NCBI GenBank assembly: GCA_964501355.1 | Contig: CAZCSM010000011.1 | Coordinates: 1 to 32,000 of the forward strand | DNA: 32,000 nucleotides | Direction: 5' to 3' | Source of the DNA: an uncultured Candidatus Saccharibacteria bacterium | GTDB taxonomy: Bacteria > Patescibacteriota > Dojkabacteria > CAZCSM01 | In this document: in pieces, positions 1-32,000 of the stretch | Layout of the letters: every line of letters starts with the position of its first letter | Position numbering within the stretch: position 1 is the first letter of the stretch | Program-made: the position numbers and the translations under genes | The notes under the pieces: model-generated | The model's input: only the letters and a program-made list of their open reading frames with translations | Databases searched by the model: none | Told to the model about the DNA's origin: nothing

Positions 1-150
1 GCTTCCAAAGATATTCTACTACCTTTGGTCAACTGGTTCAGTATATTAGGGGAAACCAAACACCTTAAATCAATGATGTTCTTTTTGAATTTTTATCTGT
101 CATTTTTCATTTTGAGACTTGAATTTTGATTTTGTCAAACCCACCTCAAT

Positions 151-172
151 CCTCCCTTGAACTCAAGGGAGG
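151..172. repeat. GC-rich hairpin CCTCCCTT-GAACTC-AAGGGAGG
   Basis: Perfect 8-bp inverted repeat with a 6-nt loop in AT-rich intergenic DNA. Loop and stem size resemble the GC-rich hairpins at 1899, 2991, 19317 and 26448. Confidence 0.6.
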
Positions 173-239
173 AAGTTCATAATTGCTGGTTCCTGGCTGT
201 TTTCAAAGAAAACACTTGGAACCCTTTTTGCACTTCGTC

Positions 240-260
240 CTTTGTCTTTTGTCATTTGTC
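240..260 (+). repeat. Three tandem heptads (TTTGTC core) ending in GTCATTTGTCCC box
   Basis: cTTTGTC TTTTGTC ATTTGTC read directly. The 12-nt box GTCATTTGTCCC (251-262) recurs exactly at 14640-14651, after four similar heptads. Confidence 0.7.
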
Positions 261-268
261 CCATAATA

Positions 269-301
269 TTGACAGTAAGTAAGTAAGTAAGTAAGTAAAA
301 T
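269..301 (+). promoter_or_regulatory. Candidate sigma70-type promoter with a microsatellite spacer
   Basis: -35 TTGACA (269-274) and -10 TAAAAT (296-301) are separated by 21 nt made entirely of GTAA units. It lies 31 nt upstream of the ATG at 332. Confidence 0.4.
275..298. repeat. (GTAA)x6 tetranucleotide microsatellite
   Basis: Six perfect GTAA units read directly. Confidence 0.95.
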
Positions 302-331
302 ACAGATACTTTAATTAAGAAAGTGGATAAA

Positions 332-812
332 ATGACACCGCAGCCTCCAACACGAGAATCAGAACCAAATGTTTTAACACTAGACCAAATAGAAAATGCA
401 CTAATTACAACTGACGAAGTATTACCTGAAAAAAAAAGGTGTTAGAACAGACACCTTTGCAGGGTATACTGAACCCGAATTATTAATATCTGATATTTTA
501 CAATTTGACCCTCGTTTAGGTGTAACAGAATACGATATGTCTACAGCAGCTTTCCTACAAAGTGTAGGTTTAGATGATTATATACAACCGTTTTACACAC
601 AACTTGAAACAGAAACAGGTGGTAAAGAAGCCACGAGATTACAACGTACATTAGCCCTCGTAAATGCAGTAGTTGCACCAACAGTAAGTGTCGAAGAGCG
701 ATATCACCCAGCAACAAGAATTATGAAAGGCGTTGTTGATATAGTTAACCAGTCTCAAGAAGAACCCTATCAATTTACACAGGCTTTCATAGAAGCAGTT
801 GCTCGCAGCTAA
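332..812 (+). CDS. Hypothetical protein with reading frame split at an A9 homopolymer
   Basis: The ATG at 332 opens a frame that stops at TAG 443-445. The frame of track ORF 537..812 is already open from 405. The two frames overlap across the A9 run at 429-437, and removing one A fuses them into about 160 aa. No recognisable family. Confidence 0.5.
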
Positions 813-832
813 CATCTTACAAAAGTATGTGA

Positions 833-858
833 AAGTCACCCGCCTCGGGTGACTTTTT
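833..858 (+). terminator. Rho-independent terminator
   Basis: 9-bp stem AAGTCACCC/GGGTGACTT with a 5-nt loop, followed by a T run, 21 nt after the stop at 812. Confidence 0.8.
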
Positions 859-872
859 CTATCTCATCTTTA

Positions 873-898
873 TAGGGAACAAAAATTTTTGTTCCCTA
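873..898. repeat. Perfect 26-nt palindrome TAGGGAACAAAAA|TTTTTGTTCCCTA
   Basis: The two 13-nt halves are exact reverse complements. It sits between the terminator at 833-858 and the sortase promoter region. Confidence 0.9.
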
Positions 899-984
899 CG
901 TTTCCAACCCCTTCTTTGTCTAACATTTTTCACAACGTTGTAACTATGTTTTATCTACGTTCCAACAACGTTTCATCAATATCC

Positions 985-1013
985 TTGTACGAACAACTAC
1001 ATTCTCATATACT
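985..1013 (+). promoter_or_regulatory. Candidate promoter of the sortase gene
   Basis: -35 TTGTAC (985-990), 17-nt spacer, -10 TATACT (1008-1013). Confidence 0.35.
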
Positions 1014-1032
1014 GGTATAAACAAAACCCATT

Positions 1033-1884
1033 TTGATTATTAATATGCCAGAAATTTATAAAAAAGCTCCAATTCAATACTACGAAAAGCCGATTGTTCA
1101 CAAGACGGAACCAAAGCAATTGCGAAGGAAAACCAAACTGAATTACAAGAATTTTTCGATTTACGTTATTCCAACGATATTATTCGGAATAGGCTCATAT
1201 ATTCTAATCTCTCAGATAATTCCGACTGCGAAGTTTTTGGTTGAACAAAAGTTTTCGCCCAAATATGCAGAGATAGCAAGTCCCGTTCCTGAAAACAGTT
1301 CACTTGCAATCGAGAATGTTGCATTAAGCGGGAAGTTTGAAGCGCAGTATTTTTTTGATCTTTTCGAAGCATTAAACAAAAAAGAAGGAAATGTTGCAGG
1401 AGCAAGAGCTCCATACAAATCAGAATGGATAGGCTTTTTCACAATTTCTATCCCAAGTGTCGGAGTTGATAAAATGAGAGTGACAGCAAATGTTGACTCT
1501 TACGAAGAATCGGTTTATGGAGAAGTGCTGAAAAACTCTCTTGCACATTTTAAGGGAACGGATTTACCGGCAAACGATGAGTATGATGCCGATACGAATA
1601 CATTCATATACGGCCATAGCGCGCCAAGTAGTTGGGCAAGCTTACATAAGAATTCGTTTGAAGCCGCATTTAATCCTCTATTTGACCTTAATATTGGTGA
1701 CAAAATAATTGTAAATTTCCAAGGGGAAGAACTCAGCTATACAGTAGCAAGAATAAAGGTTACAAAACCGGATGATATGAATGCATTGCAAGGAATCGAA
1801 GGCCGGAAGATTTTAACATTAATGACGTGTGCCCCACCAGGGTCCTCAACAAATAGATTAAATATTATCGCAACGTTGGACTAA
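1033..1884 (+). CDS. Sortase family transpeptidase, membrane anchored
   Basis: N-terminal TM segment (FSIYVIPTILFGIGSYILISQII). Catalytic His in IYGHSAP, signature Cys in LTLMTC, and downstream Arg in STNRLNI. The track start is TTG; the ATG at 1045 (MPEIYKK) is a likely alternative. Confidence 0.85.
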   Translation: MIINMPEIYKKAPIQYYEKPIVHKTEPKQLRRKTKLNYKNFSIYVIPTILFGIGSYILISQIIPTAKFLVEQKFSPKYAEIASPVPENSSLAIENVALSGKFEAQYFFDLFEALNKKEGNVAGARAPYKSEWIGFFTISIPSVGVDKMRVTANVDSYEESVYGEVLKNSLAHFKGTDLPANDEYDADTNTFIYGHSAPSSWASLHKNSFEAAFNPLFDLNIGDKIIVNFQGEELSYTVARIKVTKPDDMNALQGIEGRKILTLMTCAPPGSSTNRLNIIATLD

Positions 1885-1898
1885 TTCAAGATTCTCAG

Positions 1899-1948
1899 GT
1901 GTCATGCTGAGCGAACTCCGATGTTAATCGGAGGAAGTCGAAGCATCT
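1899..1948 (+). repeat. Composite GC-rich palindromic element (GTCAT...ATC family)
   Basis: Outer arms GTCATGCT...AGCATC enclose a 7-bp hairpin CTCCGAT-GTTA-ATCGGAG (1916-1933). It lies 15 nt after the sortase stop. Confidence 0.6.
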
Positions 1949-2009
1949 AGCGTAGCGGTTTTCATATATTCCGAGAAACCAGAATTCTTTATCTTCACAT
2001 CAATTTATT

Positions 2010-2711
2010 TTGGAAATGCTTAAAATAACAATCCTCACCCTACTCTTCAATCTAATCGCAAATTGGATACAGTTCTACTATCTGGGAAAGAATCTGTTAA
2101 ATCCGACGCAAAGGAAAGCTCTACATAATCTCGAGGATGAAAGCCTGAGGAAGAGAGTTAATGACGTAACGGGCTTGGATTTAAAGATAAGAATAATGGA
2201 TGAGAATTTAAAGGCGATTGGATTTATGATGACAAGTCCTCCATTCGCGCCAGTTATGATCTTTTCGAAAAAACTCATTTCACTATTTAATGAGAGTGAG
2301 CTGGAATGGGTTATTTTGCACGAGGCGGGACATTATTTAATGAGTCATAATCTAAAATTAATCATACTAGACCTAATCCTCTCCATAACTAACGCAATAC
2401 TTATTTTCAAGTTTAATTTACCAATATTGACGGCTCTTGTTTATACGGCTTGTTTGGCATTAGCGCAAATCCAAATTGCAAAGATTTTTGAATATCAAGC
2501 AGATCGATTTGCTGCCTCGAAAATGACGAATCCACAGGGAATGATTACTGGAAACAAGAAGATGAGAATGGAAAACAAAACTTTTTCAAAATCGAAGTTT
2601 CTCCGAAAGTTGCTTGTAATCGCAGTACCTTATGAAAAACGTATTGAGATGGCAAAAAAAGAAATAATGAAAAGAAAAAACTCATTATTTGCTATGGCTG
2701 ATTCAGAATAA
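2010..2711 (+). CDS. M48/HtpX-like zinc metalloprotease, membrane protein
   Basis: HExxH in VILHEAGHYLMSH plus a downstream EYQADRFA third-ligand motif. Several hydrophobic helices. TTG start at 2010 or ATG at 2016. Confidence 0.7.
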   Translation: MEMLKITILTLLFNLIANWIQFYYLGKNLLNPTQRKALHNLEDESLRKRVNDVTGLDLKIRIMDENLKAIGFMMTSPPFAPVMIFSKKLISLFNESELEWVILHEAGHYLMSHNLKLIILDLILSITNAILIFKFNLPILTALVYTACLALAQIQIAKIFEYQADRFAASKMTNPQGMITGNKKMRMENKTFSKSKFLRKLLVIAVPYEKRIEMAKKEIMKRKNSLFAMADSE

Positions 2712-2720
2712 GAATTCTCT

Positions 2721-2854
2721 CACTTTATCTGTATGGGGTTGATTAATCTTTGGGGTCTGGGACAACCTGTTCCGGTAGTTATCTGTATTAGGTTGCTATT
2801 TCTCGGAATTAGGTTGTCCCGGAAATTTTGGTTACTTTTGTTTGCAAAAGTAAC
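2721..2854 (+). repeat. Structured intergenic repeat, copy A
   Basis: 5' box ATCTGTATGGGGTTG...GGGGTCTG. Helix P1 2756-2768/2811-2823 and hairpin P2 2831-2840/2845-2854. Near-identical to 20373-20509 and homologous to 13255-13391 and 12571-12713. Confidence 0.85.
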
Positions 2855-2990
2855 ATGATTCCATTTTTCACTTCTCTAACTTAACAACTACAACTTGCTA
2901 TCTTCTACAAAACATTAACCTGTTAAATCCAATACCTCAAACATACATGCCAAATATCACTAGTGGTTTATATGAATTAATTAATACTGA

Positions 2991-3016
2991 GATCCCGCAA
3001 TAAATGCGGGATGACA
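2991..3016 (-). repeat. GC-rich palindromic element (GTCAT-hairpin-ATC family), minus orientation
   Basis: The reverse complement reads ATGTCATCCCGCATTTATTGCGGGATC. It lies about 30 nt downstream of the minus-strand DUF3006 gene and could also act as its terminator hairpin. Confidence 0.6.
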
Positions 3017-3044
3017 TAAACACATCCGAGATGACTCTCTCCTT

Positions 3045-3278
3045 CTAATTCCTAAAAATCTTTTTCAACAATTCTCTCGCCTCATTTCGTCTATTTTCCG
3101 TTAACCTTCGCAATATCTGAAAAGTTTCCAAATCGACGACATCACCCTCTCGCAAATTACTTGGAAATAATGAGATCGGTTTAATCAGACTTTTATTTCC
3201 TATAACAATAACCACATTATTCCCTTCTATTCTATCGACTATTGCAGCATTCATAATTACACCTTGAATTAAAACCAT
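3045..3278 (-). CDS. DUF3006-like small protein
   Basis: AIVDRIEGNNVVIV ... LREGDVVDL followed by a basic helical tail, the pattern I associate with DUF3006. The ATG at 3254 (MNAAIVDRIEG) may be the true start. Confidence 0.6.
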   Translation of the reverse strand: MVLIQGVIMNAAIVDRIEGNNVVIVIGNKSLIKPISLFPSNLREGDVVDLETFQILRRLTENRRNEARELLKKIFRN

Positions 3279-3328
3279 TATATTGATAAATTGGTATTTG
3301 AGACTACATATATTATAACTGCAAGCTC

Positions 3329-4642
3329 ATGAAAAAGTACATGAAAAAACTCTTATTGGCCGCAACGGTGATACTTCTCGCTATACCACTTGCCGGATGC
3401 AAGCTACCTTGGCAAAAGGATGAAACAGAGGATGATGCTCCTGTTTCTCTTGTATACTGGGGAATTTGGGAACCGGAATCGGTAATGCAGGACGTAATTG
3501 CAAAATACCAATCATTACACCCGAATGTAACGATTGAATATACAAGAAGACCATACTCAGACGGTCTTTATAAAGAGCAATTACTAGAAAGGCTTGCTGA
3601 TCCGGATCCGAACAAAGCTCCTCATATTATGAGAATTCATAACACATGGCTTCCTCAATTCAAGAGTGAGCTTGCTCCAATTCCAGCTGACATTATGACA
3701 GAAAGTGAATACTCACAGACTTTCTATAATACCGCATTGAGAGATTTCAAGGCAGATGGAAGCCTTTATGGAATACCTCTTGAAGTAGATACTCTTGGAC
3801 TTTTCTATAATAAAGATCTATTTGCCCAGGAAGGTTTCACTACTCCACCAACAGACTGGGATCGATTTATTGAATATGCACAAAAGTTAACCAAATATGA
3901 TCCGGAAAATGAAGATAGAATTCTGCAAGCAGGTGCAGCTATGGGCGCAAGTTCAAACGTACTGCATTCTGCAGAAATTCTTTCATTATTAATGTTACAA
4001 AGTGACATAGAGATGACTAACGACGAAAGAACCCAAGCAACATTTGACATCAGTAATAATGAACAGGGAGCAACAGTTGCTGAATATTACACAAATTTCA
4101 TTGAGAGATATCATGTTTGGGGAACGGAACTTCCGAATTCTCTCGACATGTTTATCCAAGGAAAACTCGCAATGATGATTGCTCCAAGCTGGAGGGTTTT
4201 TGATATCCTTGATGCGAAACCAAATTTCGAATTTGATACAGCACCTGTACCTCAAATCACACTTGGAACAGAAGTAAACTATGCAACATATTGGGGAGAA
4301 GTTGTTTCAAAGGATTCTCCAAACACGAAAGTTGCATGGGATTTTGTGAGATTCTTGGCAGAACAGGAACAACTTAGAACAATGTATGATGCAGAATCTG
4401 ATTTGCGACCATTCGGAGAACCCTACTCTCGAAAAGACATGAGAGATGAAATCAAGAATGCACCATATGTCGGACCATTTGTAAATATGGCGCAAACTGC
4501 AGGAAGCTGGTACATGGGAAATGACGATGTAGCAACAAAAGCGCTAGATGATATGATCACGAATATTCTTAACGGGAAAGCCGCAGATTCTCAAATTAAA
4601 ACAGCAGCAGAAACTGTTACATTGGAATTAGAAAAGTTGTAG
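3329..4642 (+). CDS. ABC-transporter-type extracellular solute-binding lipoprotein (family 1, sugar-type)
   Basis: Signal peptide with lipobox LAGC (LLAIPLAGC). Length and motifs (VYWGIWEPE, TPPTDWDRF, MIAPSW) fit family-1 SBPs. No permease or ATPase gene is adjacent. Confidence 0.75.
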   Translation: MKKYMKKLLLAATVILLAIPLAGCKLPWQKDETEDDAPVSLVYWGIWEPESVMQDVIAKYQSLHPNVTIEYTRRPYSDGLYKEQLLERLADPDPNKAPHIMRIHNTWLPQFKSELAPIPADIMTESEYSQTFYNTALRDFKADGSLYGIPLEVDTLGLFYNKDLFAQEGFTTPPTDWDRFIEYAQKLTKYDPENEDRILQAGAAMGASSNVLHSAEILSLLMLQSDIEMTNDERTQATFDISNNEQGATVAEYYTNFIERYHVWGTELPNSLDMFIQGKLAMMIAPSWRVFDILDAKPNFEFDTAPVPQITLGTEVNYATYWGEVVSKDSPNTKVAWDFVRFLAEQEQLRTMYDAESDLRPFGEPYSRKDMRDEIKNAPYVGPFVNMAQTAGSWYMGNDDVATKALDDMITNILNGKAADSQIKTAAETVTLELEKL

Positions 4643-4655
4643 TAATAAACAAAGA

Positions 4656-7600
4656 GTGAAGAACAAAGTCGACATTTTTACGGTAAACAGAAAAACGAAA
4701 GCACCCGAGAAGAGGGTCAACCATAATAAACAAATGTTTATGATGATTGGCTTATTGGGATTAGTGATTGCTATTCCTCTTCTCGTCTTTACACTTCTTC
4801 AACCGGAGGGTGCATTTGAAACTAGGAGAGAAGCTGCAGAAAGCACTCAATTCTATGGACTTCTCAAGCTAACTTCCGAAATACCGCTGCAAATGATCCC
4901 CGAAGGGTTCATCGGTGATGATTACTATTATTTTGCAAAAACAGATAAAAAGCCGGTAAACTTTGGCACCTCGGAACTTTCACCAAAATATTTAGTTGCA
5001 GCCAAAACAAACATCGATGACTTACTGCTAAATGCACACTACGATACATTATCCAGTTCGCAGACTTACTCTATCCAAAATGTAACGACAACCCCAATTA
5101 CGGGTTCTGCGACAACACAACTTATTGTAACCGATGAGGGTTCTCTAATTGAAGAAATCAGTAACCAAATTCCAGGCGTCTCCGCAGTAGGGACGTTGCC
5201 AACGGAAGTGAAAGCAGGACAACCATTCTCTCTCAATTATAGAATTGAAGATCAGAACTCAGCAAAAGGAGATCTTATTCAGAAGTATTCAGTCACTCGT
5301 GGGTATAAAGGAGGCGGTTTTGTCTCAGATGATAACTGGGACGTCACCACTACACCAAATTATCAAACGACGTTTAATGTGACATCCCCTCTTTCCGTGA
5401 CAATCGGAGGAACACCGCCGGAATCAGCTATCGGGAAAACATTGGAACTGGGGGTTGCAGGAGTAGAATTAATTGGGAGCTATGGTGAGAAAAAGATTGA
5501 AGTCGCGATTAAAGAGAATGCCGCACCGGAAATTCAGGATATTGTTTATTATGAAAATAATGGGATAAATCCAAACTCCGTAGAGCATGTTTATCGACTT
5601 ATTTATGGGACAAAGGATTCTGTTTCTGGAAAAGTTGAAGTCCTTGCGTCAGACTCGGACGATACAAATTTAACATATACATTTGGGACATTACCTACAA
5701 GATTTAAAAATGTAAGGACAGAAAATAACGCTATTCTCTTTGATATCAGTTGGGATAACTTTGATGGGACCGAAGTATTTGAGACGGAAGTAACAGTTAC
5801 AGATGGATACAAAAGCGTAAATAAGAAAATCCCAATTGCAGTAAGTAAAAAATATACTCTTCACGACCCTGCCCTTTGCCCACCGGTTCCAGGAGTAGTT
5901 TGTGAAGACTGGTCAGCAGATTTTAATTACACAGTAAAGACTAATTCATATCAAGTTACTTTTACACGACCTGATAATCTTATACCATCAAATAATAGCA
6001 TCGAAACATTCTGGTGGATATTTGATGACGGACTCGAAACATATGGGGACGAAACAGTAACACACACATATCCTCGCTCAGGTTCCTATGACGTAACATT
6101 AGTTATTATGGATTCTTCTGAGACAGGAGTATTCATGACAAAAAGCATTACAGTCAATCCAATTGGGAATTTAAAACCACCACAAGCATCCTTTATTGCA
6201 ATTCCGCAGGTTGGGAATGCACCACTTACAGTAAGAGTAAACCCGGAGGGTTCTTCAGATGCAGACGGAACAATTACAAAATACGAATGGAACTTTGGAG
6301 ATGGTCAGAGCCAGGAACATAATAGTGCGATAGCATTTGAACATACATTTAATACAGCAGGACTGTATACAATAACACTGACCGTTACTGATAACGATGG
6401 ACTAACAGCACAACAGACGTCGAAGATTACAGTTGGATCAAATACAGCACCCGTCGTATTCATCACGAAACCAAATCAGGGAACGTACGGAGGAACCGCA
6501 AGCAATCCTGGGAATAGGATAACGTGGTCGGTTGCTGATGCAGAAAATAACTCTCCCCTTCTCTATAATCTTTACTTGGTCAAATCACAAGCCGGAGGAA
6601 CATGTACTAGCGAAGCTACAAATACAGCACCAAACTATTTATTATCTTCAGGAAATATCAATTACTCCGCAGGACAATATCTTCCATCTGTATTTGAATG
6701 GGATACATCAACATCAAGATCCGGAAGCATTGTAGACGGGTATTATTGCGTAAAGATAAATGTAATTGATGACACATATGGTCAGCTTTCTGCTGATTAC
6801 TCTGACAACCCTATTGAAATAATCAATGCTCAACATACGCCATACGTTACAACAGAATATTTACCGGATGCGGTAAAAGATCAGTATTACTCCACGCAAG
6901 TTAACGCTTACGATGAAGACGGTGATTCCCTGACATTTGCACTTGGCAAAGGTCCGAACTGGGTTGAGGTTACAAATGCAGGAGAGATAAAAGGCACACC
7001 AAATGCAAGCGGACCTCAAACGATAATTATTACAGTTACAGATGGAAGAACTCGAACAATTAAAGTTTATACACTAAATGTGAAAGCTATCGAAGGACAG
7101 ATTCTACCAGCTGTAACGGTTGCGACAAATATTGAAGTATTCGTCGGAAGCACAGGAATAATCAACTGGACTATGGAAAATGGCGATGATGTATCAAGTC
7201 TGGACTTACAATATTCAACCGATGGAGAAAATTGGAACAACATAGCAAGCGGTTTATCGAAAGATATAAATGAATACAACTGGGATGTTTCAGAATTAGA
7301 GGCCGGAGTTTATCAAATACGAATCCTTTATTATGATTCAGAGGATAATACATTGGGTGCAAGCTCAGTCAAAGAGATCGAGATTGCACAACCTGAAGCA
7401 CAAAATGAAAGCGAGCCAATTGTATATGGGATGAAACCTACCGATGGAGAGAAAGTAACAGATAAGACACCAAAGATTTCTGCAAACTTTAAGGCAGGAT
7501 TTGGTAGTAAAGTTATGTTAGAAAGCGTAAGAGTTTACCTAGATAATAAACAAATTCAAAATAACGATGGATTTGAAGTATTTGATGGCGGATTCGCATA

Positions 7601-8063
7601 CATTGTTCCTGAAGAATTATCGGTCGGAGAACATACCGTAAAAGCAGGTTTTCTTGAAGAATCCGGAAAAACGGCTGAAGCTAAATGGTATTTTGAAGTC
7701 ATAGATGATAGTGCAGTAACAACCGAAGAACCAGAGGACAAAGGATTCAGTATTTACGCAATAGCTATTATTGTAATAATTGCATTATCTGTAATAACTG
7801 TTGCCGCATACTTTATTGTGAAATACATTGCAGAACCCAAAACTGCAAAGACCGCTTTTGTAAGAAGAGGCCCCATCACCCCTAGCCCATTCGAGGCACC
7901 GACCGAAGATAAAGCTGAAGAGAAAGTATTTCGCACAGCAAGAGCAACGTTAGAGAGAGATCACAAATTGAATATTAATCAACATGACGCCTTGCAAAAA
8001 CTGAAGGAAGTAGAAATCGTCCGAAAGGAAAAGGGAGAGCAAAATATCACCAAAGGATATTAA
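4656..8063 (+). CDS. Large bitopic surface protein with PKD and cadherin-like (putative Ig) repeats
   Basis: N-terminal TM. PKD-type repeats (FDDGLETYGDETVTHTYPRSGSYDVTLVIMD; WNFGDGQS..HTFNTAGLYTITLTVTDNDGL). Dystroglycan/cadherin-like repeat (YYSTQVNAYDEDGDSLTFALGKGPNWVEV..GTPN). C-terminal TM (IYAIAIIVIIALSVITVAAYFIV) plus a charged tail of about 80 aa. GTG start 13 nt after the SBP stop. Confidence 0.8.
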   Translation: MKNKVDIFTVNRKTKAPEKRVNHNKQMFMMIGLLGLVIAIPLLVFTLLQPEGAFETRREAAESTQFYGLLKLTSEIPLQMIPEGFIGDDYYYFAKTDKKPVNFGTSELSPKYLVAAKTNIDDLLLNAHYDTLSSSQTYSIQNVTTTPITGSATTQLIVTDEGSLIEEISNQIPGVSAVGTLPTEVKAGQPFSLNYRIEDQNSAKGDLIQKYSVTRGYKGGGFVSDDNWDVTTTPNYQTTFNVTSPLSVTIGGTPPESAIGKTLELGVAGVELIGSYGEKKIEVAIKENAAPEIQDIVYYENNGINPNSVEHVYRLIYGTKDSVSGKVEVLASDSDDTNLTYTFGTLPTRFKNVRTENNAILFDISWDNFDGTEVFETEVTVTDGYKSVNKKIPIAVSKKYTLHDPALCPPVPGVVCEDWSADFNYTVKTNSYQVTFTRPDNLIPSNNSIETFWWIFDDGLETYGDETVTHTYPRSGSYDVTLVIMDSSETGVFMTKSITVNPIGNLKPPQASFIAIPQVGNAPLTVRVNPEGSSDADGTITKYEWNFGDGQSQEHNSAIAFEHTFNTAGLYTITLTVTDNDGLTAQQTSKITVGSNTAPVVFITKPNQGTYGGTASNPGNRITWSVADAENNSPLLYNLYLVKSQAGGTCTSEATNTAPNYLLSSGNINYSAGQYLPSVFEWDTSTSRSGSIVDGYYCVKINVIDDTYGQLSADYSDNPIEIINAQHTPYVTTEYLPDAVKDQYYSTQVNAYDEDGDSLTFALGKGPNWVEVTNAGEIKGTPNASGPQTIIITVTDGRTRTIKVYTLNVKAIEGQILPAVTVATNIEVFVGSTGIINWTMENGDDVSSLDLQYSTDGENWNNIASGLSKDINEYNWDVSELEAGVYQIRILYYDSEDNTLGASSVKEIEIAQPEAQNESEPIVYGMKPTDGEKVTDKTPKISANFKAGFGSKVMLESVRVYLDNKQIQNNDGFEVFDGGFAYIVPEELSVGEHTVKAGFLEESGKTAEAKWYFEVIDDSAVTTEEPEDKGFSIYAIAIIVIIALSVITVAAYFIVKYIAEPKTAKTAFVRRGPITPSPFEAPTEDKAEEKVFRTARATLERDHKLNINQHDALQKLKEVEIVRKEKGEQNITKGY

Positions 8064-8137
8064 ACACGAATTACTAATTTCAATTGATCTAAATACGATA
8101 TTACTCTTCAAGTGATTCCCAAAGTCCCTGGTATTTC

Positions 8138-8166
8138 TTGCAACCCCCTAGCTTTTCCTTTATTCT
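8138..8166 (+). promoter_or_regulatory. Candidate promoter of the NHL/LPQTG gene
   Basis: -35 TTGCAA (8138-8143), 17-nt spacer, -10 TATTCT (8161-8166). The -35 sits in the box GGTATTTCTTGCAACC, also seen at 14529-14544. Confidence 0.35.
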
Positions 8167-8199
8167 AAATCGTGTGCAAATGTTTCTTTAAAACAAATA

Positions 8200-10416
8200 A
8201 TGAAAATCTACAATCTTAAAATTGCAAAGACTCGACGATTGTTCACGATCAGTATTGCAATATTATCCTGCATCTTTTTTTTCAGTAAAAATTTTCTTGA
8301 AAAGGCCTATGCACTAACAGAATCTTTTTCTCCCGCTGATTTAGTCATAGGTCAACCTGATATGATAAGTGGAACAGCGAATAATGGAGGAATCAGTGCT
8401 TCTAGTTTATCGTGGACCTACTCTGTTTTCAGTTATGGCGAAAATGTATATGTAGCAGATACAATGAACAGTAGAGTTTTAATATATAATGGAACACCAG
8501 GAGAAGATAATTGGGATAATGTAGCTGACTATGTGATAGGTCAACCTGATATGGTAAGTAATACTGGGAATAATGGAGGTGTAAGTGCTAGCAGTTTGTA
8601 TCAATCTTTTTCAGTTGCTACAGATGGAAGAAATGTTTATGTGGCGGACTTTATTAATAACAGAGTTTTAATTTATGATGGAATTCCAGGAGAAGAGGGC
8701 TGGGATAATGTCGCAGATTATGTTATTGGTCAACCTGATATGACCAGTGTTACTGCAAATAACGGGGGAAGAGGTGCTAGCAGTTTATATCGACCAACTT
8801 CGGTTGCCACAGACGGAGAGAGAGTCTATGTTGCAGATAACAATAACAATCGAGTATTGATTTATAATGGAATACCAGGAGAAGTAGGATGGGATAATGT
8901 AGCTGACTATGTGATAGGTCAACCTAATATGACCAGTGGTACTGGAAACAATGGAGGATTAAGTGCCAGTAGTTTATATCAACCAACTTCGGCAACCACA
9001 GATGGAGAGAGAGTTTATGTAGCAGATTATGTTAATAGTCGAGTGTTAATCTATGAGGGAATACCAGGAAAAGAGAGCTGGGATAATGTCGCAGACTATG
9101 TAATAGGTCAACCTGATATGACTAGTGGTACCTCTAATAACGGAGGGGTAAGTGCCAGTAGCTTGTTTTTCCCACGGTCAGTTAACACAGACAGAGAAAA
9201 AGTCTATGTGGTTGATAGCTATAACCATCGAATTTTGATCTACGAGGGGATACCAGGAGAGGTAGATTGGGATAACATCGCAGACTATGTAATAGGACAA
9301 TCTAATATGACAAGTAATACGAAAAACAATGGAGGTGTAAGTGCTAGTAGTTTATCTGAACCAACTTCGGTTACTACAGATGGAAGAAATATATATGTGG
9401 CAGAAAGGCTTAATTATCGTGTACTAATCTATTACATGGGTCCACAAAATATGAGTTTCACTTCAGTTTCTAGCTTAAGCAATAGCTTGACAGGAAACAC
9501 TTTTACTCTTGCAGGACGTGATGCAAAAGAGATGATGATATCTGAAGACAATGCTTTTGACGGAATCCCATGGGAAAGTTTTTCAACTTCAAAACTGTTT
9601 AGTCTTTCATCTGGAGATGGAATAAAGACTGTATATGCTAAGATGAGAGATTATGCTAATTATGAAGGAGAAGTACTATCAGCAACAATTACTGTAGATA
9701 CAACTAAACCAACAGGTACATTTTCAATCAATACAAATTCTACCTACACAAACACACCAGTTGTTACACTCACACTATCAGCAAGTGATAACCTCTCAGG
9801 AGTATCACAAATGATGATTTCAAACACTTCAGTTTTTACAGGAGCAAGTTGGGAAAACTATTCAGCAACTAAACAATGGACACTACCATCGGGAGATGGA
9901 GAGAAGAGCGTATATGTTAAGTTTAAAGATAACGCAGGAAATGAATCATTGGTTGTTAGCGATACTGTTATTCTAAAAACCGCTGCACTTCTAACACTAG
10001 ATCTGACTAATCTAAATTATCAACAAACACAGGAGAGATATACAAGAGCAGAAGGAGAACCGGTGATAGTAAGAGGAACAGCAGAACAGAGTACGGTGGT
10101 AACAATCACAGCATTAACGGAAGAAGGAGTAGTGGTTTACGAGACCCAATTAACAGTAGGAGAAGGTGGTAACTGGGAGATAGACTTAGGAGATGTTTTA
10201 GGAGTAGGAACATACCTAGTACAAATAACAACGACCGATCCGGCAGGGAACATAGCATCGAGTGAGTTTACTTTAGGTGTCGAAGCTGTTATAGAAGAAG
10301 TCGAAACTTTACCACAGACAGGAGAAGGAATTATAATTCCGTTTTTCCTAGGAATCTTCTTATTGTTGAAGCACTTTATGAAAAATAAAATGACTAAGCA
10401 ATATATTTTTCACTAG
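8200..10416 (+). CDS. Sortase-anchored six-bladed NHL-repeat beta-propeller surface protein
   Basis: N-terminal signal/TM. Six 63-aa repeats (ADYVIGQPDMTSGT.NNGG.SASSL..P.SV.TDG..VYVAD..N.RVLIY.GIPGE..WDN, including YNHRILIY). Two repeats of about 110 aa (SGDGxKxVYxK..D.AGNES type). C-terminal LPQTGE + hydrophobic segment + KHFMKNK tail. Confidence 0.85.
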   Translation: MKIYNLKIAKTRRLFTISIAILSCIFFFSKNFLEKAYALTESFSPADLVIGQPDMISGTANNGGISASSLSWTYSVFSYGENVYVADTMNSRVLIYNGTPGEDNWDNVADYVIGQPDMVSNTGNNGGVSASSLYQSFSVATDGRNVYVADFINNRVLIYDGIPGEEGWDNVADYVIGQPDMTSVTANNGGRGASSLYRPTSVATDGERVYVADNNNNRVLIYNGIPGEVGWDNVADYVIGQPNMTSGTGNNGGLSASSLYQPTSATTDGERVYVADYVNSRVLIYEGIPGKESWDNVADYVIGQPDMTSGTSNNGGVSASSLFFPRSVNTDREKVYVVDSYNHRILIYEGIPGEVDWDNIADYVIGQSNMTSNTKNNGGVSASSLSEPTSVTTDGRNIYVAERLNYRVLIYYMGPQNMSFTSVSSLSNSLTGNTFTLAGRDAKEMMISEDNAFDGIPWESFSTSKLFSLSSGDGIKTVYAKMRDYANYEGEVLSATITVDTTKPTGTFSINTNSTYTNTPVVTLTLSASDNLSGVSQMMISNTSVFTGASWENYSATKQWTLPSGDGEKSVYVKFKDNAGNESLVVSDTVILKTAALLTLDLTNLNYQQTQERYTRAEGEPVIVRGTAEQSTVVTITALTEEGVVVYETQLTVGEGGNWEIDLGDVLGVGTYLVQITTTDPAGNIASSEFTLGVEAVIEEVETLPQTGEGIIIPFFLGIFLLLKHFMKNKMTKQYIFH
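8335..9468 (+). repeat. Six tandem 189-bp coding repeats (NHL blades)
   Basis: The unit start GC(T/A)GA(C/T)T(A/T)(T/A)GT(G/A/C/T)ATAGGTCAACCTGATATG recurs at 8335, 8524, 8713, 8902, 9091 and 9280, an exact 189-nt period. Confidence 0.9.
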
Positions 10417-10455
10417 AATCCATTTGATACAACCTGACAGAATAGTTAATCTCTC

Positions 10456-10485
10456 TTGCAAAATAACAACCAGAGGAAGTATAAT
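10456..10485 (+). promoter_or_regulatory. Near-consensus promoter in the long spacer upstream of alaS
   Basis: -35 TTGCAA (10456-10461), 18-nt spacer, -10 TATAAT (10480-10485). Confidence 0.45.
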
Positions 10486-10494
10486 CTCCCCATC

Positions 10495-10566
10495 ATGAAG
10501 AAAACAACACTTTTCAACAAATACACACGAACCTCAGCCCTATACATGGCCCCCGCGGCTAAATAA
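10495..10566 (+). CDS. Candidate leaderless 23-aa micro-ORF (MKKTTLFNKYTRTSALYMAPAAK)
   Basis: The ATG lies 9 nt after the TATAAT box, so a transcript would start at or just before it. There is no Shine-Dalgarno sequence. Not on the ORF track because it is too short. It could instead be a non-coding transcript. Confidence 0.2.
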   Translation: MKKTTLFNKYTRTSALYMAPAAK

Positions 10567-10777
10567 CCATCTGTCATAAACTGGCAAAAATCTCAATATA
10601 CTAGTACATTAATAATATTTAAAAAACAAAATAATTTCGTTTTGGAATTTTTGATCATTGGAATTTGTTTGGAAATTGTAATTTGGTGCTTAGAGTTTTA
10701 AAATCATATATAATACAAAGGTTCGAAATACAATTTCATAACTATAAACTATCAATTATAAATTATAAACTCTGAAA

Positions 10778-12559
10778 ATGGATTACAAAATAATTAGACA
10801 AAAATATCTGGACTACCTCAAGAAACGAGGACATTCGGAAATTGTCAACGCATCACTTGTTCCGGAAAATGATCCAACAATTCTTTTCACACCAGCAGGA
10901 ATGTCTCCAATTGTCCCCTATCTTCTTGGCGAAAAACACCCGCAAGGTACACGACTCGTAAATATTCAAAGATCGATTCGAACCGGAGATATTGAAGAAG
11001 TCGGAGATGCAGTTCATCTTACTTTTTTTGAAATGGCAGGAAACTGGTCGTTGAATGACTATTTTAAGGAAGAAGCCATCGACATTACTTTCACATTCTT
11101 GGTTGAGGAACTAGGACTTGATCCGCTTAAACTTTATGGCTCTGTTTTCGAGGGTGATAATGATGCGCCAAGAGATGATGGTGCTATCGAGTCGTTAAAA
11201 AAAGTGTTTACAAAATTCGGAGTTGAAGCAAAGGCGGGAGATAGAGAACGAATCCAGTTTTTTGACAAAGCAAAATGTTGGTGGGAGCTTCCGGCAGGAG
11301 GACCATGCGGACCATGTTCCGAGATTTTTTATGATACGGGGAAAGATTATTGTGGAGAGAACTGTAATGTAAATTGCGATTGCGGAAAATTCGTCGAACT
11401 TGGGAACAATGTATTTATGGAATTTTTAAAGAAAGGCCCGGGACAATATGAACCGCTTGGAAAACACAATGTGGACTTCGGTGGTGGAATTGCTCGTTGG
11501 GCAGTATTTATGCAGGGAGTTGATAATGTATTTGATACGGATATCTACATTCCGATCAAAAAGAAAGTTGTAGAATTAGCTCAGGAACAGAGTGAAAAAT
11601 CAGTTCGAATAGTAACTGAACATATTAATACCGCAGTATTTATTCTAATGGATGGTGTTGTTCCCTCGAATACCGAGCAAGGCTACATCTTACGCAGAAT
11701 AATCAGACGAGCAATTCGACATGCAAAACAACTCGGCATCCCTACTCCATTTGCAAAAGAAGTCGCAGAAGTTGTAATAAAACAATGGAATGATCTTTAT
11801 CCGGAACTTGAAGAAAGAAAAGAGTTTATTCTTAATGAATTGGAAAAAGAAGAAGAGAAATTCGCAAAGACAGTTGAACAAGGAGAGAAAGAAATTCGCA
11901 AAGAAAACATTGAACAGCTTGATGGAAAGAGAATATTCTATTTTTACGAAACATATGGCTATCCATTTGAATTATCATTAGAAATCTTGAAAGAAACAGG
12001 CTCGGTTGATGAAGAAAAGCTTCAAAAAGAATTTGACGAAGCTTTCAAATCACATCAGGAGTTATCTCGAGCAGGACAAGGAGAGAGATTCAAAGGCGGA
12101 CTTGCTGATACATCAGAAGCTTCGACAAAATATCATACAGCAACACACTTGTTAAACGCGGCATTGAAAGAAATCGTCGGAGAACACATCTACCAAAAAG
12201 GAAGTAATATTACACCAGAGAGAATGAGGTTTGATTTTCCAAATGATTCGAAACTAACACCGGAACAAGTGAAAGAAGTTGAAGATTGGGTAAATGATAA
12301 AATCGAAAAAGAACTCTCTGTTAGCGTTAAGGAAATGACACTTGATGAGGCAAAGGAACTAAAATCCGAAGGTGTATTCGGACACAGATACGGAGAAAAA
12401 GTGAAAGTATATACAGTTGGAGATGAAGAGAATCCTACGTCACGAGAAATCTGCGGAGGACCACACGTTGCAAATACAAAAGAACTAGGAAAGTTCAAAA
12501 TTGTAAAACAGGAAAATGTCGGCGCAGGAGTAAAGAGAATCAAGGCTATATTGGAATAA
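10778..12559 (+). CDS. alaS: Alanine--tRNA ligase, short form lacking the C-Ala domain
   Basis: Class II AlaRS motifs DPTILFTPAGM, HLTFFEMAGNWS, GGPCGPCSEIFYD and GNNVFMEF. Editing-domain motifs HTATHLLNAALKE and CGGPHV. The protein ends right after the editing domain (593 aa). Confidence 0.92.
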   Translation: MDYKIIRQKYLDYLKKRGHSEIVNASLVPENDPTILFTPAGMSPIVPYLLGEKHPQGTRLVNIQRSIRTGDIEEVGDAVHLTFFEMAGNWSLNDYFKEEAIDITFTFLVEELGLDPLKLYGSVFEGDNDAPRDDGAIESLKKVFTKFGVEAKAGDRERIQFFDKAKCWWELPAGGPCGPCSEIFYDTGKDYCGENCNVNCDCGKFVELGNNVFMEFLKKGPGQYEPLGKHNVDFGGGIARWAVFMQGVDNVFDTDIYIPIKKKVVELAQEQSEKSVRIVTEHINTAVFILMDGVVPSNTEQGYILRRIIRRAIRHAKQLGIPTPFAKEVAEVVIKQWNDLYPELEERKEFILNELEKEEEKFAKTVEQGEKEIRKENIEQLDGKRIFYFYETYGYPFELSLEILKETGSVDEEKLQKEFDEAFKSHQELSRAGQGERFKGGLADTSEASTKYHTATHLLNAALKEIVGEHIYQKGSNITPERMRFDFPNDSKLTPEQVKEVEDWVNDKIEKELSVSVKEMTLDEAKELKSEGVFGHRYGEKVKVYTVGDEENPTSREICGGPHVANTKELGKFKIVKQENVGAGVKRIKAILE

Positions 12560-12570
12560 AATATATTAAA

Positions 12571-12713
12571 TCTTTCTGTTCTAGGCATTTGGTCGTTGGG
12601 GTCTGGGGGGATGTGTGTTTGCACGGGTAAGGATGATTTGTCTTTATCTATCTGCCAACGGAAAACGCCACATCCCCCCAGCGCTTTTGATTCCTTTTGG
12701 CGTCAAAAGGAAT
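12571..12713 (+). repeat. Structured intergenic repeat, diverged copy D
   Basis: Keeps the 5' box GGTCGTTGGGGTCTG and the CTTTTG linker. P1 is CTGGGGGGATGTG (12603-12615)/CACATCCCCCCAG (12669-12681). P2 is ATTCCTTTT (12690-12698)/AAAAGGAAT (12705-12713). Confidence 0.75.
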
Positions 12714-12825
12714 AGAGAAATTTTGTTTGTATTCTATGCATAAACAATTCTCAATATATAGATCCATTCAAAAATAAAGTAATCTCTGTTACAATATCAA
12801 AGACTAAAATAAACCAAACCGCCCA

Positions 12826-13245
12826 ATGAGATACCTAGCAATAGATTACGGAGAAAAAAATATCGGACTCGCATATTGTGATAAACTCGAAATCGCCACA
12901 AGACCACTGCCACCGATAAATAATAAAGACCTGACATTTGCAATAAACGAACTTGCTAGAACAATCGATCAACATAACATAGAGTCAATAATCGTTGGCA
13001 TACCATTAGGAAAAGATAACGAAGAGACGCAGATTTCAATAAAAGCGAGATTTTTTGCAAACAGAATAAAAGATTTTTCAGACATCCCAATTGAATTTTG
13101 GAACGAGAGCTTCTCGTCACAGCAAGCAGTACAAAATATGATTGCCGGAGGGACAACAAAAAAGACAAGAAGCAGAATGATCGATTCATATGCCGCAATG
13201 GTAATATTAAAAGACTTTCTGGAAAATAAAGAAATAGAGAGATAA
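12826..13245 (+). CDS. ruvX: YqgF/RuvX-family putative pre-16S rRNA nuclease / Holliday junction resolvase-like protein
   Basis: N-terminal MRYLAIDYGEKNIGLAYCD (the DxGxKxIGxA motif). 139 aa. Conserved position between alaS and mltG. Confidence 0.85.
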   Translation: MRYLAIDYGEKNIGLAYCDKLEIATRPLPPINNKDLTFAINELARTIDQHNIESIIVGIPLGKDNEETQISIKARFFANRIKDFSDIPIEFWNESFSSQQAVQNMIAGGTTKKTRSRMIDSYAAMVILKDFLENKEIER

Positions 13246-13254
13246 ATTACTGAC

Positions 13255-13391
13255 CCCTTATTATCTGTATTGGGTTGTTGAATCGTCGAAGTCTGAAACA
13301 AGTGATTCCGGTTGCTATTTGCTTTAAGGTCGTGCTTGGAGGGAGTTCACTTGTTTCAGAAATTTTGGTTACTTTTGTTTGCAAAAGTAAC
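13255..13391 (+). repeat. Structured intergenic repeat, copy B
   Basis: 5' box ATCTGTATTGGGTTGTTGAATCGTCGAAGTCTG. P1 is TCTGAAACAAGTGA (13292-13305)/TCACTTGTTTCAGA (13347-13360). P2 is 13368-13377/13382-13391, identical to copy A. Confidence 0.85.
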
Positions 13392-13441
13392 GAACAATAA
13401 TTATCAAATATTAAAAGGTATAAACTTTACATACAATTTCT

Positions 13442-14389
13442 ATGAAAAGAATATTAATCATTCTTATTGTCTTAATCACAATCCTCGTAGCAGGAACAGC
13501 ATTTGCCCTAAACTGGTATAAACAAAGTCTCGTGGCCAATTCTACATATGACGAAACCTATCATCTTACAGTTGAACAAGGAGAATCCACCGACACCATT
13601 CTTTCAAAACTTGAAGAGAATAAGATTATAAAAAATAAAACCGCTGTAAAGATTTATCTAAAACTAAACCCTTCGGTAATTCAGGCCGGTGAGTTTGATC
13701 TCAATACAAACATGAATGTTGAACAAATTTTCAATGTTCTATCAAACGCCGAAGACGAAACAACCTGGGTTACAATTCCAGAAGGACTTCGATATGACGA
13801 AATTGCGGAAATCTGGGCGAAAAAGATAGATGGTTTCGATGCAGCCAGATTTAATAAACTTGCAGAAACAAAACTATTATCAAGAGATTCTGCAGAAGGA
13901 TATCTTTTCCCTGACACATACAATGTGGAAAAAGATATTTCAGAAGAAGAAGTTTTTGATTTAATGTACGAGAACTTTCAAACTAAAGTTGGAGACATTA
14001 GTTACAATACATTGATACTTGCATCAATTGTGGAAAGAGAAGCAAAAGCCGATGCGGAAAGACCAATCGTAGCCGGAATTTTGCAAAAAAGATTAGACAC
14101 CGCGGGATGGCTTCTACAAGCAGATGCAACATTACTCTATGAGGTAAAGGATTGGACAGCAACAATTACGCAACAAATGAAAAACTCCACTTCAATGTAC
14201 AACACCTACTACAATCCAGATCTTCCCCCTACTCCAATTTGCAATCCGGGATTGAAATCAATTGAAGCCGCAAGAAATCCACAAACAGATACACCATACT
14301 GGTTTTATCTGCACGGTAGAGATGGACAAATTCGCTATGCTGTCACACAAGAACAGCATAACCAGAATATTTACAATTATCTTTGGTAA
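13442..14389 (+). CDS. mltG: Endolytic murein transglycosylase MltG (YceG family)
   Basis: N-terminal TM. Motifs PEGLRYDEIA, AEGYLFPDTY, ASIVEREA and YNTYYNPDLPPTPICNPG. Confidence 0.9.
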   Translation: MKRILIILIVLITILVAGTAFALNWYKQSLVANSTYDETYHLTVEQGESTDTILSKLEENKIIKNKTAVKIYLKLNPSVIQAGEFDLNTNMNVEQIFNVLSNAEDETTWVTIPEGLRYDEIAEIWAKKIDGFDAARFNKLAETKLLSRDSAEGYLFPDTYNVEKDISEEEVFDLMYENFQTKVGDISYNTLILASIVEREAKADAERPIVAGILQKRLDTAGWLLQADATLLYEVKDWTATITQQMKNSTSMYNTYYNPDLPPTPICNPGLKSIEAARNPQTDTPYWFYLHGRDGQIRYAVTQEQHNQNIYNYLW

Positions 14390-14577
14390 AGAAGGTTCTA
14401 GGTACCAGTTTCTAGGTTCTAGATTTCCTCTCCTTTCATGCACTGAGCTTGTCGGGTTGTATAAGGAGGTGTGTCTTTACGATAGTGAGGAAAGGTAGTC
14501 TTTTGCAATATTCCATATTTTGTATTCTGTATTTTCTTGCAACCTGAAAACTTGCTAACCTGAAACTTTGTTTTATT

Positions 14578-14601
14578 AGATTCTATATTCCAAATTCTTT
14601 T
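14578..14601 (+). promoter_or_regulatory. Conserved 24-nt upstream box AGATTCTAWATTCCARATTCTTTT (copy 1)
   Basis: AGATTCTATATTCCAAATTCTTTT matches 15510-15533 at 22 of 24 positions. It is followed by AGCTACGAACTA (14609-14620), related to the boxes at 15571 and 15592. Confidence 0.5.
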
Positions 14602-14621
14602 AACTTCTAGCTACGAACTAC

Positions 14622-14649
14622 TTTTGTCGTTTGACATTTGTCATTTGTC
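14622..14649 (+). repeat. Four tandem heptads (TTTGTC/TTTGAC core)
   Basis: TTTTGTC GTTTGAC ATTTGTC ATTTGTC, then CC. Same motif family as 240-260. Confidence 0.7.
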
Positions 14650-14673
14650 CCTCCGTTTGCTATTCTATATAAA
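14645..14673 (+). promoter_or_regulatory. Candidate promoter of the 14697-15407 gene pair
   Basis: -35 TTGTCC (14645-14650), 17-nt spacer, -10 TATAAA (14668-14673), 24 nt before the ATG. Confidence 0.3.
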
Positions 14674-14696
14674 GTAATCCATTTGATATCTGTCCT

Positions 14697-15011
14697 ATGA
14701 AAGACTGGAAACAATTTGCAATAGCATTTTTTACGCTAGCAATAACCTTTATAATTCCTGTTACATTAACTCGAGTAATACAGGAGAATCCTGAAGATGT
14801 TCGAACACAAGCGCAGGAAATCACTGCAAACGCAGCTGCAATTGTTGACACCGGTGTTGAAAATTTGTCAAAGACACCAACCATTAATGTGCCAATTCTA
14901 GGTGAAATGCAAATTGCAACACTAGGACTATACGTTGCTGCCGTGGTATTTCTCATTGTAATGATTGTTGCAGGAACCAAGCTTTTTAAACCAGTTAAGA
15001 AAGTGTTCTAG
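14697..15011 (+). CDS. Small membrane protein (two predicted TM helices), hypothetical
   Basis: Hydrophobic segments FAIAFFTLAITFIIPVTL and LGLYVAAVVFLIVMIVAG. Its stop codon directly abuts the GTG start of the next ORF. Confidence 0.6.
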   Translation: MKDWKQFAIAFFTLAITFIIPVTLTRVIQENPEDVRTQAQEITANAAAIVDTGVENLSKTPTINVPILGEMQIATLGLYVAAVVFLIVMIVAGTKLFKPVKKVF

Positions 15012-15407
15012 GTGAACAGTCGAACGTTCTACATAATTGGAACAATCCTTCTGATTGCAATCATAGCAGTTGCAGGTTATACCATCGCACAAAGAAACAC
15101 TCAGACAAAGACACAAGCAGAATCCCCTACTACGCCAATTGATTTGCGAATAACTGAAATATCGCAAACATCTTTCACGGTTGAATGGGAAACAGAAGCC
15201 GACTTCGCAGGATATATTTTGTACGGGATTAATCCGGAAGAATTGAATGCTGTCGGAATTGACCAAAAAGGCACATACAAATTCAAAGAACACACAATTG
15301 CAGTTGAGAACCTTCAGGCAGGAACAGCTTATTACTATGTCGTAGTTTCAGAAGGAGACACATATCTCACGGGAGGCGAGCCATTTGAAATTAATACATT
15401 AGAATAA
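15012..15407 (+). CDS. Membrane-anchored fibronectin type III domain protein
   Basis: N-terminal TM (FYIIGTILLIAIIAVAGYTI). FN3-like pattern: IDLRITEISQTSFTVEWETE..GYILYG...HTIAVENLQAGTAYYYVVVS. Confidence 0.65.
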   Translation: MNSRTFYIIGTILLIAIIAVAGYTIAQRNTQTKTQAESPTTPIDLRITEISQTSFTVEWETEADFAGYILYGINPEELNAVGIDQKGTYKFKEHTIAVENLQAGTAYYYVVVSEGDTYLTGGEPFEINTLE

Positions 15408-15509
15408 AATTTCTAATTACTCTAATTGACCTAATTTCTAAATAATAAGCGGTATTTCACAATGCTCTGGTGCTATTAATTCACCCACTTTCTATTTTCA
15501 TTTTTCGCC

Positions 15510-15533
15510 AGATTCTAAATTCCAGATTCTTTT
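15510..15533 (+). promoter_or_regulatory. Conserved 24-nt upstream box AGATTCTAWATTCCARATTCTTTT (copy 2)
   Basis: AGATTCTAAATTCCAGATTCTTTT. See 14578-14601. Confidence 0.5.
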
Positions 15534-15570
15534 TTCACATCTTTTCTTTGCCAAGTTTAGCTTATTAACT

Positions 15571-15603
15571 AGCTATTCGCTAACAGCTATCAGCTACTCG
15601 CTA
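15571..15603 (+). promoter_or_regulatory. Two 12-nt direct repeats AGCTAYTCGCTA spaced 21 nt (start to start)
   Basis: AGCTATTCGCTA (15571-15582) and AGCTACTCGCTA (15592-15603), just upstream of the TTGCAA -35 candidate. Confidence 0.4.
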
Positions 15604-15620
15604 TTTCCTGCTAAAACCTC

Positions 15621-15650
15621 TTGCAATCCGCTACCCAACAGTGATACATT
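15621..15650 (+). promoter_or_regulatory. Candidate promoter of the 1188-aa surface protein gene
   Basis: -35 TTGCAA (15621-15626), 18-nt spacer, -10 TACATT (15645-15650). Confidence 0.3.
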
Positions 15651-15694
15651 AGAATATGTAGATTGTATAAATTATATAAAAGCCCGTTCCCGAA

Positions 15695-18600
15695 ATGAAA
15701 CCAAATCGCAAAAGAATCGTCACCGCAGTAGTATTCGCAGTAACGCTAGTACTAGGAGCAAGCGCACTTGCACTTGCATGGAGACTGCAACAGGAAAAAG
15801 CAACCTATGAGGAAGCAGAAGCAGGAAGTTGCGGAGATAATGCATCTTGTCCAGCTGACTACCCAATATCGGCAGAAACAACAAGCTGCTCATGCCATGG
15901 AGATTGCGTTAAATGTGCCAGGGTGTGTTGTAAAGATAATGGTAGTGGAGGATGTGATAGATCACAAACAACAACAGTCTGGCCTGCTGGAATCCAGGAT
16001 TGTCAGGCCGATGGAAAATACTGCGAAGGCGGAAGTTGCAAGACTCATGATCAAGGATGTACCTGGCCAAACGATTGTGAAACCGTAAGTTCAGGCTCGA
16101 CAACAAGTCATTGGATTAAATGGTATTGTTTTGGATGGACTTGTAGTACAGAAGATTGCTATAACCGATGTCAATTAGGTTCGAATCTTCAAGCAACTCA
16201 AACAAATATGGCAAATGCCGGAGTAGGCAATGACACCTTAGAATACCCCGAAGTGTGTTATGATAGACAAGTTGATTATTATAACAATGATGCACCTCCT
16301 GCAAATCCAGGAAATTTTGCAGGAGCAAGATTATATTCAGCTGAATATGCAATTGGACAAGGACCCTGTACAAATGTCGTTACCCGAACACTTTCTGGTG
16401 AAGTCTATTGTCAAGACGTTGGTGGAACGAAAATGCCAATTGCAAGTGCAAACATGACTATTATAAGAAACACACTTGGAAATACAACTACGACAACAAG
16501 TGCTACGGGTGCATATAGTTCAGACCTAACAGGAGAAACAGGATTTGCTTCAAGATTAACATCACTTCCAACGGGAAATCTGCCAAACGGACAACCATAT
16601 GCATCAATGGTCGGACCAACCCTTGTCCCGAAGAGCTATTGCACCGTTAACACATCCTATGAGATGTGTAGCGCGACTGCTGCAACAAATCATACTGGAT
16701 TTGACTTCGCTTATACAAATTGTACACCAACCCCAAATCCAACAATAACTTGTACAAGTAAAAGTTCAGACAGAGACTCAAGCGGAATAAGTATTGGACA
16801 GTCCATAACGTACACCGTTAGCTATACAATAACCGAACAAAATCTTAAAACTCTGCAATTTACTGATAACCACTCTCCGGCAGGAATACTTTCTGCAACA
16901 GTTGCAGAGATTACTCCTGGCCTGGTTTGCGAAGATGTCGTAGCAGGACAGTTTAGCTGCACAATGAACGGTACAGATGCTGCCGCACAGGCCCTCAGAT
17001 CAGTCGGATCACATCAAGTGGCGTTTGTTGTTAACGTGAATCAAGCAAGAGTAATGGAGGTTGATCAGATTACAAATAACATTTATGAATTCAACGGTAC
17101 ATGGGGAGACAATAATACTGCAGTAACTGGAAACACGACTGCTTGTACAGATACCGTGAATGTAGAGATTAATCCTGAAGCCGTTTGTACAGGCAAGAGC
17201 ATAACTCCGACAGGATTGATTGACCCAGGACAAAATGTAACATTTACGATCAATTATTCAAACTCTGGAGATGTTGATGGAAACATCTTGATTACGGATG
17301 TGGTACCAAATGGTTTTGAGAACGTTGCAACCACGACATCAGGATGCACAGCATCTGGAAATACCGTGAATTGCGTCATTGGAACAATATCACAATCTTC
17401 CGGAACCGTGACAATAACAGCAAAGGCGAAGAGTAATGTCAGAGATCTTGAAACAAACAATACAGCAACGGTGAGAATAGATATCAACGGAGATGGTACA
17501 CCTGACGATACAGCACCAAATGCTACAGAAATAGCGACATGTTCTACAGAACCGACGCCATCAGTGGCAGGAGTTATGTGTGTTAGCAAAGATGCTTCTG
17601 CAGGATACGAAGAATCAGAACCGATTCAACCAGGAGACACCCTTACCTACACGGTTAACTACACTGTCGAAAGAGGACCCGCAACTGTAATTATTACAGA
17701 AGATATTCCTGAACACTTGGAAGTAATAGAAGCAACACTACCAACAGGATGTGAATTAAGAGAAACTGATACGGTACTATATTGTGAAATCGTAGAGACA
17801 GATGTTGGTGATTACACGAATTCAATCAGTTTTGATGCTACGGTAAAAACAGACATCGGAATTGATGGTGCAACAATTACAAATGAAATATTTGTATATG
17901 AAAGAGGAGAAGAGAAGCCATCAACGAATCCTGACGATTGTGATGAAACAATTTATGTAGAGCACGAAGCTCCTGCCTGTGTACTTACAACTCCAAGTGT
18001 AATGACTATCAGAGTTGCAGATCTTGCAGGTACAAGCATCAGCTTAACTACAACAGGTGACATTGGTACACATTCTGACCTCGACTTCTTATGGACAGCA
18101 ACCGGAGGAACATTATCAAGCACAACATGGCATGCATCTTCCGGAACACCAGCAAATGGACAAGTCGCGGATGTTGTAACTTGGGCACCTCCTACAGATG
18201 CAGAAGATACAGATACTTTTGATATTAAAGTATATGTCAGACCGGCAGGTAGCACAGATGAGACAGGTGTAAGCGATGATGCTTGCGAATCAACAGCCAC
18301 AATTACCGCTCTCGACCTAATCTGTAACTGGTTGGTTCCAAATGATGAATATGAATTCTTCCCATTTGACATGACATTCGCAGCTGATATCGGTGGAGAT
18401 CAAGGGGCAGCATTCACATACGATCTTAACTATGGTGATGGATCAACCCACTACACCGGAAGTGGAACAGTAGCTGCAGGAACAACAGTTGAACTACCAT
18501 ATGTTCCTCCACAAGACGAACCACATACATACGACAGCGATACACCAGTTGATTACGCTCCAGTACTTACTGTAACGAATACAGAAACAGGAGAGACAAG

Positions 18601-19261
18601 CGTATGTCCTACAGTTCTTGGTGGTCGCACACAATCTGAGTGGACAATCGTTAAAGACTCTGATGTCGATACTTGTGTTGCGGTTAACACAACAGCTACC
18701 TACTCTATCGTTGTAACAAACACAGGTGACTATACAGCAGACCTTGCACAAGTTAGAGATACAATTGATTCAAAGATTGATACTACAACTATTGCAAATA
18801 TTAGAGAGTGTGATTCAAATGGTTTGAACTGCACAACTTACAACAGAACAGATGTAGTAAGCGGCAGAACAATCACATGGCCAGGTAGAACATATACTGC
18901 AGGAGAATCTAGAAAGTATATGTACACCGTAACTGTAAATACTGCTGGTGATTATTATAATGTAGCTGAAGCAATCCCAGAAACAGGAGCAACAGTTAGA
19001 GATGACGAAGTATTCCCAACGTGTGCTGGCAAGACACCAGTAGCACCTGAGACAGGAGCACTATCAACAACAGCATACATCGCAATACTTGGAATGCTGA
19101 TTGTCGCAGGAAGTTACTATGCTTACAATACCAAAGCAGGAGCACAGATTGTTGCAAATGTTATGGGAAAGACTGGTAGATCTGTTCGAAGAAGTCTTAA
19201 TCGTAAGGAGACATTCGAAAGAGATGCTATTAGATCTGAGAAGGATAAGTTAAGAGGATAA
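15695..19261 (+). CDS. Large surface protein: Cys-rich N-terminal module, DUF11-type repeats, C-terminal APETG sorting-like signal
   Basis: Signal/TM (VTAVVFAVTLVLGASALALA). Dense cysteines over roughly aa 40-230. DUF11-like repeats (GQSITYTVSYT, GQNVTFTINYSNSGDVDGNILITDVVP, GDTLTYTVNYTVERG, TATYSIVVTNTGDY). APETG + TM (ALSTTAYIAILGMLIVAGSYYAY) + basic tail of about 44 aa. Confidence 0.85.
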   Translation: MKPNRKRIVTAVVFAVTLVLGASALALAWRLQQEKATYEEAEAGSCGDNASCPADYPISAETTSCSCHGDCVKCARVCCKDNGSGGCDRSQTTTVWPAGIQDCQADGKYCEGGSCKTHDQGCTWPNDCETVSSGSTTSHWIKWYCFGWTCSTEDCYNRCQLGSNLQATQTNMANAGVGNDTLEYPEVCYDRQVDYYNNDAPPANPGNFAGARLYSAEYAIGQGPCTNVVTRTLSGEVYCQDVGGTKMPIASANMTIIRNTLGNTTTTTSATGAYSSDLTGETGFASRLTSLPTGNLPNGQPYASMVGPTLVPKSYCTVNTSYEMCSATAATNHTGFDFAYTNCTPTPNPTITCTSKSSDRDSSGISIGQSITYTVSYTITEQNLKTLQFTDNHSPAGILSATVAEITPGLVCEDVVAGQFSCTMNGTDAAAQALRSVGSHQVAFVVNVNQARVMEVDQITNNIYEFNGTWGDNNTAVTGNTTACTDTVNVEINPEAVCTGKSITPTGLIDPGQNVTFTINYSNSGDVDGNILITDVVPNGFENVATTTSGCTASGNTVNCVIGTISQSSGTVTITAKAKSNVRDLETNNTATVRIDINGDGTPDDTAPNATEIATCSTEPTPSVAGVMCVSKDASAGYEESEPIQPGDTLTYTVNYTVERGPATVIITEDIPEHLEVIEATLPTGCELRETDTVLYCEIVETDVGDYTNSISFDATVKTDIGIDGATITNEIFVYERGEEKPSTNPDDCDETIYVEHEAPACVLTTPSVMTIRVADLAGTSISLTTTGDIGTHSDLDFLWTATGGTLSSTTWHASSGTPANGQVADVVTWAPPTDAEDTDTFDIKVYVRPAGSTDETGVSDDACESTATITALDLICNWLVPNDEYEFFPFDMTFAADIGGDQGAAFTYDLNYGDGSTHYTGSGTVAAGTTVELPYVPPQDEPHTYDSDTPVDYAPVLTVTNTETGETSVCPTVLGGRTQSEWTIVKDSDVDTCVAVNTTATYSIVVTNTGDYTADLAQVRDTIDSKIDTTTIANIRECDSNGLNCTTYNRTDVVSGRTITWPGRTYTAGESRKYMYTVTVNTAGDYYNVAEAIPETGATVRDDEVFPTCAGKTPVAPETGALSTTAYIAILGMLIVAGSYYAYNTKAGAQIVANVMGKTGRSVRRSLNRKETFERDAIRSEKDKLRG

Positions 19262-19276
19262 TAAATCCTTTAATTC

Positions 19277-19307
19277 AAAAGACCCGCCAATGGCGGGTCT
19301 TTTGTTT
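19277..19307. terminator. Bidirectional rho-independent terminator between convergent genes
   Basis: AAAAGACCCGCC-AAT-GGCGGGTCTTTT with A and T runs on both sides, then GTTT. Confidence 0.85.
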
Positions 19308-19316
19308 CTTCTCCTC

Positions 19317-19347
19317 GTGTCATCGCGGACTCCGTTCCGCGATCCCC
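19317..19347 (+). repeat. GC-rich palindromic element (GTCAT-hairpin-ATC family)
   Basis: GTGTCATCGCGGA-CTCCGT-TCCGCGATCCCC. 8-bp stem at 19322-19329/19336-19343. Confidence 0.7.
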
Positions 19348-19396
19348 ATGTCTTTTCCTACGATACTTTGAAAGACCTCTCACATCGGAGACAGCT

Positions 19397-20338
19397 CTAA
19401 ATCACACTCAACAAAAGCGTAATCGCAAAGAGCGGATCAGTAACGCTAGTTTTAATTTGGAAATCAATTTCCACAAGTTTATCGTAAAGTACCTTGAGTT
19501 TTTCAAAGCTAATCGATTGGCGACTGTTTACGATCTTGCTCACAACAAAAGGGCTGAACTTTAACTTGGATGCAATTGAAGAAGGACTTGTTCCCCTGCT
19601 CTGTTCATATTTAATTAAAATTAGCTGACGAAACTGCCAAACAATTAACCCCCAAATCTGATGAATATCATTCCCCTGACGAATTAATTTTTCTAAATTT
19701 GATATGGCTACATTTTTATTTGCCGTAGCGATAGAGTTTGTTAGTCCCCAGACTTCAACGGCAGCACTTGCCGGAACCGCATCCTCAACATCCTTTACCG
19801 TAATTTTCCAACCTTTTTTATAAAGGCTAAGTTTCTCTATCTCACTACTAATCCTCCACATTTCTTCCCCTACTCTTTCTGCAATCTTTTGAGCAACTGT
19901 AGGAGAAACTTTTTGACCAAGAGATTCAAATTCTTCAATAATCCAATTCTCCAGAGATTTACCTTTTAACTCTGCAAACTCTTCTACCTCAAATTCTTTT
20001 TTAAAAAATTTGTAGAACACAGATCTCTTATCCGCAGCCTTATTTTCCCAGAAGATGAAATCTACCTCTTTTATTCCTGTTAATTTTGAATCCTGAAAAA
20101 ATTCAACAAACCTTTTACTTTCGGAGGTTTCGGAGAAATACTTCACAACAACAAGTTTCTGAGGATTAAACATAGATATTGAATCAATCTCAGATAGCAC
20201 CCTTTCAGCAAGAGCAGAACTTCCGTCTAAATATGTAACAGACGATTCTCCGTGATCTCTCTCAAAAGCAGAAGTAATCTCAGAAAGCCGCTTTCTAGAC
20301 AAATACGCATTAGGACCGTGGATTAAAAGAAGATTCAC
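19397..20338 (-). CDS. holA: DNA polymerase III subunit delta
   Basis: 313 aa with the typical delta layout (LIHGPN..., SMFNPQKLVVV, EIEKLSLY...ITVKDVEDAV, C-terminal helical domain LVEIDFQIKT). GTG start. Confidence 0.75.
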   Translation of the reverse strand: MNLLLIHGPNAYLSRKRLSEITSAFERDHGESSVTYLDGSSALAERVLSEIDSISMFNPQKLVVVKYFSETSESKRFVEFFQDSKLTGIKEVDFIFWENKAADKRSVFYKFFKKEFEVEEFAELKGKSLENWIIEEFESLGQKVSPTVAQKIAERVGEEMWRISSEIEKLSLYKKGWKITVKDVEDAVPASAAVEVWGLTNSIATANKNVAISNLEKLIRQGNDIHQIWGLIVWQFRQLILIKYEQSRGTSPSSIASKLKFSPFVVSKIVNSRQSISFEKLKVLYDKLVEIDFQIKTSVTDPLFAITLLLSVI

Positions 20339-20372
20339 TTTCTAAAACTAATAAATATTAATCAAAAACATT

Positions 20373-20509
20373 CCCCTTTATTATCTATATTTGGTTGTTA
20401 GTCGTTGAGGTCTGGAACAACCTGTTCCGGTAGTTATTTGTATTAGGTTGCTATCTGCTGGAATTAGGTTGTTCCAGAAATTTTGGTTACTTTTGTTTCC
20501 AAAAGTAAC
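20373..20509 (+). repeat. Structured intergenic repeat, copy C
   Basis: P1 is TCTGGAACAACCT (20411-20423)/AGGTTGTTCCAGA (20466-20478). P2 is 20486-20495/20500-20509. It is in + orientation although both flanking genes are on the minus strand. Confidence 0.85.
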
Positions 20510-20526
20510 AGAGATGAATATTTCCA

Positions 20527-21129
20527 TTATACCTTCTCAAATTCCACCACAACCTTATCCTGCATAAAACGAAGCTTAGTCAACTTTCTACTCCCGAAAT
20601 TCTGGGTCTTCATTTGCTCAATCGCTTGGTAAACAGCCTGATCTAATTTATCCGAGATAAAATCTGGAAGTTTAATTGGTCCGACAGAAAGCTTCTCCGG
20701 TTTTGGATAATAAGTTCCCGCTTCAGTTTCTTCCGAAACAAACTGCGAAGAAATATCCAAACCGAAAGGTCCTGCGGAATGGAAATATCCGGTATTGAGA
20801 GCAAAATCTAAATAGAACTCATCTGCTTTAACAGGAAGCCATTTAATATTGGAATTTGTAATAAAGGAAGTTATAAACTCCTCTGCCTCAAATTCAGTAA
20901 GAATCAAGGTTGCAGTGCCGGACTCGTCTAAATTCTTCTCCAGAGTATCAATGCGTTCTTCTAAATCAATCGTAGCCTCCCCAAGCACCTGAGAGTCCGC
21001 TTCTATCTGCGGGCCCTTATACATGAAGTTATCTTTCTGACTATAAATGAAAAGCCCAATTCCTCCGATAAACAAACTTAGGATTAATAATGCTCCACCA
21101 GTTATTAACAAAAAGAATTTTCTGATCAT
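20527..21129 (-). CDS. Membrane-anchored hypothetical protein, translationally coupled to murJ
   Basis: N-terminal TM (FFLLITGGALLILSLFIGGIGLFIY). Its ATG overlaps the murJ TGA (ATGA). Confidence 0.65.
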   Translation of the reverse strand: MIRKFFLLITGGALLILSLFIGGIGLFIYSQKDNFMYKGPQIEADSQVLGEATIDLEERIDTLEKNLDESGTATLILTEFEAEEFITSFITNSNIKWLPVKADEFYLDFALNTGYFHSAGPFGLDISSQFVSEETEAGTYYPKPEKLSVGPIKLPDFISDKLDQAVYQAIEQMKTQNFGSRKLTKLRFMQDKVVVEFEKV

Positions 21130-22928
21130 GATAGGTCAGTTGGCTCCATAATTAAGTTTTTACTTAAAACCTTCTTTAAATTAGATTGCCAGTTTGAAAT
21201 CGCACCCATACCAATTACCAAAACTTTCTCCAAAATTTCAACCTCTTTACAATTAAAAATATAAGCAAAGATAACGTAAATGGATCCTCCTGCCAATGAT
21301 GTTGAAATTGTCAGCAATGCGACATTAACAGTCTTGCTTGTATTCAACACATTGTTCCAAATTGAATAAACAAAATACATCACAGCCGCTGACAAAACGC
21401 CGATGAATACCTTTTTGATAATTGGAATCAACATATTCTCTTTCTTGAATCCCCCAACCTTCTTGCCTAATAATATCAACAGAACAATGACCTCAATTGT
21501 CACACTTAAACTTGAACTAAGCGCCAATCCACCAACTGCGGGAAGCTGATTTCCATTTCTATGAATTAACCATTCGAATATTACCTGAGGTTGATGAAGA
21601 AAGTTTGTCAGTTCGAAATCCGAGAAATGGCTAAACAGATTCGTTAATCCTAAACTAGTTAATATGCTTAAGAAAATTGTTCCAATACTGATTAAAACAG
21701 GTGTTTTTGTATCTTGAAGAGAATAGAAAGCTTTCACAATTAAAGAAATTAAAGATTCAGCAATTAATCCCAGAGAGAAGAAGAGCAAAATCCAAGCTGT
21801 TGTAAGAGTATCTTCCCAACTAAATTTCCCCGACCCCATTCCGAGAACAAGACGGACAATTGGAACTCGCAGTACGAAGAAAATGAATGTTACCGGAACA
21901 GCGAGGAAGATTACTTCATTGAGAGATTTAACAAAAGTACTTTTAAAAGACTCTGTTTTTCCGGCAGCGGCTTCTTTTGATAGAACCGGAAATGCAGCAG
22001 AAGCAATTGTTAATCCGAAAACAGAAACAGGAATAACTTTCAGACTTTCTGCAAAAGAATAAGCGGAAACGGAACCGGCTATTAAACCTAATGCAATGAT
22101 TCTATCCACAAGAAGACTTACCTGGCTTGCAGCAAGACCGATTACACGTGGCAACATAAGTTTACCAATCTTCTGAACATACTTATCTGTAAAATCGAAT
22201 ATAAATTGCAATTTTATTTCTAGGAACTTCAAAAGCGGTAACTGAATCAAAAGGTGAAGAATCGAGCCTAAAATCACTCCATAGGCAAGACCCTCTACAC
22301 CGTACTTTGGCACAAAAATGAAAGCCCCAAGTAAACTCCCCAAGTTATATAAAAATGGAGCCAACTGAGGAATAACAAAACGTTGGTGAACATGGAGAAC
22401 GCCTGTCATTAAATTGCTCAACCCTAGAATTGCGGGAGAAACAAGAAGTATTCGAAGAAGAAGAATCATCTGAGAGATTTGATCCGGTGTAAATTCAGTT
22501 TCCGGATTCGCAATTGCAACCGACCACCCGATTAACTGTTTTCCAAATATGAAAGCAACGAAACTTAATGCAACAAGAGAAAAACCGAAAACAGATAAAA
22601 TTGTGCTAATTAACTTATTCGTTTTTTTCTCACCCTGTTTCTCGATAGATTCAAAAAGAACAGGAATTAACGCAGCATTCACACTTCCCATTATGAGAAG
22701 ATTTACAATCATCTCGGGAAAGGTATTTGCAGCAATGAACATGTCCAGCTCGCGACTTGCACCAAACTGGTGAGCAAAGTAGAACTGACGTAAGAATCCA
22801 ACAGCTTTTGTAACAAGCATAATAGCCATCATTAACGCAGCCGCAGAAAGAATTCCCTCCTGCTTCTTCGTTAAGAACTCCTTACCTTTTTGAAAAACAG
22901 TCTTAACCATAAAAATAAACATTGTCAA
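21126..22928 (-). CDS. murJ: Lipid II flippase MurJ (MviN family)
   Basis: Polytopic membrane protein. The N-terminal motif GFLRQFYFAHQFGASRELDMFIAANTFPEMIVNLL matches the MurJ signature. The track start is TTG at 22928; the ATG at 22922 is a likely alternative. Confidence 0.88.
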   Translation of the reverse strand: MTMFIFMVKTVFQKGKEFLTKKQEGILSAAALMMAIMLVTKAVGFLRQFYFAHQFGASRELDMFIAANTFPEMIVNLLIMGSVNAALIPVLFESIEKQGEKKTNKLISTILSVFGFSLVALSFVAFIFGKQLIGWSVAIANPETEFTPDQISQMILLLRILLVSPAILGLSNLMTGVLHVHQRFVIPQLAPFLYNLGSLLGAFIFVPKYGVEGLAYGVILGSILHLLIQLPLLKFLEIKLQFIFDFTDKYVQKIGKLMLPRVIGLAASQVSLLVDRIIALGLIAGSVSAYSFAESLKVIPVSVFGLTIASAAFPVLSKEAAAGKTESFKSTFVKSLNEVIFLAVPVTFIFFVLRVPIVRLVLGMGSGKFSWEDTLTTAWILLFFSLGLIAESLISLIVKAFYSLQDTKTPVLISIGTIFLSILTSLGLTNLFSHFSDFELTNFLHQPQVIFEWLIHRNGNQLPAVGGLALSSSLSVTIEVIVLLILLGKKVGGFKKENMLIPIIKKVFIGVLSAAVMYFVYSIWNNVLNTSKTVNVALLTISTSLAGGSIYVIFAYIFNCKEVEILEKVLVIGMGAISNWQSNLKKVLSKNLIMEPTDLS

Positions 22929-23016
22929 AAGCGAATCGTCGCGAATTCAAAACTTCTCGACTCCGCTCGAAGAATAAAATTGTTTCTAATATTACTAAAG
23001 ATATAAAAAGTTTTTT

Positions 23017-23036
23017 CCTTTTTCCTTTTTCCTTTT
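23017..23036. repeat. (CCTTTTT)x3 heptamer repeat in the divergent murJ / methyltransferase spacer
   Basis: CCTTTTT CCTTTTT CCTTTT read directly. Confidence 0.85.
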
Positions 23037-23181
23037 AGAAAGTATAGCATTTTAACCCAGTAATAAACAATCAGCAAGTGAAAAAATAGCAACTCCCGCT
23101 CGTATAACCCATTGCACGGAAAACATAAAAACGTTATCATTGGGAATCGGGTTTATGTAAATTTAACAAATCAAACACCAA

Positions 23182-23895
23182 ATGAATATAGTTAGCAACG
23201 AAATCGTCTATGATAAACTCTGGGCGGGTATAGAAATAAGAAGCCACACACAATACCCAGAATGGAAGATACTCAAAGATCACATCTCCCCTGATAAAAC
23301 CGTACTTGAAATTGGTCCCGGCATTAGACCGAAAATTCCCATCGAAGGTTCTCACTTTATGGACATAAGCTCCGAATGTATAAACAAAATTAATGAATTG
23401 GGAGGAAAAGCTGTCAAAGGTTCTGTTACAGATCTGCCCTACAACGACGCCTCTTTTGATATAATTTGCGGATTCGATGTCGTTGAACACATACAAGATG
23501 ATGTGAAGGTTCTCAACGAAATAAATAGAATACTCAGACCAAAAGGCCATTTCTTCTTCTCTGTCCCATTACATCAGCGACTTTTCGACGATTTCGATAA
23601 AGAATGCGGTCATACGAGAAGATATGAGCCGGAAGAGTTGATTAATAAATTAGAAGATGCAGGGTATGATATTACCGCAATCAGCAAGCACGGATTAAGG
23701 CCGAAGAACAAACTTGCAAATAAGATTGCAGCATACTTTCTCAAAACAATTCCTGAATTATCCGTCAAAATCTCAAATATCTTCTATAGATTTTCACTTA
23801 GGTTAACCGAACCTAACACAATGTTGATTACAAATAACTACGTTAATGAAATGAATAAAATGGATAATGTGCTAATAGTTGCAAGGAAGAGATAG
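23182..23895 (+). CDS. Class I SAM-dependent methyltransferase
   Basis: Motif I VLEIGPGIRP. Also DLPYNDASFDIICGFDVVEHIQDD and LNEINRILRPKGHFFFSVP, typical of the Methyltransf_11/23 type. Confidence 0.8.
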   Translation: MNIVSNEIVYDKLWAGIEIRSHTQYPEWKILKDHISPDKTVLEIGPGIRPKIPIEGSHFMDISSECINKINELGGKAVKGSVTDLPYNDASFDIICGFDVVEHIQDDVKVLNEINRILRPKGHFFFSVPLHQRLFDDFDKECGHTRRYEPEELINKLEDAGYDITAISKHGLRPKNKLANKIAAYFLKTIPELSVKISNIFYRFSLRLTEPNTMLITNNYVNEMNKMDNVLIVARKR

Positions 23896-23904
23896 TGTAG
23901 AGTT

Positions 23905-23933
23905 TTGCTTTTCTAAATTAAATTTGTTAAAAT
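23905..23933 (+). promoter_or_regulatory. Candidate promoter of the valS T-box leader
   Basis: -35 TTGCTT (23905-23910), 17-nt spacer, -10 TAAAAT (23928-23933). Confidence 0.45.
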
Positions 23934-23956
23934 CCTACTAATTGAATATTAGAAAA

Positions 23957-24276
23957 GGCGTAATTACTTTGGAATGTGTCACCAAAGGATGCCGCAAGGT
24001 GAAAATGTAGGAACATGCCACTTGTAGTGAGTTAGTCGAATCTATGGCATGTTCAGAAAATTAACCAAGCCGGGAGTTCCCGTTACAGAACAAGAGTATG
24101 TTACTCGAAAAAGCAAAAGGTTAACGGAGTCCTTCCGAAGCCTTGGCGAAGGAGGAAAGTACTTGAAAAGGAATAACTAGTGATAGTTTATTCAAAGCAA
24201 GGTGGTACCGCCACACAATTGAAATTGTAGGCCCTTGCGTGTTTGTTTGAAGAAACAGATACGCAAGGGCTTTTTG
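23957..24276 (+). promoter_or_regulatory. T-box riboswitch leader controlling valS
   Basis: F-box CCGTTA (24080-24085). T-box sequence AAGGTGGTACCGCC (24199-24212). Antiterminator helix A1 GCAAGG (24197-24202)/CCTTGC (24233-24238) with 7-nt bulge TGGTACC. The competing terminator is at 24231-24276. Lies directly upstream of an aminoacyl-tRNA synthetase gene. Confidence 0.85.
24231..24276 (+). terminator. T-box terminator hairpin
   Basis: GCCCTTGCGT (24231-24240) pairs with ACGCAAGGGC (24261-24270), followed by TTTTT. Confidence 0.85.
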
Positions 24277-24334
24277 TATTGTTTAGAAGTTAATCAAAAT
24301 ACTTTAGAATAAGATAAATTAGTAAATAAAAATC

Positions 24335-26659
24335 ATGGACGAACAAAAAACACACATCGGTGACAGGATACCAAAAGGATATAATCCTACGGAAGTAGAG
24401 GAAAAGATTTATAAAATGTGGGATGAATCCGGATATTTCAACCCGGATAAAATGATTGCAGAGTATGCGGAAAAGGGAATTGACTGTCCAAAACCGTTTG
24501 TTATTCCACTTCCTCCACCAAATGCAAATGACAACCTTCATCTTGGACATGTATCCGGATACACCTATCAGGATTTGATGGGAAGATACAATCGAATGAA
24601 AGGTCGTCCTACCCTACTTTTACCGGGAAAGGATCATGCAGGAATTCAAACAGAAGTTGTTTTTGAAAAATATTTAGAGAAGAAAGAAAGTATTCGAAAA
24701 AGAGACTTGGGACGTGAGGAATTCTATAAAAGATGTTTCGACTTCTGCATGATGAATGCGGAAAATGCGAGAAAACAGGAGAAAGCAATCGGACTTTCTG
24801 CCGATTATACCAGAGAGAAATTCACACTTGATGAAGATCTGACGAAAACCGTTATGGAGACATTTGAGAAAATGTTTAATGAAGGACTGGTTTACAGAGG
24901 CTCAAGAATTATTAACTGGTGTACAAGATGTCAGACGGCTCTTGCTGACATTGATACAGAGCATGAAGATAAAGAAGGTATCTTCGCCTACATTAAATAC
25001 CCGATTAAAAATTCTGATAAATTTATTGAGGTTGCAACGACACGTCCTGAAACAATGCTTGGAGATACAGCCGTCGCCGTTGATCCGAAAGATGAAAGAT
25101 ACAAAGATCTTGTCGGGAAGATGTGTATTGTTCCATTTGCTAATCGAGAAATTCCAATTATTGCAGATTATCGAGTTGATATGGAGTTTGGAACTGGTGC
25201 GGTAAAAGTTACGCCTGCACACTCTCCGGTTGATTATCAAATTGGAAAAGATCACGGCTTGGAAGAAATATCTGTTATCGACAGATACGGCAGAATGACT
25301 GAAGAAGCCGGTGCTCCATACACAGGAATGAAGATTAAAGAATGTAGAGAACAACTTCTAATCGACCTTGAAAAAGAAGGTCTGTTAATCAAAGTCGAGC
25401 CATTCATGCATGCGGTTACCATTTGTGAACGATGCAAAAAAGATATTGAACCACTTATTCAAAATCAATGGTTCGTAGATGTTCAGAAAATTAAACAACC
25501 TGCAATTGATGCGGTAAAGAATGGAGAAACAAAAATCTATCCAGAAAGTAAAGAGAAGGTTTACATGAACTGGATGGAGAATCTACAAGATTGGTGTATC
25601 TCGAGACAATTGTGGTGGGGACATAGAATTCCTGTTTGGTATTGTGGTGGAAGAGATATGTATGATACAAAACTAGAAAATGCAGAGGCAACAGGAGACG
25701 GTTGTGGCCATGCTTTTGTTCAATACGAAGGAACACCTACAGAATGTCCAGAATGCAAAGGAAAGAATATAGAACAAGATCCGGACGTTTTCGATACATG
25801 GTTCTCATCGGGACAATGGCCGTTCTCAACACTTGGCGGTCTTGAAGGAGAAGATTTTGCTAAGTTCTATCCCGGGGATGTTTTAGAAACAGGTGGAGAT
25901 ATTCTAACATTCTGGGTTGCTCGAATGATGCTCATGGGAACATATCGAACCGGCAAAGCTCCTTTTCATTCGGTTTATCTGCATGGGTTAGTTACGGATA
26001 AAAATGGACAGAAGATGAGCAAGTCAAAAGGAAATGGTATTGATCCGACAGAAATGAGAGAAAAATACGGAACAGATGCACTTCGATTCTCATTTGTTTT
26101 CGGTAATGCGCCAGGACAGAACTACAGATTGTATGAGGAAAAGATAAAAAGCTTCCGAAACTTCATCAACAAGATCTGGAATGGATCAAGATTCGCAATG
26201 ATGCAATTCGGTTTGTTGTCTGAAGAAGAAATTAAAGAGATTGTATCGCTATCAGAGACTATCTCAGATACAGACAGATTGAAAGCTCTAAACAGCCACA
26301 TTTCTGAAACATCAAGACTAATTGATGAATACCGTTTTGGAATTGCTGCAGAAACCCTTTATGACTTCTGGTGGCACACATTCTGTGATCAGTACATTGA
26401 AGAGATTAAAACAGAAATCAATACTTTAAGCGAAGGAAATGGCGACAGTGTCATCCCGGACTCCGATCCGGGATCCCGTAATCAAAAGCAACTCACTTTG
26501 CTCGCAGAACTATTGAAGCTGCTTACAACACAATTGAAGCTACTCCACCCATTCACCCCATTTGTTACCGAAGAGATCTGGCAGGTACTAAAGGGAATGG
26601 AACTACTTGATGACAAGGCGGATATGCTGATGATGAGTAAGTGGCCAAAGGTAATCTAA
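24335..26659 (+). CDS. valS: Valine--tRNA ligase, short form
   Basis: PPPNANDNLHLGH (HIGH region), PGKDHAGIQTE, TTRPETMLGDTAVAVDPKDERY and KMSKSKGN. 774 aa with no long C-terminal coiled coil. Confidence 0.92.
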   Translation: MDEQKTHIGDRIPKGYNPTEVEEKIYKMWDESGYFNPDKMIAEYAEKGIDCPKPFVIPLPPPNANDNLHLGHVSGYTYQDLMGRYNRMKGRPTLLLPGKDHAGIQTEVVFEKYLEKKESIRKRDLGREEFYKRCFDFCMMNAENARKQEKAIGLSADYTREKFTLDEDLTKTVMETFEKMFNEGLVYRGSRIINWCTRCQTALADIDTEHEDKEGIFAYIKYPIKNSDKFIEVATTRPETMLGDTAVAVDPKDERYKDLVGKMCIVPFANREIPIIADYRVDMEFGTGAVKVTPAHSPVDYQIGKDHGLEEISVIDRYGRMTEEAGAPYTGMKIKECREQLLIDLEKEGLLIKVEPFMHAVTICERCKKDIEPLIQNQWFVDVQKIKQPAIDAVKNGETKIYPESKEKVYMNWMENLQDWCISRQLWWGHRIPVWYCGGRDMYDTKLENAEATGDGCGHAFVQYEGTPTECPECKGKNIEQDPDVFDTWFSSGQWPFSTLGGLEGEDFAKFYPGDVLETGGDILTFWVARMMLMGTYRTGKAPFHSVYLHGLVTDKNGQKMSKSKGNGIDPTEMREKYGTDALRFSFVFGNAPGQNYRLYEEKIKSFRNFINKIWNGSRFAMMQFGLLSEEEIKEIVSLSETISDTDRLKALNSHISETSRLIDEYRFGIAAETLYDFWWHTFCDQYIEEIKTEINTLSEGNGDSVIPDSDPGSRNQKQLTLLAELLKLLTTQLKLLHPFTPFVTEEIWQVLKGMELLDDKADMLMMSKWPKVI
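26448..26477 (+). repeat. GC-rich palindromic element inserted in frame within valS
   Basis: GTGTCATCCCGGA-CTCCGA-TCCGGGATCCC. 8-bp stem at 26453-26460/26467-26474. It encodes SVIPDSDPGS and has the same GTCAT...ATC flanks and ACTCCG loop as 19317-19347. Confidence 0.75.
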
Positions 26660-26674
26660 GATTACTATTAATTT

Positions 26675-26705
26675 AAGAGAACCTCTTACAAGAGGTTCTC
26701 TTTTG
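26675..26705. terminator. Terminator hairpin between convergent valS and the minus-strand operon
   Basis: 12-bp stem AAGAGAACCTCT/AGAGGTTCTCTT with loop TACA. There is a T run on the + side; the minus-direction tail is weaker. Confidence 0.75.
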
Positions 26706-26709
26706 TTAA

Positions 26710-27180
26710 CTATTCATTGAGAAATACTAGATTGGGACTAGAGGTTAAGCAGCCTTGCTTTCGAACAAAATCATATGCGGCCGCACCTTTTTTGGCAGTA
26801 ATTTCTCCATAGATTTCAACGTAGACGATTCCGTCTTTTTCGTAAACTTGAAAATCTTTATTGATTGTTGATTGCTCTAAAGAACAATCGGGCTGTACAT
26901 TTAAATCCTCTTCAGCATAATCATCTATTTCAATCACTTCAGTAACTTCAGATGAAGATGTTTCGATACAATTCAGACAGGTCTCTTCGCTTGCAGAAGT
27001 ACCGAGACTTTCTCCGGAATTTACTTCCTGTTCGCTTTCAATGTAAGTTTGAATATTTTCGACAGAAGAGCTCACCTCTGACACCTTGGGAGGAAATAAT
27101 GCAACCGGAGAGAAGAGAAATAGTACAGATATAACTGTAAACAAGAGAAAAACTTTTAGAGCTTTTAACCAAATCTTCAT
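26710..27180 (-). CDS. Small secreted or anchored hypothetical protein (last gene of the glycosidase operon)
   Basis: N-terminal hydrophobic segment (VFLLFTVISVLFLFSPVALF), an acidic Ser/Glu-rich linker, and a C-terminal globular part of about 60 aa containing cysteines. 23-nt gap from the upstream gene. Confidence 0.6.
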   Translation of the reverse strand: MKIWLKALKVFLLFTVISVLFLFSPVALFPPKVSEVSSSVENIQTYIESEQEVNSGESLGTSASEETCLNCIETSSSEVTEVIEIDDYAEEDLNVQPDCSLEQSTINKDFQVYEKDGIVYVEIYGEITAKKGAAAYDFVRKQGCLTSSPNLVFLNE

Positions 27181-27203
27181 AAATAGCCCTTATAATCAAT
27201 CTA

Positions 27204-27965
27204 TTATTGTTCCGTTTTTTCAAGAGAACTCACAACCTCTTTTAGGACCTGTTTATACAGGTCCCATTTTTGCAGGGCTTCAAATGTTGTAAATTTATAC
27301 GATATTACCACGCCACTCGAAGCGACAGGATAATCCTCTTTAACAGATTGAAAAACATTCAACGATGAGTGTAACCCTTCTCCAAATTCTTCCGAAGAGT
27401 ATCTTTGATAAACATAATAGTCTTTATTCAACTGAATAGAACCGGATTCTAAACGAAATTCTTTTGTATCATATGAAGTCGCCCCCGTTTTGCTTACATA
27501 TAGAGAAGCACCATCTGTAATCGAAAGAATCTCAAAATCATCCATCAAGTAATCGTCTGCGACAAGCCTCATGCCATCACCAATTATTGCATCGTCATCA
27601 AATGCAGCAAGTGCTTGATCAGAGAGTCGTTCATATGTCACATTATACTCAAACCCTCCGTCGTCAGATTCACTTAGGAAATATTCATATTCACGAGTAT
27701 CATCGGAGTAATCCTCCTGAACTGCAGTCCAAGTACTTGGGTACTCTACTTTAACATTGTAGGAAGGGTCCTCTGTTGCCTTATACAAGCCGTCTTCTTT
27801 TCCATCAAGAAGCTTCTGCTCTTCTTCCGTATAGTCGACCTTTGATTCCGGCTCATCTTCAGGAATCTCTGGGCTTCTATTAATAACGGAGACAATTATC
27901 AATCCAAAAATTAATACAACACCAACTATCAATAGTATTCTTTTGTTATTTTTTATAAATTCCAT
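27204..27965 (-). CDS. Membrane-anchored extracytoplasmic hypothetical protein (possibly a PsbP/DcrB-like fold)
   Basis: N-terminal TM (ILLIVGVVLIFGLIIVSVI), acidic linker, and a beta-rich body with a YPSTWTAVQ-type motif. Starts 13 nt after the giant glycosidase stop. The fold call is weak. Confidence 0.6.
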   Translation of the reverse strand: MEFIKNNKRILLIVGVVLIFGLIIVSVINRSPEIPEDEPESKVDYTEEEQKLLDGKEDGLYKATEDPSYNVKVEYPSTWTAVQEDYSDDTREYEYFLSESDDGGFEYNVTYERLSDQALAAFDDDAIIGDGMRLVADDYLMDDFEILSITDGASLYVSKTGATSYDTKEFRLESGSIQLNKDYYVYQRYSSEEFGEGLHSSLNVFQSVKEDYPVASSGVVISYKFTTFEALQKWDLYKQVLKEVVSSLEKTEQ

Positions 27966-27978
27966 GGTTTATTAGTTT

Positions 27979-30900
27979 TTAATTGAGGGTATATGTATCA
28001 TAATCCTCCATAACAGTACCATGTCGATAACTGTAAGCAATTCCGGCAACATGCTCACCAACCGTCTCATAGTCATTACAGTCAGATCTTGAACAGACAT
28101 GTGTAGTATCTCCATTAATTATCTTTCGAGAATCAATATATGCTTCTACAGAATCGGAATAACTAGGTTTTAATGCAGCACCTGTAAAGGAGCCAGCTTG
28201 CATTCCAAAGGTAATTATTTCTGCAGCAGCATCCGGATCCATCGCTAATTCAGGATGAGTCAACAAAGACAATCCAAGGTGATCCCCCATTCTCTGATAA
28301 TTTCCTTTCCATGTAAGCTGTACATATCCTCTACCATAATAACACTTGTTCGTTATTGGATCGCAAGTTCCATATGACTGTTGAAAATCTGCTGTACAGC
28401 CACAAGGATCCTGAGCATCAGATTTGCAACGAGATTCATCATAATCTCTATCACAACAGCCGTACTCTTCCTTTGGCTGAACACTAGATTCAAAATTTGC
28501 AGTTGCCAGAACGTAAGCGCATTGATCTTGCCCCAACCCGTGCTTATTACAATATTTCATAATTGATATTTCATTATCGGTAGGAGTGCGATTATATCCT
28601 TCCGGAGCAGCTTCGCCCGGATCTTTCGGCGTTGTAGAGCCTCCACCTGTTTCAATTTTCACGCCATCTCTTATATAGGCAATTTCCTCAACGGAATATT
28701 CTGCAGGAGCTATGAAATTAGCAAAGCTCTTTGCGTACTTCTCCGGTAAATTCTGAATGATATAGATATCAAGCGCAGAGTAAACTTTATTGTAAGGGTG
28801 ATTAACCTCAGAATCTGTTCTGTCCATGCACATAGGTGCTTCAGATGTATCATCAGGACTTTTCGAACTTCCCGTTTCAAGTCTTTGTGCAATATATGGC
28901 ATTGCACCAAGTCCCGGCATATAGAATGTCATCTCTTCTGTGAAAAGCAAGCTGCTCTCACCCTCACTTCCAACCTGTAACTCACACACTTGTTGAGGAG
29001 GATTATAGAAACGACATTCATCACCACCACCAGAACGTGGAGGAGCTTCTGGAATCTCAACATTTTCAGTAATTGCAGAACCCGATGGGATAAGACATAC
29101 GTTATCCCAATAATCATCTGTATTATTGGCAGCATATGCTGCAGAACTTCGAAGAATAACTGTAACAGTACCTCCTCGACTTTTCACTGTTTCTGAATAC
29201 CATTCGTTCAAGAATGCAGCACTATTAATCTTTTTACAGGAACCATCTTTTCTAACGGTATCCATCATGTCATCATAGTCTTGCATTGGGATTTCTTGTT
29301 TATCCCCAATCAGGTCATGAATATTTCCATAATAAAGGCATATTTCTGCCTCAGACTCTCCAACCCAACCAATATCGGACTGAACACAACCTGAAGAGTT
29401 TCGAAATTCGCCATCACCCTCATCTGTATTTCGCCAACCTTGGAAATAACCCGATAGGGAATAACCTGGAGGCACATTATCTACAACCTGATATGCGATT
29501 ACATCATGTTTATTTTGCCAAGTGAACCACTTGCTTGCCAATCTTCCATCAAGGACCCTCCGTTGATCATTCACTCCATATATTGGCTGGAATTCAGGCG
29601 CTTTACAATATTCCAGATTCTCACCATTTGTTCCAGCACAACTCGGCGATTGATCACCTGGGTCACCAGGACTATAATTTTTCTTCCAGATGAATGTCCA
29701 TCCAGGAGCAGCAGCACCATCGGCTGTACCGCCCGGGGCCCCACCCCAGGCTGCCTCAAAACTACCATTCTGTAATAGGTTTTGAGGACCAATACCGGTA
29801 CCGCCATGGTCACATGTATCATAGGATTGACCGGTTGCTGTTCCATATTTGTCATACCAGGACACATCAACGGTAACTTCAGCACCATATAGCTCGTTAT
29901 CAGGGGTATCACAAACCGTACCACGTGCATTTATCACATCCCAAACTCTATATTGTGCCATAATTGGAACAAATGGGGCATAAAGCTCAAGCTCAGCCAA
30001 ATCATTTTGCTGAACTCCAGCAATTTTCATCTTTGTTTTTCCATTACCTCGACATCTTGAAGCTAACGCTCCAATTGTCTTAACAGCTTCTTCAGCTTTT
30101 GATTGAGCATCTTTATATCCAGAACATTTCGATGTATCGGAAGGTTGACATAAAGGATCACTTGGAGGAAGAGTACCGTCTGTACAGTCTAAAAGTATAG
30201 GAGTGGTCCTACCACAATTAGAATTAACAGCACTTTGATACCATGGAAGAATCCTATTATTATAATCCTCAACTAACTCCTCTAAAGCGGCACAACTACC
30301 ATCATAATCAAAGTCACCAATCTCCACACCGGCTTCACCAGAAGCTTTTGCCCTAGTATAGGCCTTACCCATTGTTAATCCACCTGGTACACTTGTAAAA
30401 GCAGGATTAGAATCAACGCCATCATCCAACCACCCCAATATTCCAAGCCAAAACTTTGCCCATTTGGATTCTAAAAAGGACGGGAAATACGTTAATGATG
30501 CAGATTGATCGTCAAATGTTCCCGTAAACGCACTACCCTCCTCATCTTGAAAATCAGGAGCTTGCATCCAGTTGGCATAAATATTATATGGATCCTCAGC
30601 CGAAACGGTCCCGAGTGCTGTACCCAAAGGGAAGTACACATAATCTCTTTTGCTTATTGTTTGGTGAAACAGATGATCCGCATACATGGTACGTGAATCA
30701 AAATCCGTCCCCCAACCACACTGATCCATTCCATAATTGTCATTGGTTTGAAATGGCCAATATTCTTTAGGTATTCCTAATGCGGCAGCGGCCTGGTTAT
30801 GTGAATTTTGATTCATACAACCTTCATCCATCCAGCTTTCTACTCGAGGAGTTGCCTTGTGATAATACCTACCATCCGCAGGATAACCAGCAATCACATT

Positions 30901-32000
30901 ATAATTGACATCCCACGCCAAGGTTTTGTCTGTTGCAGCTGCGGTAGACATATTTCCCACATCAGTATTATTCTCTATATTGAGATTTTGTAAGAATGCT
31001 GTTGTAGAAACATCCTTAACTGTCATCAAAGCATATGCACCGCCGATACCATCTTCAAGTTGTATTTCTCCTGTACCGGAATATTCCTGAGGTTTCGGAA
31101 TCAGCGGAGTTAAGACATCAGAAATACAACGAGCACCAGTTGAAGCCCCGCCACCTGCTGAAGCCATTGGCTCATACTCCGATCGATCAACTATTGTACA
31201 AGAAGAAAAGTCTGTGTAACGAATTTCCATATGAGCCCATTCTGAACAGGTGCTAACACGCTCATCTGTAACAACAGCAGCATCTTCTTTTGTAAAAGAA
31301 AAATTACCATACCCCGTTCCATCAATTGTGTTCATACTACACCCACCACCATTAGCAGAGTTCCAACAAGGATCTGGATTATTACCAGCTGCATTAAAAA
31401 AGTTCACTGCAGCTACGCCTGTATCACCGCAATAAATATCCCAATAGTCATTCATGAACTGTCCTGCTGTCATACCAGTCCCTTGCACCGGAACGTCTTC
31501 ATGAGGCCCAGTTTCAATGATGTACACAGGTAAACTATAACCAAATGCACCCAGTTCATCTTTATACAATGTTGAAGAAAGCCCCGCAACAGGATAAGGA
31601 TTAGAGGCATGGCCATCTATCTTTCCCTTCCAATTAGCAGTATTCCCCATTTGTGCAATAAAATCTGTCCAACAAACGTAAGCGTCATTACCAGGGCACG
31701 GAGCAGAAGTATTCAATGGTGATCCAATAATTTTGGCGTCAGGACCAACACCAGGACGAATCGCATCTGCTGTATCGGCTAAGTACTTAGCATAGTAAGA
31801 ACCAGAGTTTGGAAACCCTTCAGAAAACTCAAATTTAAAATTGACCTCGTTCCCGATAGAGATTACTAATTTACCATCATTACCCCCAATCTGGCTGAAG
31901 AAAGTCCCCCACTCAGCCGCAGAAGGCCCGGCATCTAAACGTAGAATTGGTGTCAAGCAATATTGTTTTGCAGAATCAATGAATGATTTAGTGGCATCCA
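27979..32000 (-). CDS. Giant multidomain glycosidase (5' end outside window): clan-A-like TIM-barrel motifs, CBM4/9-like module, C-terminal GH19 chitinase/lysozyme domain
   Basis: The frame stays open to the window edge (upstream of the TTG at 31956 it reads ..DATKSFIDSAKQYC). SIGNEVNF and YIIETGP lie about 112 aa apart, fitting clan GH-A acid/base and nucleophile motifs. NGSFE...DDYWDNVCL (about 29089-29784) looks like CBM4/9. The last 198 aa (27982-28575) align by eye to GH19: LATANFES, PKEEYGCC, CYYGRGYVQLTWKGNY, LLTHPELAMDPDAAAEII, KIINGD. Confidence 0.8.
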   Translation of the reverse strand, partial: DATKSFIDSAKQYCLTPILRLDAGPSAAEWGTFFSQIGGNDGKLVISIGNEVNFKFEFSEGFPNSGSYYAKYLADTADAIRPGVGPDAKIIGSPLNTSAPCPGNDAYVCWTDFIAQMGNTANWKGKIDGHASNPYPVAGLSSTLYKDELGAFGYSLPVYIIETGPHEDVPVQGTGMTAGQFMNDYWDIYCGDTGVAAVNFFNAAGNNPDPCWNSANGGGCSMNTIDGTGYGNFSFTKEDAAVVTDERVSTCSEWAHMEIRYTDFSSCTIVDRSEYEPMASAGGGASTGARCISDVLTPLIPKPQEYSGTGEIQLEDGIGGAYALMTVKDVSTTAFLQNLNIENNTDVGNMSTAAATDKTLAWDVNYNVIAGYPADGRYYHKATPRVESWMDEGCMNQNSHNQAAAALGIPKEYWPFQTNDNYGMDQCGWGTDFDSRTMYADHLFHQTISKRDYVYFPLGTALGTVSAEDPYNIYANWMQAPDFQDEEGSAFTGTFDDQSASLTYFPSFLESKWAKFWLGILGWLDDGVDSNPAFTSVPGGLTMGKAYTRAKASGEAGVEIGDFDYDGSCAALEELVEDYNNRILPWYQSAVNSNCGRTTPILLDCTDGTLPPSDPLCQPSDTSKCSGYKDAQSKAEEAVKTIGALASRCRGNGKTKMKIAGVQQNDLAELELYAPFVPIMAQYRVWDVINARGTVCDTPDNELYGAEVTVDVSWYDKYGTATGQSYDTCDHGGTGIGPQNLLQNGSFEAAWGGAPGGTADGAAAPGWTFIWKKNYSPGDPGDQSPSCAGTNGENLEYCKAPEFQPIYGVNDQRRVLDGRLASKWFTWQNKHDVIAYQVVDNVPPGYSLSGYFQGWRNTDEGDGEFRNSSGCVQSDIGWVGESEAEICLYYGNIHDLIGDKQEIPMQDYDDMMDTVRKDGSCKKINSAAFLNEWYSETVKSRGGTVTVILRSSAAYAANNTDDYWDNVCLIPSGSAITENVEIPEAPPRSGGGDECRFYNPPQQVCELQVGSEGESSLLFTEEMTFYMPGLGAMPYIAQRLETGSSKSPDDTSEAPMCMDRTDSEVNHPYNKVYSALDIYIIQNLPEKYAKSFANFIAPAEYSVEEIAYIRDGVKIETGGGSTTPKDPGEAAPEGYNRTPTDNEISIMKYCNKHGLGQDQCAYVLATANFESSVQPKEEYGCCDRDYDESRCKSDAQDPCGCTADFQQSYGTCDPITNKCYYGRGYVQLTWKGNYQRMGDHLGLSLLTHPELAMDPDAAAEIITFGMQAGSFTGAALKPSYSDSVEAYIDSRKIINGDTTHVCSRSDCNDYETVGEHVAGIAYSYRHGTVMEDYDTYTLN

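Follow-up and report, generated by a model that had tools for sequence, protein, structure and literature searches.

A perfect GTAA microsatellite spaces the hexamers of a candidate phase-variable promoter in a Patescibacteria genome

A small gene near the start of the window (the whole stretch of 32,000 nucleotides that was analysed) is a credible candidate for control by a repeat-spaced, phase-variable promoter, well supported if unproven. We propose that positions 234-860 form a self-contained transcription unit upstream of the sortase gene, which would encode a lineage-specific, non-secreted, helical protein of 159 aa. The unit would be read from a sigma-70-type promoter in which TTGACA and TAAAAT are parted solely by (GTAA)n. 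Slipped-strand mispairing would shift n in steps of 4 bp, and as the spacing would change by the same steps, promoter strength should switch almost digitally. In the genome as assembled, the unit would be doubly silenced, once by its unit number and once by a frameshift. Taken as a whole, we consider this proposal somewhat better than even, with a probability of roughly 0.55. That n changes at a useful rate within populations, and that the switching is adaptive, are the parts that we infer; tracts of four to six units are short compared with the well-studied Haemophilus loci, and switching rates may therefore be low. The features of the unit are collected in Table 1.

Table 1 Features of the proposed transcription unit in window coordinates. 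TRF, Tandem Repeats Finder.
Feature	Position	Strand	Basis and remarks
T-rich heptad array TTCGTCC TTTGTCT TTTGTCA TTTGTCC C	234-262	+	TRF, period 7; directly 5' of the −35
−35 hexamer TTGACA	269-274	+	Sequence reading; consensus; identical in the sister species (L003 1394-1399)
(GTAA)6, perfect microsatellite, putative promoter spacer	275-298	+	Sequence reading, TRF; orthologous tract (GTAA)4 in L003/L008
Candidate −10 hexamer TAAAAT (5/6)	296-301	+	TAA supplied by the last GTAA unit; kept in the sister species (L003 1413-1418)
Regulated gene, first 35 codons	332-436	+	Codon usage; aligns to P0029 residues 1-34; frame stops at 443-445
A9 run, one A above the in-frame A8, +1 shift	429-437	+	Three-frame translation; alignment across the site
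Perfect 8-bp hairpin AAAGGTGT-N8-ACACCTTT	435-458	+	Abuts the A run; absent from the sister species
Regulated gene, remaining 124 codons and stop	438-812	+	+1 frame; codon usage; P0029 alignment
Intrinsic terminator, 12-bp stem, loop CCU, T5	829-860	+	Fold −17.7 kcal/mol, z = −4.85

The original prediction had described a strong −35/−10 pair whose spacer is filled by the repeat, and re-reading of the sequence bore this out to the letter: both hexamers and the six units lie where they had been placed (Table 1), with a spacer of 21 nt (275-295) between TTGACA and TAAAAT. In the TRF output, 274-298 appear as (AGTA)6.2, all of the matches (100%) being perfect. Its end lies 33 nt from the ATG; from the end of TAAAAT the distance is 30 nt, and 29 nt in the sister species described below. 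The hexamer pair by itself is not significant against chance, as TTGACA-N15-23-TAWAAT occurs once in the window at an expectation of 0.37 and was found at least once in 31 of 100 shuffles. The microsatellite, in turn, is beyond chance. It is the sole tetranucleotide repeat of at least four units in the 32-kb window, and among about 190 kb of non-redundant related Patescibacteria DNA (about 220 kb surveyed overall) the orthologous tract of the sister species is again the sole case. With six units, the tract passes the PhasomeIt cut-off for candidate phase-variable tetranucleotide repeats (five units or more, no further than 200 bp from the ATG; PMC5953494), and the four-unit tract of the sister species falls below it. 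The Logan assembly of run SRR8925812 (L001) matches the window at 100% identity over 23-2776, (GTAA)6 and A9 included. As two independent assemblies agree and the sister species carries an orthologous tract, an artefact of assembly is improbable.

This sister species was found via sortase homologues and is represented by contigs L003 (SRR29243436) and L008 (SRR29243437), with a sortase 87% identical to that of the window. Its locus comprises dnaJ (minus strand), 280 nt of intergenic DNA, a gene for 154 aa (plus strand) and the sortase gene (plus strand), and the sequence upstream of the 154-aa gene reads ...GTCCCATAGAGAAAAT-TTGACA-(GTAA)4-AATACT.... A perfect simple repeat between recognisable −35 and −10 hexamers is thus present in both species. 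A block of 27 nt, consisting of TTGACA, (GTAA)4 and AATAC, is identical between them, and the remaining intergenic DNA can be aligned at about 55-61%. Between the identical TTGACA and AATAC flanks, the window and L001 carry six units and L003 and L008 carry four, so that related genomes with conserved flanks have unequal unit numbers. An invariant unit number in related genomes had been named by the original prediction as an outcome that would count against it; the opposite was found. As silent changes between the two species approach saturation, the hexamers appear to be under constraint, and the repeat appears to have been kept perfect while its unit number changed. From this conservation and from the position of the hexamers we infer that TTGACA/TAAAAT is a promoter in use. 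Within each species, the consensus assemblies agree in unit number (L001 with the window, and L003 with L008 over 2952 nt), and each pair possibly samples one population. A further assembly, L002 (DRR835035), agrees with the window at 100% identity and begins at 487, short of both the GTAA tract and the A run. The source species is represented by a single NCBI MAG contig and by Logan fragments, and each of its tested proteins stands alone in its cluster at 90%. Scans for variable-unit DNA patterns, two on JGI metagenome contigs and one on viral contigs, returned no matches.

We next consider how unit number would bear on promoter spacing. Promoter strength was judged solely by plain consensus matching of simulated copy-number alleles. 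Within the flanks of the window, five units give TTGACA-17-TAAAAT, which matches the consensus at 11 of 12 positions; three units give TTGACA-18-GATACT (10/12). With six or more, no TTGACA-based candidate is found, and the remaining TTGACA-17-TAAGTA lacks the T at −7. Simulation within the flanks of the sister species gave a similar picture: 17 nt and 11/12 at five units, TTGACA-16-AATACT or TTGACA-18-TACTAT (both 10/12) at four, and none at six or more. By consensus matching, then, some attainable unit numbers yield a spacing of 16-18 nt and others yield none. The five-unit allele outscores all other promoter candidates of the window, the best of which reach at most 9 upstream of the 14 other genes, and scores of at least 10 occurred in 0.4% of control windows.

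Five units would accordingly provide the 17-nt optimum, and the simulation agrees with the earlier statement that the loss of one unit regenerates the same −10 at 17 nt. To take five units as the sole ON state would be too simple, since the four units of the sister species give 10/12 in front of an intact ORF. The optimal number itself is seen in neither species. At four units, as in the sister species, a nearby −10-like hexamer, at a spacing of 16-18 nt, may take over; together with the intact ORF, this makes the sister gene plausibly on. At six units, as in the window, TTGACA-21-TAAAAT or TTGACA-17-TAAGTA would be left, which predicts off or very weak expression, and with its frameshifted ORF the window gene is therefore expected to be silent on both counts.

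The use of sigma-70-like promoters seems to be more general in this genome, with consensus use in the lineage only modestly supported by the sequence comparison. The best promoter matches upstream of the 14 genes score 8.2 on average, compared with 7.3 for coding controls and 7.8 for shuffled upstream DNA, and 36% of the upstream regions reach at least 9, compared with 9-14% of the controls. If this holds, sigma-70-type −35/−10 logic may be read directly from CPR sequence. By eye, start codons in the window (e.g. at 1045, 8200, 10778 and 24335) are preceded by almost no Shine-Dalgarno-like motif within 25 nt; the leaders are A/T-rich, with probable −10 elements ending 24-44 nt before the start codon.

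Several of the candidates end 24-33 nt ahead of the start codon. Those of the sortase, RuvX, orf104 and NHL genes lie 31, 30, 30 and 33 nt from it, and the 29-30 nt between −10 and ATG at the GTAA locus fall into the same class in both species. A distance that is conserved and typical of the genome argues against the notion that the repeat is kept for some other reason, such as an operator or a 5'-UTR element, with the promoter elsewhere, e.g. near the heptad array, and with unit number having little effect via −35/−10 spacing. We regard this notion as rather improbable. It can point to the conserved heptad array just upstream, which recurs before orf104, to the missing five-unit allele in either species, and to precedents for repeats outside the spacer, namely the TAAA tract of nadA (PMC2791445) and the heptamers of hmw (PMC2651432). 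There is also an alternative promoter at 242-269 (TTGTCT-16-TAATAT or TTGTCT-17-AATATT), but at 8/12 it is weak, and it is not conserved in the sister species, where the exactly conserved bases are instead the two consensus-like hexamers. An Rfam search of the region likewise returned no family at the gathering threshold, with chance-level matches only, near the terminator. Judged from the sequence, the locus does not appear to belong to the distal or 5'-UTR type represented by nadA and hmw, as its repeat lies between the best hexamers. A minus-strand promoter that would use the repeat as its −35, with TATTAT at 263-268, was rejected as a poor match; by eye, TATTAT is replaced in the sister species.

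The gene under this promoter turned out to be larger than assumed. The original prediction had named the small ORF at 332 (37 codons), which proved to be the first part of a 159-codon gene (332-812) that is broken by a single additional A. Three-frame translation shows the +1 frame open over 412-812, and removal of one A yields a single protein of 159 aa. We scored codon usage after training on the 14 confident genes of the window, for which real genes reach 0.35 ± 0.18 and wrong frames about −0.84. The first frame scores 0.53 per codon over 332-436, and the second frame 0.41 over 438-812 as a whole, 0.41 over 537-809 and 0.39 over 438-536, which lies upstream of its first ATG. Because the scores are gene-like on either side, the coding signal changes frame exactly at the A run. 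The intact orthologue of the sister species (P0029, 154 aa) aligns at 55% identity over residues 8-156, straight across the frameshift (...DEVLPEKKGVR... in the window, ...DEVLSDEKGVK... in the sister species). The same alignment puts the conserved start at ATG 332, by which a GTG at 323 was rejected as start codon. Nei-Gojobori estimates between the species are pN 0.31 and pS 0.63 (dN/dS about 0.29) for the regulated gene, and pN 0.07 and pS 0.72 for the sortase. Together, alignment and pN/pS estimates suggest that the regulated protein is real, constrained and fast-evolving. The small ORF and an annotated 91-aa ORF are thus two halves of one gene; as they were annotated apart, MAG annotations near simple repeats can evidently mislead.

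Downstream, the terminator (Table 1) shares 30 identical nt with L003 1938-1967 despite near-saturated silent sites in the ORF. This block occurs once in the window and otherwise only at the loci of these two species (L001-L003 and L008). Judged by sequence comparison, the conservation of the terminator hairpin is unusually strict. With promoter and terminator both conserved, the gene is probably a monocistronic cassette.

The A9 run at the frameshift is the longest homopolymer in the window, where 25 kb of confident coding sequence reaches at most A7 or T8. It lies at codons 33-35, close to the 5' end, and sets the frame: A8 would be in frame, and the orthologue reads through. The sister species has A5 at this site and no hairpin; the A8/A9 run of the window arose in this lineage. 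Poly-A/T tracts are customarily considered phase-variable from a length of at least 11 (PMC5953494); A9 stays under this cut-off and has the same length in both assemblies of this strain. The codon that follows the run is AGG. On the minus strand, hairpin and A9 read as a hairpin followed by T9, which resembles a terminator.

Sister A5 and missing hairpin also bear on the question whether the gene is expressed as assembled, with A9 and hairpin acting as a deliberate +1 frameshift or transcriptional-slippage site, in which case an off state would not hinge on the promoter repeat. The ingredients for such programmed recoding exist. A runs of nine or more cause RNA polymerase slippage, AAA-AGG, with its rare AGG codon (3.0 per 1000 codons compared with 17.4 for AGA), would let tRNA-Lys slip one base downstream and pair again on AAA 435-437, and a perfect hairpin follows the run. 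Against this, the hairpin starts inside the A run rather than 5-9 nt downstream, and the orthologue of the sister species is a plain, uninterrupted open frame without A run and hairpin, so that recoding is not a conserved feature. We therefore rate it as very improbable. A −1 frameshift at A AAA AAA was also considered and rejected, as it leads into a short dead-end frame.

A second slippage site within the same unit adds to the proposed switch. The gain of one A in the A8 run breaks the window gene as well, which would place it behind two hypermutable, reversible sites. That the locus is a true contingency locus in CPR, in which two independent slippage tracts (the spacer repeat and the coding A run) toggle the gene, is a tentative extension that we hold to be possible and no stronger. 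Apart from the A run, the 159 codons contain no stop or indel, and codon usage is fully gene-like, so that any inactivation would have to be very young when set against the dS > 1 that parts the two species. This counts against one-way decay, by which an accessory gene is under loss and both the expansion to six units and the extra A are ordinary slippage mutations, with no adaptive switching. In such a scenario the repeat would be a mere mutational weak point of a once-strong promoter, and this has to be taken as a serious alternative. Two inactivating changes do coincide here, next to a sister species with intact ORF and usable spacing, and no variation is seen between consensus assemblies or samples. 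Moreover, the orphan gene is missing from more distant relatives, in which dnaJ adjoins the sortase gene, and is therefore dispensable. Yet the promoters of both species have retained a perfect repeat instead of purging it, and a single slip would reverse either lesion. On balance, we consider decay unlikely and continue to favour the switchable promoter.

The distribution of the gene was followed through its sortase neighbour. In three contigs with sortases 54-58% identical (L005, L006 and L025), the upstream minus-strand gene adjoins the sortase and the orphan gene is absent. This upstream neighbour is dnaJ in L005 and L006; in relatives, the slot of the orphan gene is the one between dnaJ and sortase. 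Two further contigs (L007 and L026) have the sortase gene at their very start and are uninformative on the slot, and the contig of the P0007 lineage (sortase 83% identical) is too short to reach the locus. A search of genome contigs with the sortase sequence alone returned no relatives; a search with the sortase alignment returned only distant Patescibacteria, mostly at 25-39% identity, none of them with the orphan gene or its repeat. Among GTDB representatives, related sortases, again mostly 25-39% identical, belong to MAGs assigned to Dojkabacteria, WWE3 and 'Saccharibacteria'. As the related sortases come from Patescibacteria, the original designation of the genome as CPR-like finds support.

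The regulated protein is acidic, its predicted structure is helical, and neither a signal peptide nor a transmembrane segment was predicted. Searches against Pfam, PHROGs, PADLOC and PDB sequences gave no matches, and NCBIfam gave chance-level matches alone (E = 0.064 and 0.15). Among about 15 billion proteins, the family has two members, and an AlphaFold model built with one or two sequences reached a pLDDT of about 45. A cadherin-repeat match (P0031, E = 9.5e-7) was rejected as spurious, since it reflects four repeated stretches in a high-GC, autotransporter-like protein. Exact-protein look-ups of the 37-aa ORF1 and of the SBP protein each returned no record. With no signal peptide, transmembrane segment, known family or confident fold, this does not seem to be a typical phase-variable surface or restriction-modification gene.

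Promoters of this architecture have counterparts in well-known systems. In Neisseria meningitidis porA and opc and in Mycoplasma hyorhinis vlp, a homopolymer lies between the promoter hexamers and its length sets expression. The GTAA locus shares the position of its tract with these genes and differs from them in that their tracts are homopolymers that change in steps of 1 bp and control surface antigens of host-adapted pathogens. In the hifA/hifB region of Haemophilus influenzae, the −35 and −10 enclose (TA)9-11 (van Ham et al. 1993, summarised in PMC2651432), and control of spacer length by slipped-strand mispairing is established there (PMC2651432). Both loci use a perfect simple repeat as spacer, in an intergenic region beside a divergently oriented gene, and by analogy slippage at the GTAA locus would likewise alter spacing and hence transcription. 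According to the same account, the hif unit measures 2 bp and produces graded levels, whereas the 4-bp GTAA unit is predicted to act nearly all-or-none; hif, as described there, has two overlapping divergent promoters for surface fimbriae, whereas the GTAA locus would have a single promoter for an orphan, cytoplasmic-looking protein of Patescibacteria, known from sequence alone. Neisseria meningitidis nadA also carries an AT-rich tetranucleotide repeat in its promoter region, with the copy number of TAAA modulating transcription (PMC2791445). In nadA, however, the repeat is found 5' of the −35 and alters the spacing of distal elements and the binding of NadR and IHF instead of the −35/−10 distance (PMC2791445). 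The A run finds its parallel in intragenic poly-G and poly-A phase variation in Neisseria, Campylobacter and Mycobacterium (PMC5953494, PMC11898584). As in these systems, it shifts the frame, 33 codons into the ORF, and would be reversed by the loss of one A; unlike them, it is below the cut-off and missing in the orthologue. A coding homopolymer and a promoter repeat in one small gene are an unusual combination.

The proposed mechanism is thus known in kind. New are the tetranucleotide spacer unit with its near-binary steps of 4 bp, its combination with a homopolymer in the coding part of the same gene, and the host lineage. In the literature that we searched, no paper tied simple sequence repeats or slippage to Patescibacteria/CPR; reports nearby concern a Gracilibacterium gene that is hypervariable through in-frame repeats (PMC6851277) and hsdS invertons predicted for a few Saccharibacteria (PMC7672463), and others no more than touch on phase variation. 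The locus is the first candidate of its kind that we were able to find for Patescibacteria. Simple-repeat phase variation has so far been described almost entirely from cultivated, host-adapted pathogens. If the locus is indeed toggled by its two tracts, CPR would gain a first case of simple-repeat phase variation. An ultrasmall bacterium that probably depends on a host would then be hedging its bets stochastically, possibly in connection with host or phage interaction. A conserved repeat-spaced promoter in CPR would show that stochastic switching occurs in reduced-genome organisms as well.

Several further repeats were observed in the window and around the sister locus. T-rich arrays with a period of 7 nt occur at 234-262, 14623-14651, 15480-15508 and 23012-23036, in the forms TTTGTCN x4 and (TTTTTCC)3.6, in upstream or intergenic positions at the orphan gene, orf104, a DUF11 surface protein and a divergent MurJ/methyltransferase pair. 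The first array is 86% identical to the second, upstream of orf104, and these two have the 15-mer TTTGTCATTTGTCCC in common. The sister species has (ATTTTTG)~8 at the corresponding position (L003 1311-1364). The perfect (TTTTTCC)3.6 is also above the usual cut-off for heptamer repeats. These arrays could be UP-like elements or the site of a common regulator. A second intergenic family is present at 2743-2855 and 20398-20510 (113 nt, 89% identical) with a third copy at 13342-13391 (50 nt); its members lie after the M48 gene, between RuvX and YceG, and between holA and orf200, and end in the hairpin GTTACTTTTG-TTT-CAAAAGTAAC. Judged by sequence, the family may represent either a miniature repeat element or a terminator. 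The gene for an NHL-repeat surface protein (8335-9477) contains five to six tandem units of 189 nt that are 65-78% identical, and has a T8 run near its 5' end (8275-8282).

At the edge of the window, positions 1-75 (minus strand) align to the 5' end of the sister dnaJ; they read KKNIIDLRCLVSPN... without an ATG and with changes in the conserved YY/LGV of the J domain, and the gene runs off the window. The sister species has a CIRCE-like operator, TTAGCAAAC-N9-AAGTGCCAA, at about L003 1176-1202, for which no counterpart was seen in the window by eye. Downstream of the sister sortase, a small DUF3006 gene contains a T9 run in two samples (L003 3452-3460 and L004 1109-1117); the matching slot of the window holds the M48 peptidase gene.

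Follow-up and report, generated by a model that had tools for sequence, protein, structure and literature searches.

Four copies of a structured intergenic repeat element with a predicted pseudoknot, and recurrence of its 3' module in genomes assigned to at least five bacterial phyla

Four copies of a non-coding element of ~135 bases are located between housekeeping genes of a candidate-phyla-radiation bacterium, and the 29-base 3' module of the element recurs almost unchanged in repeat elements of genomes assigned to at least five bacterial phyla. The covariation data indicate that the element folds into a long hairpin (P1) followed by a small hairpin (P2) that is pseudoknotted. No match to any Rfam 15 family was found. 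The window, meaning the whole stretch of DNA analyzed here, is 32,000 nucleotides long and belongs to a Patescibacteria genome whose closest named relatives are Dojkabacteria/WS6. All four copies are on the + strand (copy A, 2721-2854; copy B, 12571-12713; copy C, 13255-13391; copy D, 20373-20509) and share one architecture. The diagnostic strings TCKTYGRRGTCTGR and TTTTGRTTMCTTTTG each occur exactly four times with 0 mismatches, and a covariance model built from the four copies detected only these four on the + strand of the window at E<1e-3. Model R1 scores copies A, B, C, and D at 150.3, 122, 135, and 153 bits, respectively. The mean column identity of the copies is 71%. The folding z-scores are -4.0 to -7.3, and 14 of the 29 consensus pairs show double (compensatory) changes among only four copies.

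Copy A starts 10 nt after the stop of the M48 peptidase ORF (2010-2711). Its 5' box (2724-2741, TTTATCTGTATGGGGTTG) is conserved in copies C and D and in the relative designated as L111. The portion at 2725-2741 is repeated with 1 mismatch inside the P1 interior (2779-2795, TTATCTGTATTAGGTTG), and the interior sequence is conserved in copies D and C and in L111. Copy D also carries the duplication (7 matches against 0.28 expected). A purine box plus U (2751-2755; TGGGG, then T of TCTG) lies directly 5' of P1, and 32 family members from several lineages are G/purine-rich at positions -5 to -2 and have U at -1. The 5' arm of P1 is at 2756-2774 (TCTGGGACAACCTGTTCCG) and the 3' arm is at 2804-2823 (CGGAATTAGGTTGTCCCGGA), which includes G2821 paired with T2758. 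P1 is followed by a triplet designated as X (AAA, 2823-2825), a linker designated as L1 (TTTTG, 2826-2830) that is nearly invariant across the superfamily, and P2 (2831-2854), which consists of GTTACTTTTG (2831-2840), the loop TTTG (2841-2844), and CAAAAGTAAC (2845-2854). A sequence-only reading had described the four copies as an unrecognized structured intergenic repeat family, and this is confirmed together with the positions of P2, the duplicated box, and the T:G pair. However, P1 extends to 19 pairs instead of 13-14, so that the interiors are 29-42 nt rather than 41-53 nt, and all four P2 loops are 4 nt, not 4-6 nt. That reading also did not notice the pseudoknot, the larger superfamily, and the insertion of two copies into an operon.

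The other three copies are arranged similarly. Copy B is in the alaS-ruvX spacer, with P1 at 12602-12620/12663-12682, X (CGC) at 12682-12684, L1 at 12685-12689, P2 at 12690-12699/12704-12713, and the loop GCGT. Copy C is between ruvX and mltG, with P1 at 13292-13310/13341-13360, X (AAA) at 13360-13362, L1 at 13363-13367, P2 at 13368-13377/13382-13391, and the loop TTTG. Copy D is between two - strand genes (holA, 19397-20338, and an ORF at 20527-21129) and is thus antisense to both. Its P1 is at 20411-20429/20459-20478, X (AAA) at 20478-20480, L1 at 20481-20485, P2 at 20486-20495/20500-20509, and its loop is TTTC.

The three bases before the TTTTG linker pair with the first three bases of the P2 loop (in copy A, 2823-2825 with 2841-2843), and this pairing covaries across 32 homologues. 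In these homologues, P1 is 95.5% paired with compensatory change in 16 of 18 pairs, and P2 is 100% paired. The five lower pairs of P2 covary, while the five upper pairs (UUUUG/CAAAA) never vary. The pseudoknot helix is 85% paired and all three pairs have double changes (CG10/GC8/AU6/UA3; AU16/GC13; CG14/GC5/AU4). Slid controls gave 40-58% pairing, and 0 of 500 shuffles reached the observed values. An independent count on 89 pattern-derived instances gave 76-91% pairing against 44-62% in shuffles. On the other hand, this third helix has only 3 bp and a 1-nt return loop, and it fails in both copies of the relative L114. Together with P2, it would make an H-type pseudoknot. We infer from invariance alone that the 5-nt U-rich linker may run in the deep groove of the U4:A4 half of P2, forming U.A-U triples, which would explain why UUUUG...UUUUG...CAAAA is nearly invariant while everything else covaries.

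To investigate the origin of copies B and C, the locus was compared with three relatives (L111, L113, and L114) that have 57-63% identical MltG. ruvX and mltG overlap by 4 nt in all three relatives. The alaS-ruvX spacer is 10 nt in L114 and 88 nt in L111, neither holding an element, and 237 nt in L113 with no model match. Copies B and C are therefore lineage-specific insertions into the alaS-ruvX-mltG operon, and copy C split a translationally coupled ruvX-mltG pair in a streamlined CPR genome. Homologous copies lie at other sites in two of the relatives (L111, 3572-3706 at 79.7 bits; L114 at 37 and 25.5 bits), while L113 has no copy. In addition, short-read contigs of the same organism break inside copies A and C.

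The 3' module TTTTG-GTTAC-TTTTG-NNNN-CAAAAG-GTAAC occurs in more than 105 loci. The hosts include Bacteroidota isolates and MAGs labelled Firmicutes, Patescibacteria, Melainabacteria, and Proteobacteria, and cultivable Sphingobacterium strains carry family members. The GC content of the loci ranges from 28% to 65%. Many of these genomes carry several copies. A metagenome scan for the window's own AAA-type module gave only 2 loci, from another organism. Some MAG pairs labelled as different phyla share identical families, which suggests transfer or mis-binning. These identical families, the divergence of the window copies, and the differing positions between relatives (with no copy in L113) could be explained by a decaying selfish repeat with no present function in the window, whose helices are inherited from different master copies and whose cross-phylum module reflects horizontal transfer of one successful element. 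We consider this unlikely, because random decay would break pairs whereas 96% of cells stay paired with abundant double changes. The module also stays AU-rich and nearly unchanged in genomes of 63-65% GC while the flanks adopt host composition, and intergenic and orientation biases (see below) are present.

Searches of Rfam 15 with gathering and E-value modes gave 0 hits in the window, only chance-level hits at copy A, and nothing at the elements in 26 (17 plus 9) related loci. No tRNA or tmRNA was found in the window. The longest terminal inverted match is 5 nt and no consistent flanking direct repeat exists, in disagreement with a MITE, although one distant lineage carries the module inside a ~620-nt repeat with inverted ends. 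A 41-codon ATG frame runs through copy A, but the corresponding frame is interrupted by stops in copies B, C, and D. No consistent promoter or canonical terminator consensus was found, and P2 is AU-rich with no T-run after it, unlike an intrinsic terminator. The ends of the element (TTATCTGTAT... and ...CAAAAGTAAC) show no integron attC core sites, and the neighbors are housekeeping genes. On inspection, resemblances to the Tn3 inverted repeat (only GGGGTCTG is shared), SRP RNA helix 8 (a CGGAAGGAGCC stretch in Saccharimonadales versions, without an SRP model hit), Hin/Gin hix sites, sigma-54 and Bacteroidetes -7 promoter boxes, BglG-type RAT sites, and a k-turn for the UUGUYUGAG/CGAGUU loop (no canonical C-stem) were rejected. 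Literature searches with the module, the UUGUCUGAG...CGAGUU loop, and neighboring repeat motifs returned only unrelated papers.

No associated protein was found among the flanking genes examined. All-vs-all clustering of 836 flanking ORFs gave a largest cluster of 4, consisting of ABC ATPases. The 145 nearest ORFs hit 242 Pfam families with none in more than 3 members, and no transposase or RT was among the recurrent ones. The downstream genes and those in the Saccharimonadales loci are unrelated and include parA/parB, umuD/dinB, rpmB, and nrd. The element was absent from IMG/VR (0 hits), and a representative module gave only 2 chance-level hits in PLSDB plasmids and none in E. coli genomes.

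These results bear on the possibility that the conserved hairpin with its fixed 5' flank (TTTTG) is a single-stranded DNA recognition site of a trans-acting HUH/Y1-type enzyme, as in REP/RAYT or IS200/IS605 'PATE' elements, in which case any RNA would be a by-product. In agreement with this possibility, the hairpin is strand-specific and has the same orientation in all four window copies, terminal inverted repeats and target-site duplications are lacking as expected for peel-and-paste elements, near-identical multi-copy families and contig breaks are present, and the module sits in mosaics with GTAG-type REP-like hairpins in Oscillospiraceae. Short non-contiguous base pairing next to the hairpin, as is probably used by IS200/IS605 TnpA, would also produce covariation. 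However, no Y1, RAYT, TnpB, or other transposase was found in the window or near any of more than 100 copies, and the lack of hits in IMG/VR and, for a representative module, of relevant hits in PLSDB is likewise against it. There is no GTAG and no second matching hairpin at the other end of the element, and the covarying partner lies in the hairpin loop instead of at a cleavage site. Moreover, transposase sites would normally diverge between phyla, whereas this module does not, and the sense orientation bias behind genes is also against it. A DNA-level element is an unlikely, but the strongest, alternative.

The reading of the + strand as RNA is favored but not proven. G-U outnumbers A-C in paired cells (17 to 7), although this excess is partly confounded because the strand is G-rich and the alignment was fitted by a model that accepts G-U. 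The + strand folds better in 72 of 90 family members (p=8e-9). Copies A, B, and C start 9-12 nt after a co-oriented stop codon, and the family member L108 starts 5 nt after one. The element is sense to the upstream gene in 55 of 81 scorable loci (p=0.002), and divergent promoter regions are avoided (6 against 20 convergent contexts). This bias is only about 2:1 and comes from crude ORF calling, and copy D is an exception as described above.

Two other RNA-level explanations were considered. A family of stand-alone small RNA genes, or the RNA subunit or guide-like RNA of an unidentified RNP with the 3' pseudoknot hairpin as a protein handle, would agree with the conservation of the interior box and the YGGAR motif between the window copies and L111 while the stems covary, with the Saccharimonadales MAGs that mostly show a single hit per genome with a long rod and a three-way tip, and with copy D, which is independent of the orientation of its neighbors. 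Nevertheless, this explanation is improbable. There is no promoter or terminator consensus, no conserved synteny or partner gene, and no Cas12, TnpB, or IscB nearby. Copies start about 10 nt after stop codons and sit inside an operon, and the near-identical multi-copy families behave like repeats, not genes. An undescribed self-cleaving ribozyme or a riboswitch-like triple-helix pseudoknot is the least likely. An invariant core inside covarying helices and a pseudoknot would suit it, and small ribozymes can be associated with repeats, but no Rfam ribozyme or riboswitch hit was obtained even below the threshold, the invariant residues are mostly U and A inside a helix instead of junction purines, and the downstream genes are unrelated to one another.

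Our preferred reading, to which we assign a probability of only about 0.4 in the absence of any demonstrated RNA product, is a non-coding, non-autonomous interspersed element with a REP/BIME-like lifestyle that colonized intergenic spacers and is read as a + strand single strand, most likely as part of the transcript of the gene it follows. The compact knot is proposed to act at the RNA level as a structural barrier, which could protect or define 3' ends or insulate neighboring cistrons from exonucleases or processing. Copies are inferred to spread through a trans-acting machinery that recognizes the conserved module. However, the near-identical multi-copy families in some genomes show selfish spread, and selection for mobility alone could maintain a hairpin with no RNA function needed. 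It is also possible, though again less likely than not, that the 3' module (triplet-UUUUG-5-bp stem-UUUUG-complementary triplet+N-CAAAAG-stem) is a previously undescribed cross-phylum pseudoknot or triple-helix RNA motif that defines a superfamily of mobile non-coding elements, being either a new kind of exonuclease-resistant or 3'-end-protecting knot in bacteria or the recognition handle of an unidentified mobilization or RNP machinery (reverse transcriptase, HUH enzyme, or guide-RNA protein). If the knot protects RNA ends, it would be a bacterial counterpart of the eukaryotic and viral triple-helix stability elements and a portable tool, and if it is a mobilization handle, it would mark an unknown transposition or retro-mobility pathway. 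The near identity of the module inside otherwise unrelated rods points to a widely shared constraint, which could be an intrinsic RNA architecture or an undescribed common host or mobile machinery.

Among known systems, REP/BIME elements and REPINs of Proteobacteria, which are probably mobilized by RAYT, are likewise short non-coding structured repeats in intergenic DNA, often just downstream of ORFs and inside operons, with a strand-specific hairpin, a fixed 5' flank, and no terminal inverted repeats, target-site duplication, or internal transposase. REPs can be co-transcribed and probably stabilize upstream mRNA. The present element has no GTAG tetranucleotide, is 135-250 nt long rather than about 35 nt, carries a pseudoknot and a long variable rod, has no RAYT gene in the window or next to the copies examined, and has a module conserved across phyla, whereas REP sequences appear to be species-specific. 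Bacillus cereus bcr1, Neisseria Correia/NEMIS, enterobacterial ERIC, and Rickettsia RPE are also non-autonomous repeats (100-170 nt) that appear to fold stably as RNA, to be co-transcribed with neighboring genes (which is only inferred for the present element), and to show insertion polymorphism between relatives. These families generally have terminal inverted repeats and/or target-site duplications and are confined to one genus or family, while the present element has neither and its 3' module spans genomes assigned to at least five phyla. In the Cas12a crRNA 5' handle and the TnpB omega-RNA pseudoknot, bases just upstream of a short hairpin similarly seem to pair with its 4-nt loop, the 5' segment is U-rich, and the module sits at the 3' end of a longer structured RNA derived from a mobile element. 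Here, no Cas12, TnpB, or IscB gene was found near any copy, there is no array, the hairpin is 10 bp rather than 5 bp, only one module is present per element, and no Rfam IS605-orfB or HEARO match was obtained. Finally, H-type pseudoknots with a U-rich loop in the deep groove of an A-U helix, such as those of telomerase RNA and the SAM-II and preQ1-II aptamers, and ENE/MALAT1-type triple helices share crossing helices, an invariant U-tract linker facing an invariant U:A helix while the other helices covary, and a plausible role in protecting a 3' end. The present element differs from them in sequence, with no Rfam match, in its multiple copies without a link to a particular gene class or ligand, and in its pseudoknot helix of only 3 bp, and its base triples remain an inference.

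The four + strand copies of the element (A to D) were all confirmed at the positions assigned to them by the sequence-only reading. Two diagnostic strings, TCKTYGRRGTCTGR and TTTTGRTTMCTTTTG, each occur exactly four times without mismatch, and the 17-nt 5' box matches 7 times against 0.28 expected, a count that includes the internal second copy in A (2779-2795) and in D (20434-20450). Each copy folds far better than shuffled sequences, with z-scores from -4.0 to -7.3. RNAalifold analysis of the four copies gave 29 pairs, consisting of a 19-bp helix (P1) and a 10-bp helix (P2), and fourteen of these pairs carry double changes. Copy A agrees with the sequence-only reading in its details, including the T2758:G2821 pair and the start of the element 10 nt after the stop of the M48 gene. 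However, P1 is longer than the proposed 13-14 bp, leaving interiors of 29-42 nt rather than 41-53 nt, and all P2 loops are 4 nt rather than 4-6 nt. In copies A and D each P1 arm is itself a palindrome (20412-20430 and 20458-20477; likewise 2757-2775 and 2803-2822; CTGGAACAACCTGTTCCGG; CTGGAATTAGGTTGTTCCAG), and a two-hairpin fold could therefore compete with the long P1, whereas copies B and C lack this feature.

No Rfam 15 family matches the window at gathering scores, and a search of the copy A region in E-value mode gave only chance-level miRNA and lncRNA hits. In the absence of positive support, a ribozyme or riboswitch is very unlikely. There are no tRNA or tmRNA genes, and no reading frame is conserved. 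Neither a sigma-70-like promoter nor a terminator of the hairpin-plus-T-run type recurs at the copies, and there are no terminal inverted repeats and no consistent target-site duplication. A T/G-rich box family (TTYGTC.TTTG.C.TTTGTCATTTGTCCC) was observed at 234-262, 14623-14651, and 15480-15508, each copy upstream of a + strand ORF, and it may be a promoter or leader motif of this lineage. The window encodes housekeeping and surface proteins only, with no transposase: sortase, M48 peptidase, a solute-binding protein, PKD/NHL proteins, short AlaRS, RuvX, MltG, DNA pol III delta, MurJ, LeuRS, and a methyltransferase. Within the ORF at 8200-10416, six tandem 189-bp (63-aa) repeats at 8335-9477, 71-78% identical to the first, encode NHL repeats of a surface-type protein with a Big_13 domain. 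The AlaRS ORF (10778-12559) is only 593 aa, comprising a catalytic core plus the tRNA_SAD domain, and relatives have 604-630 aa; this short form looks typical of the lineage.

MltG homologues place the organism in Patescibacteria, and the nearest named relatives are Dojkabacteria/WS6 and Microgenomates at about 43% identity. Contigs of closer unnamed relatives, with MltG at 76%, 63%, 63%, and 57% identity, were retrieved for comparison of the alaS-ruvX-mltG region. In three of these contigs, designated as L111, L113, and L114, ruvX and mltG overlap by 4 nt, while the window has a 196-nt spacer that holds copy C. The alaS-ruvX spacer is 88 nt in L111, 237 nt in L113, and 10 nt in L114, compared with 266 nt in the window, where it holds copy B. 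Copies B and C are therefore lineage-specific insertions into an operon. In the 76%-identical relative (L109/L110, 1-45), the 98 nt upstream of mltG contain ACAAAAGTAAC in the position of the 3' end of copy C but no preceding P2 5' arm, which is either a decayed copy or chance.

A covariance model built from the four copies (R1) found full-length homologues at other positions in relatives. L111 3572-3706, downstream of mltG, scores 79.7 bits, and L114 6895-7025 and 15876-16004 score 37 and 25.5 bits, respectively. R1 also matches a metagenomic locus (L108) at 57 bits, while L113 has no match even with filters off. Short-read contigs of the same organism from other samples end inside copies A and C, as expected for a repeat. 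Between window copy C and L111, the 5' box and the interior box are conserved while the P1 stem has covaried.

To investigate the distribution of the 3' module, one genome per GTDB species was scanned with the exact pattern TTTTGRTTMCTTTTGNNNNCAAAAGKAAY, for which we estimated about 0.02 matches by chance. By record title, the hosts include three cultured Sphingobacterium species, Mucilaginibacter, Pseudopedobacter, Aphodosoma, and Paludibacteraceae; Oscillospiraceae, Faecalibacterium, and Eubacteriales; Saccharimonadia, Falkowbacteria, Komeilibacteria, and other Patescibacteria; Melainabacteria and Gastranaerophilales; and Pseudoxanthomonas and MAGs labelled Alpha- and Gammaproteobacteria. 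Some MAG labels are doubtful; identical families turn up in MAGs assigned to different phyla. In particular, MAGs labelled Gemmatimonadales (SRP068000_co1_608) and Glassbacteria (CSMAG_1147) share a ~620-nt repeat, near-identical between them, that has TGTCCGGTWAA-type inverted ends and carries the module internally, indicating either mis-binning or recent transfer. The locus GC spans 28-65%, yet the module stays AU-rich and unchanged. R1 matches about 50 of 75 further loci over its whole length and the rest over the module only, and Rfam finds nothing at the elements in 26 of the loci.

Many genomes carry several copies, which fall into 46 upstream-sequence clusters, and some clusters are near-identical over 230 to about 620 nt, while the Saccharimonadales MAGs mostly show one hit each. 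Tandem head-to-tail duplications of whole elements (units of 288-295 nt), or of the module alone, occur in some genomes (loci L015, at 18 and 306; L096, at 95 and 390; and L075, at 1830 and ~1883). In eight Oscillospiraceae loci, 40-150 nt after the module, and also at L114 ~7040-7070 and in the L109 tail, the module lies in mosaics with other repeat units. One is a REP-like GGGCGGATAATATCCGCCCCTAC(G), whose reverse complement is GTAG plus a hairpin, and another is the AGATTCTTC...TCAGAATGACA hairpin. A CCGGAATGACAG motif also follows the element in a Dojkabacteria-like relative. Another GC-rich hairpin repeat of the type CACCC(C)AACCCTCTCC...GGGAGAGGG recurs near the elements in MAGs labelled Alphaproteobacteria and Melainabacteria and in the Dojkabacteria-like relatives (loci L087, L091, L013, L060, L102, L111, and L113).

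The elements are almost always intergenic and lie sense to the upstream gene in 55 of 81 cases (p=0.002), and divergent intergenic regions are rare (6 against 20 convergent). No protein family recurs next to them. A group II intron (Rfam RF00029, 55.5 bits) with RT-like ORFs lies at 5932-6006 (-) of a Sphingobacterium suaedae locus (L024), about 430 nt from one of three modules, but no link was established. The exact pattern gave no hit in IMG/VR, and representative sequences found nothing relevant in PLSDB and nothing in E. coli genomes.

The shared features of the family are, from 5' to 3', an optional 5' hairpin; a purine box followed by U (GGGG in most copies, GAAG in copy C, and GAGG in copy D); P1; a triplet designated as X; the linker UUUUG; P2; and, in many lineages, a further small GC hairpin that the window copies lack. 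P1 opens YYGGG and closes CCCRR, and carries a rod of variable length and sequence, whose 3' strand often carries a YGGAR motif. In the Saccharimonadia, Melainabacteria, Pseudoxanthomonas, and Aphodosoma versions the rod carries a conserved asymmetric internal loop, UUGUYUGAG[hairpin]CGAGUU, with candidate tandem G.A pairs, which is absent from the window copies and does not fit a canonical k-turn.

A structural feature absent from the sequence-only reading is that X is complementary to the first three loop bases of P2 (X'). In 89 non-redundant pattern hits, the three positions pair in 76%, 91%, and 80% of cases, compared with 47%, 62%, and 44% in shuffles. On the 32-sequence model alignment, the three pairs are 85% paired overall and show 17, 14, and 10 double changes with four to five pair types each. 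In that alignment 96.1% of all cells are paired, against 40-58% for slid partners, and none of 500 shuffles reaches the observed values. This maintained pairing contradicts the neutral decay of a selfish repeat, which we regard as unlikely. The lower five pairs of P2 covary in the same alignment, with the observed stems GUUAC/GUAAC, AUUAC/GUAAU, GUUCC/GGAAC, CUCCAC/GUGGA, UCCCA/UGGG, and GCCAC/GUGGC. In contrast, the upper UUUUG/CAAAA half never varies, and the linker varies only marginally (UUUUC once; UUUUU in L114).

Regarding the strand, paired cells contain 17 G-U against 7 A-C, and the first pair of P2 is G-C in 82, A-U in 5, G-U in 3, and A-C in 0 cases. The + strand fold is more stable than the - strand fold in 72 of 90 members. 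These observations favor a + strand single-stranded molecule, although they are partly confounded by the G-rich composition and by model fitting. A purely DNA-level role, as an ssDNA hairpin for an HUH/Y1 enzyme, remains a serious though doubtful alternative because it explains the strand specificity, the fixed 5' flank, and the absence of inverted repeats and duplications. However, no such enzyme was found near any of the copies, and the module does not diverge between phyla as transposase sites do. A stand-alone sRNA or RNP RNA, including an orphan guide-RNA-like handle, fits the conserved loops, the single-copy Saccharimonadales versions, and the antisense copy D, but it lacks promoters, terminators, and partner proteins and is considered improbable.

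The order X, linker, P2 5' strand, X', N, and P2 3' strand is an H-type pseudoknot in which the linker must cross the deep groove of P2, and a 5-nt linker and a 5+5-bp stem fit that geometry. Free covariation of the lower stem and of X:X', together with the strict invariance of the U-tract linker and of the U4:A4 half of P2, is what U.A-U major-groove triples would impose, as appears to be the case in telomerase RNA, SAM-II, and ENE/MALAT1-type structures. We therefore infer that the module is a compact RNA knot stacked on the P1 rod, as part of a tentative overall reading of the element as a REP/BIME-like interspersed repeat read as a + strand transcript, to which we assign a probability of roughly 0.4. 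The elements lie mostly sense-oriented just behind ORFs and between cistrons, lack terminator tails, and have no partner gene. The most economical function would be an RNA-level structural barrier, for example 3'-end definition or protection, or cistron insulation, as suggested for REP elements in E. coli. The multi-copy, near-identical families and the insertion polymorphism show that the element also spreads, by machinery that is unknown. The evidence does not exclude a genuinely new RNA motif or the handle of an unknown machinery.

In lifestyle the element works like REP/BIME, bcr1, or Correia-type repeats, and it can be placed among the structured interspersed intergenic repeats. It differs from REP in lacking GTAG and in size, and from MITEs in lacking inverted repeats and duplications. 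It also fails the defining tests of IS200/IS605 derivatives, attC sites, intrinsic terminators, and every Rfam family. It is distinguished by a covariation-supported pseudoknot module that is conserved across phyla.

Follow-up and report, generated by a model that had tools for sequence, protein, structure and literature searches.

The window, that is, the whole stretch of 32,000 nucleotides that was analysed, is occupied by housekeeping genes, and the AlaRS encoded in it shares about 58% identity with proteins carrying the name Candidatus Dojkabacteria, which places the organism in Patescibacteria. Four copies of a repeated element, designated A to D, lie on its plus strand, flanked by alaS, ruvX, yceG, holA and the gene of an M48 peptidase. 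Copy A (2716..2854) begins 5 nt beyond the stop codon of the ORF for the M48 peptidase, copy D (12571..12713) is situated between the alaS stop at 12559 and the ruvX start at 12826, copy B (13252..13391) between the ruvX stop at 13245 and the yceG/mltG start at 13442, and copy C (20371..20509) between the minus-strand holA (19397-20338) and an ORF at 20527-21129, being antisense to both. Copies A, D and B begin 5-12 nt after the stops of the M48 peptidase gene, alaS and ruvX, which are on the same strand as the copies. A covariance model, built from 23 Patescibacteria-type copies, finds these four copies and no others in the window, with scores of 77-82 bits. The copies are members of a large family of interspersed elements that are non-coding and strand-specific, their unit being about 140 bases long in the window.

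From 5' to 3', the element is composed of a G-rich box, a long and irregular hairpin with a freely changing sequence (P1), and a nearly fixed 3' module with the second hairpin (P2), which can be written as xyz-UUUUG-GUUACUUUUG-z'y'x'N-CAAAAGUAAC. In copy D the G-rich box GGTCGTTGGGGTCTG occupies positions 12591..12605 and overlaps the start of P1; its family consensus is GGGGTYYGGGG. The two strands of P1, CTGGGGGGATGTG (12603..12615) and CACATCCCCCCAG (12669..12681), were assigned by folding, and their basal pairs covary. Then follow the trinucleotide CGC (12682..12684), the U-rich linker L1, TTTTG (12685..12689), the 5' strand of P2, ATTCCTTTTG (12690..12699), the P2 loop GCGT (12700..12703), the first three bases of which pair with CGC at 12682-12684, and the 3' strand of P2, CAAAAGGAAT (12704..12713), all of them on the plus strand. 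The covariance model matches copy D at 12589-12713 with 81.7 bits (E about 1e-20). The initial annotation had described D as a diverged copy keeping a 5' box and both helices, and every sequence quoted in it is indeed located where it had been placed, P1 being a 13-bp and P2 a 10-bp helix. The resemblance of the 5' box, also pointed out there, exceeds expectation as well (three matches with no more than three mismatches vs. 0.33 expected). In the other copies, likewise on the plus strand, the corresponding parts are P1 at 2756-2768 with 2811-2823, L1 at 2826-2830 and P2 at 2831-2840 with 2845-2854 (copy A, where AAA at 2823-2825 pairs with TTT at 2841-2843); P1 at 13292-13305 with 13347-13360, L1 at 13363-13367 and P2 at 13368-13377 with 13382-13391 (copy B); and P1 at 20411-20423 with 20466-20478, L1 at 20481-20485 and P2 at 20486-20495 with 20500-20509 (copy C).

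The three to four nucleotides preceding TTTTG can pair with the start of the P2 loop, as CGC/GCG in D and as AAA/TTT in A-C. Through this pairing of the P2 loop with the three bases in front of the U-rich linker, the 3' module forms an H-type pseudoknot, both helices of which are backed by covariation. For the pseudoknot helix, 110 distinct sequences were aligned by a model lacking that helix: 72.8% of the cells are paired vs. 47.2% in shuffles, and the covariation score of 0.56 (vs. 0.19 shuffled) is reached by none of 500 shuffles, the slid controls giving 0.01-0.24. At one of the pairs AU occurs 49 times, GC 44 times and CG four times. Over 76 distinct combinations the pairing frequencies at positions 1-3 are 0.67, 0.88 and 0.75 vs. 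0.42, 0.60 and 0.37 in shuffles. The eight basal pairs of P1 are paired in 91.7% of cases vs. 64.4% in shuffles, with double changes in all eight and with a score that 0 of 500 shuffles reach, in an alignment of the same 110 sequences that was itself fitted to P1 and is thus biased toward it. As to P2, its invariance is partly built in, since the scans of the collections demanded the exact module. Its distal half varies with compensation, as GCCAC/GTGGC, as CCCA/TGGG (a variant carried by a genome related to that of the window) or as GTAC/GTAC, with a deletion of 1 nt on both strands; other variant modules have TTTTA/TAAAA or a longer loop, and the proximal CUUUUG/CAAAAG and the linker U4 are retained even in the variant modules. 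The positions left free in the scan are nearly always pair-consistent, pair 1 being standard in 133 of 133 modules (four G-U included) and pair 4 in 131 of 133.

Since only one base of the loop is left unpaired, there may be steric strain in the pseudoknot: by its geometry, a 5-nt linker running over a 10-bp stem would be plausible, and one base crossing a 3-bp stem would be tight. We infer, moreover, that the four U residues of the linker could occupy the major groove of the P2 segment CUUUUG/CAAAAG as U.A-U triples, running parallel to the A4 strand of P2. Such triples would explain why CUUUUG/CAAAAG is nearly invariant while the rest of P2 covaries. The argument for them is solely one of sequence logic, namely that the linker U4 and the A4:U4 of P2 are kept in all variants seen.

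The initial annotation had left the stability of the folds to a comparison with shuffled controls, and every copy proved to be more stable than its shuffles on both strands. The plus-strand folds of A-D have z-scores of -4.3 to -7.2, none of 200 dinucleotide shuffles being equally stable; the reverse strand of A-D also beats its own shuffles, yet is 13-17 kcal/mol weaker in absolute energy. In 101 of 122 unique copies, the plus strand folds more stably than the minus strand. In many lineages P2 is followed by a small hairpin with purine-rich loops, e.g., GGA, GAGA and GGCGA; seven out of ten of its tetraloops are of the GNRA type, and the reverse complement of GNRA occurs in none. The greater stability of the plus strand, together with the purine-rich and GNRA loops, leads us to favour RNA transcribed from this strand as the folded molecule, single-stranded DNA being the alternative.

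Several details of the initial description of D have to be revised. Of the CTTTTG linker that D was said to share, the TTTTG part is common to the copies and the leading C is not. The pairing of the bases before TTTTG with the P2 loop is absent from that description. P2 of D, taken there to be unrelated to that of the other copies, is identical to it in eight out of ten pairs, and the remaining two pairs (G-C to A-U and A-U to C-G) are both double, pair-preserving changes. Neither do the copies provide three unrelated P1 sequences: A and C are 89% identical and thus do not count as independent examples, and the base of the stem, (T)CTG...CAG(A), is common to all four copies. The broader claim, that the fold is under selection and that D is not a decaying duplicate, is upheld by the double changes in P1, the compensated variants of P2 and the covarying pseudoknot helix. 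The possibility had been raised that a wider sample would reveal D-like sequences to be unrelated hairpins; those found in other genomes do share the box GGGGTYYGGGG, a P1 closed by CTGGGG/CCCCAG, TTTTG and P2. Copy D is 50-55% identical to the copies of Falkowbacteria and Komeilibacteria vs. 39-47% to A-C. As judged from such sequence comparison, it is a separate lineage of the family which is nearer to the general consensus, rather than a decayed copy of the A type.

An exact scan for the linker and the P2 module, in which four two-fold positions could vary, was run over a collection containing one genome per species, and it revealed the exact module in at least 105 genome stretches from many phyla, several genomes carrying it on many contigs. 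According to the labels of the records, the carriers include Saccharimonadia, Falkowbacteria, Komeilibacteria, Oscillospiraceae, Faecalibacterium, Sphingobacterium and Mucilaginibacter, as well as MAGs of Bacteroidales, Gastranaerophilales/Melainabacteria, bins of Gemmatimonadales and Glassbacteria, Pseudoxanthomonas, and alpha- and gammaproteobacterial MAGs. The covariance model matches nearly all of the loci scanned. With a stricter pattern, 20 stretches of metagenome DNA were matched, many of them D-like, with GGGGTCTGGGG...CCCCAG-xyz-TTTTGG. Chromosomes of A. baumannii, misfiled in a plasmid collection, have 4-6 places each that match a variant element; in the sequenced A. baumannii copy the linker is UUUUUG and the loop AUCCUU, with GGA/UCC pairing. 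By these matches the family is present, in many copies, in bacteria of at least eight phyla. The units are 70-400 nt long over the lineages; in lineages beyond that of the window the repeated unit is 230-400 nt long, and conserved sequence runs 16-50 nt past P2. Copies of the same genome can be as much as 89-97% alike and have unrelated flanks.

The search among viral contigs gave no exact module, and a relaxed pattern returned chance matches and one true copy. Phage or plasmid origin was considered and dropped, BLAST having produced only the misfiled Acinetobacter chromosomes and a chance match in Listeria. Nothing was found when E. coli was searched with the module. When the ORFs within 3 kb of about 105 listed genome loci were clustered at two stringencies, no protein family shared by the loci was found. 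This clustering of neighbours yielded chance families only, e.g., ABC ATPases, and no partner enzyme came to light. The GC skew of the window tracks gene orientation and says nothing on a replication-strand bias.

We rejected a protein or type I toxin gene as the content of the element: the 41-codon ORF of copy A has no equivalent in B, where the start codon is missing and the frame differs. Nor is any frame kept that would argue for a coding role, the FWLLL..KVT frame being shifted or broken in the variant modules. At the gathering threshold, Rfam 15 gave no match in the window or in the elements of 10 loci from other phyla, and relaxed thresholds gave chance-level matches only for the same material (the window and the other-phylum loci); a scan for tRNA and tmRNA found none. 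A full-text search of the literature with the module sequence and descriptive terms turned up no description of the element, only unrelated primers. One literature match, an IS1111 probe containing CAAAAGTAAC, we judged to be coincidental. The element may also bear some resemblance to the 3' region of 16S rRNA (the 1492R site), the bulge of the Cas9 repeat:anti-repeat, the k-turn of Box C/D and the ERIC consensus.

The sites at which D and B reside could be compared in relatives of the window genome. In the window, the alaS-ruvX gap of 266 nt holds D and the ruvX-yceG gap of 196 nt holds B. In contig L128 (RuvX 62% and AlaRS 75% identical to those of the window) alaS and ruvX are 6 nt apart, and in L199 (AlaRS 69%) 9 nt apart, ruvX overlapping yceG in both. 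In L127 (RuvX 74%) the alaS-ruvX distance is 104 nt, without the element, and ruvX again overlaps yceG; in L198 (AlaRS 79%) it is 84 nt, also without the element, and the contig stops within ruvX. The C-terminus of RuvX and the N-terminus of YceG are unaltered beside the insertions in the window. Since relatives are without copies at both sites, the copies at alaS|ruvX and ruvX|yceG look like lineage-specific insertions; loss of the copies in the relatives is a possible alternative. Contig L199 carries one copy after yceG, where the window is without a copy. The Logan contig L126 stops about 67 nt past ruvX, within copy B.

A comparable situation is seen in Faecalibacterium, where one sense-oriented copy is located between pyrC and pyrF, and strains with 84-92% identical PyrF have pyrC-pyrF gaps of 57-142 nt and no copy; the filled and empty sites are too diverged to be aligned, and no exact boundary was obtained from them. 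At the yeaC locus of A. baumannii the element stands in opposite orientations in different strains. This locus was rejected as a clean insertion pair, as the gene on the far side differs between the strains too. By eye, no target-site duplication was seen beside the four copies A-D, and there are no terminal inverted repeats, the 5' end TTATCTGTAT... and the 3' end ...CAAAAGTAAC not being mutually inverted.

The maintained fold, the multiplication within genomes, the differences in presence and absence, the lack of a linked gene and the patchy distribution together argue for a non-autonomous mobile element. The patchy distribution across phyla is also the reason why the element appears to have spread horizontally among them. 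On balance, we therefore regard the family as probably a non-autonomous, horizontally spread interspersed element, whose plus-strand transcript folds into P1 and the H-type pseudoknot. It is gene-less and would insert into intergenic DNA, compact operons included, and would be transcribed with or into the neighbouring genes. Besides the RNA nature of the folded strand and the triple helix, we infer the function and the mode of movement: most likely, the fold would serve the element, either as a compact RNA handle for an enzyme encoded elsewhere or by protecting its transcript, with stable structures at the ends of genes arising as a side effect. A more specific version, which we put forward tentatively and as a doubtful one, is that of a hitherto unrecognised, RNA-defined class of gene-less mobile elements spreading between phyla, in which the conserved 3' triple-helix pseudoknot would be the handle for a trans-acting enzyme that propagates the element. 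The candidates for this role would be a reverse transcriptase, a recombinase or a guide-RNA nuclease encoded elsewhere. If true, an element with such an RNA handle would be a bacterial counterpart of the 3'-tail sharing of SINEs and LINEs or of orphan guide RNAs.

The alternative that retains most weight, unlikely as we consider it, is a REP-like module of the host which stalls 3'-to-5' exonucleases or terminates transcription, and so stabilizes or insulates the upstream message, the copies being kept as useful. It would fit the location of three of the four window copies directly after a same-strand gene, the U-rich stretch after P1, the promoter-like TACAAT before ruvX, present also in a relative (ruvX may thus have its own promoter), and the rarity of sites between divergent genes. 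Among the 47 sites that were classified by crude gene calls, only two are divergent and 11 are convergent; the orientation of the remaining ones is, however, nearly balanced, with 19 (+,+) vs. 15 (-,-) sites, and the genes on either side of copy C run on the opposite strand. Copies also occur within the pyr operon and the alaS-ruvX-yceG cluster, and a passive roadblock would need no identical module in eight phyla. P1 resembles the stem of an intrinsic terminator in being G+C-rich and having a U-rich stretch within 3 nt, but its loop is of 40-60 nt, the U-run precedes P2, with none after P2, and covarying structure is found past the U-rich stretch. P2 and the pseudoknot, being 3' of this stretch and still covarying, imply that transcripts must read through it. 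A terminator scan found no canonical terminator in A, B and D and only internal sub-hairpins in C, and neither promoter nor terminator scans of the copies gave results above shuffles. Ordinary intrinsic terminators follow other genes of the window (19283-19306 and 26677-26705). The role in 3' processing, stability or termination that had been suggested in the initial annotation is accordingly not established, considering the mixed orientation of the genes and these terminators.

A second explanation, that the element is a palindrome-associated transposable element (PATE) of the IS200/IS605 type with an omega RNA scaffold, we hold to be improbable, even though it is the closest published concept to the element. 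In this case a Y1 transposase would move the element as single-stranded DNA, its transcript would be used by a TnpB-like nuclease whose gene lies elsewhere, and the flank just after P2 would be the guide. PATEs encoding omega RNAs that are used in trans have been described (Meers et al., 2023; PMC10055086), and like our element they are gene-less, strand-specific, of similar size and without inverted ends; they keep an RNA scaffold that acts in trans, as our element would. The unit sizes, 140-260 nt, agree with this concept, as do the lack of terminal inverted repeats, the location of all four window copies on one strand, and the sequence immediately 3' of P2, which is unrelated among A-D. Furthermore, a hairpin whose loop pairs to the 5' flank beside a U-run may resemble the guide handles of the Cas12 type. 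On the other hand, neither a shared neighbour gene nor tnpA or tnpB was found within 3 kb of the about 105 listed loci, and most units of the IS605 type carry tnpB. In the four window copies, a small sample with an uncertain 5' boundary, neither a second hairpin resembling P2 near the 5' terminus nor a clear common motif (TAM), expected as 4-5 fixed nt on the left flank, could be made out. The conserved sequence that extends 16-50 nt beyond P2 in other lineages also speaks against this explanation, as does the finding of hardly any copies in viral contigs. A further difference is the lack of an Rfam match, although Rfam may or may not include omega RNA models.

According to a third explanation, the copies are independently transcribed small RNA genes, acting as regulators in trans or as RNP components, which have their own promoters and were duplicated within genomes. 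Functional RNAs typically have a conserved architecture with GNRA-type loops of the kind seen here. By eye, AT-rich sequences similar to the -10 box can be recognized in several copies from Patescibacteria at 8-30 nt before the GGGG box, and TATTAT upstream of B and C. We nevertheless rate this explanation as highly unlikely: the promoter scan gave nothing above shuffles, A and C are without a promoter-like site, no terminator follows P2, and the patchy, high-copy spread across phyla with absence in close relatives is unlike that of the known regulatory small RNAs. Finally, the low identity of D to A-C could be adduced for an accidental likeness between generic hairpins or for an ordinary duplicate in decay. 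This reading is of practically no probability and can be regarded as refuted, D having a model score on a par with those of A-C and sharing its 5' box, P1 base, linker, P2 and pseudoknot, covarying parts among them, with copies in other phyla.

REP/BIME, ERIC, BOX, Correia and bcr1 sequences are short multi-copy intergenic repeats, found mainly at gene ends, which can fold as RNA, are co-transcribed and are limited to a species or genus. The non-autonomous element proposed here is like them in being short, non-coding, multi-copy and intergenic; to our knowledge, none of these families is defined by a covarying pseudoknot or by a module common to several phyla. REPs proper are palindromes of 20-40 nt tied to a RAYT gene, and a REP/REPIN with RAYT (an imperfect, species-specific GTAG-head palindrome of 20-40 nt, frequently occurring as inverted pairs) was rejected, considering the element units of 70-400 nt, the direct orientation of all window copies and the cross-phylum occurrence. 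Structured interspersed repeats are thus already known, and a cross-phylum module with a covarying pseudoknot was not found in the literature searched. The lack of terminal inverted repeats likewise led us to discard a MITE. An integron attC site does not fit, as the flanking genes are not cassettes beside an integrase and P2 is unlike the GTTRRRY core box; neither does a CRISPR or another tandem array, the window copies being 0.7-10 kb apart with genes between them. A riboswitch or other cis-acting leader was rejected in view of the unrelated neighbours over the loci and of the same sites without copies in relatives.

The closest structural parallels are the H-type triple-helix pseudoknots of SAM-II, preQ1-II and telomerase RNA (PMC13541005), which also have two stems sharing a loop and a U-run linker placed parallel to the A-run strand of the second stem. 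These regulatory or RNP RNAs are single-copy and have defined gene contexts, whereas the module described here ends a dispersed repeat and its triples are putative. The ENE-like elements in transposon RNAs of plants and fungi, as presented from Tycowski et al. (2016) in the same review (PMC13541005), offer a parallel for the possible protection of the transcript by a U-rich triple helix; according to that account, however, ENEs clamp the poly(A) tail in eukaryotes, while our element has an internal A-run and a bacterial host, and the protection is hypothetical. This review of RNA triple helices, dated 2026, lists no example from a bacterial transposon (PMC13541005).

If our reading is true, a pseudoknot module uncatalogued in Rfam has been brought into, and has multiplied in, genomes of Patescibacteria, Firmicutes, Bacteroidota, Proteobacteria, Melainabacteria and of the Gemmatimonadota type, with Acinetobacter baumannii, Sphingobacterium and Mucilaginibacter as culturable carriers. 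A new partner enzyme or mobility mechanism would then be possible. In reduced genomes, insertions of this kind are able to break up compact operons, alaS, ruvX and yceG being genes that abut or overlap in the relatives. The module also gives rise to spurious ORFs (FWLLL..KVT) and breaks short-read assemblies.

Termination in the genome under study is independent of the repeat element, since ordinary intrinsic terminators follow two ORFs of the window: one at 19283-19306 (GACCCGCC-AAT-GGCGGGTC with TTTTGTTT), after the ORF 15695-19261, and the other at 26677-26705 (GAGAACCTCTT-ACA-AGAGGTTCTC with TTTTGTT), after the ORF 24335-26659. As to initiation, a promoter-like site (TTCAAA-17-(TG)TACAAT) is located upstream of ruvX at 12767-12795. 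The segment from TACAAT to AAACCGCCC-ATG before ruvX is kept in L198 (about 1945-1985), a relative that lacks copy D, and is therefore ancestral and lies outside the copy D insertion.

Within copy A, the 5' tail TTATCTGTATgGGGTTG (2725-2741) recurs in direct orientation in the P1 apical loop TTATCTGTATtAGGTTG (2783-2799), and copies B and C carry the same direct repeat; the copies from Falkowbacteria have a similar one, upstream versus interior (ATAGAACA). The motif AGGTTG occurs a third time within the 3' strand of P1, and any of its three occurrences could serve as the pairing partner of CAACCT.

In the Faecalibacterium copy (3830-3935 on the minus strand of locus L006), ACCCCGC shortly after P2 pairs with the 5' GCGGGGT, forming a long-range helix that encloses the entire element and is then followed by TTTT; three 22-nt tandem repeats (…CCATACAATCTACCCGTAAGCC…) lie upstream. 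In Acinetobacter baumannii, the element of the yeaC-side intergenic region is oriented oppositely in different strains (L132, 1420-1570, versus L197, 2501-2652), being 88% identical between them, as against 99.6% for yeaC. Since the gene across the element from yeaC is also not the same in these loci, the two orientations may reflect a recombination boundary instead of separate insertion events.

The element also affects annotation. In one reading frame its module, the linker with P2, reads F-W-L-L-L-x-x-K-V-T at many loci (e.g., L021, L048, L064, and L074) and at 2735-2860 of the window, and the spurious ORFs seeded by it group together in ORF clustering, being a likely origin of false "hypothetical proteins." A Logan short-read contig with an identical ruvX (L126, 2867 nt) ends about 67 nt past this gene, within copy B, which is consistent with assembly breakage by the repeat.

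A second repeat family of the window is a palindrome of about 30 nt, GTGTCATC(C/G)CGGACTCCG(A/T)TCCG(C/G)GATCCC, present at 19317-19346, 26448-26477, and 1899-1924, and, in reverse orientation, in the relative L199 (about 7033-7062). The tRNA-synthetase ORF 24335-26659, which we took for leuS, contains the copy at 26448 in frame, translated as SVIPDSDPGSR. In-frame palindromic insertions are known in Rickettsia, and this copy resembles them.

Among other repeats, the ORF 8200-10416, encoding a surface protein with NHL repeats, contains five to six tandem repeats of 189 nt (63 codons) at 8335-9477, and a T-rich 29-mer, TTTGTCGTTTGACATTTGTCATTTGTCCC, has three intergenic copies (234-262, 14623-14651, and 15480-15508). 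Sphingobacterium suaedae has three copies of the element in a region with few genes (L023), and a group II intron 3' end (Rfam RF00029, 55.5 bits; 5932-6006, minus strand) is located about 430 nt away from one of them.

Follow-up and report, generated by a model that had tools for sequence, protein, structure and literature searches.

A strand-oriented structured repeat with a 3' module common to several phyla, present in four copies in 32 kb of a Candidatus Saccharibacteria contig

Four copies of a folded repeat in the window

The window, by which we mean the whole 32-kb stretch of DNA analysed here, carries an AT-rich element of 110-140 nt in several copies. These sit 0.7-10 kb apart, between housekeeping genes. 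The copy of main concern, copy C, has a minus-strand gene on each side, at 19397-20338 (HolA C-terminal domain) and at 20527-21129 (a 200-aa protein), and is antisense to both.

A covariance model, termed R1 and made from the window copies and nine relatives, was run on the window with filters off. It recovers exactly four copies, all on the + strand, in agreement with a previous sequence-only reading, which claimed four copies pointing one way. The chance probability of four out of four on one strand is 1/8, which is not significant alone. Copy C is one of these four same-strand copies of a folded repeat of approximately 110-140 bases; the 3' module that it shares with other phyla, and the pseudoknot of this module, went beyond that reading. 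The features are:

20373-20509, + strand: copy C, whole element (R1 match 20404-20509, 86.4 bits)
20373-20410, + strand: 5' leader of copy C, CCCCTTTATTATCTATATTTGGTTGTTAGTCGTTGAGG, from alignments
20411-20478, + strand: long hairpin P1/P2 of copy C, with arms at 20411-20433 (5') and 20455-20478 (3')
20478-20480, + strand: X of copy C (AAA), predicted to pair with the loop TTT at 20496-20498 and so to form a pseudoknot
20481-20485, + strand: U-rich linker of copy C, TTTTG, almost unchanged across phyla
20486-20509, + strand: 3' hairpin S2 of copy C, GTTACTTTTG - TTTC - CAAAAGTAAC
2718-2854, + strand: copy A (R1 match 2749-2854, 87.1 bits)
12573-12713, + strand: fourth copy, diverged, between alaS and ruvX (R1 match 12595-12713, 77.3 bits)
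13255-13391, + strand: copy B, between ruvX and yceG/mltG (R1 match 13285-13391, 74.3 bits)

Likeness among the window copies ends exactly at 20509, the foot of S2, with unique sequence beyond. The 29-nt 3' motif has three matches in the window, against 0.00 expected by chance. The leader of copy C ends on its 3' side in a purine run, GAGG, aligned with the GGGG(U) of other subtypes.

Some other features of the window were recorded. A promoter-like site, TTCAAA-17-TACAAT, with an extended -10 and a TG upstream, is found at 12767-12795, between the fourth copy and the start of ruvX. It could have restored ruvX expression after the insertion. Another 29-nt motif, TTTGTC.TTTG.C.TTTGTCATTTGTCCC, is present twice on the + strand (234-262 and 14623-14651), both times upstream of + strand ORFs (537-812 and 14697-15011), and may be a common promoter or regulatory site. 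Finally, six tandem 189-nt (63-aa) repeats span 8335-9477, within a 738-aa ORF (8200-10416) that contains NHL-repeat and bacterial Ig-like domains. Its neighbouring ORFs are very large and of surface type, with PKD, DUF11 and Glyco_hydro_19 domains.

Base pairing, folding strand and conserved structure

The P1 arms are GGGACAACCT / AGGTTGTCCC in copy A and GGAACAACCT (20414-20423) / AGGTTGTTCC (20466-20475) in copy C. The compensatory G-to-A and C-to-T double change that had been read between these two copies is indeed there, at 20416 and 20473, and the resulting pair A20416:T20473 is inside the P1/P2 hairpin of copy C. The same is true for the T:G wobble of copy A, which is a T:A pair in copy C (T20413:A20476).

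An alignment of copies A, B and C with a consensus fold has 139 columns, with 21 differences between A and C. Six of these are in the 76 paired columns and touch five pairs, all of which still pair, through one double change and four G.U interconversions. The other 15 are in the 63 unpaired columns, the 5' leader among them. Between A and B, 15 pairs differ and 12 of them remain paired, six via double changes. The fourth copy, with ATTCCTTTTG/CAAAAGGAAT as S2, CTGGGGGGATGTG/CACATCCCCCCAG as P1, CGC as X and GCG as X', has compensatory changes in P1 as well as in the 3' hairpin.

In terms of folding, copy C reaches -48.8 kcal/mol as RNA (z -7.5), and its reverse complement -36.3. The central hairpins of the four window copies have -37, -27, -37 and -38 kcal/mol on the + strand, compared to -23, -19, -23 and -29 kcal/mol on the - strand, and each window copy contains 3-6 G.U pairs on the + strand. 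A similar tendency is seen family-wide: 67 of 97 distinct copies (p = 5e-6) and five of seven lineage alignments have their more stable fold on the + strand. Under ssDNA parameters, copy C takes the same fold as under RNA parameters (z -7.7). As both sets give one fold, the folding strand is established, and the type of molecule, RNA or ssDNA, is left undecided. The tally of G.U against A.C (2 vs 3 in P1 across genomes, and for the pseudoknot as well) carries no directional signal.

The order of parts from 5' to 3' is a leader with a purine run (GGGG, GAGG or GAAG), P1 around a variable domain, X, UUUUG and S2. The 3' module can be written as X3-UUUUG-GUUACUUUUG-X3'N-CAAAAGUAAC, where S2 is a 10-bp hairpin and bases 1-3 of its tetraloop pair with X. 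RNAalifold, applied to the four window copies and nine copies from other genomes (10 genomes), recovers both the long-range P1 and S2. It gives P1 a length of 11 bp, with compensatory changes in 10 of the 11 pairs. On 35 distinct covariance-model matches, P1 is 95.5% paired and covaries at 10 of 11 pairs, a level reached by none of 500 shuffles. The claim of a conserved, strand-specific structure is thus supported by compensatory changes both within the window and across genomes.

For the pairing of X with X', all three pairs covary in 79 distinct modules, with 32, 36 and 25 double changes. In these modules 78.5% of cells are paired, a value attained in 0 of 500 shuffles; sliding the partners leaves the whole structure 38-57% paired. 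Examples of X:X' are AAC:GTT, GAC:GTC, GCC:GGC, GGC:GCC, CAC:GTG, ATC:GAT, CAG:CTG and AAA:TTT. The four outer pairs of S2 also covary in diverged copies (ATTCC/GGAAT, GTCAC/GTGAT, GCCAC/GTGGC, TCCAC/GTGGA). The inner part of S2, ACUUUUG/CAAAAGU, and the UUUUG linker are fixed, in diverged copies too. The family sample was chosen by an exact match to a 29-mer, so the conservation of S2 is overstated.

From these pairings we infer that X:X' and S2 would form an H-type pseudoknot. Its U-rich linker would plausibly run parallel to the A strand of the U-A helix, in U.A-U triples, which would account for a helix of invariant sequence. The pseudoknot loops are very short and, with a 1-nt L3, sterically tight. 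In the Parabacteroides distasonis variant the complementarity of X and X' extends to 7 nt, which fits alternative structures better than a pseudoknot.

Distribution, insertion sites and genomic context

The family was scanned with the 29-mer TTTTGGTTACTTTTG-NNNN-CAAAAGTAAC, as an exact match and with one genome per species. It is found at no fewer than 100 genomic loci, that is, at least 100, in many phyla and often in several copies or contigs per genome. The 3' end is almost identical in at least four phyla. Among Patescibacteria, the carriers include Saccharimonadales, Falkowbacteria and others. Firmicutes are represented by Oscillospiraceae, Faecalibacterium and Eubacteriales, and Bacteroidota by Aphodosoma, Paludibacteraceae, Sphingobacterium, Mucilaginibacter and Pseudopedobacter. 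Other carriers include Gastranaerophilales/Melainabacteria, Gemmatimonadales, Glassbacteria, and alpha- and gamma-proteobacterial MAGs. Carriers among isolates include Sphingobacterium and Parabacteroides distasonis.

The sequence 5' of the 29-mer is structured and differs by lineage. The length of the unit ranges from around 60 nt (the Oscillospiraceae core) to around 330 nt (Gemmatimonadales), and in several lineages P1 closes a domain of 60-230 nt.

Some lineage-specific features accompany the module. Many lineages have a small GC-rich hairpin, P4, right after it, 3' of GTAAC (e.g. loci L018, L037, L040, L042 and L059). The P4 loops are GGA, GCA, GAGA or GGCGA, followed by an A-rich run. 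P4 covaries between copies (TCGCCC..GGGCGA vs TCGTCC..GGACGA), and the window subtype is without it. Two Oscillospiraceae loci have tandem short S2-like hairpins, GTGACTTTTG..CAAAAGTCAC and GTACTTTTG..CAAAAGTAC, with no upstream domain. Runs of S2-like hairpins are present at L082 2342-2466, in opposite orientation to the full copy, and at L074 2196-2225 and 6459-6485. Three Gastranaerophilales loci (L011, L038, L098) contain "solo" fragments, (A)nAAAGTAAC-CCCGTCCGGAGGACATTAAA, flanking full copies. These fragments consist of the last bases of the module and the following hairpin, with the remainder of the element missing. Two loci (L013, L089) have duplicated units in tandem. In Melainabacteria, the GGGTTGAAAGG before the module resembles what we take to be the end of the Cas12k repeat; it is absent from other lineages. 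A group II intron domain V/VI match (55.5 bits) at L020 5932-6006, on the - strand in Sphingobacterium suaedae, lies about 430 nt from a copy and is probably coincidental.

Searches of other collections returned little. A metagenome scan for the window subtype gave two loci, both of other subtypes. Viral contigs have no element match, and BLAST of copy C against phages has none. Apart from P. distasonis, plasmid BLAST gave chance-level matches (Listeria, a Ligilactobacillus MobQ plasmid). With Rfam 15 at the gathering threshold, there are no matches in the window and none at the element in 19 loci. Permissive Rfam searches (E up to 5 or 10; the window and loci, 39 in all) gave scattered chance matches, none of them recurring across lineages. 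In the literature, searches by DNA or RNA sequence strings returned unrelated primers and the like, and searches by topic returned no description. The family is widespread, strongly backed by covariation and, judging by Rfam 15 and the literature that can be searched, undescribed.

Three relatives share the alaS-ruvX-yceG gene order, with RuvX identities of 74, 62 and 57%. In each of them the stop codon of ruvX overlaps the start codon of yceG (ATGA); the window has 196 nt between the two genes, and copy B lies in this gap. Between alaS and ruvX, the relatives have 6-105 nt and no element, and the window has 266 nt that include the fourth copy. At the junction of copy C, between the 200-aa gene and holA, relatives whose adjacent protein is 80% and 66% identical have other sequence and no element. 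A copy of its own is found in one relative, L111, downstream of yceG (S2 TCCACTTTTG/CAAAAGTGGA, X:X' CAG:CTG), a site without a copy in the window. Copy density also differs, with 4 per 32 kb in the window vs 1 per approximately 45 kb in the contigs of the relatives. Considering the empty orthologous junctions together with the L111 copy elsewhere, the window copies are gains, and the element is or was mobile. The "insertion" of the sequence-only reading is therefore borne out by empty sites in syntenic relatives. The insertion of copy B splits the translationally coupled ruvX and yceG, which indicates that streamlined genomes such as those of Patescibacteria tolerate insertions.

A different repeat, TTCTTCGAGCG...GTCGAGAAGT, is present at the copy C junction in window relatives (L113 4085-4113 and L115 10715-10745).

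As for the ends of the element, there are no terminal inverted repeats. The two ends, CCCCTT(T)ATTATC... and ...CAAAAGTAAC, are not complementary, and all inverted repeats (P1, S2) are internal. No shared direct repeat was seen flanking the four copies, with a fuzzy left boundary that leaves room for a duplication of 2-4 nt. The bases 5' of the left ends (ACTGA, ACATT, TTCTCT) are not conserved.

Orientation relative to genes was scored for 60 family members. The flanking genes are (+,+) in 23, (-,-) in 16, (+,-) in 16 and (-,+) in 5. These mixed classes mean that orientation is uncoupled from genes, as had been claimed from copy C, and that the element avoids divergent regions, where promoters lie. 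Where two copies are neighbours on one locus, they share an orientation in 11 of 13 cases, some of these pairs being segmental duplications. GC skew in the window simply tracks gene strand. For the orientation of the copies, transcription of their own, a DNA-level function linked to the replication strand and strand-biased insertion, as put forward by the sequence-only reading, are candidate explanations. An upstream scan found no sigma-70-like promoter consistently shared by the copies.

There is no recurrent neighbour protein for approximately 105 copies, in all-vs-all clustering of ORFs within 3 kb and over whole 8-kb loci. The ORF clusters near copies are only generic families (ABC ATPases, LeuRS, ClpB-like). 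Pfam annotation of the window ORFs gave no transposase, TnpB, reverse transcriptase or integrase. Bacteroidales copies are found 12-50 nt upstream of the start codons of unrelated genes, among them those for a LolD-like ATPase, UvrA and an M23 peptidase. In P. distasonis, all three copies are antisense in one duplicated cassette, DUF3987-DUF4248-HU-[element]-smalltalk-amidase:

L104 1312-1545, L116 2065-2297 and L117 2501-2725: P. distasonis copies, between an HU-family gene and a "smalltalk" peptide/amidase

RefSeq has a 40-aa hypothetical protein overlapping part of the P. distasonis element, which is probably spurious.

Possible nature of the element and its meaning

The explanation we favour, at not quite an even chance, is that copy C belongs to a structured element of copy-and-insert type, non-autonomous and active in single-stranded form, most probably as + strand RNA. 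The 3' module would be its functional core, with a 5' domain specific to each lineage. This module might serve for recognition, or for self-processing or 3'-end formation, either for the RNA itself or for a trans-acting factor that is widely conserved. The UUUU linker would form the U.A-U triples from within the major groove of the U-A stem. The copies have been inserted where the genes of housekeeping operons lie close together, and they point either way relative to genes, so that orientation reflects the element and not its neighbours. Counting against this reading, the copies share no consistent upstream promoter, ssDNA parameters predict an identical fold, and no mobility mechanism was found, that is, no terminal inverted repeats, clear target-site duplication or conserved target.

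An element acting as single-stranded DNA is an unlikely alternative, yet the one that survives best. Here it would derive from a peel-and-paste transposon (IS200/IS605-like or REP/RAYT-like) or another HUH-mobilised one and be non-autonomous itself, with hairpins in replication-fork ssDNA recognised in trans and a strand bias linked to replication. The identical ssDNA fold (z -7.7) agrees with this, as do the insertion polymorphism, the single strand of the four window copies and the co-orientation of 11 of 13 adjacent pairs. A one-end hairpin and strand-specific folding, with neither terminal inverted repeats nor target duplication, are also in its favour, and the invariant hairpin sequence suits recognition by a sequence-specific protein. 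However, no Y1/HUH transposase or tnpB is present in the window or near any of the approximately 105 copies, the conserved hairpin is at one end only (S2, 3'), and the left-end flanks are unconserved. The geometry of guide and cleavage site in IS608 and ISDra2 differs from the loop-to-flank pairing of the element, and, to our knowledge, IS200/IS605 ends are not conserved across phyla; both points count against a ssDNA element. PATEs, with similar subterminal hairpins at both ends, a conserved 4-5-nt target 5' of the left end and tnpA or tnpB near some copies, are not matched either: neither the hairpin pair nor the target is seen, and neither gene was found within 3 kb, in whole 8-kb loci or among the window ORFs.

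It is improbable that the element is a mobile intrinsic terminator or a 3'-UTR stabiliser. In such a case + strand transcription would end at the GC-rich P1 and the UUUUGGUUACUUUUG after it, 3' exonucleases would be kept off the upstream mRNA by the terminal structure, and the element would have spread by tolerated insertions at gene ends. P1 with its U-rich tract does have the form of a terminator, a GC-rich hairpin followed by (X)UUUUGGUUACUUUUG, and a terminator scan flags part of the P1 3' arm and the T-rich run in copy C. Oscillospiraceae copies such as GCGGGGGAATCGCAACCCCCGCGG TTTTGG show this form very clearly. Moreover, three of the four window copies come directly after co-oriented genes, members are more common between convergent (16) than divergent (5) genes, and the promoter-like site at 12767-12795 follows the fourth copy and precedes ruvX. 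Against this, the upstream gene is on the opposite strand for copy C and for 21 of the 60 scorable members, so that the family does not keep to sites behind co-oriented genes. A terminator has no need for an invariant 25-nt sequence, for a hairpin downstream of the U-tract or for a covarying pseudoknot. Nor does it fit with a P1 that closes a 60-230-nt domain in several lineages, or with Bacteroidales copies that precede start codons by 12-50 nt. The poor fit to a simple terminator that was claimed at the outset is upheld by the antisense copy C, the 21 of 60 members opposite to their upstream gene, the invariant downstream hairpin and the covarying pseudoknot.

Very improbable is a stand-alone or relic guide-RNA scaffold of TnpB/Cas12 type (omega RNA), with the 3' flank as guide and a nuclease or repressor encoded elsewhere. 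In the ISDra2 omega RNA, the 116-nt scaffold is built of stems, a 3-bp pseudoknot and a triple helix, and a tetraloop hairpin immediately precedes the 3' guide (PMC10097598; PMC11844463). The architecture of the element resembles that of this RNA, and likeness between window copies stops at the hairpin foot, with unique sequence next. In general, scaffolds of this type (omega RNA/reRNA of IS200/IS605; PMC10097598) are like the element in size (around 110-140 nt), stems, 3-bp pseudoknot, triple helix (only proposed for the element) and a 3'-end tetraloop hairpin with the element boundary directly after it. The differences are the missing nuclease gene and Rfam match, another pseudoknot topology, and the extra P4 hairpin of many lineages. 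No tnpB, iscB or cas12 is near any copy, so the element does not adjoin the end of a nuclease gene as omega RNAs do. Rfam gives no match to the IS605-orfB, HEARO or RAGATH families, even with E up to 5. In the element the loop pairs with the 5' flank, whereas the ISDra2 pseudoknot joins the far 5' region to the bases that follow stem 4. Other lineages have the conserved P4 hairpin after the module instead of a variable guide, and an invariant 25-nt core across phyla is unexpected for partners of the fast-evolving TnpB.

Other candidates were rejected. A specific riboswitch or cis-regulatory leader does not agree with a downstream gene that is co-oriented in only 28 of 60 members, or with the unrelated downstream genes of Bacteroidales. 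For an integron attC, the ends do not fit RYYYAAC...GTTRRRY (R''/R'), and the window has neither a cassette array nor an integrase. A tRNA or tmRNA was also rejected. Within the module, both an outward sigma-70 promoter (TTGGTT-17-TAACAT) and the Bacteroidetes TAnnTTTG -7 box misfit in spacing and adjoining motifs. The junction motif UGUUYGAG...CGAGUU is no clean fit to a kink-turn or a T-loop.

Compared to small interspersed repeats (REP/BIME, ERIC/IRU, bcr1, RUP, Correia and other MITEs), the element is alike in being about 100-150 nt, multi-copy, intergenic, strongly folding and non-coding. Insertion polymorphism between related genomes and frequent co-transcription with neighbours are further likenesses. 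Unlike them, it is without terminal inverted repeats, evident target duplication or a GTAG-type REP head, and has a covarying pseudoknot and a 25-29-nt core identical in several phyla. We know of no such repeat family that is not restricted to one genus or family. REP/BIME in particular are 20-40-nt GC-rich palindromes with a conserved GTAG head, in alternating orientation and with a RAYT gene in the genome; the element is 110-140 nt, AT-rich in the window and co-oriented. The full set of defining features of a MITE, REP, PATE, omega RNA, attC, riboswitch or known ribozyme is not present in the element.

Returning to a structured element that acts most probably as RNA, two groups of known RNAs are of interest. 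Triple-helix pseudoknots (telomerase RNA, SAM-II and preQ1-II riboswitches, ENE/MALAT1) likewise have a U-rich strand parallel to the A strand of a U-A helix, in an H-type fold, which for the element is predicted. The invariance of all three strands fits U.A-U triples, and the place at the 3' end recalls triple helices that protect 3' ends. Unlike them, the element has very short loops, is known here from sequence alone, and is a bacterial repeat that occurs in multiple copies before no particular gene. Self-cleaving ribozymes (twister, pistol, hatchet, hammerhead) share with it a minimal size of about 60 nt, an invariant core, variable stems, optional large insertions and a pseudoknot. They are also sporadic across phyla and multi-copy, in unrelated contexts on either strand. 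The element differs in that it matches no ribozyme covariance model in Rfam 15 and that part of its invariant sequence is in a helix.

More tentatively, and with a chance we rate as clearly lower than even, the element may be an uncatalogued, ancient, cross-phylum class of small structured RNA. Its invariant core, X-UUUUG-hairpin with the loop containing X', would then be a pseudoknot with a triple helix, serving either as a new self-processing (catalytic) motif or as a handle for a universally conserved host factor.

If this is true, a folded element of approximately 60-330 nt would be common to Patescibacteria, Melainabacteria, Firmicutes, Bacteroidota, Gemmatimonadota and Proteobacteria, and a protein-less element could proliferate even in the small genomes of Patescibacteria. 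An invariant core of some 25 bases and a covarying pseudoknot, not in Rfam and with no linked gene, form a pattern that normally points to the core of a catalytic RNA or to a handle used by a highly conserved cellular machine. Few bacterial RNA motifs are widespread, and either outcome would add one to them. Cultivable carriers are identified, namely Sphingobacterium suaedae, Sphingobacterium endophyticum and Parabacteroides distasonis, which makes the question directly testable.

Follow-up and report, generated by a model that had tools for sequence, protein, structure and literature searches.

Cell wall hydrolases of type IV secretion systems

The type IV secretion systems (T4SSs) of monoderm bacteria (MPF-FATA) include the VirB1-type proteins PrgK (pCF10), TraG (pIP501) and CD419/TrsG. 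In pCF10 the gene order is prgI-prgJ-prgK, with PrgK encoded directly after virB4. PrgK, a T4SS wall hydrolase, has a transmembrane anchor and three domains, of which the active one is a muramidase; its binding partner PrgL is encoded by the following gene (PMC11323569). In the saccharibacterium Candidatus Southlakia epibionticum ML1, virB4 is followed immediately by genes for homologues of peptidases and lysozymes that are essential (PMC12102498).

Hydrolases of family GH19 comprise chitinases and phage endolysins. In the reference chitinase the two Glu (E69/E87) are 18 residues apart and the water-holding residue is Ser, while in the endolysins (E49/E58) the spacing is 9 and this residue is Thr; moreover, a Cys pair in loop 3 is a signature of the chitinase subfamily (PMC8547705).

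A giant gene with several hydrolase-like modules

The window, that is, the whole 32,000-nt stretch of DNA analysed, ends inside a giant gene. Its features, and those of the two genes that follow it, are:

27979..32000, minus strand: giant gene, 3' 4,022 nt, residues 110-1448 of the product (P0001) plus the stop codon
31276..32000, minus strand: module D1, clan-GH-A-like (β/α)8 glycosidase barrel, P0001 58-350, of which the window holds 110-350
31846-31848, minus strand: E160 of the GNEVN motif (P0001 158), candidate acid/base of D1
31513-31515, minus strand: E271 of the IIETG motif (P0001 269), candidate nucleophile of D1
30226..31275, minus strand: module D2, P0001 351-700, family-conserved, with YPADG and YFPLGTALG motifs
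29782..30225, minus strand: D3, P0001 701-848, Cys-rich linker (7 Cys), then a short conserved segment, APFVPI...VSWYDK
29080..29781, minus strand: module D5, β-jelly-roll, CBM-like, P0001 849-1082, from NGSFE (853) to DDYWDNVCL (1070)
28591..29079, minus strand: module D6, P0001 1083-1245, conserved, with TFYMPGLG and SALDIYI.NL motifs
27982..28590, minus strand: GH19 domain, P0001 1246-1448, with NFES (1277), PKEEYG (1284) and CYYGRGYVQLTWKGNY (1328)
28489-28491, 28465-28467 and 28312-28314, minus strand: E1279, E1287 and T1338, candidate catalytic residues of GH19
28342..28461, minus strand: Cys-rich stretch of GH19, P0001 1289-1328, 7 Cys
27204..27965, minus strand: 253-aa protein, bitopic and strongly acidic, found only in lineages with the GH19 domain
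26710..27180, minus strand: 156-aa bitopic protein, encoded last in the operon and found in each of the five lineages

Minus-strand translation of positions 27979-31998 gave 1,339 stop-free codons followed by a TAA at 27979-27981. The ORF extends past the window end, where about 327 nt of its 5' part are missing; the full product, P0001, has 1,448 aa, and its last 1,339 residues lie in the window. This is in line with a preliminary description of this DNA, which had proposed an ORF of more than 1340 aa with a clan-GH-A-like barrel, a jelly-roll CBM-like module and a GH19 domain. All the motifs it quoted were found on the translation, each of the three modules is supported by our analyses, and the Glu residues of GNEVN and IIETG, placed about 112 aa apart, are separated by 111 residues (E160 to E271). 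The ORF is not an assembly chimera, a concern raised at that time, since the same architecture recurs in independent assemblies: L001, L002 (two sequencing runs), L003, L004, L005 and L008. The family is very rare, with about 5 lineages among the 5.8 billion clusters and 1.84 billion representatives searched.

Hydropathy analysis revealed one hydrophobic segment in P0001, N-terminal, at residues 18-43. Both this transmembrane segment and the short cytoplasmic tail, PEIRxLTxPKW, are conserved, the tail being invariant across the family, which argues for an anchored and not a released protein. In agreement with the extracellular location first proposed, we predict that the giant protein is a membrane-anchored, extracytoplasmic surface enzyme.

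Position next to T4SS genes

In the orthologous loci L001/L002, L003 and L004, the genes for PrgI (VirB3; PF12666), a TraC/TrsD-like protein and VirB4 precede the giant orthologue (identity 37-61%) in this order, and the latter lies 44-65 nt downstream of virB4 on the same strand. In L005, a fragment upstream of the orthologue carries the VirB4 C-terminal motif KIVSTNPGEA. The giant occupied position +1 after virB4 in every lineage with upstream sequence (four fetched), with protein identities of 35-61%. Note that no T4SS genes are visible within the window itself; the T4SS link of the window gene rests on the orthologous loci and on synteny, which on the visible side covers the 253-aa and 156-aa genes, LeuRS, MurJ, a 200-aa gene, holA and a DUF11 giant. 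The preliminary description missed this T4SS neighbourhood.

Since the giant directly follows the T4SS motor gene in every related genome fetched, it is, judging from the sequences, most likely the wall-cutting component of a Patescibacteria-type T4SS. We consider it probable that it is a membrane-anchored, extracytoplasmic multi-domain glycan hydrolase of the T4SS operon in a Patescibacteria/CPR-like bacterium, analogous in position and function to the VirB1-type PrgK and TraG. The cytoplasmic tail and the single transmembrane helix would keep the protein at the T4SS site, the jelly-roll module would bind wall glycan outside the membrane, and two independent catalytic modules would cleave glycosidic bonds. 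The first would be a GH5-like retaining barrel, with E160 as acid/base and E271 as nucleophile, and the second an endolysin-type GH19 (E1279, E1287, T1338), most likely a peptidoglycan muramidase. Opening of the wall, its own or that of the host at the contact site, would give passage to the secretion channel or pilus. The role in wall remodelling or attack suggested before is plausible; the operon position was observed in the orthologous loci, and we infer the substrates, the target (own or host wall), the physical coupling to the T4SS and the affiliation of the window with Patescibacteria.

The preliminary description knew of no described counterpart, but conceptual ones exist in the PrgK/TraG-type hydrolases and in the S. 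epibionticum homologues downstream of virB4 (PMC12102498). With PrgK, TraG and CD419/TrsG the giant shares the place after virB4, anchoring in the membrane by the N-terminus, a series of extracellular hydrolase modules that includes a muramidase (predicted in the giant), and the small bitopic proteins encoded next (PMC11323569, PMC12102498). In contrast, none of the SLT/GH23, CHAP and LytM domains that define the known T4SS hydrolases was found in the giant, which has a GH5-like barrel, a jelly-roll CBM and a GH19 in their place, is Cys-rich and 1.5 to 2 times larger, and is without sequence homology to these proteins. The S. epibionticum homologues, essential for epibiotic growth, have the same position relative to virB4 and the same T4SS type (Patescibacteria clade, relaxase absent, PrgI and TrsD present; PMC12102498, PMC10633639). 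However, by their published description they have different domains in separate genes, whereas the giant is a single fusion.

The N-terminal module is a clan-GH-A-like barrel

The AF2 model of D1 (pLDDT 79, pTM 0.83) has eight β/α units, with the Asn-Glu immediately after strand 4 and the second Glu in strand 7, where it ends the strand, as in GH5 and clan GH-A enzymes; the conserved Arg (β2) and Tyr (β6) are also shared. Foldseek returned GH5, GH53, GH30, GH35, GH1 and GH128 structures as best matches. Moreover, the D1 profile matched the GH5 endoglucanase 3pzt (3.4e-6) with the catalytic motifs aligned, NEvN with NEPN and IIETG with VTEWG, and NCBI names one D1 homologue a 'cellulase family glycosylhydrolase'. 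The Asn-Glu, the Tyr and the Glu are invariant in an alignment of 11 sequences with an identity of only 24-30%. In support of the clan GH-A assignment made previously, alignment, model, Foldseek and profile thus place both Glu at canonical positions, and E160 and E271 are the candidate acid/base and nucleophile. D1 gave no match to Pfam and NCBIfam models, and its identity to any solved structure is at most 16% (TM 0.5-0.6). GH5-like barrels usually act on β-glucans or mannans, not on peptidoglycan, which counts against the reading as a T4SS wall hydrolase. In favour of this reading, the gene of a distant D1 homologue, P0066, has a set of four genes for VirB2-like pilins on one side and one for a polytopic membrane protein on the other.

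The jelly-roll module and the conserved central region

As previously proposed for a CBM4/9-like module, D5 is a CBM-like jelly-roll. Its AF2 model (pLDDT 84, pTM 0.85) matched CBM61 2xom (1.2e-6, TM 0.74 on target), CBM70 and CBM4-2 in Foldseek; it shares with CBM61, CBM4 and CBM70 the β-sandwich fold (TM 0.63-0.75 normalised to the CBM) and the N-terminal N-G-x-F-E and C-terminal D-x-Y-W-D strands, and differs from them in a family-specific, helix-containing insertion of about 60 residues. No family match was found for D5 at the sequence level. About 250 distant homologues were found, and 17 of the 53 scanned also have LysM. Relatives of D5 occur in combination with LysM and SH3, both of which bind peptidoglycan, and D5 belongs to a family of about 250 clusters, not described before, in which pairing with LysM is frequent.

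D2 gave no match to Pfam, NCBIfam or PDB sequences, and D2, D3 and D6 add up to about 660 residues without explanation if the giant is a hydrolase. Together with the 39 Cys, these conserved residues point to an extracellular stalk kept rigid by disulfides, so the giant could be mainly an adhesin or structural surface component of the T4SS whose enzyme-like domains bind glycans without catalysis. Two of the three 'hydrolase' domains of PrgK are inactive (PMC11323569), and GH19 is dispensable in two lineages. We nevertheless regard this as highly improbable, since the catalytic residues of both enzyme modules are strictly conserved, family-wide and in distant homologues, which is unexpected for degenerate binding-only domains.

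An endolysin-type GH19 domain

The C-terminal domain scored 25.4 bits against Pfam PF00182 (cut-off 25.5) and 4e-16 against PHROG 181 'endolysin'. Its core matched ChiG among the solved GH19 structures in the PDB (E = 3.7e-9, over about 55 residues) and metagenomic GH19 proteins with E ~1e-25. The candidate Glu residues in NFES and PKEEYG, correctly located in the preliminary description, are both conserved: with YYGRG, QLT and NY, they are invariant in a comparison with 13 small GH19 proteins. We rejected the 'plant-type' label given to this domain. The nearest relatives are bacterial and phage proteins of about 185 aa (44% identity), and nearly all of the 316 matching phage records are annotated as endolysin. 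Phage endolysins are 37-39% identical (E ~1e-21), alignments with endolysin-type proteins cover 75-80% of the domain, the two Glu are 8 residues apart, and Thr replaces Ser as the water-holding residue.

The GH19 endolysins (Acinetobacter phage LysAB2/PlyAB1 type; SPN1S, PDB 4ok7) share with the giant 37-44% identity over most of the domain, the Glu...Glu...Thr triad, the short Glu-Glu spacing and the YYGRGYVQLTWKxNY core (PMC8547705). These endolysins stand alone, whereas the GH19 of the giant is fused C-terminally to a 1,250-residue surface protein and has a Cys-rich loop-3 insertion; the lineage of the window has another insertion, with 2 Cys, close to the C-terminus. Similarity to the GH19 chitinases (bacterial 'loopless' ChiG/ChiC; plant class I/II) is limited to the core; loop II is absent, Thr stands in place of Ser and the Glu-Glu spacing is 8 versus 18.

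The Cys-rich stretch, described as an 8-Cys insert, contains 7 Cys. Its first 25 or so residues, between the second Glu and YYGRG, are missing from the nearest GH19 relatives in the alignment and are a lineage-specific loop-3 insertion. In the HMMER alignment, two Cys of this insertion coincide with the disulfide pair in loop 3 of the Streptomyces chitinase ChiG, so the loop looks chitinase-like and the whole domain does not. To this extent the resemblance to chitinase loops noted before has some merit. Because of this pair, the GH19 domain may still have chitinase activity.

The loop-3 signature (PMC8547705) would also suit a glycosidase with a nutritional or environmental role that works on its own, as chitinase and glucanase, and breaks down extracellular polysaccharide for uptake, with an incidental T4SS adjacency. 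GH5-like, CBM and GH19 modules together are typical of polysaccharide degraders, a sugar-type solute-binding protein is encoded at 3329-4642, and the D1 homologue P0148 has no T4SS genes within about 5 kb. This explanation seems to us improbable: the place after virB4 is kept despite the low protein identity, the conserved tail and transmembrane segment favour an anchored protein, the GH19 domain is nearest to endolysins and not to chitinases, and the D5 relatives carry LysM and SH3.

Joint gain or loss of GH19 and the 253-aa gene

The GH19 domain and the 253-aa gene occur together in 3/3 lineages (window, L001/L002 and L008) and are both missing in 2/2 (L003 and L005), while the flanking 156-aa gene is always retained. 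In the GH19-less relatives, P0003 and P0005, the protein stops after D6; the muramidase is therefore not the indispensable part of the giant. Note that P0002 (with GH19) and P0003 are sisters, 55% identical, which together with P0005 implies at least two gain or loss events.

These observations raise the possibility, which we consider unlikely although somewhat less so than the alternatives above, that the giant is a weapon directed at hosts or competitors. GH19 would be a swappable C-terminal toxin, D1 to D6 a delivery scaffold presented on the surface or by the T4SS, and the 253-aa protein an immunity protein or inhibitor guarding the producer's peptidoglycan, which this organism builds itself (MurJ, MltG and sortase are encoded). 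Polymorphic toxins and the Brucella SagA/PhiA hydrolase-inhibitor pair are precedents, and a T4SS autolysin with an inhibitor of its own has been described (PMC8334348). The ectodomain of the bitopic 253-aa protein is exposed and very acidic, and the gene for this protein starts 13 nt past the giant stop in the window and overlaps it by 4 nt in L001. However, this adjacency means that one deletion or insertion moves both, and no functional link is needed; the sample consists of five lineages; and the putative inhibitor, which has no detectable homology to known ones, could instead be a PrgL/VirB8-like structural partner.

Base composition

The giant gene had been noted as GC-rich, hinting at a horizontal origin. 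The excess is real (42.2% versus 38.3% in the rest of the window) but confined to codon positions 1 and 2 (0.516 and 0.462). GC3 (0.289; neighbouring genes, 0.256-0.388) and codon usage are ordinary, and the composition therefore gives no sign of horizontal transfer.

The giant gene and its product

The minus-strand translation of positions 27979-31998 gave 1,339 stop-free codons, ending in a TAA at 27979-27981, and contained all the motifs quoted in the preliminary description. The ORF extends past the end of the window, and the portion inside it corresponds to residues 110-1448 of P0001, the complete product of 1,448 aa obtained by database search. P0001 has just one hydrophobic segment (residues 18-43), and therefore the remainder of the protein is predicted to be extracytoplasmic. 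The short N-terminal tail, PEIRxLTxPKW, is invariant throughout the giant family. Cys is frequent in the protein, with 39 residues (2.7% of all 1,448; 2.9% of the portion in the window), compared to about 0.3% in most other secreted proteins of the window. A profile of residues 58-1245, a span that includes modules D2, D3 and D6 (together about 660 residues), had no match among the PDB sequences. PADLOC found nothing in the giant protein or in the two small proteins encoded directly after it, Rfam detected no RNA family in the whole window, and the promoter/terminator scan did not rise above shuffled expectation.

Only two relatives, P0002 (1,398 aa) and P0003 (1,210 aa), were retrieved when 5.8 billion protein clusters were searched with a word-indexed method. 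An exhaustive HMM search with residues 58-1245 against 1.84 billion representatives gave three proteins below 1e-30: P0003 again, P0004, which is a fragment, and P0005 (1,133 aa). Another relative, 61% identical, is encoded by the JGI contig L004, and the species-representative genomes, scanned with the giant-protein alignment and with a VirB4 alignment, yielded none. About five lineages of this very rare family were found. An assembly chimera, which had been raised as a possible artefact, was ruled out because the identical module order recurs in six independent contigs.

The gene had also been described as GC-rich, with a hint of horizontal origin. The first observation is correct (42.2% GC vs 38.3% in the rest of the window). 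However, the excess is confined to codon positions 1 and 2: GC3 is 0.289, inside the range of the neighbours (0.256-0.388), the codon-usage divergence (0.048) is like that of other long genes, and the DUF11 giant of the window equals the gene in GC. With GC3 and codon usage in the normal range, the composition shows no sign of recent transfer, and a horizontal origin deduced from GC was rejected.

The N-terminal module is a predicted clan GH-A-like barrel

Clan GH-A is defined by a (β/α)8 barrel with an Asn-Glu pair after strand 4 and a second Glu in strand 7; the Glu after the Asn at the end of β4 is the acid/base and the Glu at the end of β7 the nucleophile. A clan-A-like catalytic module had been proposed from the GNEVN and IIETG motifs. 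At the clan level our results support this claim, because of the conserved residues, the geometry of the model and the matches obtained with Foldseek and to 3pzt. In the alignment of D1 (residues 58-350; 11 sequences, the distant members being only 24-30% identical to D1), the N-E of GNEVN, a Tyr, the Glu of IIETG and an Asp are invariant, and an Arg is nearly so. AlphaFold2, run on this alignment, produced eight β/α units (pLDDT 79, pTM 0.83), with the Asn-Glu (N102-E103, model numbering) right after strand 4 (97-100) and the second Glu (E214, model numbering) within strand 7 (210-215). Compared with the PDB using Foldseek, the model matched GH5, GH53, GH30, GH35, GH1 and GH128 structures (E = 4e-6 to 5e-4), with TM of 0.5-0.6 and identities of merely 9-16%; the top 50 were mostly clan-A families, with a few others such as 1tml. 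The sequence profile of D1 reached the GH5 endoglucanase 3pzt (3.4e-6), a remote match and the sole GH5 structure matched, in an alignment that pairs NEvN with NEPN and IIETG with VTEWG. D1 thus combines a modelled (β/α)8 barrel with two Glu that are correctly placed, invariant and aligned to the GH5 motifs. The sole informative name from the cluster look-ups was the NCBI name 'cellulase family glycosylhydrolase', on the D1 homologue P0035.

At the family level there was no such support: D1 had no match in Pfam, including the GH5 model (PF00150, 'Cellulase'), or in NCBIfam, in the giant protein or in seven distant homologues. We describe D1 as a clan GH-A-like, GH5-like predicted glycosidase barrel, supported at the clan level, with no family assigned.

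A jelly-roll module related to CBMs by fold

The second claimed module, 'CBM4/9-like', stood as a fold but not at the sequence level, since PF02018 does not match D5 (residues 849-1082) and its profile found no CBM among the PDB sequences. AlphaFold2 on a 25-sequence alignment predicted a β-sandwich (pLDDT 84, pTM 0.85), and Foldseek matched this β-jelly-roll to CBM61 (1.2e-6, TM 0.74 on target), CBM70, CBM4-2, CBM11 and CBM16. The description is correct as one of fold, and D5 is a predicted glycan-binding module. In the giant family it carries an additional insertion of about 60 residues.

The approximately 250 weaker matches of the exhaustive HMM search fell nearly all on D5. Among 53 D5-matching proteins that were scanned, LysM was present in 17, SdrD_B in 11 and SH3_3 in 2, and on the module itself Pfam gave no match in any of the 53, nor in the giant protein. 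D5 therefore marks a family without a Pfam model (P0006-P0152, matching residues 849-1082 of P0001; about 250 clusters), whose consensus is NLL.N..FE ... GIDPTGGTDP ... KHNDxYWDD and whose modules are frequently duplicated in tandem and frequently fused to LysM, SdrD_B or SH3_3.

The C-terminal GH19 domain is endolysin-like

GH19 enzymes have a lysozyme-like, bilobed, α-rich fold, two catalytic Glu and a Ser or Thr that positions water. The assignment of the C-terminal domain (residues 1246-1448) to GH19 was supported at the sequence level. Although the Pfam model (PF00182) scored 25.4 bits, just below its cut-off of 25.5, solved GH19 structures matched over a core of about 55 residues (best ChiG, 3.7e-9), and the nearest relatives in the large database were single-domain metagenomic proteins, about 180-200 aa long, that share 44% identity with roughly 70% of the query (E = 1e-25) and carry PF00182, in some cases also PG_binding_1. 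Both Glu align and, together with YYGRG, QLT and NY, are invariant in an alignment with 13 of these small proteins; the water-positioning residue is a Thr.

The preliminary description had gone further and called the domain plant-type. Plant-type, 'loopful' GH19 chitinases (class I/II) have loop II between the catalytic Glu, which lie about 18-22 residues apart. Here the spacing is 8 residues and loop II is missing. The closest relatives are bacterial and phage GH19s and endolysins: PHROG family 181 'endolysin' matched at 4e-16, and a tblastn search of 50,697 phage records matched 316, nearly all annotated as endolysin and mostly from Acinetobacter phages, with 37-39% identity over 75-79% of the domain. 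In the GH19 Engineering Database (GH19ED), the endolysin triad is E49/E58/T130 and the chitinase triad E69/E87/S120 (PMC8547705); E1279, E1287 and T1338 of the giant protein lie in invariant columns and correspond to the E/E/T triad. Because of the relatives, this triad and the Glu spacing, the domain is endolysin-like, not plant-like, as judged by sequence comparison. Judged by a network link to endolysins of at least about 40% identity and by the E/E/T triad, it fits the endolysin subfamily (ELYS of GH19ED). Among the ELYS-specific positions (I33, R109, G118, L/Y173), the G118 equivalent, counted by hand in the alignment, is Gly in P0002 and Asn in the window protein.

The Cys-rich stretch, previously likened to plant loops, consists of about 25 residues that are inserted between the EEYG and YG.PDP segments and have no counterpart in the small relatives. 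HMMER aligned two of the inserted Cys with the loop-3 Cys pair of ChiG (C97/C105, chitinase numbering), a signature of the chitinase subfamily (PMC8547705). The domain thus has a mixed signature, endolysin kinship with a candidate chitinase-type Cys pair. Its substrate is more likely to be peptidoglycan than chitin.

The giant gene lies next to virB4 in orthologous loci

The window carries genes for a sortase, an M48 peptidase, a solute-binding protein, PKD and NHL surface proteins, a short AlaRS, RuvX, MltG, a DUF11 giant, holA, MurJ, a methyltransferase and LeuRS. The order LeuRS, MurJ, a 203-aa gene, holA and the DUF11 giant in L001/L002, one lineage sequenced in two runs, and in L003 matches that of the window, and the window's two genes downstream of the giant gene are orthologues of those in L001. 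That the locus derives from a phage or prophage was rejected, the neighbours being housekeeping genes in conserved synteny.

In L001/L002 and L003 the giant gene is directly preceded, in the same orientation and with gaps of 44-65 nt, by genes for TatD, PrgI (PF12666), a TraC-like protein and VirB4. L004 has the order TatD–PrgI–236 aa–VirB4–giant, and the upstream fragment of L005 contains the VirB4 tail motif. The giant gene is thus found within a type IV secretion system (T4SS) cluster next to virB4 in the orthologous loci L001-L005. The link of the window itself is by synteny with L001-L003, from which the T4SS genes should lie just past position 32000.

A distant D1 homologue, P0066, is flanked by pilin genes on one side and by the gene of a polytopic membrane protein on the other:

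L007 (NCBI GCA_964442895.1), 254-5473: four tandem VirB2-like pilin genes, the 720-aa P0066 (D1-type barrel) and a 499-aa polytopic membrane protein

The barrel is thereby linked to T4SS genes a second time and independently, which strengthens the association.

According to a 2025 survey, the typical Patescibacteria T4SS core is PrgI–TrsD–VirB4, VirB1 homologues rarely adjoin virB4, and other glycosidases may fill their role (PMC12102498). In S. epibionticum, essential peptidase and lysozyme homologues are encoded directly downstream of virB4 (cited in PMC12102498; PMC10633639), and the few Patescibacteria in culture cannot grow as epibionts without T4SS genes (PMC10633639). Pfam detected no SLT/GH23, CHAP or LytM hydrolase domain in the giant protein, that is, none of the VirB1, PrgK or TraG type.

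Two other features of these loci were observed. The VirB4 proteins of these lineages carry, after the ATPase domain, a Pro/Glu/Ser-rich, low-complexity C-terminal tail of 200-300 residues, which varies among lineages (L001 7420-9939; L003 7401-9935; L004 2121-4925). Just upstream of the T4SS block there is a thioredoxin/DsbA-like gene with weak Pfam matches (L001 3360-3935, minus strand; L002 398-973, minus strand), which could serve disulfide formation in Cys-rich exported proteins.

Presence and absence of the GH19 domain and the 253-aa gene

Two small genes follow the giant gene:

Window 27204-27965, minus strand; L001 14194-14970; L008 2261-2917: 253-aa protein, bitopic, 52 D/E vs 23 K/R
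Window 26710-27180, minus strand; L001 15002-15496; L003 13635-14120; L005 4069-4512: 156-aa protein, bitopic, 4 Cys, conserved C-terminal GC..(S/D)..NL

P0003 and P0005 end after D6 and lack the GH19 domain. Their loci, L003 and L005, also lack the 253-aa gene, the 156-aa gene coming directly next, while all three GH19-bearing lineages (window, L001 and L008, at 49% identity) have it. Across the five lineages, the presence and absence of the two elements co-vary, with one 'toxin' type only seen. P0002 and P0003 are sisters (55% identity), which requires a minimum of two gains or losses. The role of the 253-aa protein may be that of an inhibitor or immunity partner, or one like that of PrgL. 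That it forms a hydrolase-plus-inhibitor or immunity pair with the GH19 domain would agree with their being lost or kept together through these events and with the bitopic, very acidic nature of the protein; however, since the domain and the 253-aa gene lie side by side, one indel would account for the pattern as well, and we consider such a pair unlikely. GH19 and the 253-aa gene offer a natural presence/absence experiment.

The 156-aa protein, which closes the operon in all five lineages, matched no family; a role like that of VirB8 or PrgL would be speculative.

A putative wall hydrolase of the T4SS

Our results confirmed the observation made in the preliminary description and showed its interpretation to be partly right: the three modules stood, and the plant-type GH19 and the horizontal hint did not. 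Judging from domain content and gene neighbourhood, the giant protein is most likely a wall or glycan hydrolase component of the T4SS. The transmembrane helix and the conserved N-terminal tail would hold it at the T4SS, the jelly-roll module would bind wall glycan, and the GH5-like retaining barrel together with, where present, the putative endolysin-type GH19 muramidase would cut the glycan of the cell's own or the host wall. The closest functional analogue is PrgK of pCF10. It is anchored, has three extracellular hydrolase-like domains, of which one is active as a muramidase, and binds the protein that the following gene encodes (PMC11323569). The giant protein is not a PrgK homologue, because none of the PrgK domains is present in it.

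T4SS wall hydrolases as such were already known; what is new is a T4SS-associated putative wall hydrolase with an unprecedented domain set. The locus provides a concrete candidate for the VirB1-type partner usually missing next to virB4: it is anchored, occupies the +1 position and carries, besides a predicted glycan-binding module, two glycosidase modules of different kinds that appear intact. The analysis also revealed two families without a Pfam model, a GH5-like barrel recurring beside T4SS genes and a jelly-roll often paired with LysM. As the family is so rare, it matters for the principle behind it and not for its spread, and it is of moderate relevance to the fields of Patescibacteria secretion and glycoside hydrolase diversity.

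A more far-reaching proposal, to which we assign a low probability, has two parts: that D1 is an undescribed glycoside-hydrolase family recruited by Patescibacteria-type T4SSs in place of VirB1 (after virB4 here, in the VirB2-pilin array in L007), and that in the window lineage the enzyme is a modular host-directed weapon, GH19 and the 253-aa protein being a toxin-immunity cassette gained or lost as a unit. If true, the way in which ultrasmall epibionts break through the wall of their host would become directly accessible at the molecular level.

Other genes of the window

The DUF11/CLIPPER-repeat surface protein (15695-19261, plus strand; 1,188 aa) contains 44 Cys (3.7%). Its gene has 42.3% GC, raised via codon positions 1 and 2 like the giant gene, and has syntenic counterparts in L001 and L003. 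Giant Cys-rich proteins outside the cell seem to be typical of this organism. The alanyl-tRNA synthetase (10778-12559, plus strand; 593 aa) has the catalytic and SAD domains but lacks a long extension at its C-terminus, as would be expected for a reduced genome. Finally, a sortase gene lies near those of two large surface proteins, one with PKD/Big_9 and the other with NHL repeats and Big_13 (1033-1884, 4656-8063 and 8200-10416, plus strand), which suggests a repertoire of sortase-anchored surface proteins.
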